Of a DNA stretch of 64,000 nucleotides, positions 1 to 64,000 are shown piece after piece. The position numbers were made by a program, and so were the translations under genes. Each line of letters begins with the position of its first letter. Position 1 is the first letter of the stretch. The notes beneath the pieces are model-generated. The model ran no database searches and was not told where the DNA came from. It saw only the letters and a program-made list of their open reading frames with translations. The stretch comes from an uncultured Actinomycetes bacterium (GTDB taxonomy: Bacteria; Actinomycetota; UBA4738; HRBIN12). The stretch lies in the NCBI GenBank assembly GCA_963790335.1, contig CAWBOB010000007.1, positions 161,069-225,068 on the forward strand, read 5' to 3'.

Positions 1-481
1 ATCGGTTGAGGAACCCGAACAGCCCGACGACCGACAGCATCTCCACGATCTGGCCGTCGCTCCAGAACCGCCGGAGCTCCTCGAAGTGCGCAGGCGTGAC
101 CTCGTTGGGAACGAGCGACGCGTCTCGAGCGAACCGCAGGGCCGCGCGCTCGCCGTCGGAGTAGCGGTCGCTCCGCTCGAAGTTCCAGATGTCCGCGATC
201 TTCTCGTCGTCGACGCCTCGTTCACGCGCGTCGACCGCCTCGTGCGCCTGGCAGTAGCGGCATCCGGCGGCCACGCTCGAGACGATCCCGATCAACGGCT
301 TCAGCTCGGTCGGAAGCGTGCCGGTGTTCCAGATCTGCGTGATCAGCTCGCTGAAGGCGCCGAGGATCTCGGGGCGCCGCGCCATGGTGAACAGCGAGTT
401 CGGCACGAAGCTGAGGGTCTCGTCGTAGTGGGCGAACAGCGGCTCCAGCTCGGGGTGATCCTCACGTCGGAGCGGTTGCAT
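1..481 (-). CDS. Carboxymuconolactone decarboxylase / AhpD-like (CMD family) protein, 3' end cut by window edge
   Basis: Absent from the ORF track because it runs off the edge. My reverse translation from the ATG (rc of cat 479-481) gives MQPLRREDHPELEPLF...IVSSVAAGCRYCQAHE...EMLSVVGLFGFLNR. The CxxC-x-AH core is typical of the CMD/AhpD fold. Confidence 0.7.
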   Translation of the reverse strand, partial: MQPLRREDHPELEPLFAHYDETLSFVPNSLFTMARRPEILGAFSELITQIWNTGTLPTELKPLIGIVSSVAAGCRYCQAHEAVDARERGVDDEKIADIWNFERSDRYSDGERAALRFARDASLVPNEVTPAHFEELRRFWSDGQIVEMLSVVGLFGFLNR

Positions 482-571
482 GTTCGCCACTGGGACCTCC
501 CGAGCCACCCGACCCGATCGGCGGCCCGGGCCTCGATGCGTCACACTACGCGGCATCGAGGGGAGGGTCGC

Positions 572-1379
572 ATGAGGCTCGACGGCACGGTGGCGATCAT
601 CAGCGGCGGGGGCACGGGCATCGGTGCCGCGATCGCGCGGCGCTTCGCGGCCGAAGGCGCGAAGGTGACCGTCACCGGTCGGCGACCCGAACCGCTCGAG
701 GCGGTCGCCGCGGAGGTTGGGGGCCTCGCCGTGGCGGGCGACGCGAGCGATACGGAGCACGCCACGTCGGCCGTCGAGGAGACCGTCCGGGCGTTCGGCG
801 GCCTCGACGTCGTGGTCGCCAACGCGGGGATCGGCCTCGGCGGCTCGGCCGGCGACGTGAGCGACGACGCGTGGCGTGCCACCGTCGATATCAACCTCAC
901 GGGTGCGCTCTTCCTCGTGCGCGCTGCGATGCCGCATCTGCAAGCCGGGCGTGGCGGCTCGGTCGTGCTCGTCTCGTCCGTCTCGGGCTTCGCGTCGTCG
1001 GCGTCGAGCGCCGCCTACGTCGCCTCGAAGGCCGGCATGATCGGGCTCGCGAAGTCGATCGCGGTGGACTTCGGACCCGCCGGCGTTCGGGCCAACGCCG
1101 TGTGCCCCGGTTGGGTGCACACGGCGATGGGCGACGAGTCGATGGACGAACTTGGCGCACGACCGCGGCATCTCGCGCGACGAGGCGTACCGCCTGGCCA
1201 CCGAGCTCGTGCCGCTTCGGCGCGCGGCCGATCCCGACGAGATCGCCGCTTGTGCGCTCTTCCTGGCGAGCGACGACGCCTCGTACGTCTCGGGCACGAC
1301 GCTGCTCGTCGACGGCGGCGGCATGGCGGTCGATGTGGCGTCGGTCGCCTTCGACACGGTGCGAGCGGATCGGCCGTGA
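572..1379 (+). pseudogene. SDR family oxidoreductase, frameshifted as sequenced (possibly an assembly indel)
   Basis: The N-terminal ~190 aa lie in the frame of ORF 86..2146, from ATG 572 (MRLDGTVAIISGGGTGIGAAIARRF..., NAGIG, YVASK). The C-terminal 75 aa lie in ORF 1152..1379 ([36 protein letters not shown]). The frames switch at 1150-1156 (gaacttggcgcac). SD gaggggaggg precedes the ATG. Confidence 0.8.
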
Positions 1380-2146
1380 GCTTCGACCATTCCGGGCGCG
1401 TCGCGTTCGTGACCGGTGCCGGCTCCGGCATCGGTCGCGCGATCGCGACCCGGTTGGGCGGCGAGGGCGCAACGGTGGCCGTGGCCGACCTGCAGATCGA
1501 GGGCGCGGAGGCGACGGTGGCAACGATCGAAGAACGCGGCGGTCGCGCGATCGCGATCGAGCTCGACGTGCGCGCGCCGGCCGGCGCCGAGGCCGCGCGC
1601 GACGCCACGCTCGAGGCCTTCGGCGCGATCCACCTGCTCGTGAACAACGCCGGACTCGTCCGCATGTCGGTGCTCGACGACCTCGACGAGGAGGAGTGGG
1701 ATCTCGTGCTCGACACGAACCTCAAGGGCATGTACGTCGTGACGAGGGCGCTGGCGCCATCGATCGGCCAAGCAGGAGGCGGTGCGATCGTGAACATGTC
1801 GACGATCGAGTCCGAGGTGGTCGTGTCGTCGGCGGGCCACCCCCAGGTGCACTACAACGCCTCGAAGGGCGGCGTGAAGATGCTCACCAAGGCGCTCGCG
1901 GTCGAGCTCGCCGCCAGGCGTATCCGGGTCAATGCCGTGGCGCCGGGACCGATCGCGACCTCGTTCATCCCCGGCGGCGACCTTCGGTCCGACGAAGCCT
2001 GGGCGTTCATGTCGCAGCGCCTGCTGGTCGATCGGGTGGGTGAACCCGAGGACGTGGCGGCGGCGGTCTCGTTCCTGTTGTCCGACGAGGCCTCCTTCAT
2101 CACCGGCGCGCAGCTCCCGGTCGACGGCGGATGGCTCACCCGGTGA
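1376..2146 (+). CDS. SDR family oxidoreductase
   Basis: GTG 1376 overlaps the TGA of the upstream SDR (GTGA). Motifs: [39 protein letters not shown]. This is the second half of the 686-aa track ORF. Confidence 0.85.
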
Positions 2147-3585
2147 GCGCTCCAGGCGTCACGCCCACCTTCGGGCTCGACGAGCTCGGCGACACCGGCA
2201 CCCGAACGGTCATCGTGACCTCGGCCGATGTGACGGGAAGGCTCGTCGGCAAGCGGTTCTCGCTCGACGTCTTCCGCCGACTGATCCACGAGGGCGTGCC
2301 CCTCAGCTCGTGCGTGCTCGGATGGGATCTGGATCAGTGGCCCGGACCCACGCAGGCCTACACGGGACATCACACCGGCTGGCACGACGTTCGGCTCGTT
2401 CCCGACCTCAGCTCGCTGCGCCCCGCCGCGTGGCTCGGATCGACGGCGATCTGTGTGGCCGACTTCGTCGAGATGGGAAGCGACGAGCTCGTGGAGGTCG
2501 CGCCCCGCACGATCCTTCGGCGCCAGGTCGAGCGTCTCGGCGAGGACGGCTACACCCCGCAGGTGGCGAGCGAGCTCGAGTTCTCGCTGTACCGCGGCTC
2601 CTACGACGATGCTCGGACGAACGGGTACGAGACGCTCACGCCGACCACGCCGGCGCGCGCCGACTACACCGTGCAGGCGGGAGATCAGCACGACGCCTTC
2701 TTCGCCGAGGTCCGCGAGGCCCTGACGCGCTCGAACCTCGGTCCGTCGACGAGCCAGGCGGAGTGGGGACTCGGGCAGTGGGAGATCAACCTCGACCACC
2801 GGCACGCGCTCGAGATGGCCGATCGCCACATCGTGTTCAAGCTCGCGATGCGCGACCTGGCTGCCGCTCACGGCCTGGCAGCGACCTTCATGGCGAAACC
2901 GTTCGCCGATACGACCGGCTCCTCATGCCATCTGCACCTCTCCCTGATCGATGCGCAGGGCACCAACGTCTTCGGCGGGAGCGGCGGAGGCGCCGGGGGC
3001 GGTGAAGGCCAGGCTGCGCACGATGAGGGAGCGCACGACGACCCCGCCGCGGGGGGCGACCGGGCCATCGCGCCGTCGCTCCGGGGAGCCGTGGGCGGCG
3101 TGCTCACCCACGCGAACGAGTCGATGCTCTGGTACGCGCCGACCGTCAACTCCTATCGACGCATCGCCGGCGGCGAGTTCTCGGGCAACGGCCTCAGCTG
3201 GGGTTTCGACAGCCGCATGGTCTCCTGCCGGGTGTTGACCGAGGCCGCCGATTCGACGCGGCTCGAGTGGCGGACGCCCGGCGCCGACGTCAACCCCTAC
3301 CTCGCGATCGCGGCGTTGCTCGCGTCGGCCCGCGACGGCATGGCACATGGCACCGACCCAGGAGCGCCGCTCATCGGTGAGGACTGGCAGCGCGAGGTGC
3401 CGCCGCTTCCCGCACACCTCGGCGCGGCCGTCGAAGCTTTCGGCGACAGCGCCTGGGCGCGCGAGACCTTCGGCCAGGATGTCGTGGCCCACTACGCGGA
3501 GGCCGGCCGGTGGGAGTGGGAGCGCTTCCTCGCGGCAGACGTGGTCACCGAGTGGGAACGTCGCCGGTACTTCGAGTTCATCTGA
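2131..3585 (+). CDS. Glutamine synthetase family protein (GlnA-like gamma-glutamyl ligase)
   Basis: 484-aa ORF with GS catalytic-domain motifs (SSCHLHLSL, PTVNSYRR, NPYLAIAALLAS). The start overlaps the end of the SDR. An alternative GTG at 2143 forms a GTGA overlap. Confidence 0.85.
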   Translation: MAHPVSAPGVTPTFGLDELGDTGTRTVIVTSADVTGRLVGKRFSLDVFRRLIHEGVPLSSCVLGWDLDQWPGPTQAYTGHHTGWHDVRLVPDLSSLRPAAWLGSTAICVADFVEMGSDELVEVAPRTILRRQVERLGEDGYTPQVASELEFSLYRGSYDDARTNGYETLTPTTPARADYTVQAGDQHDAFFAEVREALTRSNLGPSTSQAEWGLGQWEINLDHRHALEMADRHIVFKLAMRDLAAAHGLAATFMAKPFADTTGSSCHLHLSLIDAQGTNVFGGSGGGAGGGEGQAAHDEGAHDDPAAGGDRAIAPSLRGAVGGVLTHANESMLWYAPTVNSYRRIAGGEFSGNGLSWGFDSRMVSCRVLTEAADSTRLEWRTPGADVNPYLAIAALLASARDGMAHGTDPGAPLIGEDWQREVPPLPAHLGAAVEAFGDSAWARETFGQDVVAHYAEAGRWEWERFLAADVVTEWERRRYFEFI

Positions 3586-3599
3586 ACCGAGCGATCCAC

Positions 3600-3639
3600 G
3601 CCGTGTCGGCTCCGGGCCCTCCACTTCGCGCGACACGGC
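3600..3639 (+). terminator. 9-bp perfect inverted repeat GCCGTGTCG-N22-CGACACGGC after the GS-like gene (terminator or operator)
   Basis: Read directly from the sequence. It lies 15 nt after the stop at 3585 and is followed by ggtttgcc. It sits in the 126-bp gap before the P450. Confidence 0.3.
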
Positions 3640-3717
3640 GGTTTGCCGTAAGGTCGTTCGGGAGCGAAGCACCCACCACGGACAGCGCCGCCGCCACACC
3701 GAAGGGAGACCTTGCCG

Positions 3718-4965
3718 ATGGGCGACACGCTCGGAGAGATCGATCTGGTCGACCCCGACGTCTACGCCGAGCGGGTGCCGTTCGAATGGTTCGACCATCT
3801 GCGGGCCGAGCATCCGGTGGTCTGGCACCCGGAGCCTGCTCCCAACACGGGGTTCTGGGCGGTCACCCGCTACGACGACCTCACCCGCATCCACATGGAC
3901 TGGGAGACGTTCTCCTCCGAGCTCGGCGCGGTCTCGCTCGAAGAGCTCGACGAGGAGCAGCTCGAGGTACGCAAGTCGATGCTCGAGACCGACCCTCCCC
4001 GTCACACCGAGCTCCGCAAGATCTGTTCGAAGCGCTTCAGCGCCCGCGGCGTGGGGAAGTACGAGGACTGGATCCGCGACGTCGCTCGCGACGTGCTCGA
4101 CCGGGCCCTTCCCAGGGGCGAGTTCGATTTCGTGACCGAGATCAGCCGTGACCTGCCGATCCGCTTCCTCTGCTCGATCTTCACCGTTCCGCAGGAAGAC
4201 GCCCCGCAGCTCATCTCGTGGGGCGACAGCATGATCGCGAACCAGGACCCCGACCTCTCGGCCGCCGTGATCGACAAGGTCGACACCGAGGCCTATCGGC
4301 TCTTCCCGTTCCGCTCCCCCACCGCGCTCGACGTGTTCGCCTACGCCGACCGACAACGCGACATGCGACTGGCCGATCCGGCCGACGACGTGCTGCAGGC
4401 GCTCACGATCGCCCAGAGCGAGGGGGTGCTCGACGAGCGGGAGTTCCACAACTACTTCGGGGTGCTGATGATCGCCGGCAACGAGACCACCCGGCACACG
4501 ATCAGCCACGGCATGCTCGCCCTGATGGAGCACCCCGAGCAGCTCCAGCTGCTGCGCGACAGACCCGAGCTGATCCCGACGGCGACCGAGGAGATCCTGC
4601 GGTGGGCCACGCCGGTGCTGCATTTCCGGCGTACGGCGACCCGCGACGTGGAGCTGCGCGATCAGCCCATCAAGCGAGGCGACAAGGTCGTCACGTGGTT
4701 CATGAGCGCGAACCGAGACGAGACGATGTTCCCCGATCCCCACACGTTCGACGTGACGCGCAAGCCGAACGATCACGTCACGTTCGGGCCGGGCGGACCG
4801 CACTTCTGCCTCGGCGCACATCTCGCTCGGCTCGAGACGAAGATCCTCTTCCAGGAGCTGATCCCCCGGCTCGACACGATCGAGCTCACGGGTCCCGTCG
4901 AGCGCATCCGGTCGAACTTCGTGAACGGCATCAAGCGCATGCCCGTGCGCGTCACGACGACGTAG
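3718..4965 (+). CDS. Cytochrome P450
   Basis: Track ORF 3712..4965. Heme-thiolate loop FGPGGPHFCLGAHLA, I-helix AGNETT, EILRW (ExxR). ATG 3718 sits 8 nt after SD gggaga. The track start is a TTG at 3712. Confidence 0.9.
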   Translation: MGDTLGEIDLVDPDVYAERVPFEWFDHLRAEHPVVWHPEPAPNTGFWAVTRYDDLTRIHMDWETFSSELGAVSLEELDEEQLEVRKSMLETDPPRHTELRKICSKRFSARGVGKYEDWIRDVARDVLDRALPRGEFDFVTEISRDLPIRFLCSIFTVPQEDAPQLISWGDSMIANQDPDLSAAVIDKVDTEAYRLFPFRSPTALDVFAYADRQRDMRLADPADDVLQALTIAQSEGVLDEREFHNYFGVLMIAGNETTRHTISHGMLALMEHPEQLQLLRDRPELIPTATEEILRWATPVLHFRRTATRDVELRDQPIKRGDKVVTWFMSANRDETMFPDPHTFDVTRKPNDHVTFGPGGPHFCLGAHLARLETKILFQELIPRLDTIELTGPVERIRSNFVNGIKRMPVRVTTT

Positions 4966-5029
4966 CGGCGGGATCCGGCGATGACGACTCCGCGGCTGGT
5001 GCTCGTGCTGAGCGAGAACCACACGCTCG

Positions 5030-5920
5030 GTGCCGGCGCGCGATCTCGGCGGGCTGGTCGAGATGGCCGTGGAAGCCGAACACGCCGGGTTCGACGGCGT
5101 CATGGTGAGCGAGCACGTCGTGCTCGGGCGCGGCGCAGACGCCGACGGACTGCCGGCGAACCCGCGCGACTACGCGCTCCCCGGGAACCAGGACCCGGCG
5201 ACCCCGTGGCCGTCGTCGCTGCTGCTGCTCGCGGCGATCGCGTCGATGACGTCGTCGCTGCGGCTGATCGCGAGCGCCGTGATCCCCCCGCTCAGGCAGC
5301 CGCTGCTGATCGCGAAGGAACTCGCGACACTCGACCTGCTCTCGCGGGGCCGCCTCGTCGTGCAGCCCACGGTGAGCTGGCATCGAGCCGAGTACGAGGC
5401 GCTCGGCGTGCCGTTCGAATCGAGGGGCGCGCGGCTCGATGAGCACCTCGCCGCGTGGTCGCTGCTCTGGCACGACTCGCCGGCCTCGTTCGAGGGACGT
5501 CACTACCGGTTCCACGATGTCTGGCTCGAGCCCAAGCCGTTCCGCCCGGAAGGACCACGACTCTGGTTCGGCGGACAGCGCCTGCACGACCGGATGCTGC
5601 GGCGTCTCGTCACGTACGGGCACGGCTTCAACCCGCTCGGTCGCCCGAGCGACGACGACCTGTCGCGGCTCGCTGAGGCGCTCGCCGACGCCGGCCGCGA
5701 CGCGTCACAGCTCGAGATGATCGGTGGCACACGCGGATCGTTCCCCGACAGCGGTCACCCGGCTCCGCTCGACGAGGCGCTCGACCAGATCCCGGCGCAG
5801 GTGGCGCGCGGCTTCCACACGATCTGCATCAAGCCGAGCCAGTTCACCGACGATCGAGCCGGGATCCCCGACCTGCTGCGTCGGATCGTGGAAGGCGTCG
5901 AGACGCGCGTGCGCAGCTAG
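5030..5920 (+). CDS. Luciferase-like (LLM class, probably F420/flavin-dependent) oxidoreductase; N-terminus may be frameshifted
   Basis: 296-aa ORF with AEHAGFDGVMVSEHVVLG and an LLM-like body. ORF 4981..5442 in another frame opens with MTTPRLVLVLSENHTLGAG, which looks like the missing first beta-strand. The implied frame switch is near 5030-5040. Confidence 0.75.
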   Translation: MPARDLGGLVEMAVEAEHAGFDGVMVSEHVVLGRGADADGLPANPRDYALPGNQDPATPWPSSLLLLAAIASMTSSLRLIASAVIPPLRQPLLIAKELATLDLLSRGRLVVQPTVSWHRAEYEALGVPFESRGARLDEHLAAWSLLWHDSPASFEGRHYRFHDVWLEPKPFRPEGPRLWFGGQRLHDRMLRRLVTYGHGFNPLGRPSDDDLSRLAEALADAGRDASQLEMIGGTRGSFPDSGHPAPLDEALDQIPAQVARGFHTICIKPSQFTDDRAGIPDLLRRIVEGVETRVRS

Positions 5921-5934
5921 TCTAGCTTAGACTA
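5918..5934. repeat. Palindrome TAGTCT-AGCTT-AGACTA spanning the convergent stop codons
   Basis: Read from the sequence. It covers the TAG (5918-5920) of the LLM gene and the TAA (rc 5927-5929) of the MarR gene. The same half-sites and spacing recur at 25519-25535. Confidence 0.6.
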
Positions 5935-6508
5935 CTTCTGGTGGCCGGATCCCGTCGCCGCCGGGCGCCACCGCTCGCAGCAACGACCGCAGCATCGCGG
6001 CGAGATCGTCCTGCTGCGAGGGGTCGAGGTGCGCGGCGACGGCGCTCTCCTCGGCGTTGAACTTCGGGAACAGCGACTCGATCGTGCGTCGACCGTCGGT
6101 GGTCAGCTCCACGATCACCATGCGGCCGTCGGTCGGGTCCTTGCGCCGCGACACGAGCCCGCGCCTTTCCAGGGTGCCCATGACCCCGGTCGCGGTCGGA
6201 CGGCTGATGCCGACCGCGGCGGCGAACTCGCGCGCTTCCATCTCGCCCCACACCCACAGCACCCAGAGAGCGACGAACGAGGTCCAGCTCAGGCGGTCGG
6301 GGGCGAGCACCTTGGCTTCCATGTGGCGTCTGATCGCCGCCGCGCTTCGGAACAGGTTCGAGATCGCCCACATCGCTCGGAAGTCGAGCGGCAGGTGTCC
6401 GAGTTCCTCACGCACCTTGCGCTCGGCCGGCAGCAATCCGTCGGCGCCCGGCACGTGACGATCGTCGGAGGGCGAGGCCGCAGGCCCTGGCACCGATGCC
6501 GCGCTCAC
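5927..6508 (-). CDS. MarR family transcriptional regulator
   Basis: C-terminal part of track ORF 5927..9214: ...LSWTSFVALWVLWVWGEMEAREFAAAVGISRPTATGVMGTLERRGLVSRRKDPTDGRMVIVELTTDGR (winged HTH). The proposed GTG 6508 lies in a GTGA. An alternative GTG is at 6454. Confidence 0.8.
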   Translation of the reverse strand: MSAASVPGPAASPSDDRHVPGADGLLPAERKVREELGHLPLDFRAMWAISNLFRSAAAIRRHMEAKVLAPDRLSWTSFVALWVLWVWGEMEAREFAAAVGISRPTATGVMGTLERRGLVSRRKDPTDGRMVIVELTTDGRRTIESLFPKFNAEESAVAAHLDPSQQDDLAAMLRSLLRAVAPGGDGIRPPEVV

Positions 6509-7933
6509 GCTGCGCTGCCCTCGCGCAGCGAGCCGGTCGCCCACCTCGCGGGCCACGTCGAGCAACGCCACGACGTCGGCCTCGGTCGTGCGGAAGTTCA
6601 CGAAGCACGGTCGCAGCCACACCTCGTCGTCGATCAGTGCGCTCGACAGGTAGACACGTCCGTCGGCTTGCAGGGCCGCGGCGAGTGACCGGTTGTGCGC
6701 GTCGAGGTCGGCCGCAGCACCGGGAGCGTGACGGATGGGAACGATCGACAGCTGCGGGGACGCTTCGAGCACCTCGAAGTCCTCGGCCTCCTGGGCTCGG
6801 CGGTAGAGCAGGTCGGCCTCGTCGAGGTTGCGCTCGATCGCATCGCGGAACTGCGCTGCGCCGTGGGCGCGGAACGCGAGCCAGAGCTTCAGCGCCCGGA
6901 ACGGCCGCGAGTACTCGAGGGTGATGTCGGCCGCGTGCAGCTCGTGCCGCTGATGCGGAAGGTAGCCCTGCTCGTGCGCGAACGCGTGCGCGAGCGCTTC
7001 CTCGTCGCGCACCAGCACGACCCCGCATGCCTTCGGCAGGTACAGCCACTTGTGCGCATCGATCGAGCAGCTGTCGGCGCGAGCGAGCCCCTCGAACGCC
7101 GGCGCCCGTGACGGCGCGGTGGCCGCCGGAAGCCCGTACGCGCCGTCGACGTGGAGCCACACGCCGTGCGCGGCACAGACGTCGGCGATCGCGCCGAGCG
7201 GATCGATCGCGCCCGTGAGCGTCGTGCCCGCCGTCGCGACGACCGCGATCGGGGTGATGCCCGCAGCGACGTCGCCCGAGATCGCGTCGGCGAGCGCGTC
7301 GGGCTGCATGCGTCGCAGTCCGTCGATCGGAACCGCTCGCAGATTGGCCGAGCCGATGCCGAGCAGCTCCACCGCGCGCGTCACGGAGTAGTGCACCTCC
7401 TGCGAGCAGTAGACGGCGGCGCGGCGCGCGGCGAGCCCCTCGTGGCGTGAGCCGGGCAGCGCGCGCTCACGAGCCGCTGCGAGCGCGGTGACGTTGCTCA
7501 CCGTGCCCCCGCTCGTGAACGCGCCGGCCGAGGCGGGGAATCCGACGAACTCCGAGACCCAGCGCACGGCCTGGTCCTCGATCTGGGTCGCCGCCCGGGC
7601 GTCGACCGCGAGGTTGATGTCGTAGGTGTGCGCGAGCAGGTCGCCGAGCGCACCGATCTCGAGCCCGCTCGATCCGATGAACGCGAAGTAGCGCGGGCGG
7701 GCCTGCGCGATCGACTCGTCGAGCACGCGCGCCGCGTCGTCGAGCGCCTCGTGCACCGGCGAGGGTTCGCTCGGCAGCCCCCGGGCGAGGAGGCGGCGCA
7801 CCCGCTCGTCGAGCGCCGGTTCCTCGGGACGGAACCGGTCGAAGCTGCGCCAGGCCTCGGCGACGAGGCGCGCCGCGTGCTCGAGCGCCTCCTCGCGAGG
7901 CGCATCGAGCCGCAGCGGCCGGTCCTCAGCCAT
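6505..7933 (-). CDS. Group II pyridoxal-dependent (aromatic-amino-acid-type) decarboxylase; no in-frame stop as sequenced
   Basis: ATG 7933 (MAEDRPLRL...). PLP-lysine motif SCSIDAHKWLYLPKACG. As printed, the frame runs on into MarR. Removing one base of the CCC run at 6518-6520 gives ...LAARGSAA-TGA at 6505-6507. Confidence 0.8.
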
Positions 7934-7956
7934 GCCGGTCTCTCCGGAGGTGCCGG

Positions 7957-9432
7957 TCAGACCCGAGCGCCTCGATCGTCCTGCAGGTCGCCGAGCACCT
8001 GGCTCGCAGGCTCCCTTCCCTTCACGACGGCCATGTAGACGAGGCCGATCACGAACCAGATCAGCGCGTAGCGTGGAGCCCACACCGTCGGCGTCGGCAC
8101 CTTGTAGAAGGAACCCCAGATCGCCGCCGCGGTGATCGCGATGCCGAGGATCGCGGCGATCACGACACCGGCCGGGTTCGCCTGACGTGCGGCAGACGCC
8201 AGGGCACCGATCGACATGAGCAGGTACACGACCAGGAGCGCGAAGCCACCGAACGTCGAGCACCAGGCGAAGAGCGCGAAGTAGTGGGGGAATCCCTCCA
8301 GCGCGAAGATCTCGGTCCACTCGCTGGCCACGATCAGCAGGCCCTGCATCACGATGAGCAGCGCGATCGCTCCGGCGGGAGTGCCGAACCGGTTCGAGAC
8401 GGCTGCGAGCGGGGCGGGAAGACGGCGGTCGCGAGCCATCGCGAACATGCCTCGGGTCGACGCGACGCCCGCACCGACGTAGACGGCGAGCATGTCGAGG
8501 AACACGACGAGGATCAGGAGCTTGAGCCAGAACTCCGACCCGAAGTCGCCCCCCGGCGCGCCGAGCGCGAACAGTGGCGCGCCCGCGACCTCGGGGCTCG
8601 TGATCACGGCGAGGTCGAAGCCGAAACCTGCGACCTCCACGTACGCCGCGATCACGTAGAAGATGGATACCAACACCACCGCGCCGAGCACGGCCCTCGG
8701 GATGGACCGCTTGGGATCGGCCGTCTCCTCTGCGAGGTTGGCCGCGGTCTCGAAGCCCACGAAGATGAGCACCCCGTACAGGACCCCGAACAGGATCCCG
8801 GAGAATCCTCCGTCCGGACTCGGATCGACCGCCTTGGCGAGATCGTTCCCGTCGCCGAGCTCTGCGATCACGGTGACGAAGAAGACCAGCACCACGGCGA
8901 TCGAGACCAGGGCGAGCGCGAGCTGCACCCGAGTCGATATCTGGACCCCGAGGTAGAGCACGGCGAATAGCAGCGCGGCCACGAGCAGGTCGAACAGCCA
9001 GATCGGCAGATCGGTGTTGATGTCGAAGGCCGTCAGCAGGTTGTCCTTGATGAACCCCCCGAGCAGCACACCCAGGCCGACGGTGAGGATGATCGTGCCC
9101 GCGTAGTAGAGCCATCCACCGGCGGCCCCGATCGTCGTACCCAGCCCCTCCGACACGTAGTCGTACAGCGATCCGGCTGCGTGGATGCGCCTCGCGTACT
9201 GGGCGACGATCCATCCGATGGCGAACACGCCCACGGCGGCGAGCAAGACCGACGCCACGGCCGAGGTGCCCGCACCCCGGGCGGCGAAGTTCACGCCGAT
9301 GATCAGCGGGATGATGAACGCCGCGGAGAACACCGGCCCCATGAAGCCCACCGATTGCGCGAGCACGTCGAGAAGCGACAGCTTGGCCTCGCCGAGCCGC
9401 TCGTAGCCCATCTCCCCGTTCTGCTCTACCAT
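7957..9432 (-). CDS. APC family amino acid permease
   Basis: Track ORF 7957..9525. Real start ATG 9432 (MVEQNGEMGYERL...) follows SD ggagaagggggg. About 12 hydrophobic segments. Confidence 0.85.
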   Translation of the reverse strand: MVEQNGEMGYERLGEAKLSLLDVLAQSVGFMGPVFSAAFIIPLIIGVNFAARGAGTSAVASVLLAAVGVFAIGWIVAQYARRIHAAGSLYDYVSEGLGTTIGAAGGWLYYAGTIILTVGLGVLLGGFIKDNLLTAFDINTDLPIWLFDLLVAALLFAVLYLGVQISTRVQLALALVSIAVVLVFFVTVIAELGDGNDLAKAVDPSPDGGFSGILFGVLYGVLIFVGFETAANLAEETADPKRSIPRAVLGAVVLVSIFYVIAAYVEVAGFGFDLAVITSPEVAGAPLFALGAPGGDFGSEFWLKLLILVVFLDMLAVYVGAGVASTRGMFAMARDRRLPAPLAAVSNRFGTPAGAIALLIVMQGLLIVASEWTEIFALEGFPHYFALFAWCSTFGGFALLVVYLLMSIGALASAARQANPAGVVIAAILGIAITAAAIWGSFYKVPTPTVWAPRYALIWFVIGLVYMAVVKGREPASQVLGDLQDDRGARV

Positions 9433-9473
9433 GTGGAGCCCCCCTTCTCCTGTTCCTTCAGACCGTGCGCACG

Positions 9474-10373
9474 CTACGCCGCGGCGCCCGCTCCGGTCCA
9501 GCCGTCGGCCGGACGTTCGAACCACACGTGCACCTGGCCGGTGCCGACGGATGCCTCGTAGTCGCTGAACTGCTCACCCGGCGCCTGACACCTCGCGCCG
9601 CCGATCGCCGACGCCATCATGAGGTAGTGGCCGAAATGCCCCTCGGGCGCGGCCTTCCGGTACTCGGGCATGCGGTCGATGATGCCCGCGTGATCGCCCT
9701 CGCGCATCATGGCGAGCACGCGCTGGTCGGCCTCGTAGCTCTCGAGCCCCAAGATGTTCTCGGGGGCTTTCGAGCTCTCGTGCTGGCGCAGTTCCCGGAA
9801 CGGGAAGAACCGGTGCGTCATGCCGCCCGACGCCAGCAGCACGACGCGACGGTCGCTCTGCGCGATCGCGTCGCCGATCAGCGAGCCGAACAGCAAGAAG
9901 TCCTCGGTGGTACAGCACTGGTTCAGCGCCACGCTGATCCACCGCGTGGTCGCGTCGCCGAGGAAGGTCCACACGTTGACCGTGCCGTAGAAGATCGGCA
10001 GGAAGGGGTCGTCGCACGCGAGGATCCAGCAATCGTCGCGGCCGTCGGCCTGCTGAGCGATGAGCCTCGCGAGCTCGGGGTCGCCCGGCATGTCGTATGG
10101 GATCTGACGCATCCCCCGCGGAAGCTCGTGGCTCGTGAACGTGCCGGTGCGGCGATCATGGGCGGTCACGATGTGCTCGAACGTGGATTCCCAGTGGGTG
10201 TCGAACACGATGACGGTGTCGGGCTGCAGCCGGTCGAGGCACGCTTCCTTGAGGCGATGCAGGCCCGGCACGAGCGTGATCTCGTTGCCGTCGTTGATCT
10301 CCCGGCGTGTCTCCTCGGGCAGCATGATGGTGGGAACGTGGGCCACCAGGGCCGCGCCGACGACTTCACCCAT
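9474..10373 (-). CDS. hpaD: Class III (LigB-type) extradiol ring-cleavage dioxygenase, HpaD/HpcB-like
   Basis: 299-aa ORF. Segments VFDTHW, LASGGMTHRF and SVGTGQV resemble E. coli homoprotocatechuate 2,3-dioxygenase as I remember it. It lies 16 nt downstream of the HpaE-like gene. Confidence 0.7.
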   Translation of the reverse strand: MGEVVGAALVAHVPTIMLPEETRREINDGNEITLVPGLHRLKEACLDRLQPDTVIVFDTHWESTFEHIVTAHDRRTGTFTSHELPRGMRQIPYDMPGDPELARLIAQQADGRDDCWILACDDPFLPIFYGTVNVWTFLGDATTRWISVALNQCCTTEDFLLFGSLIGDAIAQSDRRVVLLASGGMTHRFFPFRELRQHESSKAPENILGLESYEADQRVLAMMREGDHAGIIDRMPEYRKAAPEGHFGHYLMMASAIGGARCQAPGEQFSDYEASVGTGQVHVWFERPADGWTGAGAAA

Positions 10374-10388
10374 CTCGATCGTCTCCTC

Positions 10389-11844
10389 TCAGGTCCACGG
10401 TGCGGTGCAGACGTTCTTCACGTCGGCGTAGAAATCGAAGCTCCACGGACCGCCCTCGCGCCCGATGCCCGAGCCGCGCGCTCCGCCGAACGGCGCGGCG
10501 AGATCGCGCACGAAGAAGCAGTTCACCCAGACGGTGCCGGCGACGAGCCGTGCGCTCACCCGCTCGGCACGCGCCTCGTCGCCGGTGTACACGATCGCCG
10601 CGAGCCCGTAGTCGGTCGAGTTCGCGAGGGCGACGGCCTCGTCCTCGTCGTCGAACGCCTGCAGGGTGAGCACGGGCCCGAAGACCTCCTGCGTGAGGAT
10701 CTCCGAGCCCTCGGGTGCATCGGTGAACAGCGTCGGCCGGTAGTAGAGACCTCCCAGGTCGTCGTTCGGGCCACCGCCGAACACGGTGGTGGCGCCATCG
10801 TGCCGGGCGCGTCGAACGAAGCCGTCGACGCGATCGAAGTGCTCGCGTGTGATCTGCGGGCCGATGTCGGTCGCCTCGTCGCGCGGGTCGCCCTGCACGA
10901 TCGCGGCCACCGCATCGGTGAACCGCTCGAGGAACGCGTCGTGCATGCTGCGCTCCACGATCAGGCGTGTCCCTGCCAGACAGACCTGGCCGGCGTTATC
11001 GAACTGGTTCACGGCCTGTTTCACGACCGCATCGAGATCGGCGTCGGCGAACGCGACGAACGGCGACTTGCCACCGAGCTCGAGCGAGATCGGCGTGAGG
11101 TTCGCAGCGGCAGACTGCAGCGACGAGCTTCCCGGTCGGGATGCTCCCGGTGAAGGCGATGCGGTCGACGCCGGGGTGCGCGGTGAGGGCGGCGCCGGCT
11201 TCCTCACCGATGCCCTGCACGACGTTGAACGCCCCGTCGGGAACGCCGGCATCGCGCACGATCTCCGCGAGCATCGACGCGGTGAGTGGCGCCCACTCCG
11301 GGGGTTTGAGGATCACCGGGTTCCCGGCGGCGAGCGCGGGCGCCACGCGCCACGTCGCCAGCATCAACGGCGCGTTCCACGGTGTGATCACGGCCGTGAC
11401 CCCGCTCGGATCCCATGCCACGCGCTCAGCGAACCCGTCGTAGTCCTTCACCCCGGTCTCGAGCGCGAGCAGCTGGTCGGCGAAGAACCGGAAGTTCCGC
11501 GCGACCCGCGGCATGACGGAGGTGCGCATCGACCGGAGCAGCGAGCCGTTGTCGCGAGTCTCGACCGCAGCCAGCTCGGCCACGCGCGCCTCGACCCCAT
11601 CGGCGATCCGGTGCACGGCCTCGGCGCGCTCTTTCGGCGGCATCGAGCCCCACGTGTCGATCGCCGCACGGGCAGCGGCGACCGCCTGGTCGACCTCGCC
11701 GGCGCCTCCGCGTGCGACCTCGGCGATCGGCTCCTCGTCGATCGGCGAGACGTCGATGAACCTGTGACTTGAGGGAACCCGCTCGCCACCGATCCAGTGC
11801 TCGGTCGAGACCTCGATGCCTTCAACGACGGCGTCGCTCGTCGT
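10389..11844 (-). pseudogene. hpaE: Aldehyde dehydrogenase, HpaE-like (5-carboxymethyl-2-hydroxymuconate semialdehyde dehydrogenase type); frameshifted and without a canonical start
   Basis: The N-terminal half is in ORF 10996..11643 (...ITPWNAPLMLATWRVAPALAAGN...IAFTGSIPTGK). The C-terminal half is in ORF 10389..11252 (LELGGKSP...EVFGPV...GREGGPWSFDFYADVKNVC). The frame switch is near 11120-11130. The upstream in-frame region back to TGA 11860-11862 has no ATG/GTG/TTG. An ACG at 11842-11844 sits after SD gggagggg. Confidence 0.75.
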
Positions 11845-11891
11845 GCTCCCCTCCCGAGATCAGAGAACGCCCGCAGGTCGTTCGTTCCCGA

Positions 11892-11921
11892 ACGGTATGG
11901 GCGTCAGTGAAGCCTTGTCAA
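11892..11921 (-). promoter_or_regulatory. Candidate sigma-70-type promoter for the hpaE-like operon
   Basis: Minus strand reads TTGACA (rc 11916-11921), 18 nt, TACCGT (rc 11892-11897, TAnnnT type). It lies in the 95-bp gap after pepN. Confidence 0.35.
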
Positions 11922-11939
11922 GCCGAGTCGCTCACGCGA

Positions 11940-14465
11940 TCACTTCGCGAAGTAGGCCTCGAGGTCGGGCGTGGCGCGCTCCCGCAGGGCGGCGGCGATC
12001 CGCTGACGTTCCAGGAGCTGCTCGAGCATCTTCGCGGACTGCGGGATCGGATGCTCGGCGAAGAACGCTTGGACATCGGCGACCTGTTCGGGCGTCGTGA
12101 GGTAACGGGCACCTTCCGCGAGGCGAATCGTGAGCTGCGACGGGAAGTGTTCCTGCGTCTCGTCCCACCGGTCGCGCAGGCTCGCCCACGCGCGGTCGCC
12201 GAGGTCTCGGTTCGTCATCGCGTAGGAGAAGACGAACGGCGCATCCTGGGTGCGGATGTCCTCGCCGAGCGTCGCTTCGAGCGTGCGATCGAGCAGCGCC
12301 TGATCGCGGAACAGCGGCAGCGCGAACAGGTAGCGGTAGCGCTCCTGCGGTGTCGGCGAGTCGCGGTAGGCGGACCAGAAGTGCTCGTAGTCGGTCGCAT
12401 CGCCGTTGAACGCCACGACGTTCACCGCGGCGGCGGCGAGCGCGGCGTCGACCGGCTTCCCGGCACGGGATTCGGTCTCGAACTCACGCGCTGCGGCTTC
12501 GGCGTTCGGATCGGCGCCGAGCACGCCGAGACCCTGCAGCAGGGCGCCGCGGAGCGCCCGGATGCGATCGGGCTCGTCGGCGTCGGCTTCCCACCCGAGC
12601 CGGTCCATCGCCGGCGCGACCAGTCTGCGCACCACGGTCCGCAGACGTTCCCGCGGCTCGCCGTCGAGGAACCGATCGCACCAGCCGAGGCCCTGCAACA
12701 GCACCTGCCACACGGCGAGGTCGTCCTCGTGCTCGTATAGCAAGGCGGCGGCCACGAACTCCGAAGCAGTCGCGGCACCCGAGGTGACCGCTGCCCAGTG
12801 GTCGTCGACGAGACCGTACCGCTCGAGCGGCGAGAGCTCGGCGAGCCGTCCGGTGAGTCGATCGAGCAGGCCACCCTGGTACCGAACACGCACGAAGCTG
12901 CTGGCACCGGCGTTGACGACCACGGCGGCCTGCTCGCCGAGCGGCAGAGTCGTCCCGTCCGCCGGCACCAGCACCGACGTCTCGTCCCCGTCGAGTGCCC
13001 GCACGCGCAGCGGCACGTCCCAGACCGCATGATCGGTGCCGCCGTCGGCGAGGAACCGCTGCTGGTCGATCACGACCCCGTCGCCGGAAGGGCTCGCGGT
13101 GAGCAGCGGATAGCCGCCCTGCCAGATCCATTGGTCCATGATGCGGCGGACCGGCTCGCCGCTCGATTCCTCGATGGCATGCCACAGGTCGTGCGTCTCG
13201 GTATTGCCGTAGGCGTGTCGGCCCAGGTACAGCCGGATGCCGTCGCGGAACCGTTCCGCACCGAGGTAGCGCTCGAGCATGCGCAGGATGGCGGCGCCCT
13301 TCTGATAGGTCAGCACGTCGAACATGCCCGACGCGTCGTCTGGCGAGTGCACCGGATACTCGATCGCACGCGTGGAGCGCAGCGCGTCGACCTCCTTGGC
13401 CGCGGTGTTGTAGCGCCCGAACGAGGTCCAGCGTTCCCAATCGGGACGCCACGCGTCGACGGTGAGCAAGGCCATGAAGGTCGCGAAGGCCTCGTTCAGC
13501 CAGATGCCGTTCCACCACCGCATCGTGACGAGGTTGCCGAACCACTGGTGGGCGAGTTCGTGCGCGACCACGTCGGCGATGTTCTCGAGCTCCGGCTGGG
13601 TCGCGTGCTCGGGGTCGACGAGCAACAGGGACTCCCGGTACGTGACGAGCCCGGTGTTCTCCATCGCCCCCTGGGCGAAGTCGGGCATCGCCACGAAGTC
13701 GACCTTGCGATCGGGATACGGGATGCCGTAGTAGTCGGTGAAGAACCGCAGTGCGAACGCTCCCGCATCGAGCGCGAACCTCGCGAGGTGTCCCTTGCCG
13801 GGGAGATGCACCACGCGCAACGGCACCCCGTCGACGTCGATCGGCTCGGTGATCTCCAAGCGGCCGACGACGAACGCCACCAGGTAGGTCGACATCGACA
13901 TCGTGTCGGCGAACCGCACGCGTTGGCGGCCGTCGGGCAGCGTGATGCGCTCGACCTCCGGACCGTTCGAGAGCGCGACGACGCCGTTCGGCACGATCAG
14001 CGTGATGCCGAACACCGCCTTGAGATCCGGCTCGTCCCAACAGGGGAAGGCTCGACGGGCGTCGGCCGCCTCGAACTGGGTCGTGGCGATCGTGTGGGTG
14101 CCCTCGTCGTCGGCGTAGGTCGAGCGATAGAAGCCGTGGAGCTGATCGTTGAGGTCGCCGCGGAACGACAACGCGAGCGTCCACGCACCCGCGGCGGCCG
14201 GCGTGGCGAGCGTCAGGGTGGCGCGCTGCAGCTCCTCGTCGAGCGTGATGTCGGAGACGTCGATCTGCGCGCCGCCATCGCGGTGCAGCGTCGCGGAATC
14301 GATCGAGAGCTCGAGCGCGTTGATGACGATCTCGTCGACCCGCTCGTGCACGTCCACCGACACCTCGGCGCTCCCGATGAACGTCGCCGCGTCGAGGTCG
14401 GGCTCGAGCACGAGGTCGTACCTGGCGGGCACCACCGCGCGAGGGAGCCGGTACCGATCCTGCAT
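11940..14465 (-). CDS. pepN: Aminopeptidase N (M1 family)
   Basis: 841 aa. Motifs GAMENTG and HELAHQWFGNLVTMRWWNGIWLNEAFA (HExxH-x18-E). Confidence 0.93.
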   Translation of the reverse strand: MQDRYRLPRAVVPARYDLVLEPDLDAATFIGSAEVSVDVHERVDEIVINALELSIDSATLHRDGGAQIDVSDITLDEELQRATLTLATPAAAGAWTLALSFRGDLNDQLHGFYRSTYADDEGTHTIATTQFEAADARRAFPCWDEPDLKAVFGITLIVPNGVVALSNGPEVERITLPDGRQRVRFADTMSMSTYLVAFVVGRLEITEPIDVDGVPLRVVHLPGKGHLARFALDAGAFALRFFTDYYGIPYPDRKVDFVAMPDFAQGAMENTGLVTYRESLLLVDPEHATQPELENIADVVAHELAHQWFGNLVTMRWWNGIWLNEAFATFMALLTVDAWRPDWERWTSFGRYNTAAKEVDALRSTRAIEYPVHSPDDASGMFDVLTYQKGAAILRMLERYLGAERFRDGIRLYLGRHAYGNTETHDLWHAIEESSGEPVRRIMDQWIWQGGYPLLTASPSGDGVVIDQQRFLADGGTDHAVWDVPLRVRALDGDETSVLVPADGTTLPLGEQAAVVVNAGASSFVRVRYQGGLLDRLTGRLAELSPLERYGLVDDHWAAVTSGAATASEFVAAALLYEHEDDLAVWQVLLQGLGWCDRFLDGEPRERLRTVVRRLVAPAMDRLGWEADADEPDRIRALRGALLQGLGVLGADPNAEAAAREFETESRAGKPVDAALAAAAVNVVAFNGDATDYEHFWSAYRDSPTPQERYRYLFALPLFRDQALLDRTLEATLGEDIRTQDAPFVFSYAMTNRDLGDRAWASLRDRWDETQEHFPSQLTIRLAEGARYLTTPEQVADVQAFFAEHPIPQSAKMLEQLLERQRIAAALRERATPDLEAYFAK

Positions 14466-14504
14466 GGTGCCGGGGCCTATCGCGCGTGCCGGCTCGGCCG
14501 GCCG

Positions 14505-15431
14505 TCAGTCATCGACGTAGGTGAGCCACTCGGCGTAGCTCGGGTCGTCGCCCTTGGTGGCGGCGAAGAACGCGTCCTGCAGCGCCTTGGTCACGGGGCC
14601 GCGGTGCCCCGCACCCACCGTGCGGTCGTCCACCTCCCTGATCGGGGTGATCTCGGCCGCCGTGCCCGTGAAGAACACCTCGTCGGCCGTGTACAGGTCA
14701 GTGCGCACGAGGTTCTGCTCGACGACCGGGAACCCGAGGTCGCGCGAGATCGTCATGACCGCGTTCCGCGTGACCCCGGCCAGGCATCCGTGGCTCGTCG
14801 GCGGCGTCACGAGGCTGCCCCCGTTCACGACGAAGATGTTCTCGCCCGAGCCCTCGGTGACGTACCCGTCTGCGTTGAGCAGCACCGCCTCGTCGTGACC
14901 CGACTTGATCGCGTCGACCTTCGCGAGGATCGACCCGAGGTAGCCGCCCGTCGCCTTCGCTGCCGAAGGAAGCGAGTTCTGGTCGTGACGGCGCCAGGAG
15001 CTGATCTTCACGCGCACGCCTTGCTCGAGGGCCTCGTCGCCGAGGTACGCACCCCAGGGCCAGACGGCGATCGAGACGTCGACCGGGTTCGCGAGCGGAC
15101 TGACCCCCATCTCGCCGTACCCCCGGAACGCGATCGGCCGGATGTAGCACGACTGCAGCCCGTTGGCCCGGATCGTCTCCTTCACCGCGTCGACGAGCTC
15201 CGCCTTCGAGTACGGGAGCTCCATGAAGTAGATCGCCGCGGAGCTGTACATGCGGTCGAGGTGTGCGTCGAGGTGCCACACCGCAGGCCCGCGCGAGGTC
15301 TCGTACGCCCGGATGCCCTCGAACACGCCGCTTCCGTAGTGCAGCGCGTGACTCAACACGTGCACCTTGGCTTCGTGCCAGGGCACGAGCTCGCCGTTCA
15401 TCCAGATCGTCTCGACCTCGGTGATCGGCAC
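14505..15431 (-). CDS. ilvE: Branched-chain amino acid aminotransferase (class IV)
   Basis: 308 aa. HALHYGSGVFEGIRAY..., typical IlvE length. GTG start lies 6 nt after SD gaggagg. Confidence 0.9.
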   Translation of the reverse strand: MPITEVETIWMNGELVPWHEAKVHVLSHALHYGSGVFEGIRAYETSRGPAVWHLDAHLDRMYSSAAIYFMELPYSKAELVDAVKETIRANGLQSCYIRPIAFRGYGEMGVSPLANPVDVSIAVWPWGAYLGDEALEQGVRVKISSWRRHDQNSLPSAAKATGGYLGSILAKVDAIKSGHDEAVLLNADGYVTEGSGENIFVVNGGSLVTPPTSHGCLAGVTRNAVMTISRDLGFPVVEQNLVRTDLYTADEVFFTGTAAEITPIREVDDRTVGAGHRGPVTKALQDAFFAATKGDDPSYAEWLTYVDD

Positions 15432-15460
15432 GCGGAACCTCCTCGATCGGTGGCGCCGAG

Positions 15461-15516
15461 GCGCGAGGCGCGACGGCGGCGAGGCTCAAGGATACCGGCG
15501 TCGCGGGCGCCTCGCG
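15461..15516. repeat. Long GC-rich imperfect inverted repeat (9+5 bp stem, 4-nt bulge, 23-nt loop) in the ilvE divergent intergenic region
   Basis: Left arm gcgcgaggcgcgacg (15461-15475). Right arm cgtcgcgggcgcctcgcg (15499-15516). Confidence 0.4.
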
Positions 15517-15520
15517 AGGG

Positions 15521-15940
15521 GTGTGGAGGAGCCTCGGGCAGGGTACCGTGACGGCCATGACCGGTCGCAATCAGTTCACGCCGAGCGAAGGGCCCTCGCC
15601 GACCGATGTGGATCGAGACCCTGGGGAAGCGCTCGAGGACATGATCAGCAACATGGACCGGTACGAGGGCGCCGACGACGACACGACGGCGTCCGAGCAG
15701 CGCGACGGCGACACGATCGACGATCGCACCCGCCGGGAGCAGCCGCAGCGCGTTCGCAGGAACACGAGCGTGGATCTGGTCGACGACGGTGGCGACGACG
15801 ACGGGGTCGACCGCGAGAAGGACCTCGTGGCCGAGACCGATCCGATCGACGGGCCGCTCGCGCCCGAGCTCGCCGCGATGCACGTTCGCGACGACGCCCC
15901 CGGCGTGGTCGACCACCCCGACGACTACGTCGACGAGTGA
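15521..15940 (+). CDS. Acidic hypothetical protein (DUF5709-like); start uncertain (15521, 15548 or ATG 15557)
   Basis: 139-aa ORF, very Asp/Glu-rich. The C-terminal APELAAMHV motif resembles DUF5709 from memory. Confidence 0.5.
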   Translation: MWRSLGQGTVTAMTGRNQFTPSEGPSPTDVDRDPGEALEDMISNMDRYEGADDDTTASEQRDGDTIDDRTRREQPQRVRRNTSVDLVDDGGDDDGVDREKDLVAETDPIDGPLAPELAAMHVRDDAPGVVDHPDDYVDE

Positions 15941-15950
15941 CCCGGCCCGC

Positions 15951-16730
15951 TCAGGCCAGCTGATAGACGGCGAACGTCCACTCGAACGTCTCCCGCGGCA
16001 CCCGTTCCAGCGGCCCCCACCGCGACTCCGCCCATAATCGCGCCGCTCGAGCGGCATCACCCCGCACGGCGTCGTCGGCGACGGCCCACGTCCAGGAGAA
16101 GCGGTTCGCCTCGACCGCTCGCATGAAGGTCTCGAGATCGTCGCGGTCGCGCTCGGCGAGGGTGATGTCGGCTTCCTTGCCCGCGCCGAAGGCGCCCATC
16201 AAGTCGTCGAGCTCCTCGACGCCGTCCCACGTCAGACCCACGGGCTCCGTCGAGACACCGGTGATCTCGGCGAAGCGAGCCTGGATCTCAGATCGCAGGC
16301 CTCCGTACGAGCCGAGCGCGGCCAGGAACCGGCCCCCGGGTGCGACGACCCGGGTGATCTCGGTCACCGCCGACTTCCAGTCGGGGATCAGGTGCAGCAC
16401 CCATCGCAGGTACGCACCGCCGAACACGGCGTCGCCGAAGGGCATGCGGGTGGCATCACCTTCGATCAGCGGGAATGGCGGAGCGCCGCCGGCCTTGCCC
16501 ACCAGCTTCGACAGCATCGGACGTGAGAGGTCGAGCCCGACGACGGCGACACCTGCCGCGGCCAGCGGCATCGCCACCTGGCCGGTTCCCACACCGACCT
16601 CGAGGATCGGCCCTGCGCCCCGGAACGCGTCCGACAACGCCTCGGTGGTGCGTCGGACGCCGTCGACCGAGAGGCCTCTCGTCTCGTCGTAGTAGTCCGC
16701 CGCGCGGTCGAACGCGATCGAGTCGCTCAT
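15951..16730 (-). CDS. Class I SAM-dependent methyltransferase
   Basis: 259 aa. SAM motif ILEVGVGTGQVAMPLA, VVGLDLSRPML, and a VAPGGRF post-I/II pattern. 4-nt overlap with the upstream oxygenase-like gene. Confidence 0.85.
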   Translation of the reverse strand: MSDSIAFDRAADYYDETRGLSVDGVRRTTEALSDAFRGAGPILEVGVGTGQVAMPLAAAGVAVVGLDLSRPMLSKLVGKAGGAPPFPLIEGDATRMPFGDAVFGGAYLRWVLHLIPDWKSAVTEITRVVAPGGRFLAALGSYGGLRSEIQARFAEITGVSTEPVGLTWDGVEELDDLMGAFGAGKEADITLAERDRDDLETFMRAVEANRFSWTWAVADDAVRGDAARAARLWAESRWGPLERVPRETFEWTFAVYQLA

Positions 16731-17719
16731 GCGCCGTGCAGCAGCTCACGGCGGGGGTACGCCGTGGACGCCGGCATGACCGGCCGGCCCGGCACGTCAC
16801 CCCGGAGGTATCCGTCGGCGATCATGGCGACCTGCATGTACACGCCGCCTTCCCACGCCGTCGACATCGGTCCGGGGCGGTGTCCCCTCGAGGCCGCCGC
16901 GCGCTGCAGCGATTCGCACGCCGCCCAGTCCTCGCGGTTCGTGACGTCCCAGAACTCCACCGCGTACGCAGGGTCGAACCCGTCGAGCTCGAGCGCCTCC
17001 GGCGGGAAGAGCCACTCGCACTCGACGAAGGTGCGGTCCGGCTCGAGCGGCTCCAGGCGGTGCGTGAGCACGTAGTCCGGGTGTGGGCTGATCAGCAGGT
17101 TCGGGAAGACGCCGAAGTATCCGACCTCGCGCCGCTGGTGCTCCTGCAGGCCCGGGATGGGCACGCCGTGGGACCTGCCGTCGAGCGACATCGTCTCGAC
17201 GCCTTCGAACAGGTCCATCGGACCCGCGACGAACAATCCCTGGATGTCGATCGAGTAGCCGCTGTCGGGAGGGGTGACCTTGCACAGCGCCGGATGGATC
17301 TCGGAGCAGTGGTAGCACTCCTGGTAGTTCTCGTGGATGAGCTTCCAGTTCGCCGCGACCTCGTACCCATGACGCGCAGCGACCACGAGGCGTTCGGGCT
17401 CCCATGGGGCGAGGTGCTCCCAGAGGTTGCCGAACTGCTCCTCAGGGCCGGTGCCGTCGTCGTCTCGTCGTGCGAACACCCAACCGCACCGCTCGATCTG
17501 ACCTGCGGAGCGCCGGTGCGTGCCGGCGCGCCCGAGACAGACCCACGACCGATCGAAGAACCGCTCTCGCTCCCAGGCGAGCACCTCGCGCGAGACATAT
17601 GCCTCGCCCGGCAGCCCGTTGCTCAGCCCGAACGCGGCGCCACTCCGTTCGATGGCATCACGCTCCAGGGGCACCGTGGTCATGCGCACAGCATCGCTGC
17701 CCCGAGGGTGGGTGGGCAA
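16727..17719 (-). CDS. Rieske-oxygenase alpha-subunit catalytic domain protein lacking the Rieske [2Fe-2S] domain
   Basis: 330 aa. The catalytic-domain signature NWKLIHENYQECYHCSEIHP (H-x4-H iron ligands) is present. The N-terminal ~95 aa have no CxH...CxxH. An alternative start is ATG 17683. Confidence 0.7.
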   Translation of the reverse strand: MPTHPRGSDAVRMTTVPLERDAIERSGAAFGLSNGLPGEAYVSREVLAWERERFFDRSWVCLGRAGTHRRSAGQIERCGWVFARRDDDGTGPEEQFGNLWEHLAPWEPERLVVAARHGYEVAANWKLIHENYQECYHCSEIHPALCKVTPPDSGYSIDIQGLFVAGPMDLFEGVETMSLDGRSHGVPIPGLQEHQRREVGYFGVFPNLLISPHPDYVLTHRLEPLEPDRTFVECEWLFPPEALELDGFDPAYAVEFWDVTNREDWAACESLQRAAASRGHRPGPMSTAWEGGVYMQVAMIADGYLRGDVPGRPVMPASTAYPRRELLHGA

Positions 17720-17729
17720 GTCGGCTCGC

Positions 17730-18272
17730 TCAGTTCATCGACGGATCGCGGGGCATGAGGCGCAACATGTCGTATCCCCGACCGAGGCGGCGAAGCACGT
17801 CGTCCCAGAGCCGCACCGGATCCTGGTGGAAGACGTCGTCGGGGAGCGCGGGTGCGACGACCCACGAATCCTCCTCGAGCTCGCCTTCGAGCTGGCCAGG
17901 ACCCCACCCGGCGTATCCCGCATAGACCCGGGCACGGCTGATCGCCTCGGAGATGCCATCGTCTGCGTCCGGCGGGAGGAACCCGATCGACCCGAGAGCG
18001 ATCACCTGAGCCCTCGACGGATCGAGGAAATCGGCCAGCACGACGACGGAGGCAGGTTCCACCGGACCACCGTCGAACAGGGGTTCCTCCGGGGTGACGA
18101 GTCCGCCGAGCGGCGGCACCGCCTCTCGCACGGTGACACCCAGAGGCTGGTTCAGCACGACCCCGATCGCCCCCTCGTCGTCATGGTGGCCGATGAGCAG
18201 CACCGTACGACGGAAGTTGGGGTCGAACAGGTTCGCGCTGGAGATCAGCAACTGACCGGTGAGTGGTTCCAC
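17730..18272 (-). CDS. YqgE/AlgH family protein
   Basis: 180 aa. LLISSANLFDPNFRRTVLLIGHHDDEGAIGVVLNQP is typical of UPF0301/YqgE. Confidence 0.85.
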   Translation of the reverse strand: MEPLTGQLLISSANLFDPNFRRTVLLIGHHDDEGAIGVVLNQPLGVTVREAVPPLGGLVTPEEPLFDGGPVEPASVVVLADFLDPSRAQVIALGSIGFLPPDADDGISEAISRARVYAGYAGWGPGQLEGELEEDSWVVAPALPDDVFHQDPVRLWDDVLRRLGRGYDMLRLMPRDPSMN

Positions 18273-18315
18273 CGCTCCATCATGCCGCGTGGAGCAGAGG
18301 AGCGTGGCGGCCTCT

Positions 18316-19485
18316 TCAGCTCTTGGCGGGGATCTCCTTCTTCGGGTCGAGGAAGGGCAGCGGCGTGACCGTCGCGGTCATCGGGCCGTCGGGCGACGAG
18401 ATCTCGATGCGCGTGCCTTCGGAAGCGCTGGCGATCGGCACCCAGGCGAACCCCATATTGCGCTCGAGCCGCGGCGAGTACGAGGCGCTGACAAGCCGGC
18501 CGACCTTCTCGTTCCCGTCCACCACCGGCCAGAAGTCCTCGAGCCACATGCCGAGCGGGTCGCCGTCGATCGTGGCGCCCACGAGCTTCTGCTGCACGCC
18601 CTCGTCGCGGATGAGCTTCAGCGCAGCACGCGAGACGAACTCGTTGTCGTTGTCGAGCTCGACGAGCCGCTCGAGCCCGCTGATCTCGAACGGGTTGTTC
18701 GTGATGTCCATGTCGTTGCCGTAATTGAAGATGCCGGCTTCCATGCGGCGCTGGTCGCTCGGCGCGATCGCGCGCAGCTCGAACTCCTCGCCGGCGGCCA
18801 TGATCGCGTCCCACAGGTCGAGGGCGCGCGAGGAATCGCGCAGGTACACCTCGTAGCCGAGCTCCGCGCTCCAGCCCGTGCGCGAGACGACCACGGGGAT
18901 GCCGCCGAGCTCGGTCTGCTTGTTCCAGTAGTACCGCTGGTCGGCCACGTCGTCGCCGAAGAGCTTCCGGATCAGCGGCTTCGACAACGGGCCCTGGATC
19001 TGCAACGGCGACACGTCGGGCTCGCGGATCTCGACGTCCATGTTCGCGAAGGCCTGCACGCCGAGCGCGTACAGCAGCGCGTCGCTGTCGGCGAGCGACA
19101 GCCAGAAGTGATCCTCGGCGAGCTTCAGCAGGATGGGGTCGTTCACGATGCCGCCGTCGGGCGCGCAGAGCAGCACGTACTTGCACTGCTCCGGCTGCGT
19201 CTGCGAGAGATCGCGTGGCGTGAGCAGCTGGGTGAACCGCGCGGCGTCGGGACCGGTGATCTCGACCTGGCGCTCGACCGCGACGTCCCAGAGCGTCACC
19301 TTCTCGACGAGGTGCCAGTACTCCTTGACGTCGTCGTCGTACAGCGTCGGGATCAGCATGTGGTTGTACAGATCCCAGCTCGTGCAGCCGGCTTCCACGG
19401 TGCGCTGGAAGTACGGCGACTTCTTGTACCAGCTCGCGAAGTAGAACGGGAACGACGAGTTCTGCTCGGCCATCGGGTGGGTCAT
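18316..19485 (-). CDS. Aminomethyltransferase family protein (GcvT/DmdA/LigM-like folate-dependent demethylase)
   Basis: Real start ATG 19485 (MTHPMAEQNSS...) forms an ATGA overlap with the upstream stop. GcvT-fold segments: WDVAVERQVEITGPDAARF, SRTGWSAELGYEVY, MEAGIFNYGNDM. Confidence 0.85.
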   Translation of the reverse strand: MTHPMAEQNSSFPFYFASWYKKSPYFQRTVEAGCTSWDLYNHMLIPTLYDDDVKEYWHLVEKVTLWDVAVERQVEITGPDAARFTQLLTPRDLSQTQPEQCKYVLLCAPDGGIVNDPILLKLAEDHFWLSLADSDALLYALGVQAFANMDVEIREPDVSPLQIQGPLSKPLIRKLFGDDVADQRYYWNKQTELGGIPVVVSRTGWSAELGYEVYLRDSSRALDLWDAIMAAGEEFELRAIAPSDQRRMEAGIFNYGNDMDITNNPFEISGLERLVELDNDNEFVSRAALKLIRDEGVQQKLVGATIDGDPLGMWLEDFWPVVDGNEKVGRLVSASYSPRLERNMGFAWVPIASASEGTRIEISSPDGPMTATVTPLPFLDPKKEIPAKS

Positions 19486-21104
19486 CCTTTCCGTCGGGAT
19501 GCGGCGCGGCGCCGGTCCCGCTTGATCTCGCGGACCATGTTGTAGGCGGGGATGCCGCAGACGCCGCCGCCCGCATGCGTGGCGCTGGAGCACTGGTACA
19601 GCCCCCGGATCGGCGTGCGGTAATCGGCGTAGCCCGGCGCCGGCCGCATGTGGAACAGCTGCTCGGCGCTCAGCTCCCCGTGGAAGATGTTGCCGCCGAT
19701 CAGTCCCCACTCCTGCTGCATCTCGTGGGGGCCGATCACCTGGCGGTGCAGCACCGAATCGGCGAACCCCGGCGCGAGCTCGTCGTAGCCGGCGATCACG
19801 CGGTCGGCGTAGGCCTCGAGCTCGGCCTGGTGCGGTTCCTCGCTCCACTCGTGCGGCACCCACTGCGTGAACAGCGAGACGACGTGCTTGCCCTCGGGGG
19901 CGAGGGTGCGGTCGTAGACGGTCGGCATCACCCCGTCGCTGAACGGCGCGGTCGCCGGCTCCCCCGCGCGCGCCTGCTCGAACGCCTTCTCGAGGTAGGA
20001 GACCGAATGCGCGAGCTCGAAGCCGCCGGTGAGGTCCGTGAGCTCGGGCATCGCCGTGAACACCGGGGCACGATCGAGCGCGGCGTTGATCTTCACCACG
20101 CCGCTACGCGTCTTCCAATGTTCGATGTCGTCGACGAAGTCGGGGGGAAGGTCGACCCGGTCGATCTGGTCGAGGAACGTGATCTTCGGGTGGATCGCCG
20201 TGACGACGAGCGGCGCGCGCAGCTCCTCGCCGGACTCGAGCACCACGCCCGTCGCCGCGCCGCCGTCGACGAGGATCTTCGCGACCTTGGCGCCCGTGCG
20301 GATCTCGGCGCCGTGCGACCGCGCGCTCGAGGCGATCGCGTCGCTCACCGCGCCCATGCCGCCCTCGGGCACCGCCCACGAGCCGAGATGGCCATCGCCC
20401 ACGTCGCCGATCGAGTGGTGGGCCATCACGTAGCCGGTGCCGGGCTCGTACGGCCCTGCCCACGTGCCGATCAGGCCGTTGAGCGCCATCACCGTCTTGA
20501 CCTGATCGGACTCGAAGAACCGGTCGAGCAGGTCGACGACCGACATCGTCATCAGCTGGGTCACGTCGGCGAGCCCGCGCACATCGAGCCCACGGAACCG
20601 CCATGCGAGCCGGAGCTGCTCCGTGAGATCGGAGGGTTTCAGGGAGCCGAGCCTCGGGGGCGTGGTCATCATCAGCGGCCCGAGCACCTCGGCGAGCCCG
20701 CCGATCCAGGCGTCCCATCGTTCGATCGCGTCGGCGTCGCGCTTGCTGAACTGCGCGAACGACTCGTAGTTCTTCCTCGCGTCGTCGTCGGCCTGCACGA
20801 TGCAGCGCCCGTCGGGGAACGGCAGGAAGTACGGCCCGACGGGCGTCGCCTTATAGCCGTGGCGGGCGAGCTCGAGGTCACGCAGGATCGTGTCGGGCAT
20901 CAAGCTCATCACGTAGCTGAGCGTGGTGACCTTGAACTCGGGCGCGTCGGGCCAGGGGGCCATCGTGTCGGCGGCGCCACCGACCTTGTGCCGGGCCTCG
21001 AGCACGACCGTTCGCGCTCCTGCCTTCGCGAGGTAGGCCGCAGCGACGAGCCCGTTGTGCCCTCCGCCTACGACGATCGCGTGGTACCCGTTCGCCGACG
21101 TCAT
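19482..21104 (-). CDS. NAD(P)/FAD-dependent oxidoreductase, phytoene desaturase (CrtI)-like family
   Basis: C-terminal 540 aa of the 1004-aa track ORF. ATG 21104 (MTSANGYHAIVVGGGHNGLVAAAYLAKAG, GxGxxG) follows SD ggaaggaa. Confidence 0.85.
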   Translation of the reverse strand: MTSANGYHAIVVGGGHNGLVAAAYLAKAGARTVVLEARHKVGGAADTMAPWPDAPEFKVTTLSYVMSLMPDTILRDLELARHGYKATPVGPYFLPFPDGRCIVQADDDARKNYESFAQFSKRDADAIERWDAWIGGLAEVLGPLMMTTPPRLGSLKPSDLTEQLRLAWRFRGLDVRGLADVTQLMTMSVVDLLDRFFESDQVKTVMALNGLIGTWAGPYEPGTGYVMAHHSIGDVGDGHLGSWAVPEGGMGAVSDAIASSARSHGAEIRTGAKVAKILVDGGAATGVVLESGEELRAPLVVTAIHPKITFLDQIDRVDLPPDFVDDIEHWKTRSGVVKINAALDRAPVFTAMPELTDLTGGFELAHSVSYLEKAFEQARAGEPATAPFSDGVMPTVYDRTLAPEGKHVVSLFTQWVPHEWSEEPHQAELEAYADRVIAGYDELAPGFADSVLHRQVIGPHEMQQEWGLIGGNIFHGELSAEQLFHMRPAPGYADYRTPIRGLYQCSSATHAGGGVCGIPAYNMVREIKRDRRRAASRRKG

Positions 21105-21136
21105 CGCGTTCCTTCCAGCGGCCATCGGGGGCCGCC

Positions 21137-21167
21137 AACGACCGGACGTTACTCCTGAACGGTCGTT
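21137..21167. repeat. Inverted repeat AACGACCG-N15-CGGTCGTT in the lower-GC spacer between the MFS and oxidoreductase coding parts
   Basis: Read from the sequence. The region 21105-21229 looks intergenic (ttcaatccaaatcgtgatc). Confidence 0.5.
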
Positions 21168-21229
21168 CAATCCAAATCGTGATCCGAGGGGATCCGCGGG
21201 GAGAGCGCGAACGAGAGCCCGGGATGGGC

Positions 21230-22496
21230 TCAGATCGCTGGGGGTCGGTTCCTGGTGCTCGCGGCCGAGCGGGCGCACGAGCACCAGCGCAGAGGCGAGG
21301 CAGCTCAGCCCGCCGACGACGTATGCGCCGCGAGGACCGAGGGCGTCGACGACCTCCCCGCCGAAGGCGAACGAGAGTGCGAGCGCGATCAGGATCGCGG
21401 ATTCGCTGGCCCCGATCACCCGGCTGCGAACGTGGTCGGGCGTCCGCCGCTGCAGGATGCCCTGCTCCGCGACGCCTCCGATGCCTTCCCCCGTGCCCGC
21501 GCCGACCATGAGGCCGACCGCGAGCGGCAACCACGGCGCGATGCCGATCAGCCCGAGGCAGAGCCCGACGAGCGCCACGCCCCAGATCAGGGCGCGCGCT
21601 TCGTGGTGCTCCCGCAGGTAGCGCTGAGCGAGGAAGGAGCCCAGGGCCGCGCCTCCGCCCCACCCGGCGTTCAGCAGGCCGTACCCGATCGAGCCGGCGC
21701 CGAGCTCGTCGGCGAGCGCCACCTCGGCGACCAGCGTGAACCCGGCGCCCAGCAGCAGCACGACCCAGGCGAGCGTGATGGCGCGCAACACGCGGTCGCG
21801 CAGCAGGAAGACCACTCCATCTCGCAGACCGCCGAACCGATGGTCCTCGCCCCGTTCGCCCGTGAAGGAGCCCTGCGTCGTCGCGATGAGCCAAGCCGAC
21901 CCGGCGAACGAGACGGCGTTCAACCCGAAGACCCAGTAGCCGGCCACGCGGAGCTGCTCGGGCGTCGAGTCGGGGGCGACCACGGCCACCAGCACGCCGC
22001 CGAGGATCGGGCCGACGAGGTTCCCGATGTTACGCCCGACGGCGACCAGCCCGTTCGCCCATGTCAGATCTTCGGGACGCACCAGGTTCGGCACCGCGGC
22101 GGCCGACACCGACCAGATCGGCGACTCGAGCGTGGCCGTGACGAAGGCCATGATGAGCAGCTGGCCGGGGGTGCGCGCGAAGGCGAGCGCCACGAAGCCG
22201 GCGGCAGCGGCGAGGTCGGCGATCACGAGCACCCGCCGGCGGTCGAAGCGATCGCCGAGGGCGCTGCCGAGCGGCGCGAACACACCCTGCGCGCCGAACG
22301 TGAGGAGCAGCGTCCACGAGACCCACCGAGACTCGCCCGTGAGCTGGAACATGATGTAGGCGAGCGCGGCGAAGGCTGCTCCGCTTCCCGTGAGCGAGAC
22401 CAGGCGAGCCGCGGCCAGCCGTCGCACGGCGGCACGTTCGCGTGAGGCCATCGGATGCCGAGGCTCCGAGGGTGCGGGGTTCGGTGAGCGATCCAT
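21230..22496 (-). CDS. MFS transporter; stop codon missing as sequenced
   Basis: N-terminal ~420 aa of the 1004-aa ORF, with multiple TM segments. ATG 22496 follows SD aaggag. Deleting one base of the G5 run 21240-21244 gives ...REHQEPTPAI-TGA at 21230-21232. Confidence 0.75.
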
Positions 22497-22699
22497 GAAG
22501 CGGGACTCCTTGCGGGGCGGTGCGGGTTACCTGATCGGGCGGTGGTGCGCTACCGCGTGGTGCGCGGTCCGGCGACTGCCGGCGCACCGGCAGCATCACC
22601 GGTCATCAGGAACGTCCGCTTCATGGTGCCGGGACGCTACCACAGAGCGTCGGCGCGTCTGCCCAGCGTCGATGCCCGCGACGACGCCGCGCCCGGCGA

Positions 22700-24283
22700 T
22701 CACACGGGTGGAAGCGTGACCGTTCGCAGCTGGTGGGCTTCGATCACGCTCGCGACCCGATCCAGCACGTCCAGGGGCACCTCGGTGTCGACCGTGAGGC
22801 ACATCAACGCGTCTCCGCCCTCGGCCTTGCGGCCGACATCCATCGTGGCGATGTTGACGCCGTGCTCGCCGAGCATCGTGCCGACGGTGCCGATGATGCC
22901 CGGCCGGTCGACGTAGGTGAAGAAGACCATGTGCCCGGCCGGCGTCACCTCGATCTCGAACCCGTTGACCTGCGTGACTCGATCGTGATCCCTGCCGAGC
23001 ACCGAGCCCGACACGGTGACCGGATCGGCATCGGTCTCGGCACGCAGGGTGATCGAGCTCACGTAGTCCTGCGAGACGGTCGAGCGCATCTCGCTCACCG
23101 TGAGGCCGCGTTCCCGCGCGAGCATCGGAGCGTTCACGTACGACACCGGCTCGTGCACGGTGCGCCCCAAGATGCCCTTGAGGATCGCGAGCGTCAGCAC
23201 ACGCGTGTCCGACTCGGCGATGCGCCCGAGGTACGACGCCACGATCGAGCGCACGCCTCCCTCTGCGAGCCCCGCCGTGAGCGCGCCGAGCCGCTCGGCG
23301 AGCGGCACGAAGGGGCGAACGACCTCGGTCACCTCCGCACCGGCCGACACGTTCACCGCGTAGGGCACGAACTCGCCGCTCAACGCCAGGCGCACCATCT
23401 CTGCGACCGTCGTGCCCGCCTTGTCCTGCGCTTCCTTCGTGGAGGCGCCGAGGTGGGGCGTGATCACGACCGAGTCGAGCGAGAACAGCGGCGAGTCGGT
23501 CGTCGGCTCCACCGCGAACACGTCGAGCGCCGCACCGCCGAGATGGCCGCTCTCGATGGCCTTGGCGAGCGCGTCCTCGTCGACGATGCCGCCGCGGGCG
23601 GTGTTGACGAGCCGCGCTCCCTGCTTCATGAGCCGGAGTTCGTGCTCGCCGATCAGGCCTTCGGTCTCCGACGTGCGAGGAAGGTGGATCGAGACGAAGT
23701 CGGCCTGCACCAGCAGAGCCTCGAGCGACGGCATCGCGTCGACACCCATCTCCTTCGCGCGTTCGCCGCTCACGTACGGGTCGAAGGCGATCACCCGCAT
23801 GCCGAACCCGGCAGCGCGCGACGCCACCAGCGCCCCGACACGACCGAGCCCCACGAGCCCGATCGTCTTGCCGGCGAGCTCCACGCCTTCCCACCGTGAG
23901 CGCTCCCAGGACCCGGCTTTCAGCGCGGCGTGCGCCTGCGGGGTGTTGCGAGCCTGCGCGAGCAGCAGCGCCATCGCTTGTTCGGCCGCGCTGATGATGT
24001 TGGACTGCGGCGCGTTCACGACCATCACGCCTCGCCTCGTCGCCGCGTCGACGTCGACGTTGTCGAGACCGATGCCGGCGCGGGCCACGACCTTCAGGTG
24101 CTCGGCTGCCGCCAGCACCTGCTCGGAGACCTGGGTGGCGCTGCGGATGATCAACGCATCGTAGGGCGCGATCTCGGCTGCGAGGTCGCCGGCGGCGAGA
24201 TCCGGGCGCTCGTCCACCTGGAACTCACCCCGCAACAGCTCCAGCGCATGCGCGGAGAGCGGCTCGGTGACGAGGATCCTCAC
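22700..24283 (-). CDS. serA: D-3-phosphoglycerate dehydrogenase
   Basis: Track ORF 22700..24346. GTG 24283 (VRILVTEPLS) follows SD gagga. GLVGLGRVGALVA NAD motif. C-terminal ACT-type domain. ~527 aa. Confidence 0.92.
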   Translation of the reverse strand: MRILVTEPLSAHALELLRGEFQVDERPDLAAGDLAAEIAPYDALIIRSATQVSEQVLAAAEHLKVVARAGIGLDNVDVDAATRRGVMVVNAPQSNIISAAEQAMALLLAQARNTPQAHAALKAGSWERSRWEGVELAGKTIGLVGLGRVGALVASRAAGFGMRVIAFDPYVSGERAKEMGVDAMPSLEALLVQADFVSIHLPRTSETEGLIGEHELRLMKQGARLVNTARGGIVDEDALAKAIESGHLGGAALDVFAVEPTTDSPLFSLDSVVITPHLGASTKEAQDKAGTTVAEMVRLALSGEFVPYAVNVSAGAEVTEVVRPFVPLAERLGALTAGLAEGGVRSIVASYLGRIAESDTRVLTLAILKGILGRTVHEPVSYVNAPMLARERGLTVSEMRSTVSQDYVSSITLRAETDADPVTVSGSVLGRDHDRVTQVNGFEIEVTPAGHMVFFTYVDRPGIIGTVGTMLGEHGVNIATMDVGRKAEGGDALMCLTVDTEVPLDVLDRVASVIEAHQLRTVTLPPV

Positions 24284-24293
24284 GGTGCGGTCC

Positions 24294-25454
24294 TCAGGAT
24301 GAGCGCGATTCCATGAACACGGTCTCGGCCGCCGCCACCGCGGCACCGCGCTTGACCGGGTGCCCGAGCGACTCGAGCGTCATCTCGAGGGCCGCGAGCC
24401 CCCTGATGATGTCGAGCTCGCTGAAGTACCCGAAATGCCCGATGCGGAAGACCTTCCCCTTCAAGGGACCTTGTCCGGGAGCGAGCACGCACCCGTGCTC
24501 GGCGCGGATCGTGTCGCTGATCGTGTCGGCGTCGGCCGACTCGGGAGCCCGGATCGCGGTGACCGTCCAGTTGTCGTCGAGGCCCTCGCCGAACAGGTCG
24601 AGGCCGAGGGCCTTCGCGCCTTCCTTGACGGCGCGCGAGAGCATCCGGTGGCGGCGCATCGCGGCGTCGACCCCGTCTTGGAAGTAGAGCTCGAGCGCGG
24701 CCTGCAACCCCTGCATCACGCTGATCGCCGGGGTCCACGGGTTCTCCGGATGCGGAAGGTCGGCGAAGCGCTTGTACGTGGCCCAGTCGAAGTAGAAGCG
24801 GGGGTTGGTCGCCGACCGTGAGGCCTGCCAAGCTCGATCGCTGATCGCCACGAACGCGATGCCGGGCGATGCGCTGAGCGCCTTCTGCGATCCGCCCACG
24901 GCCACGTCGATGCCCCACGCGTCGAACTCGAACGGCACGGCCCCGAGCGACGAGACGACGTCGACGATCACGAGCGCTCCGGCGTCGTTGGCCACCTTCG
25001 CGACCTGCTCGATCGGCTGGATCACGCCGGTCGAGGTCTCCGACTGGGTGAGCAGCACCGCCTTCACCGGATGCTCGGCGAGCGCCGCCGCAACCTCGTC
25101 GGGACGGATGCGCTCGCCCCACTCGTAGTCGACCGTGTGCACGGTGAGCCCGAAGGTTTCCGCGAGCGCCTTGAACCGCTCCGCGAAGAAGCCAGCGACG
25201 GGCACCAGCACCTCGTCACCGGGTGAGAAGCAGTTCGCGATGGCCGATTCGAGCCCGCCGGTGCCGCTCGAGGTCATGAGCAGCACGTCTGCCGACTCGG
25301 TGCGGTAGAGCTCCTTCAGCCGCGACGTGACCCCGCGCATGATGCTCCCGAAGCCCGGCCCGCGGTGGTAGACGAGCGGGCTCCCCTGGGCGAGCAGCAC
25401 CTCGGGCGGGATCGGTGTCGGGCCGGGTGCCAGGATGATCTCGGGCCTGTTCAC
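24294..25454 (-). CDS. Class V aminotransferase (serine/alanine-glyoxylate or phosphoserine aminotransferase type)
   Basis: 386 aa. GPTPIPPEVL start and the SQKALSASPG PLP-lysine region. Immediately upstream of serA. Confidence 0.85.
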   Translation of the reverse strand: MNRPEIILAPGPTPIPPEVLLAQGSPLVYHRGPGFGSIMRGVTSRLKELYRTESADVLLMTSSGTGGLESAIANCFSPGDEVLVPVAGFFAERFKALAETFGLTVHTVDYEWGERIRPDEVAAALAEHPVKAVLLTQSETSTGVIQPIEQVAKVANDAGALVIVDVVSSLGAVPFEFDAWGIDVAVGGSQKALSASPGIAFVAISDRAWQASRSATNPRFYFDWATYKRFADLPHPENPWTPAISVMQGLQAALELYFQDGVDAAMRRHRMLSRAVKEGAKALGLDLFGEGLDDNWTVTAIRAPESADADTISDTIRAEHGCVLAPGQGPLKGKVFRIGHFGYFSELDIIRGLAALEMTLESLGHPVKRGAAVAAAETVFMESRSS

Positions 25455-25518
25455 GGTGCGGAATCAACTCCTCGGCGGTCCGTCGGGCTCGAAGTCTCAG
25501 CCTAGCAGGGAGCTCCTC

Positions 25519-25535
25519 TAGTCTTGCTCAGACTA
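25519..25535. repeat. Palindrome TAGTCT-TGCTC-AGACTA (second copy)
   Basis: Read from the sequence, and extends to CTAGTCT...AGACTAG (25518-25536). It lies in the promoter-side gap upstream of the aminotransferase-serA pair. Confidence 0.6.
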
Positions 25536-25543
25536 GGTGCACC

Positions 25544-25556
25544 GGCGTGACACGCC
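25544..25556. repeat. 13-bp perfect palindrome GGCGTG-A-CACGCC
   Basis: Read from the sequence, 8 nt from the TAGTCT palindrome. Confidence 0.5.
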
Positions 25557-25602
25557 GCTCGAGGTCGAGTGTCTGACGGACGGTGGGCGCTGGCACCGCC
25601 TG

Positions 25603-25839
25603 TCAGAACCGGAGCGCCTTCCAGACGTCGTCCCCGCGATCGACGAAGGCGTCGGGATCGAGCTCGACGAGGAGAGGGCGTGCGCCGGGTTCGCGCTTGA
25701 GCACGCGGTCGAGCATCGAGCTCCTGCCGCCGGCGCGTGCCAGCGCGTTCGCCGTTCGATCTCGCCGCACCTCACGGATGCGGCGTTGCAGGGCCAGGTC
25801 TCAGACCGGGTGACCGATGGCCGGACCGCCGATGTGCAT
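25603..25839 (-). CDS. Small hypothetical ORF (78 codons) interrupted by an in-frame TGA at 25801-25803
   Basis: ATG 25839 lies 3 nt after the reductase stop. Translation: [80 protein letters not shown], stop at 25603-25605. GC3 is high, but the antisense frame is equally GC3-rich. No family recognised. Confidence 0.3.
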
Positions 25840-25842
25840 GGG

Positions 25843-27079
25843 TCAGCCTTCCTTCGTCGCCGGCACGAGGGTGCGGAGGTCGACCTCGGGATCGGCGAGC
25901 GCATCGGGCTCTGGCGTCACCTGTGCCGAGATGAGCCCGAACGACCGGCGCACGTCGCGCTTGTGGTCGAGGCTCACGGTCGACCGCACGACCCCGTCGG
26001 TGTCGAGCAGGAAGGCGCAGAACGACCGGTCTTCGAGCGAACCACGCACCACCATGCGGTCCCAGGTCGCGGCGAACCCTGCCATCTGCACCTGGGAGTC
26101 GTACTGATCGGACCAGAACCAGTGCGGGTCGTCGAAGACGTCGGCCGCGCCGAGCATGTTGCGCGCGGCGGTCTGGCCCATCTTGATCGCGTTGTCGAAG
26201 TGCTCGACACGGATCGGTCCGAACACGGGGTGCTCGTGACGGGCGACGTCGCCCGCCGCGAACACACCGGGGATCGACGTTTCCAGCGTGGGACCCACGG
26301 GGATGCCGCCGCCCTGATCCAGCCCGGTGCCGGCCATGAACTCGGTGCAGGGCTCGGTGCCGACTCCCACGACCGCGAGGTCGGCCTCGATGCGACGACC
26401 GCCGCCCGTGACGACCGCTTCGAGCCGGCCGTCGCCCTCGAAGCTCGCCACCGCTTCGTTGAACATCATCTGCACGCCGTGATCGCGGTGGAGCCCCTCG
26501 AGCGCCCGCCCGATGTCGGGGCCGAGCACCCGGTACAGGGTGGTCTCGAAGACCTCGACGACCGAGACCTCGTGGCCGAGCATGCGCATCGAGGCCGCGA
26601 CCTCCGCACCGATGAACCCCATGCCCACGCAGACCACGCGTGCGCCGGCGGTCGCCGCTTCCTTGATCCGCTCGGCGTCGGCCGCGGTGCGCAGGTCGAA
26701 GACGCCGGGAAGCGTGGCGCCGGGCACGTCGAGCCGGCGGTTGCGGCTTCCGGTCGCGACCAGCAGAGCGTCGTACGCGACGCGCTCGCCGCCCGCGAGC
26801 ACGACCTCGCGCGCGGAAGCGTCGAGCTGCACGGCCCGCGTGCCGAACCGGGCCTCGATCCCGTTGTCGCCGTACCACTGCTCGGGGTCGCACGTACTGG
26901 TCCTCGAGCGGTGCTTCCCCACGCAGGACCTGCTTCGAGAGTGCGGGGCGCTCGTACGGAGGAAGCCGCTCCGCTCCGACGAGGACCACCCGGCCGTCGA
27001 AGCCCTCGTCGCGCAGCGTCGCAGCGGCCGTGGCGCCGGCGAGGGACCCGCCGACGATCACTACGGTCCGGCGGGCCAC
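25843..27079 (-). pseudogene. FAD-dependent ferredoxin/rubredoxin--NAD(P)+ reductase, frameshifted as sequenced
   Basis: N-terminus is in ORF 25772..27079 ([27 protein letters not shown]...ERPALSK). The rest is in ORF 25843..26922 ([14 protein letters not shown]...[15 protein letters not shown]...AAGDVA). The switch is at the G4 run 26884-26887. Removing one base gives YVRPEQWY. Confidence 0.8.
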
Positions 27080-27090
27080 CGTGACCTGCC

Positions 27091-27402
27091 TCAGGCTTCG
27101 ATCTTCAGCTCGCCGCCGTCGTCGGTGACGGGGAACGTCTGGATCGGCTCGGTCGCGGGACCCTGCAGCACCTCACCGTCGGTCATCTCGAAGACGCTGC
27201 CGTGACACTCGCACTCGATCGTCGTGCCGTCGATCTCGCCTCCGAGCGAGAGGTTGCACTGACGGTGCGTGCAGATGTCGCTGAACGCGTAGAGGTTGCC
27301 ATCGACGCGGGCCACCGCGATCTGCGCCCCGTTGACGTCGAACGCGTTCGCGTCGCCCTCGGCGACCTCGTCGGCCTTGCCGACGGTGATCCACTCCGCC
27401 AC
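27091..27402 (-). CDS. Rieske-type [2Fe-2S] ferredoxin
   Basis: 103 aa. CTHRQC...CECHGSVF (CxH / CxxH ligands). Confidence 0.9.
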
Positions 27403-27487
27403 GTGGGCACCTCCATGATCGACCGGCGCCCGACGGGCGCGTTCGCCGAAAGCTTACGCGGAGAGCGCGCGAAGCCCGCTTCTCGGC

Positions 27488-28795
27488 TCAAGGAGGAGGC
27501 GGGGGCAGCGCCGGCTCCGGGAGCTCACCGTCGGCTGCCCGTAGCCGCGCTCGCACGACGGTCCCGACGCCGAGCACCCCATAGAAGGCCGCGAGGAGCA
27601 GGATGCCCACCCGGAACCGGATCGAGAGCAGCACGGGAGCGAACGCCCCCGCGGCCCAGGCGAGCTGGAACATCACCTCGTACCGGACGAACACGCGCCC
27701 CTGCGCCCCCGGGGGCGCATGACGCTGCATGAGGCTCTGGAACGCGAGCCGCCCGAGCTCGGTGGCAGCTCCGGCGACGAACGCGAACACGGTGAGCAAG
27801 GGCAGGCCGAAGAGCTCGAAGGCGAGCACGGCGCCGATGCACGCCGCGCTCACCGAGGCGATGACGACGGCTTCCTCGCGGGTGGTGCGCGGCGCGCGGG
27901 GGGCGACCACGTCGGCGACGAACGTGCCGAGCACCCCCGCGCCGGCGAGCACCGCGAACCAGTAGACGGGGGCGTCGTCGACACGGAGCGAGAACGCCAG
28001 CAGGAAGAGCAGGAACCCGCTCGCGGCGCGCATGCCCACGGCGCCGACCGCCGACACGCCGAGGGCCGGCACGAGGCCGCGCCGCCCCACGCGAGCTGCG
28101 GTGCGCGCTGGACGATCTCGGCGTCCCGGGTGGGGAAGCCGCAGCGTGAGCAAGGCCGACACCATGTACACCCCTGCGGCCACGTAGATCGCCGCCGGCG
28201 CCCCGCCGAGGCGGATCGCGCCGAACGCAACCGGGGCCGCGACGATCGCCCCAACCGCCGCGAGACGGCCGAGCCGTGCGTTGGCTCGCATCAACCCGTC
28301 CCCCGCGCCCGCGTAGGCGATCGTGAGCCCGTTCTTGGTGATCGCGTGCACACGAGAGAGCACGAGCAACCCGAGGGCCGCCGGGAACAACACCAATGTT
28401 CCGAACCGGGGCGCCGCATAGATCGCGATCGCTGCTCGGCCCGCCGCCGATCCGAACGCGATGAGCCGCCGGGGTCCCGCCCGGTCGAGCAGCGGTACCA
28501 GCAGGGGCCCCGCGAGCGCCAGCGGAAGCATGGTGATCCCCAGATAGGCGGCGACCCGCAGCTTCGCCTCACCCACCGGAAGGGAGAAGAACACCGAATC
28601 GGCGAGCGCGATCGCGAGCATCGCGTCGCCGGCGACGCTCGTGAAGTGGTTCAGCGCGTAGGAGTCGACCGGGTCGTCCGATCGCCACAGGCGTACGAAC
28701 GGGTGCACGATCCCGCGCACGAGGCTCGAGAGCGCGTAGAGCGCGAGCTGCCAGAGCGGGATGCGTCCCGGACGGCCAGCGGGGGCCCCGGCCAT
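27488..28795 (-). CDS. MFS transporter
   Basis: 435 aa, polytopic hydrophobic profile. It starts 10 nt after the gatB stop. Confidence 0.8.
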   Translation of the reverse strand: MAGAPAGRPGRIPLWQLALYALSSLVRGIVHPFVRLWRSDDPVDSYALNHFTSVAGDAMLAIALADSVFFSLPVGEAKLRVAAYLGITMLPLALAGPLLVPLLDRAGPRRLIAFGSAAGRAAIAIYAAPRFGTLVLFPAALGLLVLSRVHAITKNGLTIAYAGAGDGLMRANARLGRLAAVGAIVAAPVAFGAIRLGGAPAAIYVAAGVYMVSALLTLRLPHPGRRDRPARTAARVGRRGLVPALGVSAVGAVGMRAASGFLLFLLAFSLRVDDAPVYWFAVLAGAGVLGTFVADVVAPRAPRTTREEAVVIASVSAACIGAVLAFELFGLPLLTVFAFVAGAATELGRLAFQSLMQRHAPPGAQGRVFVRYEVMFQLAWAAGAFAPVLLSIRFRVGILLLAAFYGVLGVGTVVRARLRAADGELPEPALPPPPP

Positions 28796-28805
28796 GCGTG
28801 TGACC

Positions 28806-30257
28806 TCAGCTCTGAAGGCGCTCGCGCAGCAGCTCCTGCGCGAGCTTCGGGTTCGCGGAACCGCCGGACGCCTTCATGACCTGCCCGACCAGGAAACCGA
28901 TCACGCTCTCGTTGCCGGAGCGGAACTTCTCGGCGGCGTCGGCGTTGTCGGCGAGCACCCCGTCGACGATCGTGCCGAGCTCGCCGGAGTCGGAGACCTG
29001 GCGCAGCCCCCGGCGTTCGATGATCGCGCCGATGTCGTCGCCGGTCTCGGCGGCTTCCTCGAGGGCCTGCTTGGCGCCGGCGCCGCTGATCGAACCGTCG
29101 GCCACCAGCGCGATCAGGTCGGCGAGGTGGCGCGGACCGACGCGTTCGGCGGCCTCGGCTCCGTGCTTGTTGGCGAGGCCCGCGAGGTCCTGCGTCACCC
29201 AGTTCGCGGCGGGGGTGGCGTCCGCGCCGAGCTCGACGGTCGCTTCGAACAGCGCGCATGCCGCGCGGTCGGCCACCAGCACGCGGGCGACCTCCGGCCT
29301 GAGCCCATGCTGCGCGACGTAGCGCTCGCGCCGCGCCCTCGGCAGCTCTGGCACCCCGGCACGGATCTCCTCGATCCACTCGACGCTCGGTTCGATCGCA
29401 GGGATGTCGGGTTCGGGGAAGTACCGGTAGTCGAAGGCTTCCTCCTTGGAACGCATGGTCGCGGTGGCGCCGGCGTCCTCGTTCCAGTGGCGGGTCTCCT
29501 GCACGATCGTCTCGCCGCCCTCGAGTGCCTTGGTCTGGCGCGCGATCTCGTAGGCGAGCGCGCGCTCGAGCGAGCGCACGGAGTTCATGTTCTTGATCTC
29601 GACCTTGGTGCCGAGTTCGCTCGACCCCGCCGGGCGCATCGAGACGTTGGCGTCGCAGCGCAGCGACCCCTCCTCCATGCGAACGTCGCTCACGTCGAGC
29701 GACTCGAGCGTGGCGCGAAGCTCTCGCAGGTACGCGCCGGCTTCCTCGGGCGAGCGGATGTCGGGCTCGCTCACGCATTCGACGAGGGGAACGCCGGCGC
29801 GGTTGAAGTCGACCAGCGCGGCATCGGCGTCGTGGATGCGGCCGCTCGAGCTCGCGTGCGTGGTCTTGCCGGTGTCCTCTTCCATGTGCACGCGCGTGAT
29901 GCCGACCCGGCTCGTCGAGCCGTCGGGCAGCTCGACGTCGAGGTGGCCGCCGACGCAGATCGGCAGGTCGTACTGGCTGATCTGATAGTTCTTCGGCATG
30001 TCCGGGTAGAAGTAGTTCTTGCGGTGGAAGAGCGAGTGCGGCGCGATCTCGCTGCCGAGGGCGAGCCCGATCGTGATGATGCGTCTGATGGCTTCACGGT
30101 TGGGCACAGGCAGGGAGCCGGGATGACCGAGGCACACCGGGCACACGTTGGTGTTGGGTGGAGCGCCGAACGCGTTGCGGCACCCACAGAACATCTTCGT
30201 CTCGGTGCTGAGTTCCACGTGGCACTCGAGCCCGATCACAGCCTCGTACTCGGTCAC
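28806..30257 (-). CDS. gatB: Asp-tRNA(Asn)/Glu-tRNA(Gln) amidotransferase subunit B
   Basis: 483 aa. MTEYEAVIGLECHVELSTETKMFCGC..., C-terminal YqeY-like tail. Confidence 0.95.
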   Translation of the reverse strand: MTEYEAVIGLECHVELSTETKMFCGCRNAFGAPPNTNVCPVCLGHPGSLPVPNREAIRRIITIGLALGSEIAPHSLFHRKNYFYPDMPKNYQISQYDLPICVGGHLDVELPDGSTSRVGITRVHMEEDTGKTTHASSSGRIHDADAALVDFNRAGVPLVECVSEPDIRSPEEAGAYLRELRATLESLDVSDVRMEEGSLRCDANVSMRPAGSSELGTKVEIKNMNSVRSLERALAYEIARQTKALEGGETIVQETRHWNEDAGATATMRSKEEAFDYRYFPEPDIPAIEPSVEWIEEIRAGVPELPRARRERYVAQHGLRPEVARVLVADRAACALFEATVELGADATPAANWVTQDLAGLANKHGAEAAERVGPRHLADLIALVADGSISGAGAKQALEEAAETGDDIGAIIERRGLRQVSDSGELGTIVDGVLADNADAAEKFRSGNESVIGFLVGQVMKASGGSANPKLAQELLRERLQS

Positions 30258-30297
30258 AGCGGCAGCCTACCGGGAAGCCTCGCGGGCGCCGAGGCGC

Positions 30298-30975
30298 CTA
30301 GGGTGTCGGGTGGAACAGCTTCCAGTGCCCCTCGGAGACGATGTCGACGGCACCTTCGGTCACCCGGATGGCGGTGTCGTCGTCGATCGCGTAGCACGGC
30401 ACCGGCATCTCGGCGGCCCATCGCTCCGCGTCGGCCATGGAGTTGTCCGGCAGGGCCTCGTGGTCCAGGTGCGGGAAGATCGAGAAATCGACGATCCCCA
30501 GCGTGCTGTCATCGCCGGTCGGCGGCTTCCAGTTGACGAACTCCTTCCCGATGCTTGGGGTCATCACCAAGCTCCCGGCGCTCAGTCCCACCCAGACCGT
30601 CTCGTGCAGCGACGGCAGGAGATCCGCCAGCCCGGACTGCCGCATCCAGTGGCACAGGTAGACAGGGTCGCCGCCATTGACCAGGAAGACATCTGCCTCT
30701 CGCGCCCAGGGCACCCAGCGCTCCTCCCCGATGCTCGGCAACGCCGTCAGCTCCAGCACTCCCAGGGACTTCCAGCCGAGTTCGCACATGGGGGTTCTGG
30801 GCTCTCGGCCGACGATGAACTTCCAGGCCTCGCCAGGACCAGTCATGGGGTGTCCGTACGTCGCAGTGGGGATGCAGAGGGCGTTGGACTCGGCGATCGG
30901 CTTGCCCAGCAGGTCCACCAGCGCGTCGTGGATGCTCGGGTTCGTGATGCCTGCGGACGTGAGCAGGAACTTCAG
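30298..30975 (-). CDS. Peptidase E / S51-like (type 1 glutamine amidotransferase-like) protein, probable CTG start
   Basis: (L/M)KFLLTSAGITN..., nucleophile motif VGLSAGSLV. CTG 30973-30975 overlaps the upstream TGA (CTGA) and lies 4 nt after SD aaggaggag. The only canonical in-frame start (31098) would add 41 Arg-rich residues inside the kinase gene. Confidence 0.7.
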   Translation of the reverse strand: MKFLLTSAGITNPSIHDALVDLLGKPIAESNALCIPTATYGHPMTGPGEAWKFIVGREPRTPMCELGWKSLGVLELTALPSIGEERWVPWAREADVFLVNGGDPVYLCHWMRQSGLADLLPSLHETVWVGLSAGSLVMTPSIGKEFVNWKPPTGDDSTLGIVDFSIFPHLDHEALPDNSMADAERWAAEMPVPCYAIDDDTAIRVTEGAVDIVSEGHWKLFHPTP

Positions 30976-31511
30976 GGCTCCTCCTTCCCGGGGGCAGGCT
31001 GCATGTGCGGCGGCAGCTCCGGAGGGCGCGACGCGATCGCGATGAGGTCGGCGACGACCTCGTCGAGCGTTCGGCTCGCGTCCAGCTCGTGCGTGCATCC
31101 CTGCCTGAGGAGCGGCTCGACGTTGACGAGGTCATCAAGGACCATCGCTCGTTCCAGCGGGGTCTTCCCGTAGTCGTTCGTCGTCCTACGCGCGATGCGG
31201 TCGAGGATCACCTCAGCAGGGGCGCTGAGCAGCACGACCGCGTCGAACCGATCGTAGAACTTCGACTGGTTCCGCACGCACCCCTGCACGAAGAGCGAGC
31301 GACCATCGTCGGAGTCGAGCAGGGCGGCGATCTTGTCCTCCACCCAGAGCCACTCCCCGCGGTGCAGCTCCTCGGAGGGTTCGGGGTCTTCGCGATACTC
31401 TCGCCAGCCCGGATCGTCGGTGTCGACGACGCGATAGCCGCGTCGGCCGAGCTCGGCGAGCGCCGACGACTTGCCCGTTCCCGACATCCCCGTCACCATG
31501 ACCCTCGACAT
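30972..31511 (-). CDS. P-loop NTPase / small-molecule kinase-like (AAA family) protein
   Basis: 179 aa from ATG 31511. Walker A VTGMSGTGKSS. Confidence 0.75.
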   Translation of the reverse strand: MSRVMVTGMSGTGKSSALAELGRRGYRVVDTDDPGWREYREDPEPSEELHRGEWLWVEDKIAALLDSDDGRSLFVQGCVRNQSKFYDRFDAVVLLSAPAEVILDRIARRTTNDYGKTPLERAMVLDDLVNVEPLLRQGCTHELDASRTLDEVVADLIAIASRPPELPPHMQPAPGKEEP

Positions 31512-31571
31512 CGCCACGACCCTACCGAGTGGCCGGTCGTGCATGTCCAGCGACTGCGAAGGAGGTGCCAC

Positions 31572-32165
31572 GTGGCCGTGCTCGATCCGATCGCGGAGAT
31601 CATCGGCGACTATCGAGCCTTCGCGGCGGCGCAGCGCGACCGTCTCCTCGCTCGCGGCATCGAGATCGCGACGTACCCGCTCAGCCACCTGTGCGTGCGC
31701 GTCGCCGACTGGGACCTGTACGTCCACCAGCGCGCGTTGCTCGAGCGCCATGCGAGATCGAACCGCGAGAACGTCTGGAACGGGCGTCCGATCTCCCTGA
31801 TCGTGCTCGCCGAGCCCCTCGAGGTCCTCGACGGCAAGCAGTGCTCGCGCATCGAGCTCATCCCACCCGTGCACCAGCGCGTCTACCGCATGGGCCTCGA
31901 GCACCTCGGCGTCGTCGTCGGTGCGGAGTTCGACGAGTTCTCGCGAGCCCATCGAGACGTGCTGACGGGACAGCAGTTCCAGAGTGCCGAGGTCGACCCC
32001 GTCTACGTGCTGTTCGAGGACTTCACCCACGTGAAGTTCTACCGACGTTCCTTCTTCGACGTCGTCGAGGACGAGGAAGGACGCTCCGAGGGCTTCACAC
32101 ACGTCGACGACTGGGTGCCGCAGCGGCTGGTCACCGCCACCGGCCCGAACCCGCTGCCACGCTGA
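31572..32165 (+). CDS. YecM-like VOC-fold metalloprotein
   Basis: GTG 31572 lies 6 nt after SD gaaggagg. Segments SHLCVRV, WNGRPISLIVLAEP, IELIPP and GLEHLGVVV parallel E. coli YecM as I remember it. Confidence 0.6.
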   Translation: MAVLDPIAEIIGDYRAFAAAQRDRLLARGIEIATYPLSHLCVRVADWDLYVHQRALLERHARSNRENVWNGRPISLIVLAEPLEVLDGKQCSRIELIPPVHQRVYRMGLEHLGVVVGAEFDEFSRAHRDVLTGQQFQSAEVDPVYVLFEDFTHVKFYRRSFFDVVEDEEGRSEGFTHVDDWVPQRLVTATGPNPLPR

Positions 32166-32169
32166 CGCT

Positions 32170-32589
32170 TCAGGGAACGCCGGCGTGGCGAGGCGCGTCG
32201 ACGACCGGCTCGGGCGCATGCCACACGGCTTCGACGTTGTTCTGGTGCAGGTCGCTGACGAACGCCCCGTAGTAGCGCTCGGAGTACTGCGTCCACACCC
32301 CGGGCTCGCCGCGCGCGGTCGCGCCGTTCGCGACGGCGCCCTCGAAGAACGCATCCACGGCGTCCCGCCCCTCGGCGGAGAACGCGATGTGCGCCGCCGT
32401 GGTCACCGGCTCCCCGCGGCAGATGGCGAAGTCGTCGAGATCGTCGGGCCCGTAGGACACACAGTCCTCTTGCACGAAGAGTTCCTCATAGCCGAGCGGT
32501 GCGAGGGCGGCCGTGTAGAGCCTGCGGCTCGCGGTTACGTCTGCCACGACGAAGAGCACGTGATCGACGACGACGCGGCGAACCGTCAT
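32170..32589 (-). CDS. VOC (glyoxalase/bleomycin-resistance/dioxygenase) family protein
   Basis: 139 aa from ATG 32589 (MTVRRVVVDHVLFVVADV...HIAF). ATGA overlap with the upstream VOC. Confidence 0.8.
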   Translation of the reverse strand: MTVRRVVVDHVLFVVADVTASRRLYTAALAPLGYEELFVQEDCVSYGPDDLDDFAICRGEPVTTAAHIAFSAEGRDAVDAFFEGAVANGATARGEPGVWTQYSERYYGAFVSDLHQNNVEAVWHAPEPVVDAPRHAGVP

Positions 32590-33041
32590 GCGTTCACGCC
32601 GATCTGCTGGGCCAGCCCGATGAGGATGCCCTCGGGCCCCCGGACGTAGCAGAGCCGATACACGTCTTCGTACTGGACCACTTCGTCGACGAGCTGCGCG
32701 CCGTGGTCGCGGAGCCGGGCGAGCGTCTCGTCGAGGTCGTCCACGGCGAACATGACACGCAGGTAGCCCAGAGCGTTCACCGGGGCGTTGCGGTGATCGG
32801 CGACCACGGGCGGCGCGAGGAAGCGCGAGAGCTCGACCCGGCCGTGTCCGTCCGGCGTCCGCATCATGGCGACCTCGACGCGCTGGTCCCGCAATCCGGT
32901 GACGCGCCCCGACCAGTCTCCTTCGATCATGAAGCGGCCTTCGAGTTCGAGGCCCAGCGCGGTGAAGAACGCGATGGCGACTTCGAGCGATTCCACCACG
33001 ATGCCCACGTTGTCCATCCGCTGAACCGCCACGCGGTCCAT
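32586..33041 (-). CDS. VOC family protein
   Basis: 151 aa from ATG 33041 (MDRVAVQRMDNVGIVVESLEVAIAFF...). Confidence 0.8.
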   Translation of the reverse strand: MDRVAVQRMDNVGIVVESLEVAIAFFTALGLELEGRFMIEGDWSGRVTGLRDQRVEVAMMRTPDGHGRVELSRFLAPPVVADHRNAPVNALGYLRVMFAVDDLDETLARLRDHGAQLVDEVVQYEDVYRLCYVRGPEGILIGLAQQIGVNA

Positions 33042-33090
33042 CCTTGCAGGTTCGCAAGGTCGACCAGGTGTGCGTGAGACGCTCGAAGCC

Positions 33091-34284
33091 TCACGACCAC
33101 CTGGCATGCAGGGACGTCGGGCCCCGGTACTCCCACCCGCGGAACACGACCTCGGCGCTCGGGTCCAGGTGCAGCCAGGGGAGGCGCTCGGCGAGCAGGC
33201 GCAGACCGATGCGCATCTGCAATCGCGCGAGCTGATGTCCCACGCAGAAGTGCGGCCCGAAGCCGAACGCGGCGTTCGCGTGACGCGCCCGGAAGAGATC
33301 GTAGGCATCGGCGGTCGGGCCCCACGCTTCCTCGTCTCGGTTCGCCGAGGGGATGATGAGCCCGACGGCCTCGCCCTCGGGGATCTCGATCCCCGCGACC
33401 GAGACGTCCGGGCCGGCCGCCCGCCCCTGCGTGCCGATCGGTGAGACCCATCTGATGCCCTCGTCGACGGCCCGCCGCGCGAGGCCAGCGGGATCGTCGA
33501 GGAACGCCGCGCGCTGCTCCTCGATGCCGAGGATGCCCGCGATCGTCGAACCGAGGCCGTCGGCAGGCTCCTGCAAGCCGCCGATGAGCGCGAGCTTCAG
33601 GGTGGGCATGAAGGCACGCATGCGGTCGTCGAGGTCGCCCGCCTCGGCGTGGAGCATGTCGCAGATCATCGAGCCGTCGGGCCGTTCGAGCAGCTCGGCC
33701 AGTCGTGGCCGGAGCGTCTCGTCGATCTCGGTGCTCGTGCGATCGGCCACCGCCTGCTTCGCGGGGTCGCTCTCGTAGTTCGAGGTTCCGGTCGCGAGAT
33801 CGTGGAACCAACGCTGCAGCGTGGGCGCATCGAGCTCACGCAGGCCGATCACCTCGGCGAGCGAGACCGCCGCGAGCGGTCGGCAGTAGGCGGACGTCAG
33901 ATCGGCCTCGCCGTCGGCGGCGAACCCGTCGATCAACGTGGTCGCGATGCGCTCCACGATCGAGGGGGCTGCGGCCTCGATCGCTCGGGGCCTGAGGGTG
34001 GCTTCCATCGGCGCTCGCCAGTGCTCGTGGTCCTCACCGTCGACCGTGAGCACGTTGCGCCCGCCGAGGGTCCGATCGAGCGGCGATGCGGCCATCGAGG
34101 CAGGGAACGCAGCACCGTCCTCGGCGGCGGCCACGACGTCGGCCCACCTCGTCACGAACCAGAGACCCACGGCCGGCACGAAACAGACGGGCGAGTTCCG
34201 GCGCAGCCGCGCGTAGATCGGATACGGGTCCTCGTCGAGCGCCGAGACGGTGATGTCGTCGGCACGAGCCTCGGTCAGGGCCAC
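33091..34284 (-). CDS. Cytochrome P450
   Basis: 397 aa. FGFGPHFCVGHQLARLQ heme loop, EGIRW. Confidence 0.9.
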   Translation of the reverse strand: MALTEARADDITVSALDEDPYPIYARLRRNSPVCFVPAVGLWFVTRWADVVAAAEDGAAFPASMAASPLDRTLGGRNVLTVDGEDHEHWRAPMEATLRPRAIEAAAPSIVERIATTLIDGFAADGEADLTSAYCRPLAAVSLAEVIGLRELDAPTLQRWFHDLATGTSNYESDPAKQAVADRTSTEIDETLRPRLAELLERPDGSMICDMLHAEAGDLDDRMRAFMPTLKLALIGGLQEPADGLGSTIAGILGIEEQRAAFLDDPAGLARRAVDEGIRWVSPIGTQGRAAGPDVSVAGIEIPEGEAVGLIIPSANRDEEAWGPTADAYDLFRARHANAAFGFGPHFCVGHQLARLQMRIGLRLLAERLPWLHLDPSAEVVFRGWEYRGPTSLHARWS

Positions 34285-34299
34285 CTGACGCTCCCCCGT

Positions 34300-35637
34300 C
34301 TACGCGATCGCCGCGATCGAATCCTCGAAAGCCTCGAGCGTGCGATCGACGTCCTCGTCGGTGTGCTGGGCCGACATCGAGAACTCCTCGAACCACGCCG
34401 AGCCCATGGGGATCACGCCGCGGTTCAGCATCGCGAACCAGTAGTCGTCCCAGCGAGCGGCGTCGTTGCGTGCAGCTTCCCGGAAGTTCATGGGCTGCCG
34501 GTCGAGACCGAAGAACAATCCGCCGAGCGTGTTGAGCTGCACGACGTGCGCGGTGATGCCCTTGTCGGCGACCACCTCGCGCATGCCGTCGGCCAGGCGC
34601 GTGGTGAGGCGGGTCATCTCCTTGTAGGCGTCGTCGGTCATGACCTTGGTGAGGCATGCGAGCCCGGCCGCCATGCCGAGCGGGTTCGCGTTGTAGGTGC
34701 CGAAGTGCACCGCCGGGCCGAGCGGGCTGATCTGCTCCATCAGCTCGCGCTTGCCGCCGAACGCGCCGACCGGCACGCCGCCGCCGATCGCCTTGGCGAG
34801 CGTGACGAGGTCGCCCTTCACCCCCCAGAGCTCGGTGGCGCCACCCGGCGCGATGCGGCAGCCGAGCTTGACCTCGTCCATGATCATCACCGCGCCCTTC
34901 TCGGTGCAGAGCGCGCGCACGCCCTCGAGGTAGCCGGGCTCGGGCGGGATCACGCCGCCGTTGGTCATGGCCGGCTCGACGATCACGCCGGCCACGTCGC
35001 CGTCGTGCTCGTCGAACGCGCGGCGCATCATGTCGAGGTCGTTGAACGACACGACCGCCGTGAACTCGGTCGATGCCGGCAGCAACCCGGCCGAGTCGGC
35101 GGTGGCGTTCGGGTGCTCGTCGGGGCCGGCGGCGTCGGCGTCGGCGCCGCCGATCGAGACGAGCAGGTGATCGGTGCCGCCGTGGTACTGGCCTTCGATC
35201 TTCACGATCGTCTTGCGTCCGGTGGCGGCACGCGCGAGCCGGATCGCGGTCTGCGTGGCCTCGACGCCCGACTGGGTGAACCGGATCATCTCGATCACGC
35301 CTGGGTAGCGGCGGATCACTTCCTCGGCGAGGTCGCCCGCGAGCGTCGTCGGCAGGCCGTAGAGCGTGCCGTGCTCGGCCTGGCGCGTGATGGCCTCGAC
35401 GATGATCGGGTTGGCATGACCGGCGACCATGGCCGCGTAGCAGAGCGAGTAGTCGATGTACTCGTTGCCGTCGAGATCCCACACCCTCGACCCCTTGGAA
35501 TCCGCGAGGTACAGCGGATGCGGCGGCTTGAACTGGATGGCGCTGCCGACCCCACCCGGGATCACCTTCGCGGCGCGCTGCCACGCTTCCCTGCCCTTGG
35601 GGGTCCGTCGCTCGTACTCCTCGACGCCGTCGGTCAT
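34300..35637 (-). CDS. Class III aminotransferase (glutamate-1-semialdehyde aminomutase-like)
   Basis: ATG 35637 (MTDGVEEYERRTPKGREAWQRAAKVIPGGV...). DEVKLG PLP-lysine region. ATGA overlap with the CoxL stop. Confidence 0.85.
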   Translation of the reverse strand: MTDGVEEYERRTPKGREAWQRAAKVIPGGVGSAIQFKPPHPLYLADSKGSRVWDLDGNEYIDYSLCYAAMVAGHANPIIVEAITRQAEHGTLYGLPTTLAGDLAEEVIRRYPGVIEMIRFTQSGVEATQTAIRLARAATGRKTIVKIEGQYHGGTDHLLVSIGGADADAAGPDEHPNATADSAGLLPASTEFTAVVSFNDLDMMRRAFDEHDGDVAGVIVEPAMTNGGVIPPEPGYLEGVRALCTEKGAVMIMDEVKLGCRIAPGGATELWGVKGDLVTLAKAIGGGVPVGAFGGKRELMEQISPLGPAVHFGTYNANPLGMAAGLACLTKVMTDDAYKEMTRLTTRLADGMREVVADKGITAHVVQLNTLGGLFFGLDRQPMNFREAARNDAARWDDYWFAMLNRGVIPMGSAWFEEFSMSAQHTDEDVDRTLEAFEDSIAAIA

Positions 35638-37994
35638 GGCTCCGCTCCTTCCTGCTCCTGTGCGTCTGCCGGCCTCTCGGCGGCAGCCGACGCTGCCTCT
35701 GCCTCCGCGATACACGAAAGCACGCGTTCGGGTGTGATGGGAAGGGTCCTCGGCCGCACCCCGATCGCGTCGGCGATCGCCGCTGGGATCGCTCCGAGCG
35801 GCGGACCGATCGGAGGTTCGCCGATGCCCCTCGCGCCGAAGGGTCCGAGACCCTCGCCCGACTCGAGGATCACGGTCTCGATGTCGGGCACGTCGGTCGC
35901 CGTGGGGATCAGGTACTGGAAGAGTCCCGGCGTGAGGTTCACGCCGTCCTGCATCGCGACCTCCTCGAGCAGGACCTGCCCGATGCCCTGCACGGCGGCG
36001 CCCGAGATCTGCCCCTCGACGCTCAGCGGGTTGATGGCGCGGCCCACGTCGTGGGCGGCGACGTAGCGCACCAACCGGACCTCCCCCGTATCGACGTCGA
36101 CCTCGACGTCGGCCAGGTGCGTGCCGAACGTGAAGTCGGGGAAGATCCGCCCGCCCTCCAGGTCGCGGGTCACCTCGTGCCCCTTGGGTCCGAAGTGCGT
36201 GCCGAGCGCCTCGATCGGCACGTTGCGCCGACGACAGAGCTGCAGCACGTCGACGAGCGCGGTGGTGGCGTCGGCACCCACGATGCCGTCGGGCGTGATG
36301 CGGAGCGAGCCGACGGGCTGTGCGGTCTCGTCGGCAACCGCGCCGAGCAGGCGATCACGGAGCATCGTCGCCGCCTCGTAGGTGGCGTTGCCCGACATGA
36401 GCAGCTGGCGCGTCGCCGTCGTCGTTCCGGCCAGGGGCGTGAGCGCGCTGTCGCCGAAGTGCACGCTGATGCGGTCGATGTCGACGGCGAGGATCTCCGA
36501 GGCGATCTGACCGAGCGACGAAGCTTGGCCGCCGCCGATGTCGGGCACGCCGCACCGCACGGTGAGCGAGCCGTCCATCTGGAAGCCGATCCAGGCCGCC
36601 GCGGAATCGTTGAGCCACACCAGCCGGCCGTAGGACTGCATGTTGCAGGCGATCGCCCGCCCGATCCGCTTCCGAGGACCGCTGGGTGCAGGCTTGTCCC
36701 CGGCGCGCTCACGCACGGCGTCGATCGTCTGCGGCAGCTGCACCTCGGTGATCAGCTCCTGCCCGACCGGCAACCGATCGCCGCGGACCAGCGCGTTCCG
36801 CTTGCGGATCTCGCCCGGATCGACGGCGAGGCGTCTCGCGAGCTCGTCGATCTGGGATTCGTACCCGAGCACCATCTGCATGCCCCCGAAGCCTCGGAAC
36901 GCCGACGTCGGCGGGTTGTTCGTGTACGCCGTGCGCGCCCGGATGCGCACGTCGGCCACCCGGTACGGGCCACACGCGTGCACGGTCGAGTAGAGGAGCA
37001 CGAGAGCCGACAGGTACGCGTACGCTCCGGCGTCGGAGACGATGTCGATGTCGTGCGCCGTGAGCGTGCCGTCGGACGAGGCCGCGGTGCGATAGCGCAT
37101 CACGTTGCGGTGGCGCTTCGCGCGAGCCAGCAGCGACTCGTTGCGGGTCCACTGCATGCGGACGGGCCGCCCGGTGTGCCAGACACCGAGCGCGATGTAC
37201 GGCTCGACCGTCATGTCTTCCTTGCCGCCGAACCCGCCACCGACGTACGGAGCGATGACCCGCACCTTGGAGTCGGCGACCCCCAGGATCTTCGCGACGT
37301 CGCGATAGTGCTCGACCACCTGGGTCGCGACCCGCAGGGTCAGCACGCCGTCGTCGTCGAGCCACCCCACGCCCGCCTCAGGCTCCAGGTAGGCGTGATC
37401 GACGAACTGGGTGCGGTACTCGCCCTCCACGACGACATCGGCCCGATCGAAGGCGGCCTCGACGTCGCCCCGGTCGATCCGCCATTCCGCCAGCAGGTTG
37501 CCACCCTCGTGCACCTCGACCGCGTCGTCGGCGAGCGCGTGCTCTGGGTCGCTCACGACCGGCAGCTCATCGAGCTCGATCTCCACGAGCTCGCGCGCGA
37601 TGGCGAGCGCGTCCTCGGTCTCGGCGATCACCAAGGCGACCGGCTCCCCGTGGAAGCGGACCCGGTCCGTCGCGAGCACCTGCATCGTTGCCTTCAGGGC
37701 TCCCACGGCGACCGTCTGACCCGGCACGTCGACCCGGATCTCGTTGTTGGGCACGTCTTCGCCGAACAGCACCGCCACGACGCCGGGCACGGCCCTCGCC
37801 GCGTCGGCGTCGCGGCGAGTGATCGTCGCGCTCGGTGCCTGCGACCTCACGAGGCACGCGTGCAGCATGCCGCTGAAGGCGAGGTCGCCCGCGTACCTCG
37901 TGGTGCCTGCGATCTTCTCGGCCTGATCGTGGCGGGCCAGCGGCTGGTGCACCACGCGGAGCTCATCGAGCTTCGACGTGCGCACCTCGCTCAC
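35634..37994 (-). CDS. Molybdopterin-binding large subunit of a xanthine dehydrogenase/CoxL-family hydroxylase
   Basis: ~786 aa from GTG 37994 (GTGA overlap with the CoxS stop). GGGFGGKE motif, typical length. Confidence 0.9.
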   Translation of the reverse strand: MSEVRTSKLDELRVVHQPLARHDQAEKIAGTTRYAGDLAFSGMLHACLVRSQAPSATITRRDADAARAVPGVVAVLFGEDVPNNEIRVDVPGQTVAVGALKATMQVLATDRVRFHGEPVALVIAETEDALAIARELVEIELDELPVVSDPEHALADDAVEVHEGGNLLAEWRIDRGDVEAAFDRADVVVEGEYRTQFVDHAYLEPEAGVGWLDDDGVLTLRVATQVVEHYRDVAKILGVADSKVRVIAPYVGGGFGGKEDMTVEPYIALGVWHTGRPVRMQWTRNESLLARAKRHRNVMRYRTAASSDGTLTAHDIDIVSDAGAYAYLSALVLLYSTVHACGPYRVADVRIRARTAYTNNPPTSAFRGFGGMQMVLGYESQIDELARRLAVDPGEIRKRNALVRGDRLPVGQELITEVQLPQTIDAVRERAGDKPAPSGPRKRIGRAIACNMQSYGRLVWLNDSAAAWIGFQMDGSLTVRCGVPDIGGGQASSLGQIASEILAVDIDRISVHFGDSALTPLAGTTTATRQLLMSGNATYEAATMLRDRLLGAVADETAQPVGSLRITPDGIVGADATTALVDVLQLCRRRNVPIEALGTHFGPKGHEVTRDLEGGRIFPDFTFGTHLADVEVDVDTGEVRLVRYVAAHDVGRAINPLSVEGQISGAAVQGIGQVLLEEVAMQDGVNLTPGLFQYLIPTATDVPDIETVILESGEGLGPFGARGIGEPPIGPPLGAIPAAIADAIGVRPRTLPITPERVLSCIAEAEAASAAAERPADAQEQEGAEP

Positions 37995-38476
37995 GGTCGC
38001 GACCCCTGCGCTGCCTCGATCGCGTCGACGATCGGACCGTAGCCGGTGCATCGACAGAGGTTGCCGTGCAAGGCGTCCCTGATCTCGTCACGGTCGAGCG
38101 CGCGATCGGCGTGGGCGAGCAGCGAGGTGGCGCACATAAGCATGCCCGGGGTGCAGAACCCGCACTGGGCCGCGTGACGCTCGTGGAAGGCCCGCTGCAA
38201 GGGGCCGAGCGAACCGTCGGGCTCGCACAGGCCGGCCGCGGTCGTGATCACCGCGCCGTCGAGCTGGGCCGCGAGCACGATGCACGACGAGACCGGCTCG
38301 CCGTCGACCAGCACCGTGCAGCTGCCGCACACGCCTTCACCGCAGCCGTACTTGGGATCGGTGACGCCGGCGGCGTCGCGGAGCCATCGCAGCAGGGAGA
38401 GGTGAGCGCCCGCCGTCCTGGTCACGGTCGTGCCGTTCACGTCGAGGGAGGTCGTCAGGTCGTGGCGCTCGGTCAT
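37991..38476 (-). CDS. [2Fe-2S]-binding small subunit (CoxS-like)
   Basis: 161 aa. CGEGVCGSCTV and CGFCTPG...CRCTGY cluster motifs. Confidence 0.9.
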   Translation of the reverse strand: MTERHDLTTSLDVNGTTVTRTAGAHLSLLRWLRDAAGVTDPKYGCGEGVCGSCTVLVDGEPVSSCIVLAAQLDGAVITTAAGLCEPDGSLGPLQRAFHERHAAQCGFCTPGMLMCATSLLAHADRALDRDEIRDALHGNLCRCTGYGPIVDAIEAAQGSRP

Positions 38477-39333
38477 GCGGCTCGTCCTCGTGCTGCGGCA
38501 TCGGCGAGGGCGCGCACGGCGAGCACCCGGGCGAGGTGGGCTCGGTGCTCGGCACTCGCGCTGGTGTCGGTGACCGCCTGGAGCCCCTCGACTGGACCGA
38601 TGCGGTCGTCGAGCTCGCTCGGCTCGGCGCCGCTCGTCGCGGCCTCGATCTCGCCGATGCGGATCGGTCGCTCGTGCACCCCGCCGAGCGCGAGCCGCGC
38701 CTCGACGATGCGTCCGTCGGCGACCCGGGCGAGGGCGGCGGCGGCGGCGATCGCGAAGTCGCCCTTGCGCCGCGAGATCTCGGCGAAACCCCATCCCCAC
38801 CCGGGGCCCAAGGCGGGCACGCGCACCGAGGCGATCAGCTCGTCGTCGGCGAGCGCACTCGTGAAGTACGAGACGTGGAACTCGTCGGCCCGCACCACGC
38901 GCGTGCCGGCGCCGGTCGTGAGCTCGTACTCGGCGCCGAGCGCCGTCATCACGAGTGGAAGCTCGGCCGCCGGGTCGGAGTGCGCGAGCGAGCCGCCGAG
39001 CGTTCCCCTCGTGCGGATGCGGGCGGAACCGATCCACGAGGCCGCGGCCGGCACGAGAGGCTGGTGCGCGAGCAGGGTCTCGTCGCGCTCGAGGTCTCGA
39101 TGACGCGTGAGTGCGCCGATCGTGATGAACCCGTCGTCGAGCCGCACGCCTCGCGCCTCGCGCACGCGGCCGAGGTCGATGACCGAGTCGAGATCCAGCA
39201 ACCCGAGGTTCGCCAGCGGCAGCAGGCTCTGCCCACCCGCGATGACCTTCGCCGCGCCCCGCGCCTCGCGCAGCATGTCGCACGCCGCGCCGAGCGAGTC
39301 CGCCCGCTCGTACCGGAACGGCTTCACGAGCAC
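38473..39333 (-). CDS. FAD-binding medium subunit (CoxM-like)
   Basis: 286 aa. KVIAGGQSLLP and TLGGSLAH motifs. Confidence 0.9.
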   Translation of the reverse strand: MLVKPFRYERADSLGAACDMLREARGAAKVIAGGQSLLPLANLGLLDLDSVIDLGRVREARGVRLDDGFITIGALTRHRDLERDETLLAHQPLVPAAASWIGSARIRTRGTLGGSLAHSDPAAELPLVMTALGAEYELTTGAGTRVVRADEFHVSYFTSALADDELIASVRVPALGPGWGWGFAEISRRKGDFAIAAAAALARVADGRIVEARLALGGVHERPIRIGEIEAATSGAEPSELDDRIGPVEGLQAVTDTSASAEHRAHLARVLAVRALADAAARGRAA

Positions 39334-39346
39334 GGAGCGCTCCCGC

Positions 39347-40640
39347 TCATCGTGCCGGTGCGGTCTCGGCCCCGTCGACGGTCGCCGGGGCGCGCTGGAG
39401 GTCGTCGAGCGCGCCCGACAGGCCGTTGACGAGCTCGTCGACCTCGTCGTCGGCGAGCACCAACGGCGGCGAGACGTGGATCGCTCCCGTCGCGAGCGTG
39501 CGGGTCATCACCCCGTTGGCCCGGCACGCGGGTACGACACCCGCGAGCAGTCCGGGGTCCGCCGCCAGCCGCGCGGGGTCGAGCTGCACGGCCGCGAGCA
39601 CGCCCGTTCCCGCACGGATCTCACTCACGAGGTCGTGGCTCGCCAGCGCGCCGAGGCCCTCGGCGAGCGCGCCCTCGAGCTCGACAGCGCGCGCGAGCAG
39701 GTGCTCGCGCTCGATGATCTCGAGGTTCGCGATCGCGGCCGCGGCGACTGCGGCGTGACCCGAGTACGTGTAGCCGTGGCGCCACATGCCGGCACCCTCG
39801 GCGTAGAAGGGCTCCCAGACGACGGGCGCTGCGATGACCGCCCCGAGGGGCAGGTACCCGCTCGTGATGCCTTTCGCACACGTCACGATGTCGGGCTCCA
39901 GGTGCCAGCGGGTGCTCGCGAACCAGTCTCCGGTCCGGCCGAATCCGGTGATCACCTCGTCGGCGATGAACAGCACGCCCGCGTCGCGGCACGCCCGCCG
40001 GACCGAGTCGAGGTAGCCGCTCGGAGGCGCGAACACACCGCCCGCCCCGATGACCGGCTCGCAGAAGAACGCCGCAGCGGTGCCGTCGAGCCGCTCGATG
40101 GTCTCGCTCAGCGCGTCGGCGTCGTCCCAGGCGAACCTCCGCCACGTCGGCGAGCAGGGTGCCGTGCCCTTCGGCGTTCGCGGGCAGGCCACCGAGCGAT
40201 GTTCCGGCCGCGTGCATGCCGTGATAGGCGCGCTCGCGACGGATGAAGACACGCCGCTCCGGTTGCCCGCGCAGATGCCAGTACCGGCGGACCATCTTGG
40301 TCGCCGTGTCGATCGAGTCCGAGCCGCCGCTCGTCAGGAACACCTTCGACCCCGCCACCGGGGCGAGGCTCGCCACGCGCTCGACGAGCTCGGCCACCGC
40401 CGGGTTGGTGAGGTCCTGGAAGGTCGAGAACGCCTCGAGCTCACGCATCTGCTTCGCGACCGCCTCGGCGATCTCGGTGCGTCCGTGCCCCACGTTGCAG
40501 TACCACAGGCTCGCCGTCGCATCGAGGTAGCGCCGTCCGCCTGCGTCCCAGACATGGGAGCCCTCGCCCCGCACGATGGAGAGCTCGCCCGCGGCCTCCA
40601 CTGCCCCCATGTCGGCGAACGGGTGCCAGTACGAGCTCAT
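39347..40640 (-). pseudogene. Class III (omega-type) aminotransferase, frameshifted as sequenced
   Basis: N-terminus is in ORF 39621..40640 (MSSYWHPFADMG...LWYCNVGHGR...SGGSDS). C-terminus is in ORF 39347..40252 (AAFFCEPVIGAGG...IADEVITGFGRTG...TCAKGITSGY). The switch is at ~40130-40135. Removing one base gives AEVRWDDADAL. Confidence 0.8.
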
Positions 40641-41596
40641 CGGTGCTCACCTTCGGGCCGTGCCGGCGTGAGATCGGGCAACGACGGCGCGATCGCCGGC
40701 GTCCACCCCGGCTCGAGGCCGAGCACACGCTCCGGGTTGCGCTTCGTCATCTTCTCGAGGTACTCGAACGGAACGCCGACGCCGAGCAGGGCCGCGAGCA
40801 GCATGCGCAGACCTTCGGGGTGGGGCGGTCCCGCGAACTGGCCGAGGTCGGAACCGAGCACGAGATGCTCGCCTTCGAGCTCGACGATCCACTCCGCGAG
40901 CTCGCCGGGCTGCTGCTCCCAGAAGATCGGGGACACGCACGAGCAGGCGACGTACTCGATCGTCGCGCCGTCGGCGATCAGCTCCTTCTGCACCGACACG
41001 TCGAGCTTGCAGAGCGACCAGTTCGCGTGGGTCACGATGAATCGGGTCACCCCCGCCTCGTTCGCCGCGGCCTGCAACGCGCGGATCTCGGGCAGCGACA
41101 GATGACCGGTGGCGAGCGCCACGTCGTTCGCTGCCACGACCTCGCAGATCGTGCGCGCTTCCTTCGTCAGTGTCGAGCCGTCGTCTTCGAAGACGGTGAC
41201 ACCCTCGCCGGGCAGCTGCGGCTTGGGGCGGCCGAACTGTGGGTAGTCGGGCATGTCGAAGTACTCGGCGTGGTACTTGGAGTGGTTCGATGGCATCCAC
41301 ACGACCCGAGCTCCATAGTGGATCGCCGACTCCGCCACATAGGGGTTCAGCCCGCCCACCGAGCGGTTCAGCACGACGGCGCCGAACGACTCGACCTCGG
41401 GGAACATGCGGTTCACGTAGTAGGCGCGCCCCGTGGTCGAGGCGTCGTGATCCTTGAGCACGAAGCCGCGCATGCCGTACCGGATCGCGAACTCGGCGAG
41501 CGCCGCGTCGTCGATGTGACGCTGGAAGAGCGCCGGCCCGGTGTGCGCGTGCATGTCGATCGCTCCGCGCAGGAGCTCGAGATCGGGTCGGTCCAT
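40637..41596 (-). CDS. Amidohydrolase-fold (TIM-barrel metal-dependent hydrolase) protein of unassigned specificity
   Basis: 319 aa. N-terminal IDMHAHTGP (HxH). ATGA overlap with the aminotransferase start. Confidence 0.7.
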   Translation of the reverse strand: MDRPDLELLRGAIDMHAHTGPALFQRHIDDAALAEFAIRYGMRGFVLKDHDASTTGRAYYVNRMFPEVESFGAVVLNRSVGGLNPYVAESAIHYGARVVWMPSNHSKYHAEYFDMPDYPQFGRPKPQLPGEGVTVFEDDGSTLTKEARTICEVVAANDVALATGHLSLPEIRALQAAANEAGVTRFIVTHANWSLCKLDVSVQKELIADGATIEYVACSCVSPIFWEQQPGELAEWIVELEGEHLVLGSDLGQFAGPPHPEGLRMLLAALLGVGVPFEYLEKMTKRNPERVLGLEPGWTPAIAPSLPDLTPARPEGEHR

Positions 41597-41610
41597 CGCG
41601 ACTTCCTGTT

Positions 41611-41629
41611 CTTCTCGCTGAATGAGAAG
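41611..41629. promoter_or_regulatory. Dyad CTTCTC-N7-GAGAAG in the divergent promoter region (candidate IclR operator)
   Basis: Read from the sequence. The nearby imperfect dyad ATTTCGA-N10-TCGGAAT lies in the same 124-bp, less GC-rich gap (41597-41720). Confidence 0.3.
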
Positions 41630-41720
41630 CTATTTCGACTGCCGAGATTCGGAATGGTACCATCCCCGGGACGGCGGCACACCGACGCCGCCGACCCACC
41701 CCGCGAGGAGCCGTTCGCCG

Positions 41721-43148
41721 ATGCCGACCGCCCCACCCGTCACGCCACTGGTGGTCGCGGGCGACGACGTCGCCGACGGCGAGCGGGTGGAGGTCCGCTC
41801 CCCGTGGGACGGCCGCCTCGTCGGGTCGGTCCCGTGGCTCGGCCCCGACGCAGCCCGAGCCTCGATCGACGCGGCCTGGCGCGCGATGCAGACGGGCCTC
41901 GCCGCCTGGGAGCGGGCGGAGATCCTCGACCGCGTGGCCGCCGAGGTCCGGGAACGACGCGAGCAGTACGGACGCATGATCTCCGATGAGAACGGCAAAC
42001 CGTACACGCTGGCCCTCGCCGAGGCCGACCGCTGCGTGCAGACGCTGATCTTCTCCGCGGCCGAGGCACGTACCCTCGCCGGCCGCGGCGTGCCGCTCGA
42101 CGCGCACCCCGCAGGGGCCGGTCACCTGGGGTTCACGGTGCGCGTCCCCGTCGGCGTGGTGGCGGCGATCACACCGTTCAACTTCCCGCTCACCCTCGCC
42201 GCGCACAAGATCGGGCCCGCCGTCGCCGCGGGATGCGGGGTGGTGTTGAAGCCCGCCGACAAGGCGCCGCTCGCCGCGATCGAGCTGGTGCGCGCGTTCC
42301 ATCGAGCCGGACTTCCTCCGGCCTGGATGTCGGTCGTGGTCGGCGACCCTGCTCCGATCGCCGATGCGTTGATCGCCGACGACCGCGTCGGCTTGCTGAC
42401 CTTCACCGGGTCGGCGGCGCTGGGCTGGCAGCTCAAGGCGAAAGCGGCGCGCAAGCGGGTGACCCTGGAGCTCGGCAACTCGACACCGGTGATCGTCTGC
42501 GCCGACGCCGACGTCGACATCGCGGCGACGATGTCGGCCGCGAGTGCCTACGCGTTCGCCGGACAGTCGTGCATCAGCGTGCAGCGGGCGATCGTGCACC
42601 GTGACGTGCACGGCGCGTTCGTCGATCGGCTCGCGGAGGCTGCCGAGGCCCAGCGGGCCGGCGACCCGTCGGACCCCAAGACCGATCTCGGGCCCGCGAT
42701 CACCCGGCAGGCCCGCGACCGCGTGGTGGCCTCGGTCGAGGCCTCGGTGGAAGCAGGGGCTCGTCGGCTGACCGGTGGCACCTTCGGCGACGGCCACCTC
42801 CGGCCCGTGGTGCTCGACTCGGTCGCCACCGACCAGGCCGTCTGGAAGCACGAGATCTTCGGGCCCGTCGTCGCCGTCACCGCGTTCGACGCGCTCGACG
42901 AGGCGATCGAACTCGCGAACGGCACCGAGTACGGCCTGCAGGCGGGCATCTTCACCCGCGACCTGCCGAGCGCACTGGCGGCCATCGGCGAGCTCCGATT
43001 CGGAAGCGTGACGATCAATCAGGCGCCGCAGTTCCGGGTCGATCAGATGCCCTATGGGGGCACCAAGGCGTCGGGTAACACCAAGGAAGGACCGCACGAC
43101 GCGGTCCGCGAGATGACCGAGGAGCGGATGGTCGTCGTTCGCCTGTAG
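41721..43148 (+). CDS. NAD(P)-dependent aldehyde dehydrogenase
   Basis: ATG 41721 follows SD gaggag. TPFNFPL, LELGNSTP and FAGQSCISVQR (catalytic Cys). 475 aa. Confidence 0.9.
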   Translation: MPTAPPVTPLVVAGDDVADGERVEVRSPWDGRLVGSVPWLGPDAARASIDAAWRAMQTGLAAWERAEILDRVAAEVRERREQYGRMISDENGKPYTLALAEADRCVQTLIFSAAEARTLAGRGVPLDAHPAGAGHLGFTVRVPVGVVAAITPFNFPLTLAAHKIGPAVAAGCGVVLKPADKAPLAAIELVRAFHRAGLPPAWMSVVVGDPAPIADALIADDRVGLLTFTGSAALGWQLKAKAARKRVTLELGNSTPVIVCADADVDIAATMSAASAYAFAGQSCISVQRAIVHRDVHGAFVDRLAEAAEAQRAGDPSDPKTDLGPAITRQARDRVVASVEASVEAGARRLTGGTFGDGHLRPVVLDSVATDQAVWKHEIFGPVVAVTAFDALDEAIELANGTEYGLQAGIFTRDLPSALAAIGELRFGSVTINQAPQFRVDQMPYGGTKASGNTKEGPHDAVREMTEERMVVVRL

Positions 43149-43163
43149 GGCGAGGACCGCGCG

Positions 43164-44033
43164 ATGGTGTCCACGGCGAAGACAGCCACGGAGCGCACGG
43201 GCTCGGTTCCGGTCGCGGAGGCGGCACCGTTCCGGGTGCTCGACCGCACGTTCTCGATCCTGGAGCTGTTCGATGAGGATCACACCGACTGGAACGCCTC
43301 GGAGGTCGCCCGGGCGGTCGGGCTGCCGGTGCCGACCGCCCACCGCATCCTCACCGCGCTGAAGCACCGGGGCTACGTGAGCCAGGACGACACGTCCAAG
43401 CGCTTCAGGCTCGGCGTGTCGTCGATGCGGCTCGGTGATCGCGCGCGCTCGGTCGTCGACCTGCGGAGCGTCGCGCTGCCCGTGCTGCAGCGCCTCGCCG
43501 AGCACGCCGGCGAGACGGCCCTGCTCACCGTCGTCTCACCCGATCGCGCCACTGGGTCATGCCTCGAGCGCGTGGAGTCCTCACAGCCGCTGCGCCTGTC
43601 GGTGTCACCGGGGCGGCAGCTCCCCCTGCACGCCGGGGCATCGCAGAAAGCCTTGCTCGCGTTCATGAGCGAGCGCGAGATCGAGGTGAACCTCGGCGCG
43701 AAGCTCGACCGGCTCTGCGAGGCGACGATCACCGATCCGGTCGCGATGCGCGCAGAGCTCGCGCGCATCAGACGCCGAGGCTGGGCGGGCAGCTTCGAGG
43801 AGACCAACGTGGGGGTATGGGGCGTGGCGGTCCCGGTGCTCGGCGACGAGGACGTGATCTGCGCCGTCGGAGTCGCGGGGCCGAGCGCGCGTCTGTCGGC
43901 GACGAACGTGCGCACCGACATCGAGCTGGTCCACGCCGCGGCTCTCGAGATCGCAGCGCCGCTCGGCCTGCGGGTGCCGCCGCTCCGAGACACGCGGGCA
44001 CGCATCGATAGCAGGAGGCGAGGGAGATCATGA
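43164..44033 (+). CDS. IclR family transcriptional regulator
   Basis: 289 aa. N-terminal wHTH (LDRTFSILELF...EVARAVGLPVPTAHRILTAL) plus an IclR effector domain. Confidence 0.9.
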   Translation: MVSTAKTATERTGSVPVAEAAPFRVLDRTFSILELFDEDHTDWNASEVARAVGLPVPTAHRILTALKHRGYVSQDDTSKRFRLGVSSMRLGDRARSVVDLRSVALPVLQRLAEHAGETALLTVVSPDRATGSCLERVESSQPLRLSVSPGRQLPLHAGASQKALLAFMSEREIEVNLGAKLDRLCEATITDPVAMRAELARIRRRGWAGSFEETNVGVWGVAVPVLGDEDVICAVGVAGPSARLSATNVRTDIELVHAAALEIAAPLGLRVPPLRDTRARIDSRRRGRS

Positions 44034-44829
44034 ACGGAACCGAGCGACCACTGCGAGGCAAGGTGGCGATCGTCACGGGCGCGGCCAAGGGGATCGGCGG
44101 CGTCGTCACCGAGCACCTCGCCCGCGACGGCGCCCACGTGGTGCTCGTGGGTCGCACGGCGGCCGCGCTCGATGAGCACGCGCGAGGCGTGGACCAGCGC
44201 TACCCCGACCGCCAGAGCCTGGTGGTCACCTGCGATGTCACCGACGAGGCCGACGTAGAGTCCATGGTCGTGGCGGTGACCGGGCGCTTCGGCGGCATCG
44301 ACATCCTCGTGAACACCGCCGGGGGTACCGGTCCCATCGAGACTCCGGCGCAGTCGTATCCGGCCGAGGAGCTCCGCGCCATCTTGGACCTGAACGTCGT
44401 GGGGACCTTCCTCCCTGTAAGCACGTGATCCCGCACATGATCGCTGGAGGCGGTGGACGCATCGTGAACATCGCGGGCACCTCGGGCCTGCGCGGATACC
44501 GCAACCGCAGCGGCTATTCCGCCTCGAAGTGGGCCGTCCGCGGCCTGACCCGTACCCTCGCGCTCGAGCTCGGCCCGCACGACATCACCGTCAACGATGT
44601 CTGCCCGAACGTCACGCACGGAGCCCGCATGGACACGATCGTCGCCACGAAGGCCGCAGCGCTCGGCACCACCCCCGAGCAGGTCTATGCCGACTTCGCC
44701 TCTCAGACCGCGCTCGGCCGGTTCGTCGACGAGGAGGACATCGCCTGCTCGATCGACTTCCTGGTCTCGGAGGGAGCGCGCAATATCACCGGCCACGACA
44801 TCGTGGTCGACGCCGGCTGGGACGTGTGA
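44030..44829 (+). pseudogene. SDR family oxidoreductase, frameshifted as sequenced
   Basis: ORF 44030..44428 (KVAIVTGAAKGIGG...NTAG) plus ORF 44425..44829 (YSASKWAVRGLT...GHDIVVDAG). The junction is at 44411-44416. Adding one C gives GTFLPCKHVIPHM. Confidence 0.8.
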
Positions 44830-45836
44830 CCGGACCGGCGGCGGGCGCGAGCTCAGGTCGCATCTGGACGGGCCTCGGCGCCGTCTACGTCATCTGGAGC
44901 ACGACGTTCATCGCGATCAAGCTCGTCAACGAGACGATGCCACCGCTCGTCGCGACCGGGGTGCGCTTCTTCGTCGCCGGCGCCGTGCTGCTCCCCATCG
45001 CGCTGCGGGCCGGGGACCGCCGGGGCGACCGCCCCGGCGCCGCCGAGTGGAAGGGTGCGGCGGTCGTCGCGGTGCTGCTGATGTTCGGTGGCAACGGGGG
45101 CATCGTCTGGGCCGAGCGCACGATCCCGTCGGGGGTCGCAGGGCTCGCGATCGCCACCGTGCCGTTGTGGATCGCGGCGATCGACCGCGTGGTGCTGCAC
45201 CGGCGTCAGCCGGGCATCGTCGTCGTGGGGCTCTGCGTCGGGTTCGTCGGCGCGGCGCTGCTCGTCGGCGGTTCGGCGTTCGATGGCGCGATCGACCTCG
45301 GCGGACTGCTGGTGGCGCTCGCCGCCGCCGCGTCATGGGCGGCGGGATCGATCTACCAACGGCACGCGCGCCTTCCCCGACGCCCCTTCGTCGCCGCCGG
45401 CATGGAGATGGTGGTCGCCGCCGGCGTGTTCTGGGTCGCAGGGGCGCTCGCCGGAGAGCTGTCGGATCTGCGGCTCGACGGCTTCTCGCGCGCGTCCGTG
45501 CTCGGTCTCGCCTACCTGGTCGTGATCGGCTCGTGGATCGGGTTCACCGCCTACCTGTGGCTGCTGCGGGTGGCGCGCACGTCGCTGGTCGCGACCTACG
45601 CCTACGTCACACCCGTCGGCGCCGTGCTGCTCGGCTGGCTCCTGCTCGACGAGCGGCTCACGACGACGGCGATCGCGGCCGGCGCGCTCATCGTGGTGTC
45701 GGTGGTGCTGATCGTGTCGAGCGGTGGAACGACCGCCCGCGATGACGGCGCCTCAACGGACGACCGATCCCCGCGCGAGGAGGACTCAGGCGGCGAGCAG
45801 GGGCGGACGCATGTCGAGCCGGAGATCGTGCTCTAG
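44826..45836 (+). CDS. DMT superfamily (EamA-like) transporter
   Basis: GTG 44826 overlaps the SDR stop (GTGA). About 10 TM segments, two EamA-like halves. The 3' end overlaps the gatA 3' end by 51 nt. Confidence 0.8.
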   Translation: MTGPAAGASSGRIWTGLGAVYVIWSTTFIAIKLVNETMPPLVATGVRFFVAGAVLLPIALRAGDRRGDRPGAAEWKGAAVVAVLLMFGGNGGIVWAERTIPSGVAGLAIATVPLWIAAIDRVVLHRRQPGIVVVGLCVGFVGAALLVGGSAFDGAIDLGGLLVALAAAASWAAGSIYQRHARLPRRPFVAAGMEMVVAAGVFWVAGALAGELSDLRLDGFSRASVLGLAYLVVIGSWIGFTAYLWLLRVARTSLVATYAYVTPVGAVLLGWLLLDERLTTTAIAAGALIVVSVVLIVSSGGTTARDDGASTDDRSPREEDSGGEQGRTHVEPEIVL

Positions 45837-47252
45837 CGCCGCTCCGGTGCGGAACAGGGTTGGCTCGTCGAGCGCCTTCGCGGTGAGCTGCACGCCGATC
45901 GGCAGGCCGGCCGAGTCGAGGCCGCACGGCACGCTCATCGCCGGCACGCCGCCGAGGTTCGCGGGGATGGTGAAGATGTCGTTCAGATACATCGCCATCG
46001 GGTCGTCGGCCTTCGACCCGATCGGGAACGCCGTGGTCGGCGAGGTCGGCGACACGAGCACGTCGAATCGCTCGAACGCGGCCGCGTAGTCCTGCAGGAT
46101 CAGCGTTCGCACCTTCTGCGCCTGTCCGTAGTACGCCTCGTAGTACCCCGCCGAGAGCGCGTAGGTGCCGAGCATGATGCGCCGCTTCACCTCGGCGCCG
46201 AACCCCGCCCCGCGCGTGCGGAACATCATCTCGATCGAGTCGTCGCCGTCGACCCGAAGCCCGTACCGCACCCCGTCGTAGCGAGCGAGGTTCGAGGAAG
46301 CCTCGCTCGGCGCGATCAGGTAGTAGGCGCTGAGCGCGTACTCCGCATGCGGAAGCGTCGCTTCCCCCACGTCGGCGCCGAGCGCGTCGAGGCGGTCGCA
46401 AGCTGCGCGCACCGAGGCCACGACATCGGGCTGGACCCCCTCGCCGAACGCCTCGGCCAGCACGCCGACCCGGAGCCCTTCGACACCCATGCCGATGCCG
46501 TCCGCGTAGTCGGGCACCTCGGCATCGATGCTCGTGGCGTCGCGGTGGTCCGGGCCTGCCATCACGCCGAGCAGGGTCGCGGCGTCGGCCACGGTGCGCG
46601 TGAAGGTGCCGATCGTGTCGAGCGACGACGCGAACGCGATCAGCCCGTACCGGCTGATCCGGCCGTAGGTGGGTTTGAGCCCCACCGTGCCGGTCAGTGA
46701 GGCGGGCTGGCGGACCGAGCCGCCGGTGTCGGTACCGAGCGCCCAGACCGCCATGCCGCTCGCGACCGCAGCCGCGCTGCCGCCGCTCGAGCCACCGGGC
46801 ACGGTGTCGAGATCCCACGGGTTGTGCACGGCCCCGAACGCCGAGTTCTCGTTCGATGAGCCCATCGCGAACTCGTCGCAGTTCGTCTTGCCGACGAGCA
46901 CGCTTCCCGCCCCCGACAGCCTCGTCCACGACGTCGCGTCGTACGGCGGTACGTACGTTTCGAGGATGCGCGAGCCGCAGGTGGTGCGGATGCCGTTGGT
47001 CGTGAGCACGTCCTTCAACGCGAGCGGGATGCCGGCGACCCCCGACTGCGGGGCCCCGGTCGCGAGATAGATGTCCAGCTCCGCGGCGCGTTCCAGCGCG
47101 ACCTGCGGCGTCGGCGTGAGGAAGGCTCCCACCCGTTCGTCGAGCGCCTCACGACGCGCGATCGACGACTCCGCGAGCGACACGGCGCTGATCTCGCCGG
47201 CGCGCAACTTCGCGGAGAGCTCCACCGCCGGCAGATCGCAGAGCTCGGTCAC
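45786..47252 (-). CDS. gatA: Glu-tRNA(Gln) amidotransferase subunit A
   Basis: 488 aa. Amidase signature GGSSGGSAAAVA. Confidence 0.95.
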   Translation of the reverse strand: MTELCDLPAVELSAKLRAGEISAVSLAESSIARREALDERVGAFLTPTPQVALERAAELDIYLATGAPQSGVAGIPLALKDVLTTNGIRTTCGSRILETYVPPYDATSWTRLSGAGSVLVGKTNCDEFAMGSSNENSAFGAVHNPWDLDTVPGGSSGGSAAAVASGMAVWALGTDTGGSVRQPASLTGTVGLKPTYGRISRYGLIAFASSLDTIGTFTRTVADAATLLGVMAGPDHRDATSIDAEVPDYADGIGMGVEGLRVGVLAEAFGEGVQPDVVASVRAACDRLDALGADVGEATLPHAEYALSAYYLIAPSEASSNLARYDGVRYGLRVDGDDSIEMMFRTRGAGFGAEVKRRIMLGTYALSAGYYEAYYGQAQKVRTLILQDYAAAFERFDVLVSPTSPTTAFPIGSKADDPMAMYLNDIFTIPANLGGVPAMSVPCGLDSAGLPIGVQLTAKALDEPTLFRTGAALEHDLRLDMRPPLLAA

Positions 47253-47542
47253 GAGCCGGTCTCGGCGATCTTCGGCACCAGGAACCGCCCGTCGCGCTCC
47301 GCCGGGGCGTTCGCGAGCGCCGCGTCGTGGCTCACGCTCGGCTCCGCCGTGTCCTCACGGAAGACGTTCACCTGCGGGATCGGGGAGGCGGTCGGCACCA
47401 CGTCGTCGGCGGCGACCTCGCCCACCTTCGCCGCGTGCTCCAGGATCACCGCGAGCTGGCCGCGCATGCGCAACTTCTCGTCCTCGGAGAGCTCCACCCG
47501 CGCGAGCTTCGCCACGTGGTCGATGTCGATCTCCACCGGCAT
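47249..47542 (-). CDS. gatC: Glu-tRNA(Gln) amidotransferase subunit C
   Basis: 97 aa. IDHVAKLARVELSEDE... 4-nt overlap with gatA. Confidence 0.9.
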   Translation of the reverse strand: MPVEIDIDHVAKLARVELSEDEKLRMRGQLAVILEHAAKVGEVAADDVVPTASPIPQVNVFREDTAEPSVSHDAALANAPAERDGRFLVPKIAETGS

Positions 47543-47572
47543 GGGCGCAGTGTAGCGGCGTGGTGCAGCGCC

Positions 47573-48295
47573 TCAGCCCACGTCGGGACGCGCCGGCACC
47601 GACCCGGTCGATCCGCCAGACGCCGCTCGGGCGATCTGAGCTCGCGAGATCTCGCGGATGAGCACGATCGCGAGGCAAGCCGCCAGGATCGCTAACAGCT
47701 GACCGACAGCGATGAGTTGGAGCGATCCTTCGTCCAACTCCACGATCAAGCGCGGCGGCCCACTCGAGCGTGACAGCGCTCCGACCATGTCGGAGACGAC
47801 GTCGATCGCAGCGAGAACGCCCACGATGATCGGGGCGACCCAGCACGTCCACCAGAGCCCGAGGACCCAGCGCCCGCGCGCTGGGTCCGAGACGGATGCT
47901 CGCCGGATCTCGCGCACGACCAGATATGGCTTCACGAGGTTGACGAACGGGATGAACCAGCACAGAACCCCCCAGCCGGCGCTCGTCGGTACTCGCTCCG
48001 GCGCCGCCAGTCGCGCGTTCGAGTGCACTCGGTACTGCCAGGCGAGCCACGCGCCGTAGGTCATCACCGAGACCATCAGTGAGACCCACTGGAAGATGTC
48101 GACACCGTCGGGGGCCTCGACGGTTCCTTGCTCGGAGATCGAGAACGGCACTGTGGTACCTGCGGCGAGCCGGGTGACGATGAACGCCACTGCGATCGCC
48201 TGCACCCCTGCGATCAGCACGAGCGCGATCGTCACGGCACGGGCGAACGAAGCCGGATCTCGATAGGGCTCGTGAGCCGGCTGGAAGGCGCTCAC
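47573..48295 (-). CDS. DUF4328-like membrane protein
   Basis: 240 aa. GWGVLCWFIPFVNLVKPYLVVREIRRAS resembles the DUF4328 core from memory. Confidence 0.65.
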   Translation of the reverse strand: MSAFQPAHEPYRDPASFARAVTIALVLIAGVQAIAVAFIVTRLAAGTTVPFSISEQGTVEAPDGVDIFQWVSLMVSVMTYGAWLAWQYRVHSNARLAAPERVPTSAGWGVLCWFIPFVNLVKPYLVVREIRRASVSDPARGRWVLGLWWTCWVAPIIVGVLAAIDVVSDMVGALSRSSGPPRLIVELDEGSLQLIAVGQLLAILAACLAIVLIREISRAQIARAASGGSTGSVPARPDVG

Positions 48296-48298
48296 CGC

Positions 48299-51042
<2,744 letters not shown>

Positions 51043-51111
51043 GCAGCCTCCGGAACGATCGCGACACGGTCGGGAACCCGATGATATCCGTCGACCCCGA
51101 CGGGCCGGGTG

Positions 51112-52194
51112 CTAGCGGAACGACGAGACGATGCGGCCCCCGCCGAGCACCTCGTCACCGCGGTAGACGACCACGCTCTGGCCGGGTGCGATCGCGCGCT
51201 GCGGCGAGCGGAACGTCACCGTGAACGAGCGGCGTCCCGAGGGCTCGACCACCGCCGGCACGTCGTCACCGCGGTAGCGGACCCGCACCGCCGCCTCGAA
51301 CGGTCCTTCGTGCGGCGGTTCCCCCGCGACCCACGAGGCCCGGTCCGCCTCCAATCCTCGCCTCGACAGTAGCTCGCCCGGTCCGACGACCACGCGGTTG
51401 CGTGCGGCGTCGACGTCGACCACGTATCGAGGCTCGCCGACCGCGACGCCGAGCCCCCTGCGCTGACCGACGGTGAACCCGAACGTGCCGTCGTGCTCGG
51501 CGAGCACGCGTCCGTGCGTGTCGACGACCTCCCCCCCGGGGTGCACGAGCTCGCGCGCCTGGGACCGCACGAAGCCGCCGGCATCACCGCTCGGGGCGAA
51601 GCAGAGCTCCTGGGAATCGGGCTTGGCCGCGACCGGGAGCCCGAACCGCTCCGCGTGCGCTCGGGTCTCTGCCTTCGACATCCCTCCCACGGGGAACAGC
51701 GACCTCGCCAGCTGCGACTGCCCCAGCATGTGCAGCATGTACGACTGGTCCTTGGCGCGGTCGGCGCCGCGCACGAGTCGCCGCCGCCGGGCCTCGCCCG
51801 GCTCGTTCCGCACGTAGTGCCCCGTCGCGACCATGTCGACGCCGAGCTCGTCTGCACGGCGACAGAAGGCTCCGAACTTGATCTCACCGTTGCAGCGAGC
51901 GCACGGGTTCGGGGTGCGCCCGGCCTCGTGCTCCGCGACGAAGTCGCCGATCACGCGCCGCTCGAACTCGGCGGTCATCTCGGCGATCTCGAACGGGAAC
52001 CCGCCGATGCGCGCCACGTGTTCGGCGTCGGCTCGGGCGGCCGGCCCACAGCACCCGTGCTCGACCTGGTCGAGGTGCACCAGGCGCATGTGGGAGCCGA
52101 CGACCTCGTAGCCCTGCTCGTGCAGCAGGCACGCCGCGACCGACGAGTCCACCCCGCCGGACATGGCCACCAACACGGAACCCTTCGCAGACAC
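51112..52194 (-). CDS. mnmA: tRNA 2-thiouridine(34) synthase
   Basis: 360 aa. PP-loop VAMSGGVDSSVAA. Confidence 0.93.
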   Translation of the reverse strand: MSAKGSVLVAMSGGVDSSVAACLLHEQGYEVVGSHMRLVHLDQVEHGCCGPAARADAEHVARIGGFPFEIAEMTAEFERRVIGDFVAEHEAGRTPNPCARCNGEIKFGAFCRRADELGVDMVATGHYVRNEPGEARRRRLVRGADRAKDQSYMLHMLGQSQLARSLFPVGGMSKAETRAHAERFGLPVAAKPDSQELCFAPSGDAGGFVRSQARELVHPGGEVVDTHGRVLAEHDGTFGFTVGQRRGLGVAVGEPRYVVDVDAARNRVVVGPGELLSRRGLEADRASWVAGEPPHEGPFEAAVRVRYRGDDVPAVVEPSGRRSFTVTFRSPQRAIAPGQSVVVYRGDEVLGGGRIVSSFR

Positions 52195-52236
52195 GGCCCA
52201 AGGCTACCGCCCGGTCCCCCGTCTATCGTTCGGCTC

Positions 52237-54030
52237 GTGATCGACGCGCGCTTCGACGACCTGACAGGAGCTTCGGACTCCTTCCGGATGATCGGCCCCG
52301 TCGGTGTCGTCGAAGCGCGCCGGACCGACGAGGTCGCCGGGGTGATTGCCGCCGCCGAAGCCGCGGCGGCGATGGGGTCGTGGGTCGCCGGGTTCGTCGC
52401 GTACGAGGCGGCGCCCGGGCTCGACCCCGCGCTCGCGGTGCGTCGGCGCGCCGACCACGACCCGTTCGCGAGGCTTCCGCTCGTGTGGTTCGCCATGTTC
52501 GAGGGTCGCGAACGGACGGTGCTGCCGGAGTCGCAGCACGACCCCGTGAGCGGTTCCCCCGACCGCTGGCGCCCGTCGGTGGACCGGGCGATCTACGACG
52601 CCGCGATCGAGCGCATCCGCGGGCACATCGCGGGCGGCGACACGTACCAGGTCAACCACACGCTCCGCATGCGATCGCGGCTGGAAGGCGACGAGCGCGG
52701 TCTGTATCGCGACCTGTGCTACGCCCAGCGAGGCGCCTACTCCGCGTACCTGAATCTCGGGCGGTACCGCGTGCTGTCGGCCTCACCCGAGCTCTTCTTC
52801 CGCATCGACGATGCTCGCATCACGACCAAGCCCATGAAGGGAACCGCGCGCCGCGGGCGATGGTCCGCCGAGGACGACGCGGTCGCCGAGACGCTCCGCG
52901 GTTCGGTGAAGGACCGGGCCGAGAACGCGATGATCGTCGACATGCTCCGCAACGATCTGGGCCGTGTGGCCCGAACGGGAAGCGTCGTCTGGACCGACGT
53001 CTTCGACCTGGAACGGTACGAGACCGTGTGGCAGCTCACCTCGACGGTCTCGGCCGACCTGGAAGCCGAGGCCGGGCTCGTCGACGTCTTCCGTGCCCTG
53101 TTCCCGAGCGGTTCGGTCACCGGAGCTCCGAAGGTTCGGACGATGGAGATCGTGGCCGATCTCGAGGATGCACCCCGGGGCGTCTACTGCGGCGCGGTCG
53201 GATACCTGTCCCCACCGGGTTCGGGCACGCCACTGGCGAGGTTCAACGTGCCGATCCGCACCGTCGTGCTCGATACCGAGACGCACGTGGCGGAGTACGG
53301 CGTGGGAGGGGGCATCACCTGGGGTTCGAGCGCCGCGGGCGAGTACGACGAGCTGCTCGCCAAGGCGCGCGTCCTCACGGCGCGTCGTCCCCGGTTCGAG
53401 CTGTATGAGACGTTGCGACACGATCCCGCCACCGGGTTCCGTCACCTCGAACGTCATCTCGCACGGCTCCGGTCCTCGGCGGGGTACTTCGGATTCATGT
53501 TCGACGAGCAGGCTGTGACCGATGCGTTGGTGCGGTCCGTGTCCCGCTTCCCGGATCGCCCGACTCGGGTTCGCGTTTCGCTCGACCGCCGGGCCCACGT
53601 GGACGTGGCGGCCACGGCGCTCGTCGAGTCGAGCGACCCGGTGCGCGTCGCGATCGATCGAGATCACGCGGTCGATCCCTCCGACCCCATGCTCTTCCAC
53701 AAGACCAGCCTGCGCAGCGTGTACGACGACGCGCTCGAGCGCCACCCCGATGCCGATGACGTGCTCCTCGTCAACGATCGTGGTGAGATCACGGAGACGA
53801 CGATCGCGAACATCGCCGTCTCCCTGGAGGGCGGGTGGGTGACGCCTCCGCTCGATGCCGGGCTGCTCCCCGGCGTGGGCCGTGAGGTCGCGCTCGAGGA
53901 GGGCTGGCTCAAGGAAGCCACGCTCACCATCGACGATCTCGCTCGAGCCGATGCGATCGAGCTCGTCAGCGACGTGCGCGGGCGACGGCCCGTGCTGCTC
54001 GTCGGATCAGACGGGGCACCGAGGGCCTAA
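52237..54030 (+). CDS. pabB: Aminodeoxychorismate synthase component I fused to aminodeoxychorismate lyase (PabB-PabC)
   Basis: GTG 52237. Chorismate-binding domain (GDTYQVN, PSGSVTGAPK, RGVYCGAVGY), then a class-IV aminotransferase-like domain (HKTS...LLVNDRGEITETTIANI). Confidence 0.85.
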   Translation: MIDARFDDLTGASDSFRMIGPVGVVEARRTDEVAGVIAAAEAAAAMGSWVAGFVAYEAAPGLDPALAVRRRADHDPFARLPLVWFAMFEGRERTVLPESQHDPVSGSPDRWRPSVDRAIYDAAIERIRGHIAGGDTYQVNHTLRMRSRLEGDERGLYRDLCYAQRGAYSAYLNLGRYRVLSASPELFFRIDDARITTKPMKGTARRGRWSAEDDAVAETLRGSVKDRAENAMIVDMLRNDLGRVARTGSVVWTDVFDLERYETVWQLTSTVSADLEAEAGLVDVFRALFPSGSVTGAPKVRTMEIVADLEDAPRGVYCGAVGYLSPPGSGTPLARFNVPIRTVVLDTETHVAEYGVGGGITWGSSAAGEYDELLAKARVLTARRPRFELYETLRHDPATGFRHLERHLARLRSSAGYFGFMFDEQAVTDALVRSVSRFPDRPTRVRVSLDRRAHVDVAATALVESSDPVRVAIDRDHAVDPSDPMLFHKTSLRSVYDDALERHPDADDVLLVNDRGEITETTIANIAVSLEGGWVTPPLDAGLLPGVGREVALEEGWLKEATLTIDDLARADAIELVSDVRGRRPVLLVGSDGAPRA

Positions 54031-54203
54031 TCAGCCTCTGGGGTCCGGTCCGCGGGGAAGACGAACGGTTGCATCGTCTGCTCGTCGAGCGGGCAGGCGC
54101 ACAGCGGGCAGCGTGGCGGCTGCTCGTACACGAGCACGTTGCGCTCGCAGTACGGGCAGTCACCCTCTCGCATCGCGGGCGGCTCAGCGGTCTCGTTCGT
54201 CAT
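54027..54203 (-). CDS. Small zinc-ribbon protein (58 aa)
   Basis: The 58-aa ORF has no own entry in the ORF track. My translation: MTNETAEPPAMREGDCPYCERNVLVYEQPPRCPLCACPLDEQTMQPFVFPADRTPEAD. CPxC-x14-CPxC, high GC3. Its TAG overlaps the pabBC TAA region. Confidence 0.45.
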   Translation of the reverse strand: MTNETAEPPAMREGDCPYCERNVLVYEQPPRCPLCACPLDEQTMQPFVFPADRTPEAD

Positions 54204-54379
54204 GGGCGTCGCGCTCGGGGGGAGCGGTCCACCCCAGCATCGGCAGGCTCCGAACCTACCTTGAATCAGGCATCCATACGTCGCGGCTGCCTTGCGTCGC
54301 AGCGATCCTGCCGTTCACGCGCATGCATCTGCTGTACGGCGCTCGGGGACCCGGCGGATGGCCCACCCCGGAGAACGGC

Positions 54380-54404
54380 GAGGTCCTCCTGGGGGGAGGA
54401 CCTC
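54380..54404 (-). terminator. Perfect 10-bp stem / 5-nt loop hairpin GAGGTCCTCC-TGGGG-GGAGGACCTC downstream of the zinc-finger ORF
   Basis: Read from the sequence, 26 nt after the stop at 54430. There is no U-tract, which I believe is common in actinobacterial terminators. Confidence 0.5.
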
Positions 54405-54429
54405 GATGATCCAGCTCGGCGTGAGGGGC

Positions 54430-54639
54430 TCAAGCCGCTTTACGGCTCCGGCGCTTGCCTCGCGGTACGTAGCTGTGCACGGGTTCGTGCTGCCAGCAGA
54501 ACTGCCACTTGTTGTAGCGCGAGAGCTTGGTTCCGCATCCTCGTTCGGCGCAGACCCGGTCGCCTGCGTACTGCCTGTTCGGCCGCGGGAGCGAGCGGAC
54601 CGATGCGCCCCGGTACCTCTCCTCTGCCACGTCGCTCAC
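54430..54639 (-). CDS. Small basic zinc-finger protein (69 aa)
   Basis: Tail of the composite 705-aa track ORF. GTG 54639 follows gaaagga. VSDVAEERYRG...RVCAERGCGTKLSRYNKWQFCWQHEP...RGKRRSRKAA (C-x4-C-x12-C-x2-H). Preceded by a 158-bp intergenic region. Confidence 0.55.
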   Translation of the reverse strand: MSDVAEERYRGASVRSLPRPNRQYAGDRVCAERGCGTKLSRYNKWQFCWQHEPVHSYVPRGKRRSRKAA

Positions 54640-54797
54640 ATCCTTTCGGACGGGACCGGCGGACGGGAGGGAGTGGCGGCCCCGCTCTGCACGTTGTTCG
54701 AACACCGTGCGGCACCGGTTCATTCCGGATGGTGAACATCGTGTGACTGCATGGGTTGGGGTCGGGAGCGAAGGGGTGCCTCCGCGGATCGCACCCC

Positions 54798-55571
54798 TCA
54801 GCCGGAGCCGAACCGAGGATCGCGCTTGTCGAGGAACGCCCGCATGCCCTCCCGCTGATCGGACGTGCCGAACAGACCGAGGAAGAGCTCGCGCTCCCTC
54901 GCGATGCCGGCAGGACCCGGACTTGCGGAAGCCGCGCCGATCGCCATCTTGGCCGCCGCCAGGGCCGTTCGGGACCCCTCGGCGAACCGACGGGCGGCCG
55001 CGACCGCCTGGGGGAACACCTCCGTCCCCGCCATCGAACGATCGGCGATGCCCCACGCGAGCGCTTCGTCGGCCCCGACCAGGCGGCCCGAGTAGACGAG
55101 ATCGCGCGTCCGGGCGGGACCGATGAGCCGGCTCAGGCGCTGGGTGCCACCGGCGCCGGGGATCACCCCGAGCTTGATCTCCGGCTGCCCGACCGAGGCA
55201 TCGTCGGCCACGAAGCGGAAGTCGGCCCCGAGCGCGAGCTCGAGCCCTCCCCCGAGCGCGAACCCCGTCACGGCGGCGATCGCGATCTTCGGGATCGTCT
55301 CGAGCGCATCGCACGCCGCCCCGAGCGCGTCGACGCTCGGTCGCACCTCTTCGGGCCCCCACTCGGCCATCGCCTTGACGTCGGCGCCGGCCGCGAAGAT
55401 TCGCTCGCCTCCCCAGACGACGAGTGCGCCGACGTCGTCTCGGTCTCGCGCCTCGGCGATCGCCTCGCCGATCTCGGTGGCCATCGCCAGGTCGATCGCG
55501 TTCGCAGGTGGGCGGTCGAGCCGGATCACACCCACGCCGTCGAGGACCTCGAACCGCACGGTCTCCCCCAT
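54798..55571 (-). CDS. Enoyl-CoA hydratase/isomerase family protein
   Basis: 257 aa. Crotonase signature FAAGADVKAM, GGGLELALGAD. Confidence 0.9.
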   Translation of the reverse strand: MGETVRFEVLDGVGVIRLDRPPANAIDLAMATEIGEAIAEARDRDDVGALVVWGGERIFAAGADVKAMAEWGPEEVRPSVDALGAACDALETIPKIAIAAVTGFALGGGLELALGADFRFVADDASVGQPEIKLGVIPGAGGTQRLSRLIGPARTRDLVYSGRLVGADEALAWGIADRSMAGTEVFPQAVAAARRFAEGSRTALAAAKMAIGAASASPGPAGIARERELFLGLFGTSDQREGMRAFLDKRDPRFGSG

Positions 55572-55583
55572 CGCGCCGCGATG

Positions 55584-56475
55584 CTACCGGCCGTCGGCGT
55601 CCGGCGTCGTGGCCGAGGCGAGCGCGACCGTGATGGCATCGACGAGCGGTGTGCGCTCGATGCCGAAGAACGCCGGCAGCATCAGGGGCGTCGGCTCGCA
55701 TCGGATGGGTGAGGGCCTCGATCAGATGGGCCGAGACATCGTGCCCGAACAGGCCCGACAACCGGACGCGGGCGACGTCGCCCTCGACCACCTCCGGCCG
55801 CCCGAGGGGTCCCGAGAGCATCGCGACCAGCTCGCGGACGGTCACGATGTTGGGTCCTTCCAGGCTCCACGTGCCGGCCAGCTCGACGTCGAGGTCGTCC
55901 GCGACCGCGAGCACGGCAGCGAGATCCCCGATCGCGACGGGCGCGAGCGCCAGGTCGGGCTCGCCCCAGACGACGGGAGGCGATTCGAGCGCCCCGGCCA
56001 CGATCGCGGCGAACCACGCGGAGCCCACGCCCACGACCGGCGCGCTCCGGATGACCGCGTGCTGCAGACCCGAGGTCGTGACGGCTTCCTCGGCGAGGCC
56101 CTTCGCCCGCAGGAACGGTCGGGAGGCATCGGCCGATGCCCCGGGAACCGAGACCAGCAGGAAGCGGCGGACGCCCGCGTGGCGGGCGGCGTCGAGTGCA
56201 CGGAGCACCGATCGATGGTTGGCGTCCCAGAGGGCGTCGTCGTCGGGCTGATCCGGGCCGCCCACAAGGTGCACGAGGGTGAACACGCCGCCGAGGACCT
56301 CGGCGAGGGCGTGAGCGTCGTCGAGCCGGCCGAGCGTGACCTTGGCGCCGAGCGCCCGTAGGCCATCGGCGTCGGCGGGGTCGCGAACGGCCACCCGTAC
56401 CTCATCCCTGCGCGCGAGCAGCGGGATCAGGGCATGTCCGACCGGACCCGAGGCGCCCGTGACCATGACCGTCAT
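55584..56475 (-). pseudogene. NmrA/SDR-like NAD(P)H-binding protein, frameshifted as sequenced
   Basis: ATG 56475 (MTVMVTGASGPVGHALIPLL). The printed frame never stops, giving the 705-aa composite ORF. After a shift near 55678-55682 the sequence reads LPAFFGIERTPLVDAITVALASATTPDADGR-TAG (55584-55586). Confidence 0.75.
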
Positions 56476-56540
56476 GACCGGCTGATGGTATCGACCGTGG
56501 CCCGCCCGACGCCTCGGCGGCGGTACGCTCGGCAGCGCCC

Positions 56541-57440
56541 ATGCCACCTGCCGACCGGCCGAGCGACGCCGACCTCGAACGCGCGGTTCGTGCGCTCAGG
56601 GCCGAGCCGACGGCCTGGCGGGCCGTGACGCGCGGAGGCCAGACCGCAGCCTCGCGATGGGTGGCGACGCTTCCCGACGGCTCCACCCGGTTCGTGAAGA
56701 TCGCGCACACCGACGACACGGCCTCGTGGATCCGCGACGAACACCTCTTCTACGCGTCGGCAGGACGGCGTCCGTATCTGCCCGCCTTCCTCGGCTGGCG
56801 CGACGACGGCGAGCGCCCGGTGTTGGTACTCGAGGATCTCTCGGACGCCGAGTGGCCTCCCCCGTGGTCGGCTGATCGTGTCGACGAGGTGCTGCGATGC
56901 CTGGGGGAGGTGGCCGACAGCGAGCCGCCTCCGGATCTTCCCGATGCTCGGAACAGCCAGTTCGCGCTCGACGCCTGGCCCGAGGTGGCGGCCGAGCCCG
57001 GTCGGTTCCTGGCGCTGGGGCTGTGCTCCGGGGACTGGCTCGAGCGCCATCTGCCCGCGCTCGCGGCGGCGTCGGCGGCTGCGACATTCACCGGCGACCA
57101 GCTCCTGCACTTCGACGTTCGAAGCGACAACCTCTGCGTGCGCGACGGGCGCGCCCTGCTCGTCGACTGGAACTTCGCGTGCGTCGGCAACCCCGTGTTC
57201 GACGTGGCCGCGTGGCTCCCCAGCCTGCACGCCGAGGGCGGACCCCCTCCCGAAACCGTGCTTGCCACCACCGACGAGGTCGCTGCGATCGCGTCGCTCC
57301 TTGCCGGCTACTTCGGGTGGCGAGGCGCCCATCCCGACATCCCGGAGGCCCCGCACGTGCGTCCGCTGCAGCGGCGGCAGGCGGCGACCGCGCTCCCCTG
57401 GGCGGCCCGCGCGCTGGGACTTCCCTCACCGACGGGCTGA
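56541..57440 (+). CDS. Phosphotransferase (aminoglycoside/choline kinase-like, APH family)
   Basis: 299 aa. Catalytic loop LLHFDVRSDNLCV and LVDWNFA. Confidence 0.8.
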   Translation: MPPADRPSDADLERAVRALRAEPTAWRAVTRGGQTAASRWVATLPDGSTRFVKIAHTDDTASWIRDEHLFYASAGRRPYLPAFLGWRDDGERPVLVLEDLSDAEWPPPWSADRVDEVLRCLGEVADSEPPPDLPDARNSQFALDAWPEVAAEPGRFLALGLCSGDWLERHLPALAAASAAATFTGDQLLHFDVRSDNLCVRDGRALLVDWNFACVGNPVFDVAAWLPSLHAEGGPPPETVLATTDEVAAIASLLAGYFGWRGAHPDIPEAPHVRPLQRRQAATALPWAARALGLPSPTG

Positions 57441-57467
57441 GGCCACGGGCCCTGCCACTCGAGGCAC

Positions 57468-57485
57468 CTGCAACCGTCATTGCAG
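57468..57485. promoter_or_regulatory. Dyad CTGCAA-N6-TTGCAG upstream of the Fur-family gene
   Basis: Read from the sequence, 61 nt upstream of ATG 57546. It does not resemble AT-rich Fur/Zur boxes. Confidence 0.25.
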
Positions 57486-57545
57486 ATGCAAGGCCCTGCT
57501 ACCATCGGCCGGGTGGAACGCACCCGTCACGACTACGCCGACGTC

Positions 57546-57947
57546 ATGAGCCAGCTCCGGACGAGGGGGCTGCGCATGACCCCGCAGCGGCGGGCGATCG
57601 TCACCGAAGTGATGCGGACGCACGGCCACATCTCCCCAGCCGATATCGCGCGCAAGGTCCAGGGGGAGATGCCCGGGGTCAACGCGTCCACCGTCTACCG
57701 GACCCTGACGCTCCTCGAAGAGGTCGGGGTGCTCTCACACTCCCATCTGGAGACGGGCGCCGAGTATCACCGGACCGAGGAGGCCGAGCACGTGCACCTC
57801 ACCTGTGGGCGATGCGGGAGAGACGATCCCCTGTCGCTCGACGAGGCGCATGCGCTGCAGGACCTGATCCGGACGCACCACGGGTTCGAGGCAGACCTGA
57901 CGCACTTCGCGATCACAGGACGCTGCGAGCGCTGCGCCTCGAACTGA
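57546..57947 (+). CDS. Fur family transcriptional regulator (metal not assignable)
   Basis: 133 aa from ATG 57546. LRMTPQRRAIV, HLTCGRCG...ITGRCERC (CxxC pairs). Confidence 0.88.
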   Translation: MSQLRTRGLRMTPQRRAIVTEVMRTHGHISPADIARKVQGEMPGVNASTVYRTLTLLEEVGVLSHSHLETGAEYHRTEEAEHVHLTCGRCGRDDPLSLDEAHALQDLIRTHHGFEADLTHFAITGRCERCASN

Positions 57948-57957
57948 GCTTCGGGCG

Positions 57958-58602
57958 TCAGTCGGCCCTCGTCTGGGAACCGGCGACGGCCGCCGACAGG
58001 CCGAGCGCGACGTAGATGCCGCCCGTCAGCACGCGCATCCGGCGAGCCGAACGAGACCCGCGCGCGCGGAGCCACGCTCCGGCCGTACCGGCGAGCATCG
58101 CGTAGCAGCTGTCGCTGATCATCGAGATCCCGACCAGGAGCACACCCAGCACGCCGAGCTGCGCCGCGGCCGACCCCCGCGCAGGGTCGACGAACTGCGG
58201 CAGGAACGCGAGGAAGAACAGCGCAGTCTTGGGGTTCAGCACCCCGACGAGCGCTCCCTGCGTGTAGATGCGCCGCAGTGACCGGGTCGGTGGGGCTGCG
58301 TCGATGCCCTCGGCGTCGCGGTCGAGCAGCCGGCGGACACCCAGGTACACGAGGTAGGCCGCGCCCAGGTACTTCACCGTGGTGAACGCCGTCGCCGACG
58401 ACATGAGCAGCGTGGAGAGTCCGACCGCCGCCGCAGGCACGTGCACGAGGGTTCCCGACGCGATGCCGAGGGCCGAGACGAGACCGGCGCCACGACCCTG
58501 GTCCACGCTGCGCGTCACGATGTAGATCACCGCGGGGCCGGGCACCACGGCGAACAGCAGGGCGGCGGCAGCGAAGACGGCGATCGTGTGGGCGTCGGGC
58601 AT
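57958..58602 (-). CDS. LysE/RhtB family amino-acid exporter
   Basis: 214 aa. PGPAVIY..., NPKTALFFLAFLPQFV. Confidence 0.85.
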   Translation of the reverse strand: MPDAHTIAVFAAAALLFAVVPGPAVIYIVTRSVDQGRGAGLVSALGIASGTLVHVPAAAVGLSTLLMSSATAFTTVKYLGAAYLVYLGVRRLLDRDAEGIDAAPPTRSLRRIYTQGALVGVLNPKTALFFLAFLPQFVDPARGSAAAQLGVLGVLLVGISMISDSCYAMLAGTAGAWLRARGSRSARRMRVLTGGIYVALGLSAAVAGSQTRAD

Positions 58603-58655
58603 GGCAGAACGAGCCTACGCTAGGCGTTCGGGGGAACCTTGGAGCTCTCGCTCGG

Positions 58656-59540
58656 TCAGGCGGGCAAGATGATCGAGAAGCGATCGAAGTGCGCGGCGCG
58701 TGCCGGTCCTTCCCCGAGGGAATCCGCGATCGCTTCGACCCGGGCCGAACCGTCGGCCACGGCCTCCGCCCCGTCGGCGAGCTCGCTCAAGTAGGCGCCC
58801 TCGGCCCGGAAGCGTGAACCGTGGGCCATGAAGACTTCCCGCACCGAGCCTGCGAGTTCATCAGCGAGCCTCCGCGTCGAGCGCGCGAAATCATCGAGCG
58901 ACGACGTTGGGTCGTTCACCAGGATCGAGGCGGTGTTCACGGTGTCGCCGCCGAACAACAGACCTTTGCGCTCCTCGAGGAAGCACACGCTGTCGGGTGT
59001 GTGGCCGGGCGTGTGCAGCACTCGAAGCACGACGCCACCGCCCAGGTCCAGAACGTCTCCGTCGCTCAGGGTGTGCGTGGCGATGCACGCTCCTACCGTC
59101 CACCGTTCCCAGCTGAAGCCTTCCGGCACCGGACGCAACCGGGCCACGTCGTCGACCAGCCCGAAGTAGTCCTGATCCGCTCGCTCGAACGCCGGCCACG
59201 CCGCGTACATCCCCTCCACCCACCGGCGATACGCCGCCAGCTCCCAGTCCTCGGGGCCTTCGGCCAGCGCTTGTACGCCGGCATGGTGGATCGCCACGTC
59301 GTCGAAGCCGCCGTTGCCTCCCACGTGGTCGTAGTGCCGGTGGGTGTTGGCGACCCGACGCTGCTGCGAGGCGGGACCGGCGCTGAGCCCGTCACCCACT
59401 GCCCGGATGTCCGATACGCCCAGCCCGGTGTCGATGTGCAGCCGAGCGTCAGCCCCCTCGACCAGGTAGGAGTTGACGTGGCACGGCTCGGCGATCAACC
59501 ACACGCGCTCTTCCAACGGACGCGTCGAGAACCATCCCAC
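58656..59540 (-). CDS. MBL-fold metallo-hydrolase
   Basis: 294 aa. THRHYDHVGG (HxHxDH), HTPGHTPDS. Confidence 0.88.
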   Translation of the reverse strand: MGWFSTRPLEERVWLIAEPCHVNSYLVEGADARLHIDTGLGVSDIRAVGDGLSAGPASQQRRVANTHRHYDHVGGNGGFDDVAIHHAGVQALAEGPEDWELAAYRRWVEGMYAAWPAFERADQDYFGLVDDVARLRPVPEGFSWERWTVGACIATHTLSDGDVLDLGGGVVLRVLHTPGHTPDSVCFLEERKGLLFGGDTVNTASILVNDPTSSLDDFARSTRRLADELAGSVREVFMAHGSRFRAEGAYLSELADGAEAVADGSARVEAIADSLGEGPARAAHFDRFSIILPA

Positions 59541-59615
59541 GAGGAGGCGAACCTAGCAGACGGGTCTGTTCGACCGGCGCCGGCGTGCCTGCGCCGCTCG
59601 GTAGGCTGGCAGGTC

Positions 59616-60165
59616 ATGAGATACGTCGCGCTGCTGCGCGGAATCAACGTCGGAGGCAAGAACCTGATCCGGATGGGGGACCTGCAGGCGTGTTTCCGGG
59701 ACCATGGATTCGAGGACGTGGCGACGTACATCCAGAGCGGCAACGTCGTCTTCGGATCGAGCGGATCGAGCTCCGGCATGCTCACCGACCGCATCGAACG
59801 GATGCTCGCGTCGAACTTCGACTACGACGCGAGTGTCGTCGTGCGCAGCCGGACGCAGATGCGGTCGGTCGTCGAGCGGGCCCCGGCGGGGTTCGGAGCA
59901 CGAGCCGACCACGTACCGCTCCGACGTCATCTTCCTGAAGGCACCGCTCACTGCGCGCACCGCCATGAAGAGCGTGCTCATCAGGGAGGGCGTCGACGAG
60001 GCACATGCGGGGCGCGGCGTCATCTACTTCTCGAGGCTCACCAGCCGAGCCGCACAGAGCCGGTTGAGCAGGATCGTGTCGATGCCCGTCTATCAAGGCA
60101 TGACCATCCGGAACTGGAACACGACGACGAGGTTGGTGGACCTGCTGGATGCCTCGGAGGCGTGA
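59616..60165 (+). pseudogene. DUF1697 family protein, frameshifted as sequenced
   Basis: ATG 59616 (MRYVALLRGINVGGKNLIRMGDL...) is in the frame of ORF 58821..60194. The C-terminus is in ORF 59704..60165 (YRSDVIFLKAP...TIRNWNTTTRL). The junction is at ~59890-59896. Confidence 0.75.
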
Positions 60166-60197
60166 GCGCCGAGCGCTCCCGCGCGCAGGGTTGATCC

Positions 60198-60857
60198 CTA
60201 CGCGTCCTGAACGGCGATCCTGAGGCCGAGCGCGACGAGGACGACGCCGCTGACGACCTCGATCCTGCGGCGGATCCGGTCCTGGCGCAGGAAGCCTGCT
60301 GCCCTGGTGACGATCGCCACGTAGGCGAGCAGCCAGACGAGCCCCATCGCCAAGAACGTGCCTGAGAGCACCACGGTCTGGATGAATGCCCCATCGCCCG
60401 GGTCGACGAACTGCGGCAGCAGCGACAGGAACAGCAGTGCAACCTTCGGATTGAGCACGTTGCTCCAGAACCCTTGCCAGAACGGCGAGGATCCGATCGA
60501 TGAGACCGTGGCCCACGCCGAGAGACCGGACTCGGGCGACGATGCGACCGGGCCTTCGACGGTACGTCGGTGAACGCTCCAGATCGTGCGTACCCCGAGC
60601 CCGATGAGGACGACGGCACCCACGACCTTCACGACGGAGAAGGCAACGGACGAGGTGGCGAGCAGGGCCGAAAGCCCGACGGCCGCGGCTGCAGCATGCA
60701 CCAAGATGCCGGTGCAGACCCCGACCGCCGCCATCCGCGCCGCGGACCGGCCACCCGCGAGCGCGTGCGTGGCCACGAGCACCATGTCGGGCCCGGGCGT
60801 GATCACGACGATCGTCGCGACGCCGACGAACGCCACCCAATCCGGATCGAAGTGCAT
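60198..60857 (-). CDS. LysE/RhtB family exporter
   Basis: 219 aa from ATG 60857. TPGPDMV..., NPKVALLFLSLLPQFV. Confidence 0.85.
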   Translation of the reverse strand: MHFDPDWVAFVGVATIVVITPGPDMVLVATHALAGGRSAARMAAVGVCTGILVHAAAAAVGLSALLATSSVAFSVVKVVGAVVLIGLGVRTIWSVHRRTVEGPVASSPESGLSAWATVSSIGSSPFWQGFWSNVLNPKVALLFLSLLPQFVDPGDGAFIQTVVLSGTFLAMGLVWLLAYVAIVTRAAGFLRQDRIRRRIEVVSGVVLVALGLRIAVQDA

Positions 60858-61115
60858 CACATGGAGTTGGGACGAAGGGCCCGTGCGGGTCTGCGCGGCG
60901 GGGCGTATCAAGTACCCGTGGTCCACTCGCCGGATGGCTCCGGGTTCAGGGATCGGTCGCACCATCGCCACGCTAGCAGCCGGTCGTCGAGGGTGGTTCC
61001 CAACCGCCACAGGCGCCAGACTCCGGGACACCGTTCAGATCGAGACCATCGGCGGATTGACCCCTCCGCGCGTCACACGGAACGATTGTCTTCCCGAGAC
61101 GTTCAGGAGACCTCG

Positions 61116-61772
61116 ATGCGCGGTTCCATCGGTTCGAAGATGACGAGAAGGCGACTGCTCGCCGGCTCCGTCGCCGGGGCCGCCGTGTTGGCCGCCGACG
61201 CCGTGAAGCCCGCGACCGCGAACGCCGCCGACGGCGACGACCTGAAGATCGGCCAGGAGAACACCGCGGCGAACACGACCACGCTCTCGAGCGACGACGG
61301 GGGGTTGCACGTCATCTCGGACACCGATGACGCGTCGGTCGTCGGGATCAGCACGAGCGCGGACGGATACGGCATCCGCGGCACCGCTCCGTACATCGGC
61401 GTGCTCGGCGTGGGCGACCAGATCGGCGTCTACACCGTGAGCGACTACGGAGTGGGGGTTCACGCCCTCACCTACGACGGCACGGCGATCCTCGCTCAGA
61501 CCGCCGTGCCTCAAGGTACGGCGATCCGCGTCGAGGGCGTGGCACGCTTCACCCGAAGCGGCGTCGTCACCGTTGCGTCGGGCGCACGCCTGGCCAAGGT
61601 GAGCGTCACACCGATCTCCGCCGAGACGCTCGTCTTCGCCACGCCACAGCAGCGGCTGGCGGGTACCTACGTCGAGGCTGCCGTCCCGAACGATGGGAAC
61701 GACAGCTTCACCGTGCACCTGAACCGCCGAGCACCGCAGGATCTGCGTGTGGCGTGGTTCCTGCTCGGCTAG
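61116..61772 (+). CDS. Tat-signal secreted protein of unknown function
   Basis: ATG 61116 lies 5 nt after SD aggaga. Signal: MRGSIGSKMTRRRLLAGSVAGAAVLAADAVKPATANA. The mature part is Gly/Val/Thr-rich with repeated GVxG-like strands. No family recognised. Confidence 0.6.
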   Translation: MRGSIGSKMTRRRLLAGSVAGAAVLAADAVKPATANAADGDDLKIGQENTAANTTTLSSDDGGLHVISDTDDASVVGISTSADGYGIRGTAPYIGVLGVGDQIGVYTVSDYGVGVHALTYDGTAILAQTAVPQGTAIRVEGVARFTRSGVVTVASGARLAKVSVTPISAETLVFATPQQRLAGTYVEAAVPNDGNDSFTVHLNRRAPQDLRVAWFLLG

Positions 61773-61853
61773 CGCAACCCCGGCACGCACACCGGGCCGC
61801 GCGTCGAACGACCTCGAACCACGCCCACGAGCTCGGGTTCCTGGTGCAGGCCC

Positions 61854-62465
61854 TCAGGCCGATCGCCGAGGCGCGTCGCCTCCGCGAGCGAGCTCGACGG
61901 CGACAGCCCGTCGCACATCGGAGGAGGAAGCTCCGCGCCTCGCGAGGATCTCGCTCCCGATGCCGTCTGCCCGGACGATGCCGAGCAGGACGTGCTCGGT
62001 GCCGATGTACGTGTGCCGAAGGGCCTTGGCCTCGCGGAGGGCAAGAACGAGAGATCGCTTGGCACGCGGCGTGAAGCGCAGGTGGCCGGAGGCACGTGAG
62101 CCCGGCCGCCGGGAGCACCGGTGGCGATCGACGCGTCCATACCCGAACTCGAGAGCGCCGGGGCCGAATGCATCTTCGGCGCGTCGGCGAACCTCGTGGA
62201 GATCGATGCCGATCGCCTCCAATGCCTCGGCGTCTCGCTGCCCGAGCCCCATCGCCCCGTGCCCGGCGAGCTCGGCGACGTCCAGACGCACGGCGACCAG
62301 ATCGACCCCCATGAGCTCGAGCGCCCGTGCCCCTGCTGCTTCGCGCTGGCGAAGCAGGCCGAGGAGCAGGTGTTCGGTGCCGATGTGGAGGTGCCGCAGG
62401 TCCCTCGATTCCTCCTGCGCACGCACCACCACCTGTCGGGCCATCTCGGTGAACCGCTCGAACAC
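61854..62465 (-). CDS. Clp N-terminal (ClpA/B/C N-domain repeat) domain protein
   Basis: GTG 62465 lies 2 nt after the HTH stop. Two repeats: HLHIGTEHLLLGLL and HTYIGTEHVLLGIV. Confidence 0.8.
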   Translation of the reverse strand: MFERFTEMARQVVVRAQEESRDLRHLHIGTEHLLLGLLRQREAAGARALELMGVDLVAVRLDVAELAGHGAMGLGQRDAEALEAIGIDLHEVRRRAEDAFGPGALEFGYGRVDRHRCSRRPGSRASGHLRFTPRAKRSLVLALREAKALRHTYIGTEHVLLGIVRADGIGSEILARRGASSSDVRRAVAVELARGGDAPRRSA

Positions 62466-62467
62466 CG

Positions 62468-62698
62468 TTATCGCCCCCGTCTCGTGGATCGGCGCCCGGC
62501 ATGTTTCTTGTGCACCGCCTGCTTGCTGACCCCAAGCTCTGCGGCGACGTCCTGCCACGACCATCCGGCGCGGCGTGCGTTGTCGACCTGGAGGGCCTCG
62601 AGTCGCTCCAGCAACGTGCGGAGGGCCGCGACTGCCCGCAGTCCTACCCTCGGATCGCCGCTGCCTGCCTGCGTGGCCAGCGTGGTGGCTTCACTCAT
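62468..62698 (-). CDS. Small helix-turn-helix protein
   Basis: 76 aa. WSWQDVAAELGVSKQAVHKKH. Confidence 0.7.
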   Translation of the reverse strand: MSEATTLATQAGSGDPRVGLRAVAALRTLLERLEALQVDNARRAGWSWQDVAAELGVSKQAVHKKHAGRRSTRRGR

Positions 62699-62702
62699 GC
62701 GG

Positions 62703-62745
62703 TCAATCTACGTTGACGACTCCCCCTCTTGTCAACCTGGATTGA
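62703..62745 (-). promoter_or_regulatory. Promoter (TTGACA / TAGATT) overlapped by a 15-bp-arm inverted repeat; probably leaderless transcript
   Basis: Minus strand: TTGACA (rc 62730-62735), 19 nt, TAGATT (rc 62705-62710), 6 nt, ATG 62698. The arms TCAATCTACGTTGAC (62703-62717) and GTCAACCTGGATTGA (62731-62745) are complementary at 13 of 15 positions. Confidence 0.45.
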
Positions 62746-62827
62746 CTGGAGCGGAGGCCCGCCGGGTGCTGGCATCGCACACGCTCCGGTCGAGAAGCAG
62801 GAAGGAACGCCGCCCCATCGGTTCCGC

Positions 62828-63676
62828 TCAGTGTGTGTCGAACGGGATCTCCACGGGGAGGTCCCGGCCCCGGAGGCTCGTCCACATGAACGCCGCCATG
62901 AACAGAGCGGCGGCGGTGAGCACGACCGTTCCGCCAGACGACCAGTCGAGGTAGTACGACCCGTAGACGCCGACGAACCCACAGAACGTGCCGGTCGTGA
63001 CCGAGATCCAGAGCATGCGCCCGAAGCTGTCGGTCAGCAGCCGCCCGATGACCGGCGGGATGACGAGCATGGCAGCGATCATCGTGACGCCGAGCACGTT
63101 CATGGTGGCGGCGATCGTGGCCGTGAGCATGACGGCGAGCATCAGATCGACGCGCCCCGTGTGCACCCCCGACACCTCGGCTACCTCCGGATCGAAGGTC
63201 GAGAACAGCAGCGGCCGGTATCCCACGAAGACGAAGCACGCGACCGCGACCCCGACCAGCAGCACCACCAGCACGTCGATCGGCTCGACGCCCAGCACGT
63301 TGCCCCAGAGCAGGGACTCGAAGTTCACGACGAAGCTTCCCTGCATGGAGATCAGGATGATGCCGATCGCGAAGCTCGCCGAGGTGATGGCGCCGATCGC
63401 GGCGTCGGCGCCGATCGAACGGCGGCGCGCTACCCGGTTGATGAACAGCGCCGCCACGAGGCCCCATGCCCCCGCACCGATGAAGACGTTGACGCCGACG
63501 ATGGAGCTCGCCACGGCTCCCCCGAAGATGGCGTGGGACAGCCCGTGGCCGATGTAGCTCATGCCCCGCAGCACCACGTACACCCCGATCAGCCCGCAGA
63601 GCGCGCCACTCACCGTGGCGACGATGAGGGCCCGAACGAAGAACTCGTAGCCGAACGGCTCAAGCAGGGTGCTCAT
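62828..63676 (-). CDS. Metal (Zn/Mn-type, ABC-3 family) ABC transporter permease
   Basis: 282 aa. Polytopic, typical ZnuB/MntB-like sequence (GMSYIGHGLSHAIFGG). Confidence 0.88.
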   Translation of the reverse strand: MSTLLEPFGYEFFVRALIVATVSGALCGLIGVYVVLRGMSYIGHGLSHAIFGGAVASSIVGVNVFIGAGAWGLVAALFINRVARRRSIGADAAIGAITSASFAIGIILISMQGSFVVNFESLLWGNVLGVEPIDVLVVLLVGVAVACFVFVGYRPLLFSTFDPEVAEVSGVHTGRVDLMLAVMLTATIAATMNVLGVTMIAAMLVIPPVIGRLLTDSFGRMLWISVTTGTFCGFVGVYGSYYLDWSSGGTVVLTAAALFMAAFMWTSLRGRDLPVEIPFDTH

Positions 63677-64000
63677 GGTGTCCTTCCCGGAGCGGGACGA
63701 CGCTCGCGAGCCCTTCGTCGAGCTCCGGGTACTGCTCGACGACGATCGGCATGCCGCCGTGACTCAGCACCTCGAGGGGGGCGCCGTAGGTACGTTCCAG
63801 CACGTCGGGAGTGATGACGCGGGAGGGGACGCCGTGGGCGATCACCTCACGGTTGAGGCACACGAGGTACGGAAGGTGCGCCGCGATGCCGTTGAGGTCG
63901 TGGGTCGTCAGCACGATGGCGAGGCCGTCGTGGTGCAACTCGTGGATCACGTGCATCACGTCGTGGCGGGTGCGCACGTCGACGCCGCTCGTCGGCTCGT
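63660..64000 (-). CDS. Metal ABC transporter ATP-binding protein, 5' end beyond the window
   Basis: The frame stays open to the window edge. C-terminal part: ...TSGVDVRTRHDVMHVIHELHHDGLAIVLTTHDL (D-loop/H-loop region). 17-nt overlap with the permease start. Confidence 0.85.
   Translation of the reverse strand, partial: EPTSGVDVRTRHDVMHVIHELHHDGLAIVLTTHDLNGIAAHLPYLVCLNREVIAHGVPSRVITPDVLERTYGAPLEVLSHGGMPIVVEQYPELDEGLASVVPLREGHHEHPA

Follow-up and report, generated by a model that had tools for sequence, protein, structure and literature searches.

Organization of the divergent gene cluster

The window, i.e., the whole 64,000-nucleotide stretch of DNA that was analyzed, harbors the genes and features collected in Table 1. 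A first-pass annotation of the same DNA had described them as a coherent, IclR-associated and divergently organized cluster of a catabolic type, and our analysis supported this view. The open reading frames and domain classes were borne out for the P450, AT2, the L, S, and M subunits, the DUF6282 protein, ALDH, IclR, and EamA. All five 4-nt overlaps described before (four ATGA and one GTGA) were found, so that the S-subunit gene overlaps both its neighbors via GTGA and ATGA, and the start of AT2 overlaps the stop of the L-subunit gene by ATGA. Two more were detected at the IclR/SDR (ATGA) and SDR/EamA (GTGA) junctions. The genes of the cluster are translationally coupled. The cluster proved real and co-conserved, but two of its genes are frameshifted, the VOC genes lie outside it, and the label "CoxLMS" was misleading.

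Table 1. Features of the locus and the evidence for their assignment
Feature	Position	Strand	Evidence or remark
Two VOC/glyoxalase-fold genes, outside conserved cluster	32170..33041	-	Without orthologue in 87 loci
Cytochrome P450, CYP255-like	33091..34284	-	Pfam p450; final gene of conserved minus-strand operon
GSA-aminomutase-like class-III aminotransferase (AT2)	34300..35637	-	Pfam Aminotran_3, 211 bits
Molybdenum-cofactor (L) subunit, XDH-family hydroxylase	35634..37994	-	Pfam Ald_Xan_dh_C + MoCoBD_1 + MoCoBD_2
[2Fe-2S] (S) subunit	37991..38476	-	Pfam Fer2 + Fer2_2
FAD-binding (M) subunit	38473..39333	-	Pfam FAD_binding_5 + CO_deh_flav_C
Pyruvate-type omega-transaminase (AT1), frame-interrupted	39347..40640	-	Aminotran_3 matches in two frames
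DUF6282 protein, predicted metal-dependent amidohydrolase-superfamily barrel	40637..41596	-	Pfam DUF6282, 207 bits; first gene of operon
Divergent control region, two conserved palindromes	41597..41720	.	19-genome alignment
Aldehyde dehydrogenase (ALDH)	41721..43148	+	Pfam Aldedh, 445 bits
IclR-family regulator	43164..44033	+	Pfam HTH_IclR + IclR_C
Classical SDR oxidoreductase, frame-interrupted	44030..44829	+	adh_short matches in two frames
EamA/DMT transporter	44826..45836	+	Pfam EamA

The two VOC genes fall outside the conserved unit, as their orthologues were present in none of the 87 related loci surveyed. They reside on a 2.8-kb segment (30273-33097) that is specific to the window and absent from its closest relatives; in two of these (L009 and L010), gatB directly follows the P450 gene and the segment is missing. 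The gene at 32170-32589 scored 20.4 bits, just under the Pfam gathering threshold of 20.6.

AT1 and the SDR, both previously read as single intact ORFs, are interrupted. AT1 spans 1294 nt, which is no multiple of three, and is split by a 1-nt insertion at about position 40132, absent from four relatives (L001, L008, L009, and L010), into two frames covering positions 11-139 and 180-403 of the Aminotran_3 profile. In the SDR, a 1-nt deletion near 44412, likewise absent from four relatives, separates two frames (44030-44428 and 44425-44829) that cover positions 1-115 and 120-186 of the adh_short profile. Removal of one base from AT1 gives a 430-aa ORF with a dN/dS of 0.085-0.124, and the repaired SDR is a 266-aa ORF with a dN/dS of 0.089-0.129. 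A third frameshift disrupts another, unrelated SDR gene (around 1150), and related loci of long-read MAGs display similar split genes. Because of these two observations and the purifying selection on the repaired genes, the frameshifts in AT1 and the SDR are probably assembly errors. It is distinctly unlikely that both are true inactivating mutations and that the cluster of this genome is a decaying, nonfunctional remnant: this would fit two uncompensated single-base indels in genes intact in four relatives, neither of them in a long homopolymer, but the one-base repairs leave both genes full length, without internal stops and with neighbor-like dN/dS values, and the proteins were placed on a metagenome contig of 608 kb.

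The 124-bp divergent gap had been noted to contain dyads, and two of them are indeed conserved in an alignment of 19 genomes: CTTCTC-N7-GAGAAG (41611-41629) and GGAATGGTACCATCC (41651-41665). A compensatory palindrome variant occurs in L012, L014, and L016. In most relatives, the second palindrome appears to overlap a TAnnnT -10-like hexamer 3' of a TTGACC -35-like hexamer; a scan for consensus sigma-70 promoters gave no match.

Conservation of the cluster and its variants

Conservation was scored as the presence of genes within 8 kb of the DUF6282 gene in 47 species-representative genomes with sufficient flanking sequence, 33 species-level genomes with a DUF6282 protein at least 70% identical forming a close set; the close relatives of the cluster are all MAGs. 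The hydroxylase L and M genes met this distance in 41 of the 47 genomes, and such near-universal adjacency to the DUF6282 gene reinforces the earlier idea of a Mo hydroxylase acting together with a ring-opening amidohydrolase. An invariant core of DUF6282, the M/S/L hydroxylase, SDR, and IclR was found in 31-32 of the 33 close genomes (32 each for IclR and SDR), while ALDH orthologues (at least 55% identity) were present in 18 of 33 and P450 orthologues (at least 50% identity) in 10 of 47. The complete eight-gene set, with both aminotransferases, ALDH, and P450, occurs in seven genomes, and the same set without the P450 in 11. AT2 is 75-94% identical in relatives, and the EamA/DMT transporter is common only to the closest ones (L001 and L008-L010). 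A lack of conservation in other genomes, which would have spoken against a functional unit, was thus not seen; the cluster is real and common to many uncultured soil actinobacteria. We found no published or described counterpart, and no gene-for-gene match, in agreement with the initial impression that no described pathway is involved.

Relatives carry additional genes. In L012-L017 and L054, AT1 and the M subunit are separated by an alanine dehydrogenase (TIGR00518, 518 bits versus a cutoff of 392). Genes for a PotABCD-like transporter lie at the flanks of the cluster (PotA TIGR01187, 381 versus 356), and a CN-hydrolase and a second, BADH/aminobutyraldehyde-DH-like ALDH are also present. In a sister cluster type, type B, a histamine-dehydrogenase-like enzyme takes the place of the transaminases; the 728-aa protein aligns to the histamine dehydrogenase of Nocardioides simplex (3k30) with 943 bits, and in L002 and L004 its gene shares 4 nt with that of the L subunit. 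The slot after the L subunit is filled by AT2 in type A and by the amine dehydrogenase in type B. Type B loci contain NCS1 nucleobase-type permeases and no in-cluster ALDH, and some hold a second hydroxylase set accompanied by a CoA-transferase and a gene of the Asp/Glu-racemase/Amdase-like kind. UbiD-type decarboxylases, CoxG, and extra amidohydrolases are encoded at more distant loci that combine DUF6282 with the hydroxylase. Transporters of the PotABCD-like and NCS1 kinds have little diagnostic value.

Assignment of the encoded proteins

The label "CoxLMS" is misleading, since both the motifs of the L subunit (GGGFGGK, FRGFGG, and GIGEPP) and its best matches (PucD/XdhA, nicotinate dehydrogenase, and 4-hydroxybenzoyl-CoA reductase) are those of a xanthine/nicotinate-dehydrogenase-type enzyme; on the same grounds, a CO dehydrogenase was rejected. 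The subunit stays under all NCBIfam equivalog cutoffs (best PucD, 499 versus 784). In the PDB, it gave 285 + 182 bits with nicotinate dehydrogenase L + M and 301 bits with the alpha subunit of 4-hydroxybenzoyl-CoA reductase, so that by summed score the closest solved L subunit is that of the Eubacterium barkeri nicotinate dehydrogenase; the aldehyde oxidoreductases PaoC and Mop were not its closest matches.

The description of the first operon gene product as an amidohydrolase-fold protein holds at the level of predicted structure, but in Pfam only DUF6282 matches. Searches returned no NCBIfam match and no PDB sequence match at E ≤ 1, and since the PDB contains an enamidase structure, the latter result would cover enamidase. 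The AF2 model (pLDDT 81, pTM 0.84) retrieved dihydroorotase, PTER, PLL lactonases, allantoinase, and LigI with Foldseek (TM 0.5-0.6), and ochratoxin amidohydrolase was also among the matches. Residues H16, H18, H165, H190, and D250 (HxH, H, H, D) are invariant, and the protein models as an amidohydrolase-superfamily barrel in which they are the predicted metal ligands. Its dN/dS (0.03-0.06) is the minimum of the region, as compared with 0.08-0.13 for GatA, GatB, and LigA; DUF6282 is more strongly constrained than the adjoining housekeeping genes. Distant members from cultured bacteria (30-37% identity) occur in aromatic meta-cleavage-like contexts, e.g., on Thermus oshimai pTHEOS01, where one (37% identity) adjoins an extradiol dioxygenase, a CHA aldolase, and an oxidoreductase, which implies that the family is not tied to N-compounds.

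The intact AT1 orthologue of L001 matches putrescine/polyamine:pyruvate and amine transaminases (E 3e-91), which places AT1, as judged by homology, in the SpuC/amine:pyruvate transaminase class. AT2 exceeds the cutoff of NCBIfam NF000818 (430 versus 398 bits) and falls below that of the hemL equivalog (422 versus 527), its best PDB matches being GSA aminomutases (E 5e-97). ALDH falls short of all NCBIfam equivalog cutoffs, and the closest PDB matches of the SDR are of the 3-hydroxybutyrate dehydrogenase and acetoin reductase types. The P450 shows the heme motif FGFGPHFCVGHQLA, and its nearest solved structures (E 1e-65 to 1e-72) are 9ia1, SyoA (8u09), which is classed as CYP255D, and GcoA (5ncb). 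As no enzyme of the cluster passed an equivalog-level NCBIfam threshold, all substrates discussed below are those that we infer.

Proposed pathway and comparison with known systems

On balance, we lean toward regarding the cluster as a catabolic island under IclR control that serves the breakdown of an amine-bearing N-compound whose ring is hydroxylated and then hydrolytically opened. The first-pass annotation had recognized the logic of N-heterocycle (nicotinate-like) degradation; the gene context of the relatives moves the emphasis to an amine-bearing compound because of the alanine dehydrogenase, the PotABCD-like transporter, the SpuC-class omega-transaminase, and the histamine-dehydrogenase-like enzyme of type B. 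The amine theme rests on independent, non-homologous components. In the following scheme, the domain assignments and gene conservation are data, and all chemical steps are what we infer. Pyruvate-dependent AT1 would turn a primary amine into an aldehyde, with pyruvate recycled by alanine dehydrogenase in relatives and the flavoprotein replacing AT1 in type B, and ALDH would convert the aldehyde to the acid. The Mo hydroxylase would then place a water-derived oxygen on the carbon beside the ring nitrogen, giving a cyclic amide or ureide, and DUF6282 would open the hydroxylated ring hydrolytically. AT2 and the SDR may process the amino-carbonyl product, to which relatives would add the second ALDH and the CN-hydrolase, and the CYP255-like P450 may provide an accessory dealkylating or hydroxylating step. 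IclR would act on the two conserved palindromes to repress the divergent promoters, with the binding of an effector ending the repression. The transaminases could also act after, not before, ring opening.

Among specific substrates, the leading candidate, itself an unlikely one, would be a biogenic amine with a heterocycle, e.g., histamine, degraded via imidazole-4-acetate. Cultured Mycolicibacterium goodii and Tsukamurella encode a ~65%-identical homologue of the type B histamine-dehydrogenase-like protein in a cluster that, by our reading, is similar to the Hin pathway for histamine in Pseudomonas; this cluster contains a flavin monooxygenase and hydrolases, and lacks the hydroxylase and DUF6282. 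Such an arrangement would fit a Mo/DUF6282 pair that serves as an alternative module for ring opening. The P450 and SDR have no necessary role in a histamine scheme.

About as unlikely is the degradation of an imported N-heteroaromatic carboxylate (of pyridine, pyrimidine, or indole type), which comes closest to the reading of the first-pass annotation and in which the Mo enzyme would hydroxylate and DUF6282 open the ring, and the transaminases (in type B, transaminase and amine dehydrogenase) and ALDHs would remove the nitrogens freed thereby. It would accord with (i) the DUF6282/hydroxylase adjacency in nearly all genomes, (ii) the nicotinate dehydrogenase as nearest structure of the L subunit, (iii) the UbiD-type decarboxylases, CoxG, and further amidohydrolases of more distant loci, (iv) the NCS1 permeases and, in some loci, the second hydroxylase set, Amdase-like gene, and CoA-transferase of type B, and (v) the slot shared by AT2 and the amine dehydrogenase, which fits action on a ring-opened amine. 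However, the alanine dehydrogenase, PotABCD-like importer, and SpuC-class transaminase indicate an amine as the entry substrate, type A has no conserved reductase or oxygenase of known pyridine pathways, and DUF6282 resembles no solved structure in sequence at E ≤ 1.

Catabolism of a di- or polyamine (putrescine, cadaverine, or spermidine) through a cyclic imine and lactam seems quite improbable. Transamination would yield an amino-aldehyde that cyclizes to 1-pyrroline or 1-piperideine (iminium), the Mo hydroxylase would form the lactam, DUF6282 would hydrolyze it to an omega-amino acid, and AT2 and ALDH would produce the dicarboxylate. In mammals, polyamine lactams occur and Mo hydroxylases are known to oxidize iminium ions to lactams, and histamine dehydrogenases like that of type B accept putrescine and agmatine as well. 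These precedents, the transporter, AT1, and alanine dehydrogenase, the two aminotransferases and two ALDHs of the fullest clusters, and the cyclic-amide hydrolases and lactonases among the nearest folds of DUF6282 all agree with such a route. The canonical one, however, manages this step with ALDH alone, making the hydroxylase/hydrolase pair redundant, and AT2 is GSA-aminomutase-like and not GabT-like. Moreover, the bacterial enzymes known to hydrolyze unactivated 5- and 6-membered lactams (5-oxoprolinase, caprolactamase/OplBA) depend on ATP, so that the reaction is probably thermodynamically disfavored for a plain amidohydrolase.

Finally, it is highly improbable that DUF6282 splits an amide conjugate (phenolamide or acylated amine) into an amine degraded by AT1 and ALDH and an acid, with the Mo enzyme as aldehyde oxidoreductase and the P450 O-demethylating a methoxy-aromatic moiety: although the P450 is nearest to the guaiacol/syringol O-demethylases GcoA and SyoA, the N-acyl-amino-acid hydrolase PTER and ochratoxin amidohydrolase are among the Foldseek matches, and relatives have a polyamine-type transporter, the P450 occurs in about one-third of close clusters as against near-universal DUF6282 and hydroxylase, neither a ring-cleavage dioxygenase nor the VOC genes are conserved, and neither PaoC nor Mop is the nearest match of the L subunit.

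The island favored here, for an amine-bearing N-compound, shares parts with several known systems. The T. oshimai DUF6282 member is placed where one would expect the function of LigI or LigJ, amidohydrolase-superfamily enzymes of the protocatechuate 4,5-cleavage pathway, and LigI is a structural match of the window protein; the subfamily of the latter, however, is at most 37% identical to members in meta-cleavage contexts and is linked to the Mo hydroxylase and amine enzymes, not meta-cleavage genes. With the putrescine/polyamine transaminase pathway (SpuC/PatA, KauB/PatD, GabT, and GabD), the cluster has in common the class of AT1, ALDHs, and, in relatives, the PotABCD-like transporter. AT2 is GSA-aminomutase-like instead of GabT-like, the window lacks the aminobutyraldehyde-DH-like second ALDH of relatives, and the canonical pathway has no role for the Mo hydroxylase, DUF6282, SDR, or P450.

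The amine dehydrogenase of the S33 nicotine pathway, Pno, belongs to the histamine-dehydrogenase family. The hybrid (VPP) nicotine cluster of Agrobacterium tumefaciens S33 is reported to unite a Mo hydroxylase, an amine dehydrogenase, and an ALDH (PMC5500553), a combination within one catabolic cluster that resembles the present case. The 6-hydroxynicotine oxidase and HspB/Hpo-type oxygenases of S33 are absent here, and DUF6282 and class-III aminotransferases are not known from the S33 pathway. Histamine catabolism (Pseudomonas Hin and N. simplex) is similar in its entry by an amine:pyruvate transaminase or histamine-dehydrogenase-like flavoprotein followed by ALDH, and NCS1 permeases accompany both the type B clusters and that of M. 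goodii. In contrast to M. goodii and Tsukamurella, the present cluster has no flavin imidazoleacetate monooxygenase or downstream hydrolase/aspartase-like genes; the Mo hydroxylase and DUF6282 occupy their place, with a putative action on an imidazole ring. The nicotinate cluster of E. barkeri (NdhFSLM, 6-hydroxynicotinate reductase, enamidase, and 2-(hydroxymethyl)glutarate dehydrogenase) likewise combines an XDH-family Mo hydroxylase with an amidohydrolase-superfamily ring-opening enzyme and a small dehydrogenase, and NdhL + NdhM is the best summed PDB match of the L subunit. Unlike this system, the window cluster includes no 6-hydroxynicotinate reductase and its DUF6282 protein has no solved relative detectable by sequence at E ≤ 1, while it adds two class-III aminotransferases, ALDH, P450, and IclR control in a host of the aerobic-type Actinomycetota.

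Gene content and reading frames

The domain assignments of the first-pass annotation were recovered by ORF listing and by Pfam and NCBIfam scans, all in the expected positions (cf. the table), in DNA with a G+C content of about 70% across the window, but two of the genes, the class-III aminotransferase AT1 and the SDR, turned out not to be intact ORFs. Every ATGA or GTGA start-stop overlap that had been described was present, and two further ones were found at the IclR/SDR and SDR/EamA junctions. AT1, which had been taken for a single ORF, measures 1294 nt and is split across two frames; an alignment with four relatives revealed one extra nucleotide, carried by the window alone, at about 40132, and an alignment of the SDR gene with its relatives revealed one missing nucleotide, again in the window alone, at about 44412. 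We favor assembly error as the explanation for both frameshifts, for the following reasons: (i) a one-base repair makes both frames stop-free, yielding proteins of 430 aa (AT1) and 266 aa (SDR); (ii) the repaired genes have dN/dS values of 0.085–0.129 against three relatives, which are not distinguishable from those of their neighbors; (iii) a third such frameshift, in which an unrelated SDR gene (window about 1100–1380, plus strand) switches frame near 1150, suggests background indel errors in this assembly; (iv) the proteins of the window were placed on a 608-kb metagenome contig; and (v) long-read MAG relatives carry single-base indels and split genes of their own, namely the L subunit gene in the close relative L009 (matching window position ~36367) and several genes in the related locus L003. 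The ORF at 86–2146 is an artificial fusion of the SDR gene frameshifted near 1150 to a second SDR, the proper C-terminus lying in another frame. Further suspected frameshifts at 54.4–56.6 kb proved to be ordinary separate genes.

Features of the cluster and its surroundings (window coordinates)
Feature	Position	Strand	Basis or content
Ferredoxin-reductase-type gene	25843-27057	-	Pyr_redox_2 + Reductase_C
gatB	28806-30257	-	
Segment between gatB and P450	30273-33097		peptidase S51, AAA-kinase-like, YecM-like, two VOC genes
P450	33091-34284	-	Pfam p450
AT2, GSA-aminomutase-like class-III aminotransferase	34300-35637	-	Pfam/NCBIfam
Mo-hydroxylase L	35634-37994	-	Pfam
Mo-hydroxylase S	37991-38476	-	Pfam
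Mo-hydroxylase M	38473-39333	-	Pfam
AT1, class-III aminotransferase	39347-40640	-	split across two frames
DUF6282 protein	40637-41596	-	Pfam
Palindrome 2	41611-41629		alignment
Palindrome 1	41651-41665		alignment
Aldehyde dehydrogenase (ALDH)	41721-43148	diverging from minus-strand genes	Pfam
IclR regulator	43164-44033	diverging	HTH_IclR + IclR_C
SDR	after IclR	diverging	split frame
EamA transporter	after SDR	diverging	
gatA, gatC	45786-47560	-	

The DUF6282 protein and the molybdenum hydroxylase

The AlphaFold (AF2) model of the DUF6282 protein is a (beta/alpha)8 barrel of alternating strands and helices (pLDDT 81, pTM 0.84). Its top Foldseek matches in the PDB are amidohydrolase-superfamily enzymes, at TM scores of only 0.5–0.6 and 12–16% identity, and the nearest folds are those of dihydroorotase, PTER, phosphotriesterase-like lactonases, allantoinase and LigI. 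At the sequence level, the protein gave no PDB match at E ≤ 1, and NCBIfam holds no model matching either DUF6282 or the VOC proteins. Residues H16, H18, H165, H190 and D250, invariant in 38 sequences, sit at the ends of predicted strands (13–18, 160–164, 186–188 and 245–250). Both the barrel and the HxH/His/His/Asp metal-ligand pattern are as expected for the amidohydrolase superfamily, of which DUF6282 is a predicted member. The end of predicted strand 96–102 shows no obvious Lys or Glu (in binuclear subtypes, the bridging ligand follows strand 4). At 0.03–0.06, the dN/dS of the gene is lower than that of any other in the region, GatA, GatB and LigA included. More than 1300 homologues exist, and the best 120 of them are 75–98% identical and all of metagenome or MAG origin; a literature search returned no paper naming DUF6282.

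Distant members in cultured bacteria occur in contexts resembling aromatic meta-cleavage, which cautions against over-reading the chemistry of the family. In Thermus oshimai (pTHEOS01), a gene for a 37%-identical DUF6282 protein (17743–18663 of the record) has a GntR regulator/extradiol dioxygenase on one side and a PIG-L-family gene, a CHA aldolase and an oxidoreductase on the other, a slot in which LigI/LigJ function of the protocatechuate 4,5-cleavage pathway would be expected. At 57–64% identity, the loci of sponge-associated Acidimicrobiia (L080–L083, L086) and Chloroflexota (L071, L074, L076) carry UbiD-type decarboxylases, CoxG, extra hydroxylase sets, NMT1/THI5-like binding proteins and additional amidohydrolases, the DUF6282/hydroxylase core being shared and the accessory genes different.

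The neighboring hydroxylase has the three-subunit (L/M/S) composition of molybdenum hydroxylases of the XDH/aldehyde-oxidase family, with Ald_Xan_dh_C, MoCoBD_1 and MoCoBD_2 domains in L, Fer2 and Fer2_2 in S, and FAD_binding_5 and CO_deh_flav_C in M. The name CoxLMS given to it earlier is a misnomer, because the L translation shows the XDH-type motifs GGGFGGK, AFRGFGG and GIGEPP, the solved structures closest to L are the nicotinate dehydrogenase of E. barkeri (285 + 182 bits for its separate L and M chains) and 4-hydroxybenzoyl-CoA reductase, and scores against CO dehydrogenase models are low (TIGR02416, 222 bits with a cutoff of 991; NF040766, 284 with a cutoff of 950). The L translation contains FRGFGG of the XDH type and no CODH-type active-site loop, and we rejected an aerobic CO dehydrogenase on both the scores and the motif. 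Moreover, L scores below all curated NCBIfam equivalog cutoffs, the best being PucD (499 versus 784), and it likewise misses those for XdhA, 4-hydroxybenzoyl-CoA reductase, PaoC and glyceraldehyde dehydrogenase.

Conservation, genomic setting and control region

Conservation was assessed in species-representative genomes with a tblastn matrix and an all-against-all family analysis. The scan for DUF6282 gave 80 loci, essentially all from uncultured organisms and mostly from Actinomycetota, the more distant ones coming from Chloroflexota, sponge-associated Acidimicrobiia and two archaeal MAGs. L and M lie within 8 kb of DUF6282, often only tens of bases away, in 41 of the 47 genomes with enough flanking sequence, and L, M, SDR and IclR are each found in 31–32 of the 33 genomes whose DUF6282 is at least 70% identical. 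These counts therefore speak against an unconserved neighborhood, the observation that would have undone the first-pass proposal of a catabolic cluster. What is conserved is a co-transcribed pairing of an XDH-family hydroxylase with the predicted amidohydrolase-superfamily protein, accompanied by an SDR and an IclR regulator. The full set of eight genes (L, M, SDR, IclR, AT1, AT2, ALDH and P450) occurs in seven genomes, and the same set minus P450 in 11.

Two types of cluster were recognized. Type A, to which the window belongs, has the order DUF6282-AT1-(alanine dehydrogenase)-M-S-L-AT2-(P450 and/or second ALDH), and its opposite arm reads ALDH-IclR-SDR-(PotABCD-like transporter). Type B has DUF6282-M-S-L, IclR and SDR in common with it; its additional genes encode another class-III aminotransferase together with a 4-OT-type tautomerase, an NCS1 permease, a CN-hydrolase and a flavoprotein of 728 aa. 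The flavoprotein gene often shows translational coupling to L, and its product scores 943 bits against the histamine dehydrogenase of Nocardioides simplex versus 498 against trimethylamine dehydrogenase. The alanine dehydrogenase of the relatives reaches 518 bits (cutoff 392), and their further accessory genes include PotA/B/C/D-like transporters, a betaine/aminobutyraldehyde-dehydrogenase-like ALDH and a CN-hydrolase. A biosynthetic cluster was dismissed, as NRPS, PKS, cyclodipeptide and tailoring context was absent in 88 of 88 loci.

The two VOC genes, previously counted among the pathway members, are missing from all 87 related loci and were dropped because they are not conserved. They lie on the 2.8-kb segment between gatB and P450, which is absent from the close relatives L009 and L010; since gatB directly follows P450 there, we regard the segment as an extra insertion. 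The cluster forms a 15.5-kb island between gatA and gatB, with all gatCAB genes on the same strand, a placement also seen in L009 and L010, while the island lies elsewhere in more distant relatives. Against the related locus L001, the dS of the cluster (0.21–0.32 from the M subunit to SDR; window 38543–45396) amounts to roughly half of the values for EamA, GatA and LigA on its flanks (0.52–0.69), a possible sign that the cluster recently recombined or moved between related lineages; no such contrast was seen against L008 or L009.

The divergent region of 124 bp holds two palindromes conserved in an alignment of 19 genomes. The first is CGGATGGTAGCATCCG-like (in the window, GGAATGGTACCATCC) and overlaps a -10-like hexamer TAnnnT, preceded in most relatives by TTGACC. 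The second, TTCTC-N7-GAGAA, lies directly upstream of the ribosome-binding site of DUF6282 and is replaced in L012, L014 and L016 by the symmetric variant ATTTCAC-N3-GTGAAAT. A scan of the region for a consensus sigma-70 promoter gave no match. Both palindromes are natural candidates for IclR operators, and together with the IclR protein they offer a route to the inducer via ligand screening.

Accessory enzymes, candidate substrates and known systems

Both aminotransferases belong to class III (Aminotran_3; 211 bits for AT2, 81 + 177 over the two frames of AT1), with visible Schiff-base-lysine motifs (LAKAIGGG in AT2, TCAKGITSG in AT1). Sequence matches put AT1 among amine/putrescine/polyamine:pyruvate omega-transaminases. 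AT2 passes only the broader subfamily model NF000818 (430 versus 398) and fails the hemL equivalog TIGR00713 (422, cutoff 527); a HemL role was rejected on this score, and the catabolic-operon context also seems to argue against it. The SDR resembles 3-hydroxybutyrate/acetoin-type enzymes. For amine-to-aldehyde entry, the clusters offer two non-homologous solutions: an omega-transaminase with alanine dehydrogenase, or an enzyme resembling histamine dehydrogenase. Genes for ALDHs and amine-type transporters lie close by.

As to mechanism, the hydroxylase would act adjacent to a ring nitrogen to give a cyclic amide or ureide, whose ring DUF6282 would open, and the resulting amino-carbonyl fragment might be processed by AT2, SDR, the second ALDH and the CN-hydrolase. 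We hypothesize that a heterocyclic biogenic amine, for instance histamine, is the substrate, as it would fit many of the cluster's parts. In cultured M. goodii and Tsukamurella, the genes around the histamine-dehydrogenase homologue encode a flavin monooxygenase, RidA, DUF1028, an M20 peptidase and an aspartase-like lyase; DUF6282 and the hydroxylase are both missing there. This gene set can be read as resembling the Hin histamine pathway of Pseudomonas, in which case the Mo/DUF6282 pair could be an alternative ring-opening module. In its most specific form, the proposal is that the pair hydroxylates and then hydrolyzes, independently of O2, the imidazole of histamine-derived imidazole-4-acetate, replacing the flavin monooxygenase route in uncultured Actinomycetota; a C4 amino-keto acid, which would suit the GSA-aminomutase-like AT2 and the 3-hydroxybutyrate-dehydrogenase-like SDR, would then be isomerized by AT2 and oxidized to aspartate. 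Taken as a whole, with the AT2 and aspartate steps, we consider this scheme improbable. If true, it would give DUF6282 its first function and bacteria a second histamine pathway.

Alternatively, the true substrate may be an N-heteroaromatic carboxylate, with the transaminases acting after ring opening; the closeness of L to nicotinate dehydrogenase speaks for this reading, and the amine-to-aldehyde entry enzymes, which point to an amine as the entry substrate, speak against it. Another possibility is catabolism of an amide conjugate with the P450 as O-demethylase. The P450 (heme motif FGFGPHFCVG with its Cys ligand) has best PDB matches at E 1e-65 to 1e-72, the closest being the CYP255 O-demethylases GcoA and SyoA; assignment to CYP255 was taken to need at least 40% identity to a named member and an adjoining GcoB-type reductase, and no reductase gene adjoins it. 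A ferredoxin-reductase-type gene about 6 kb away may encode its redox partner, although a ferredoxin was not found. Catabolism of di- or polyamines via a cyclic imine and lactam is downgraded, because known lactamases acting on unactivated five- and six-membered rings are ATP-dependent.

The interest of the cluster lies in DUF6282, one of the region's most strongly constrained genes, which stands next to a Mo hydroxylase nearly always, across dozens of uncultured soil Actinomycetota, Chloroflexota and Acidimicrobiia. The cluster is a sharply defined and testable handle on this protein, which could give a function to a whole Pfam family and show how, as part of nitrogen turnover in soil, the rings of biogenic amines or N-heterocycles are opened independently of O2.

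The claim that the cluster has no described counterpart held up in targeted literature searches (polyamine, cyclic imine/lactam, histamine dehydrogenase with Mo), which gave no matching cluster. The closest known logics are those of histamine catabolism, of the putrescine transaminase pathway and of the nicotinate pathway of E. barkeri, which similarly combines hydroxylase, enamidase and dehydrogenase. No enamidase homologue was recognized, DUF6282 matching no PDB sequence at E ≤ 1, and no reductase-like gene that could stand for 6-hydroxynicotinate reductase is conserved in type A loci. Scores expected of the putrescine pathway are likewise missing, AT2 reaching about 140–150 bits against GabT models (cutoffs above 700) and the ALDH remaining below the ABALDH and SSADH equivalog cutoffs. 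The hybrid nicotine pathway, another of the closest, also unites a Mo hydroxylase, a histamine-dehydrogenase-family enzyme and an ALDH. None of these systems matches gene for gene, the defining enzymes of each being absent or under curated thresholds. We rate the kind of system, a Mo-hydroxylase/amidohydrolase catabolic cluster, as already known and this cluster as a new variant of it.
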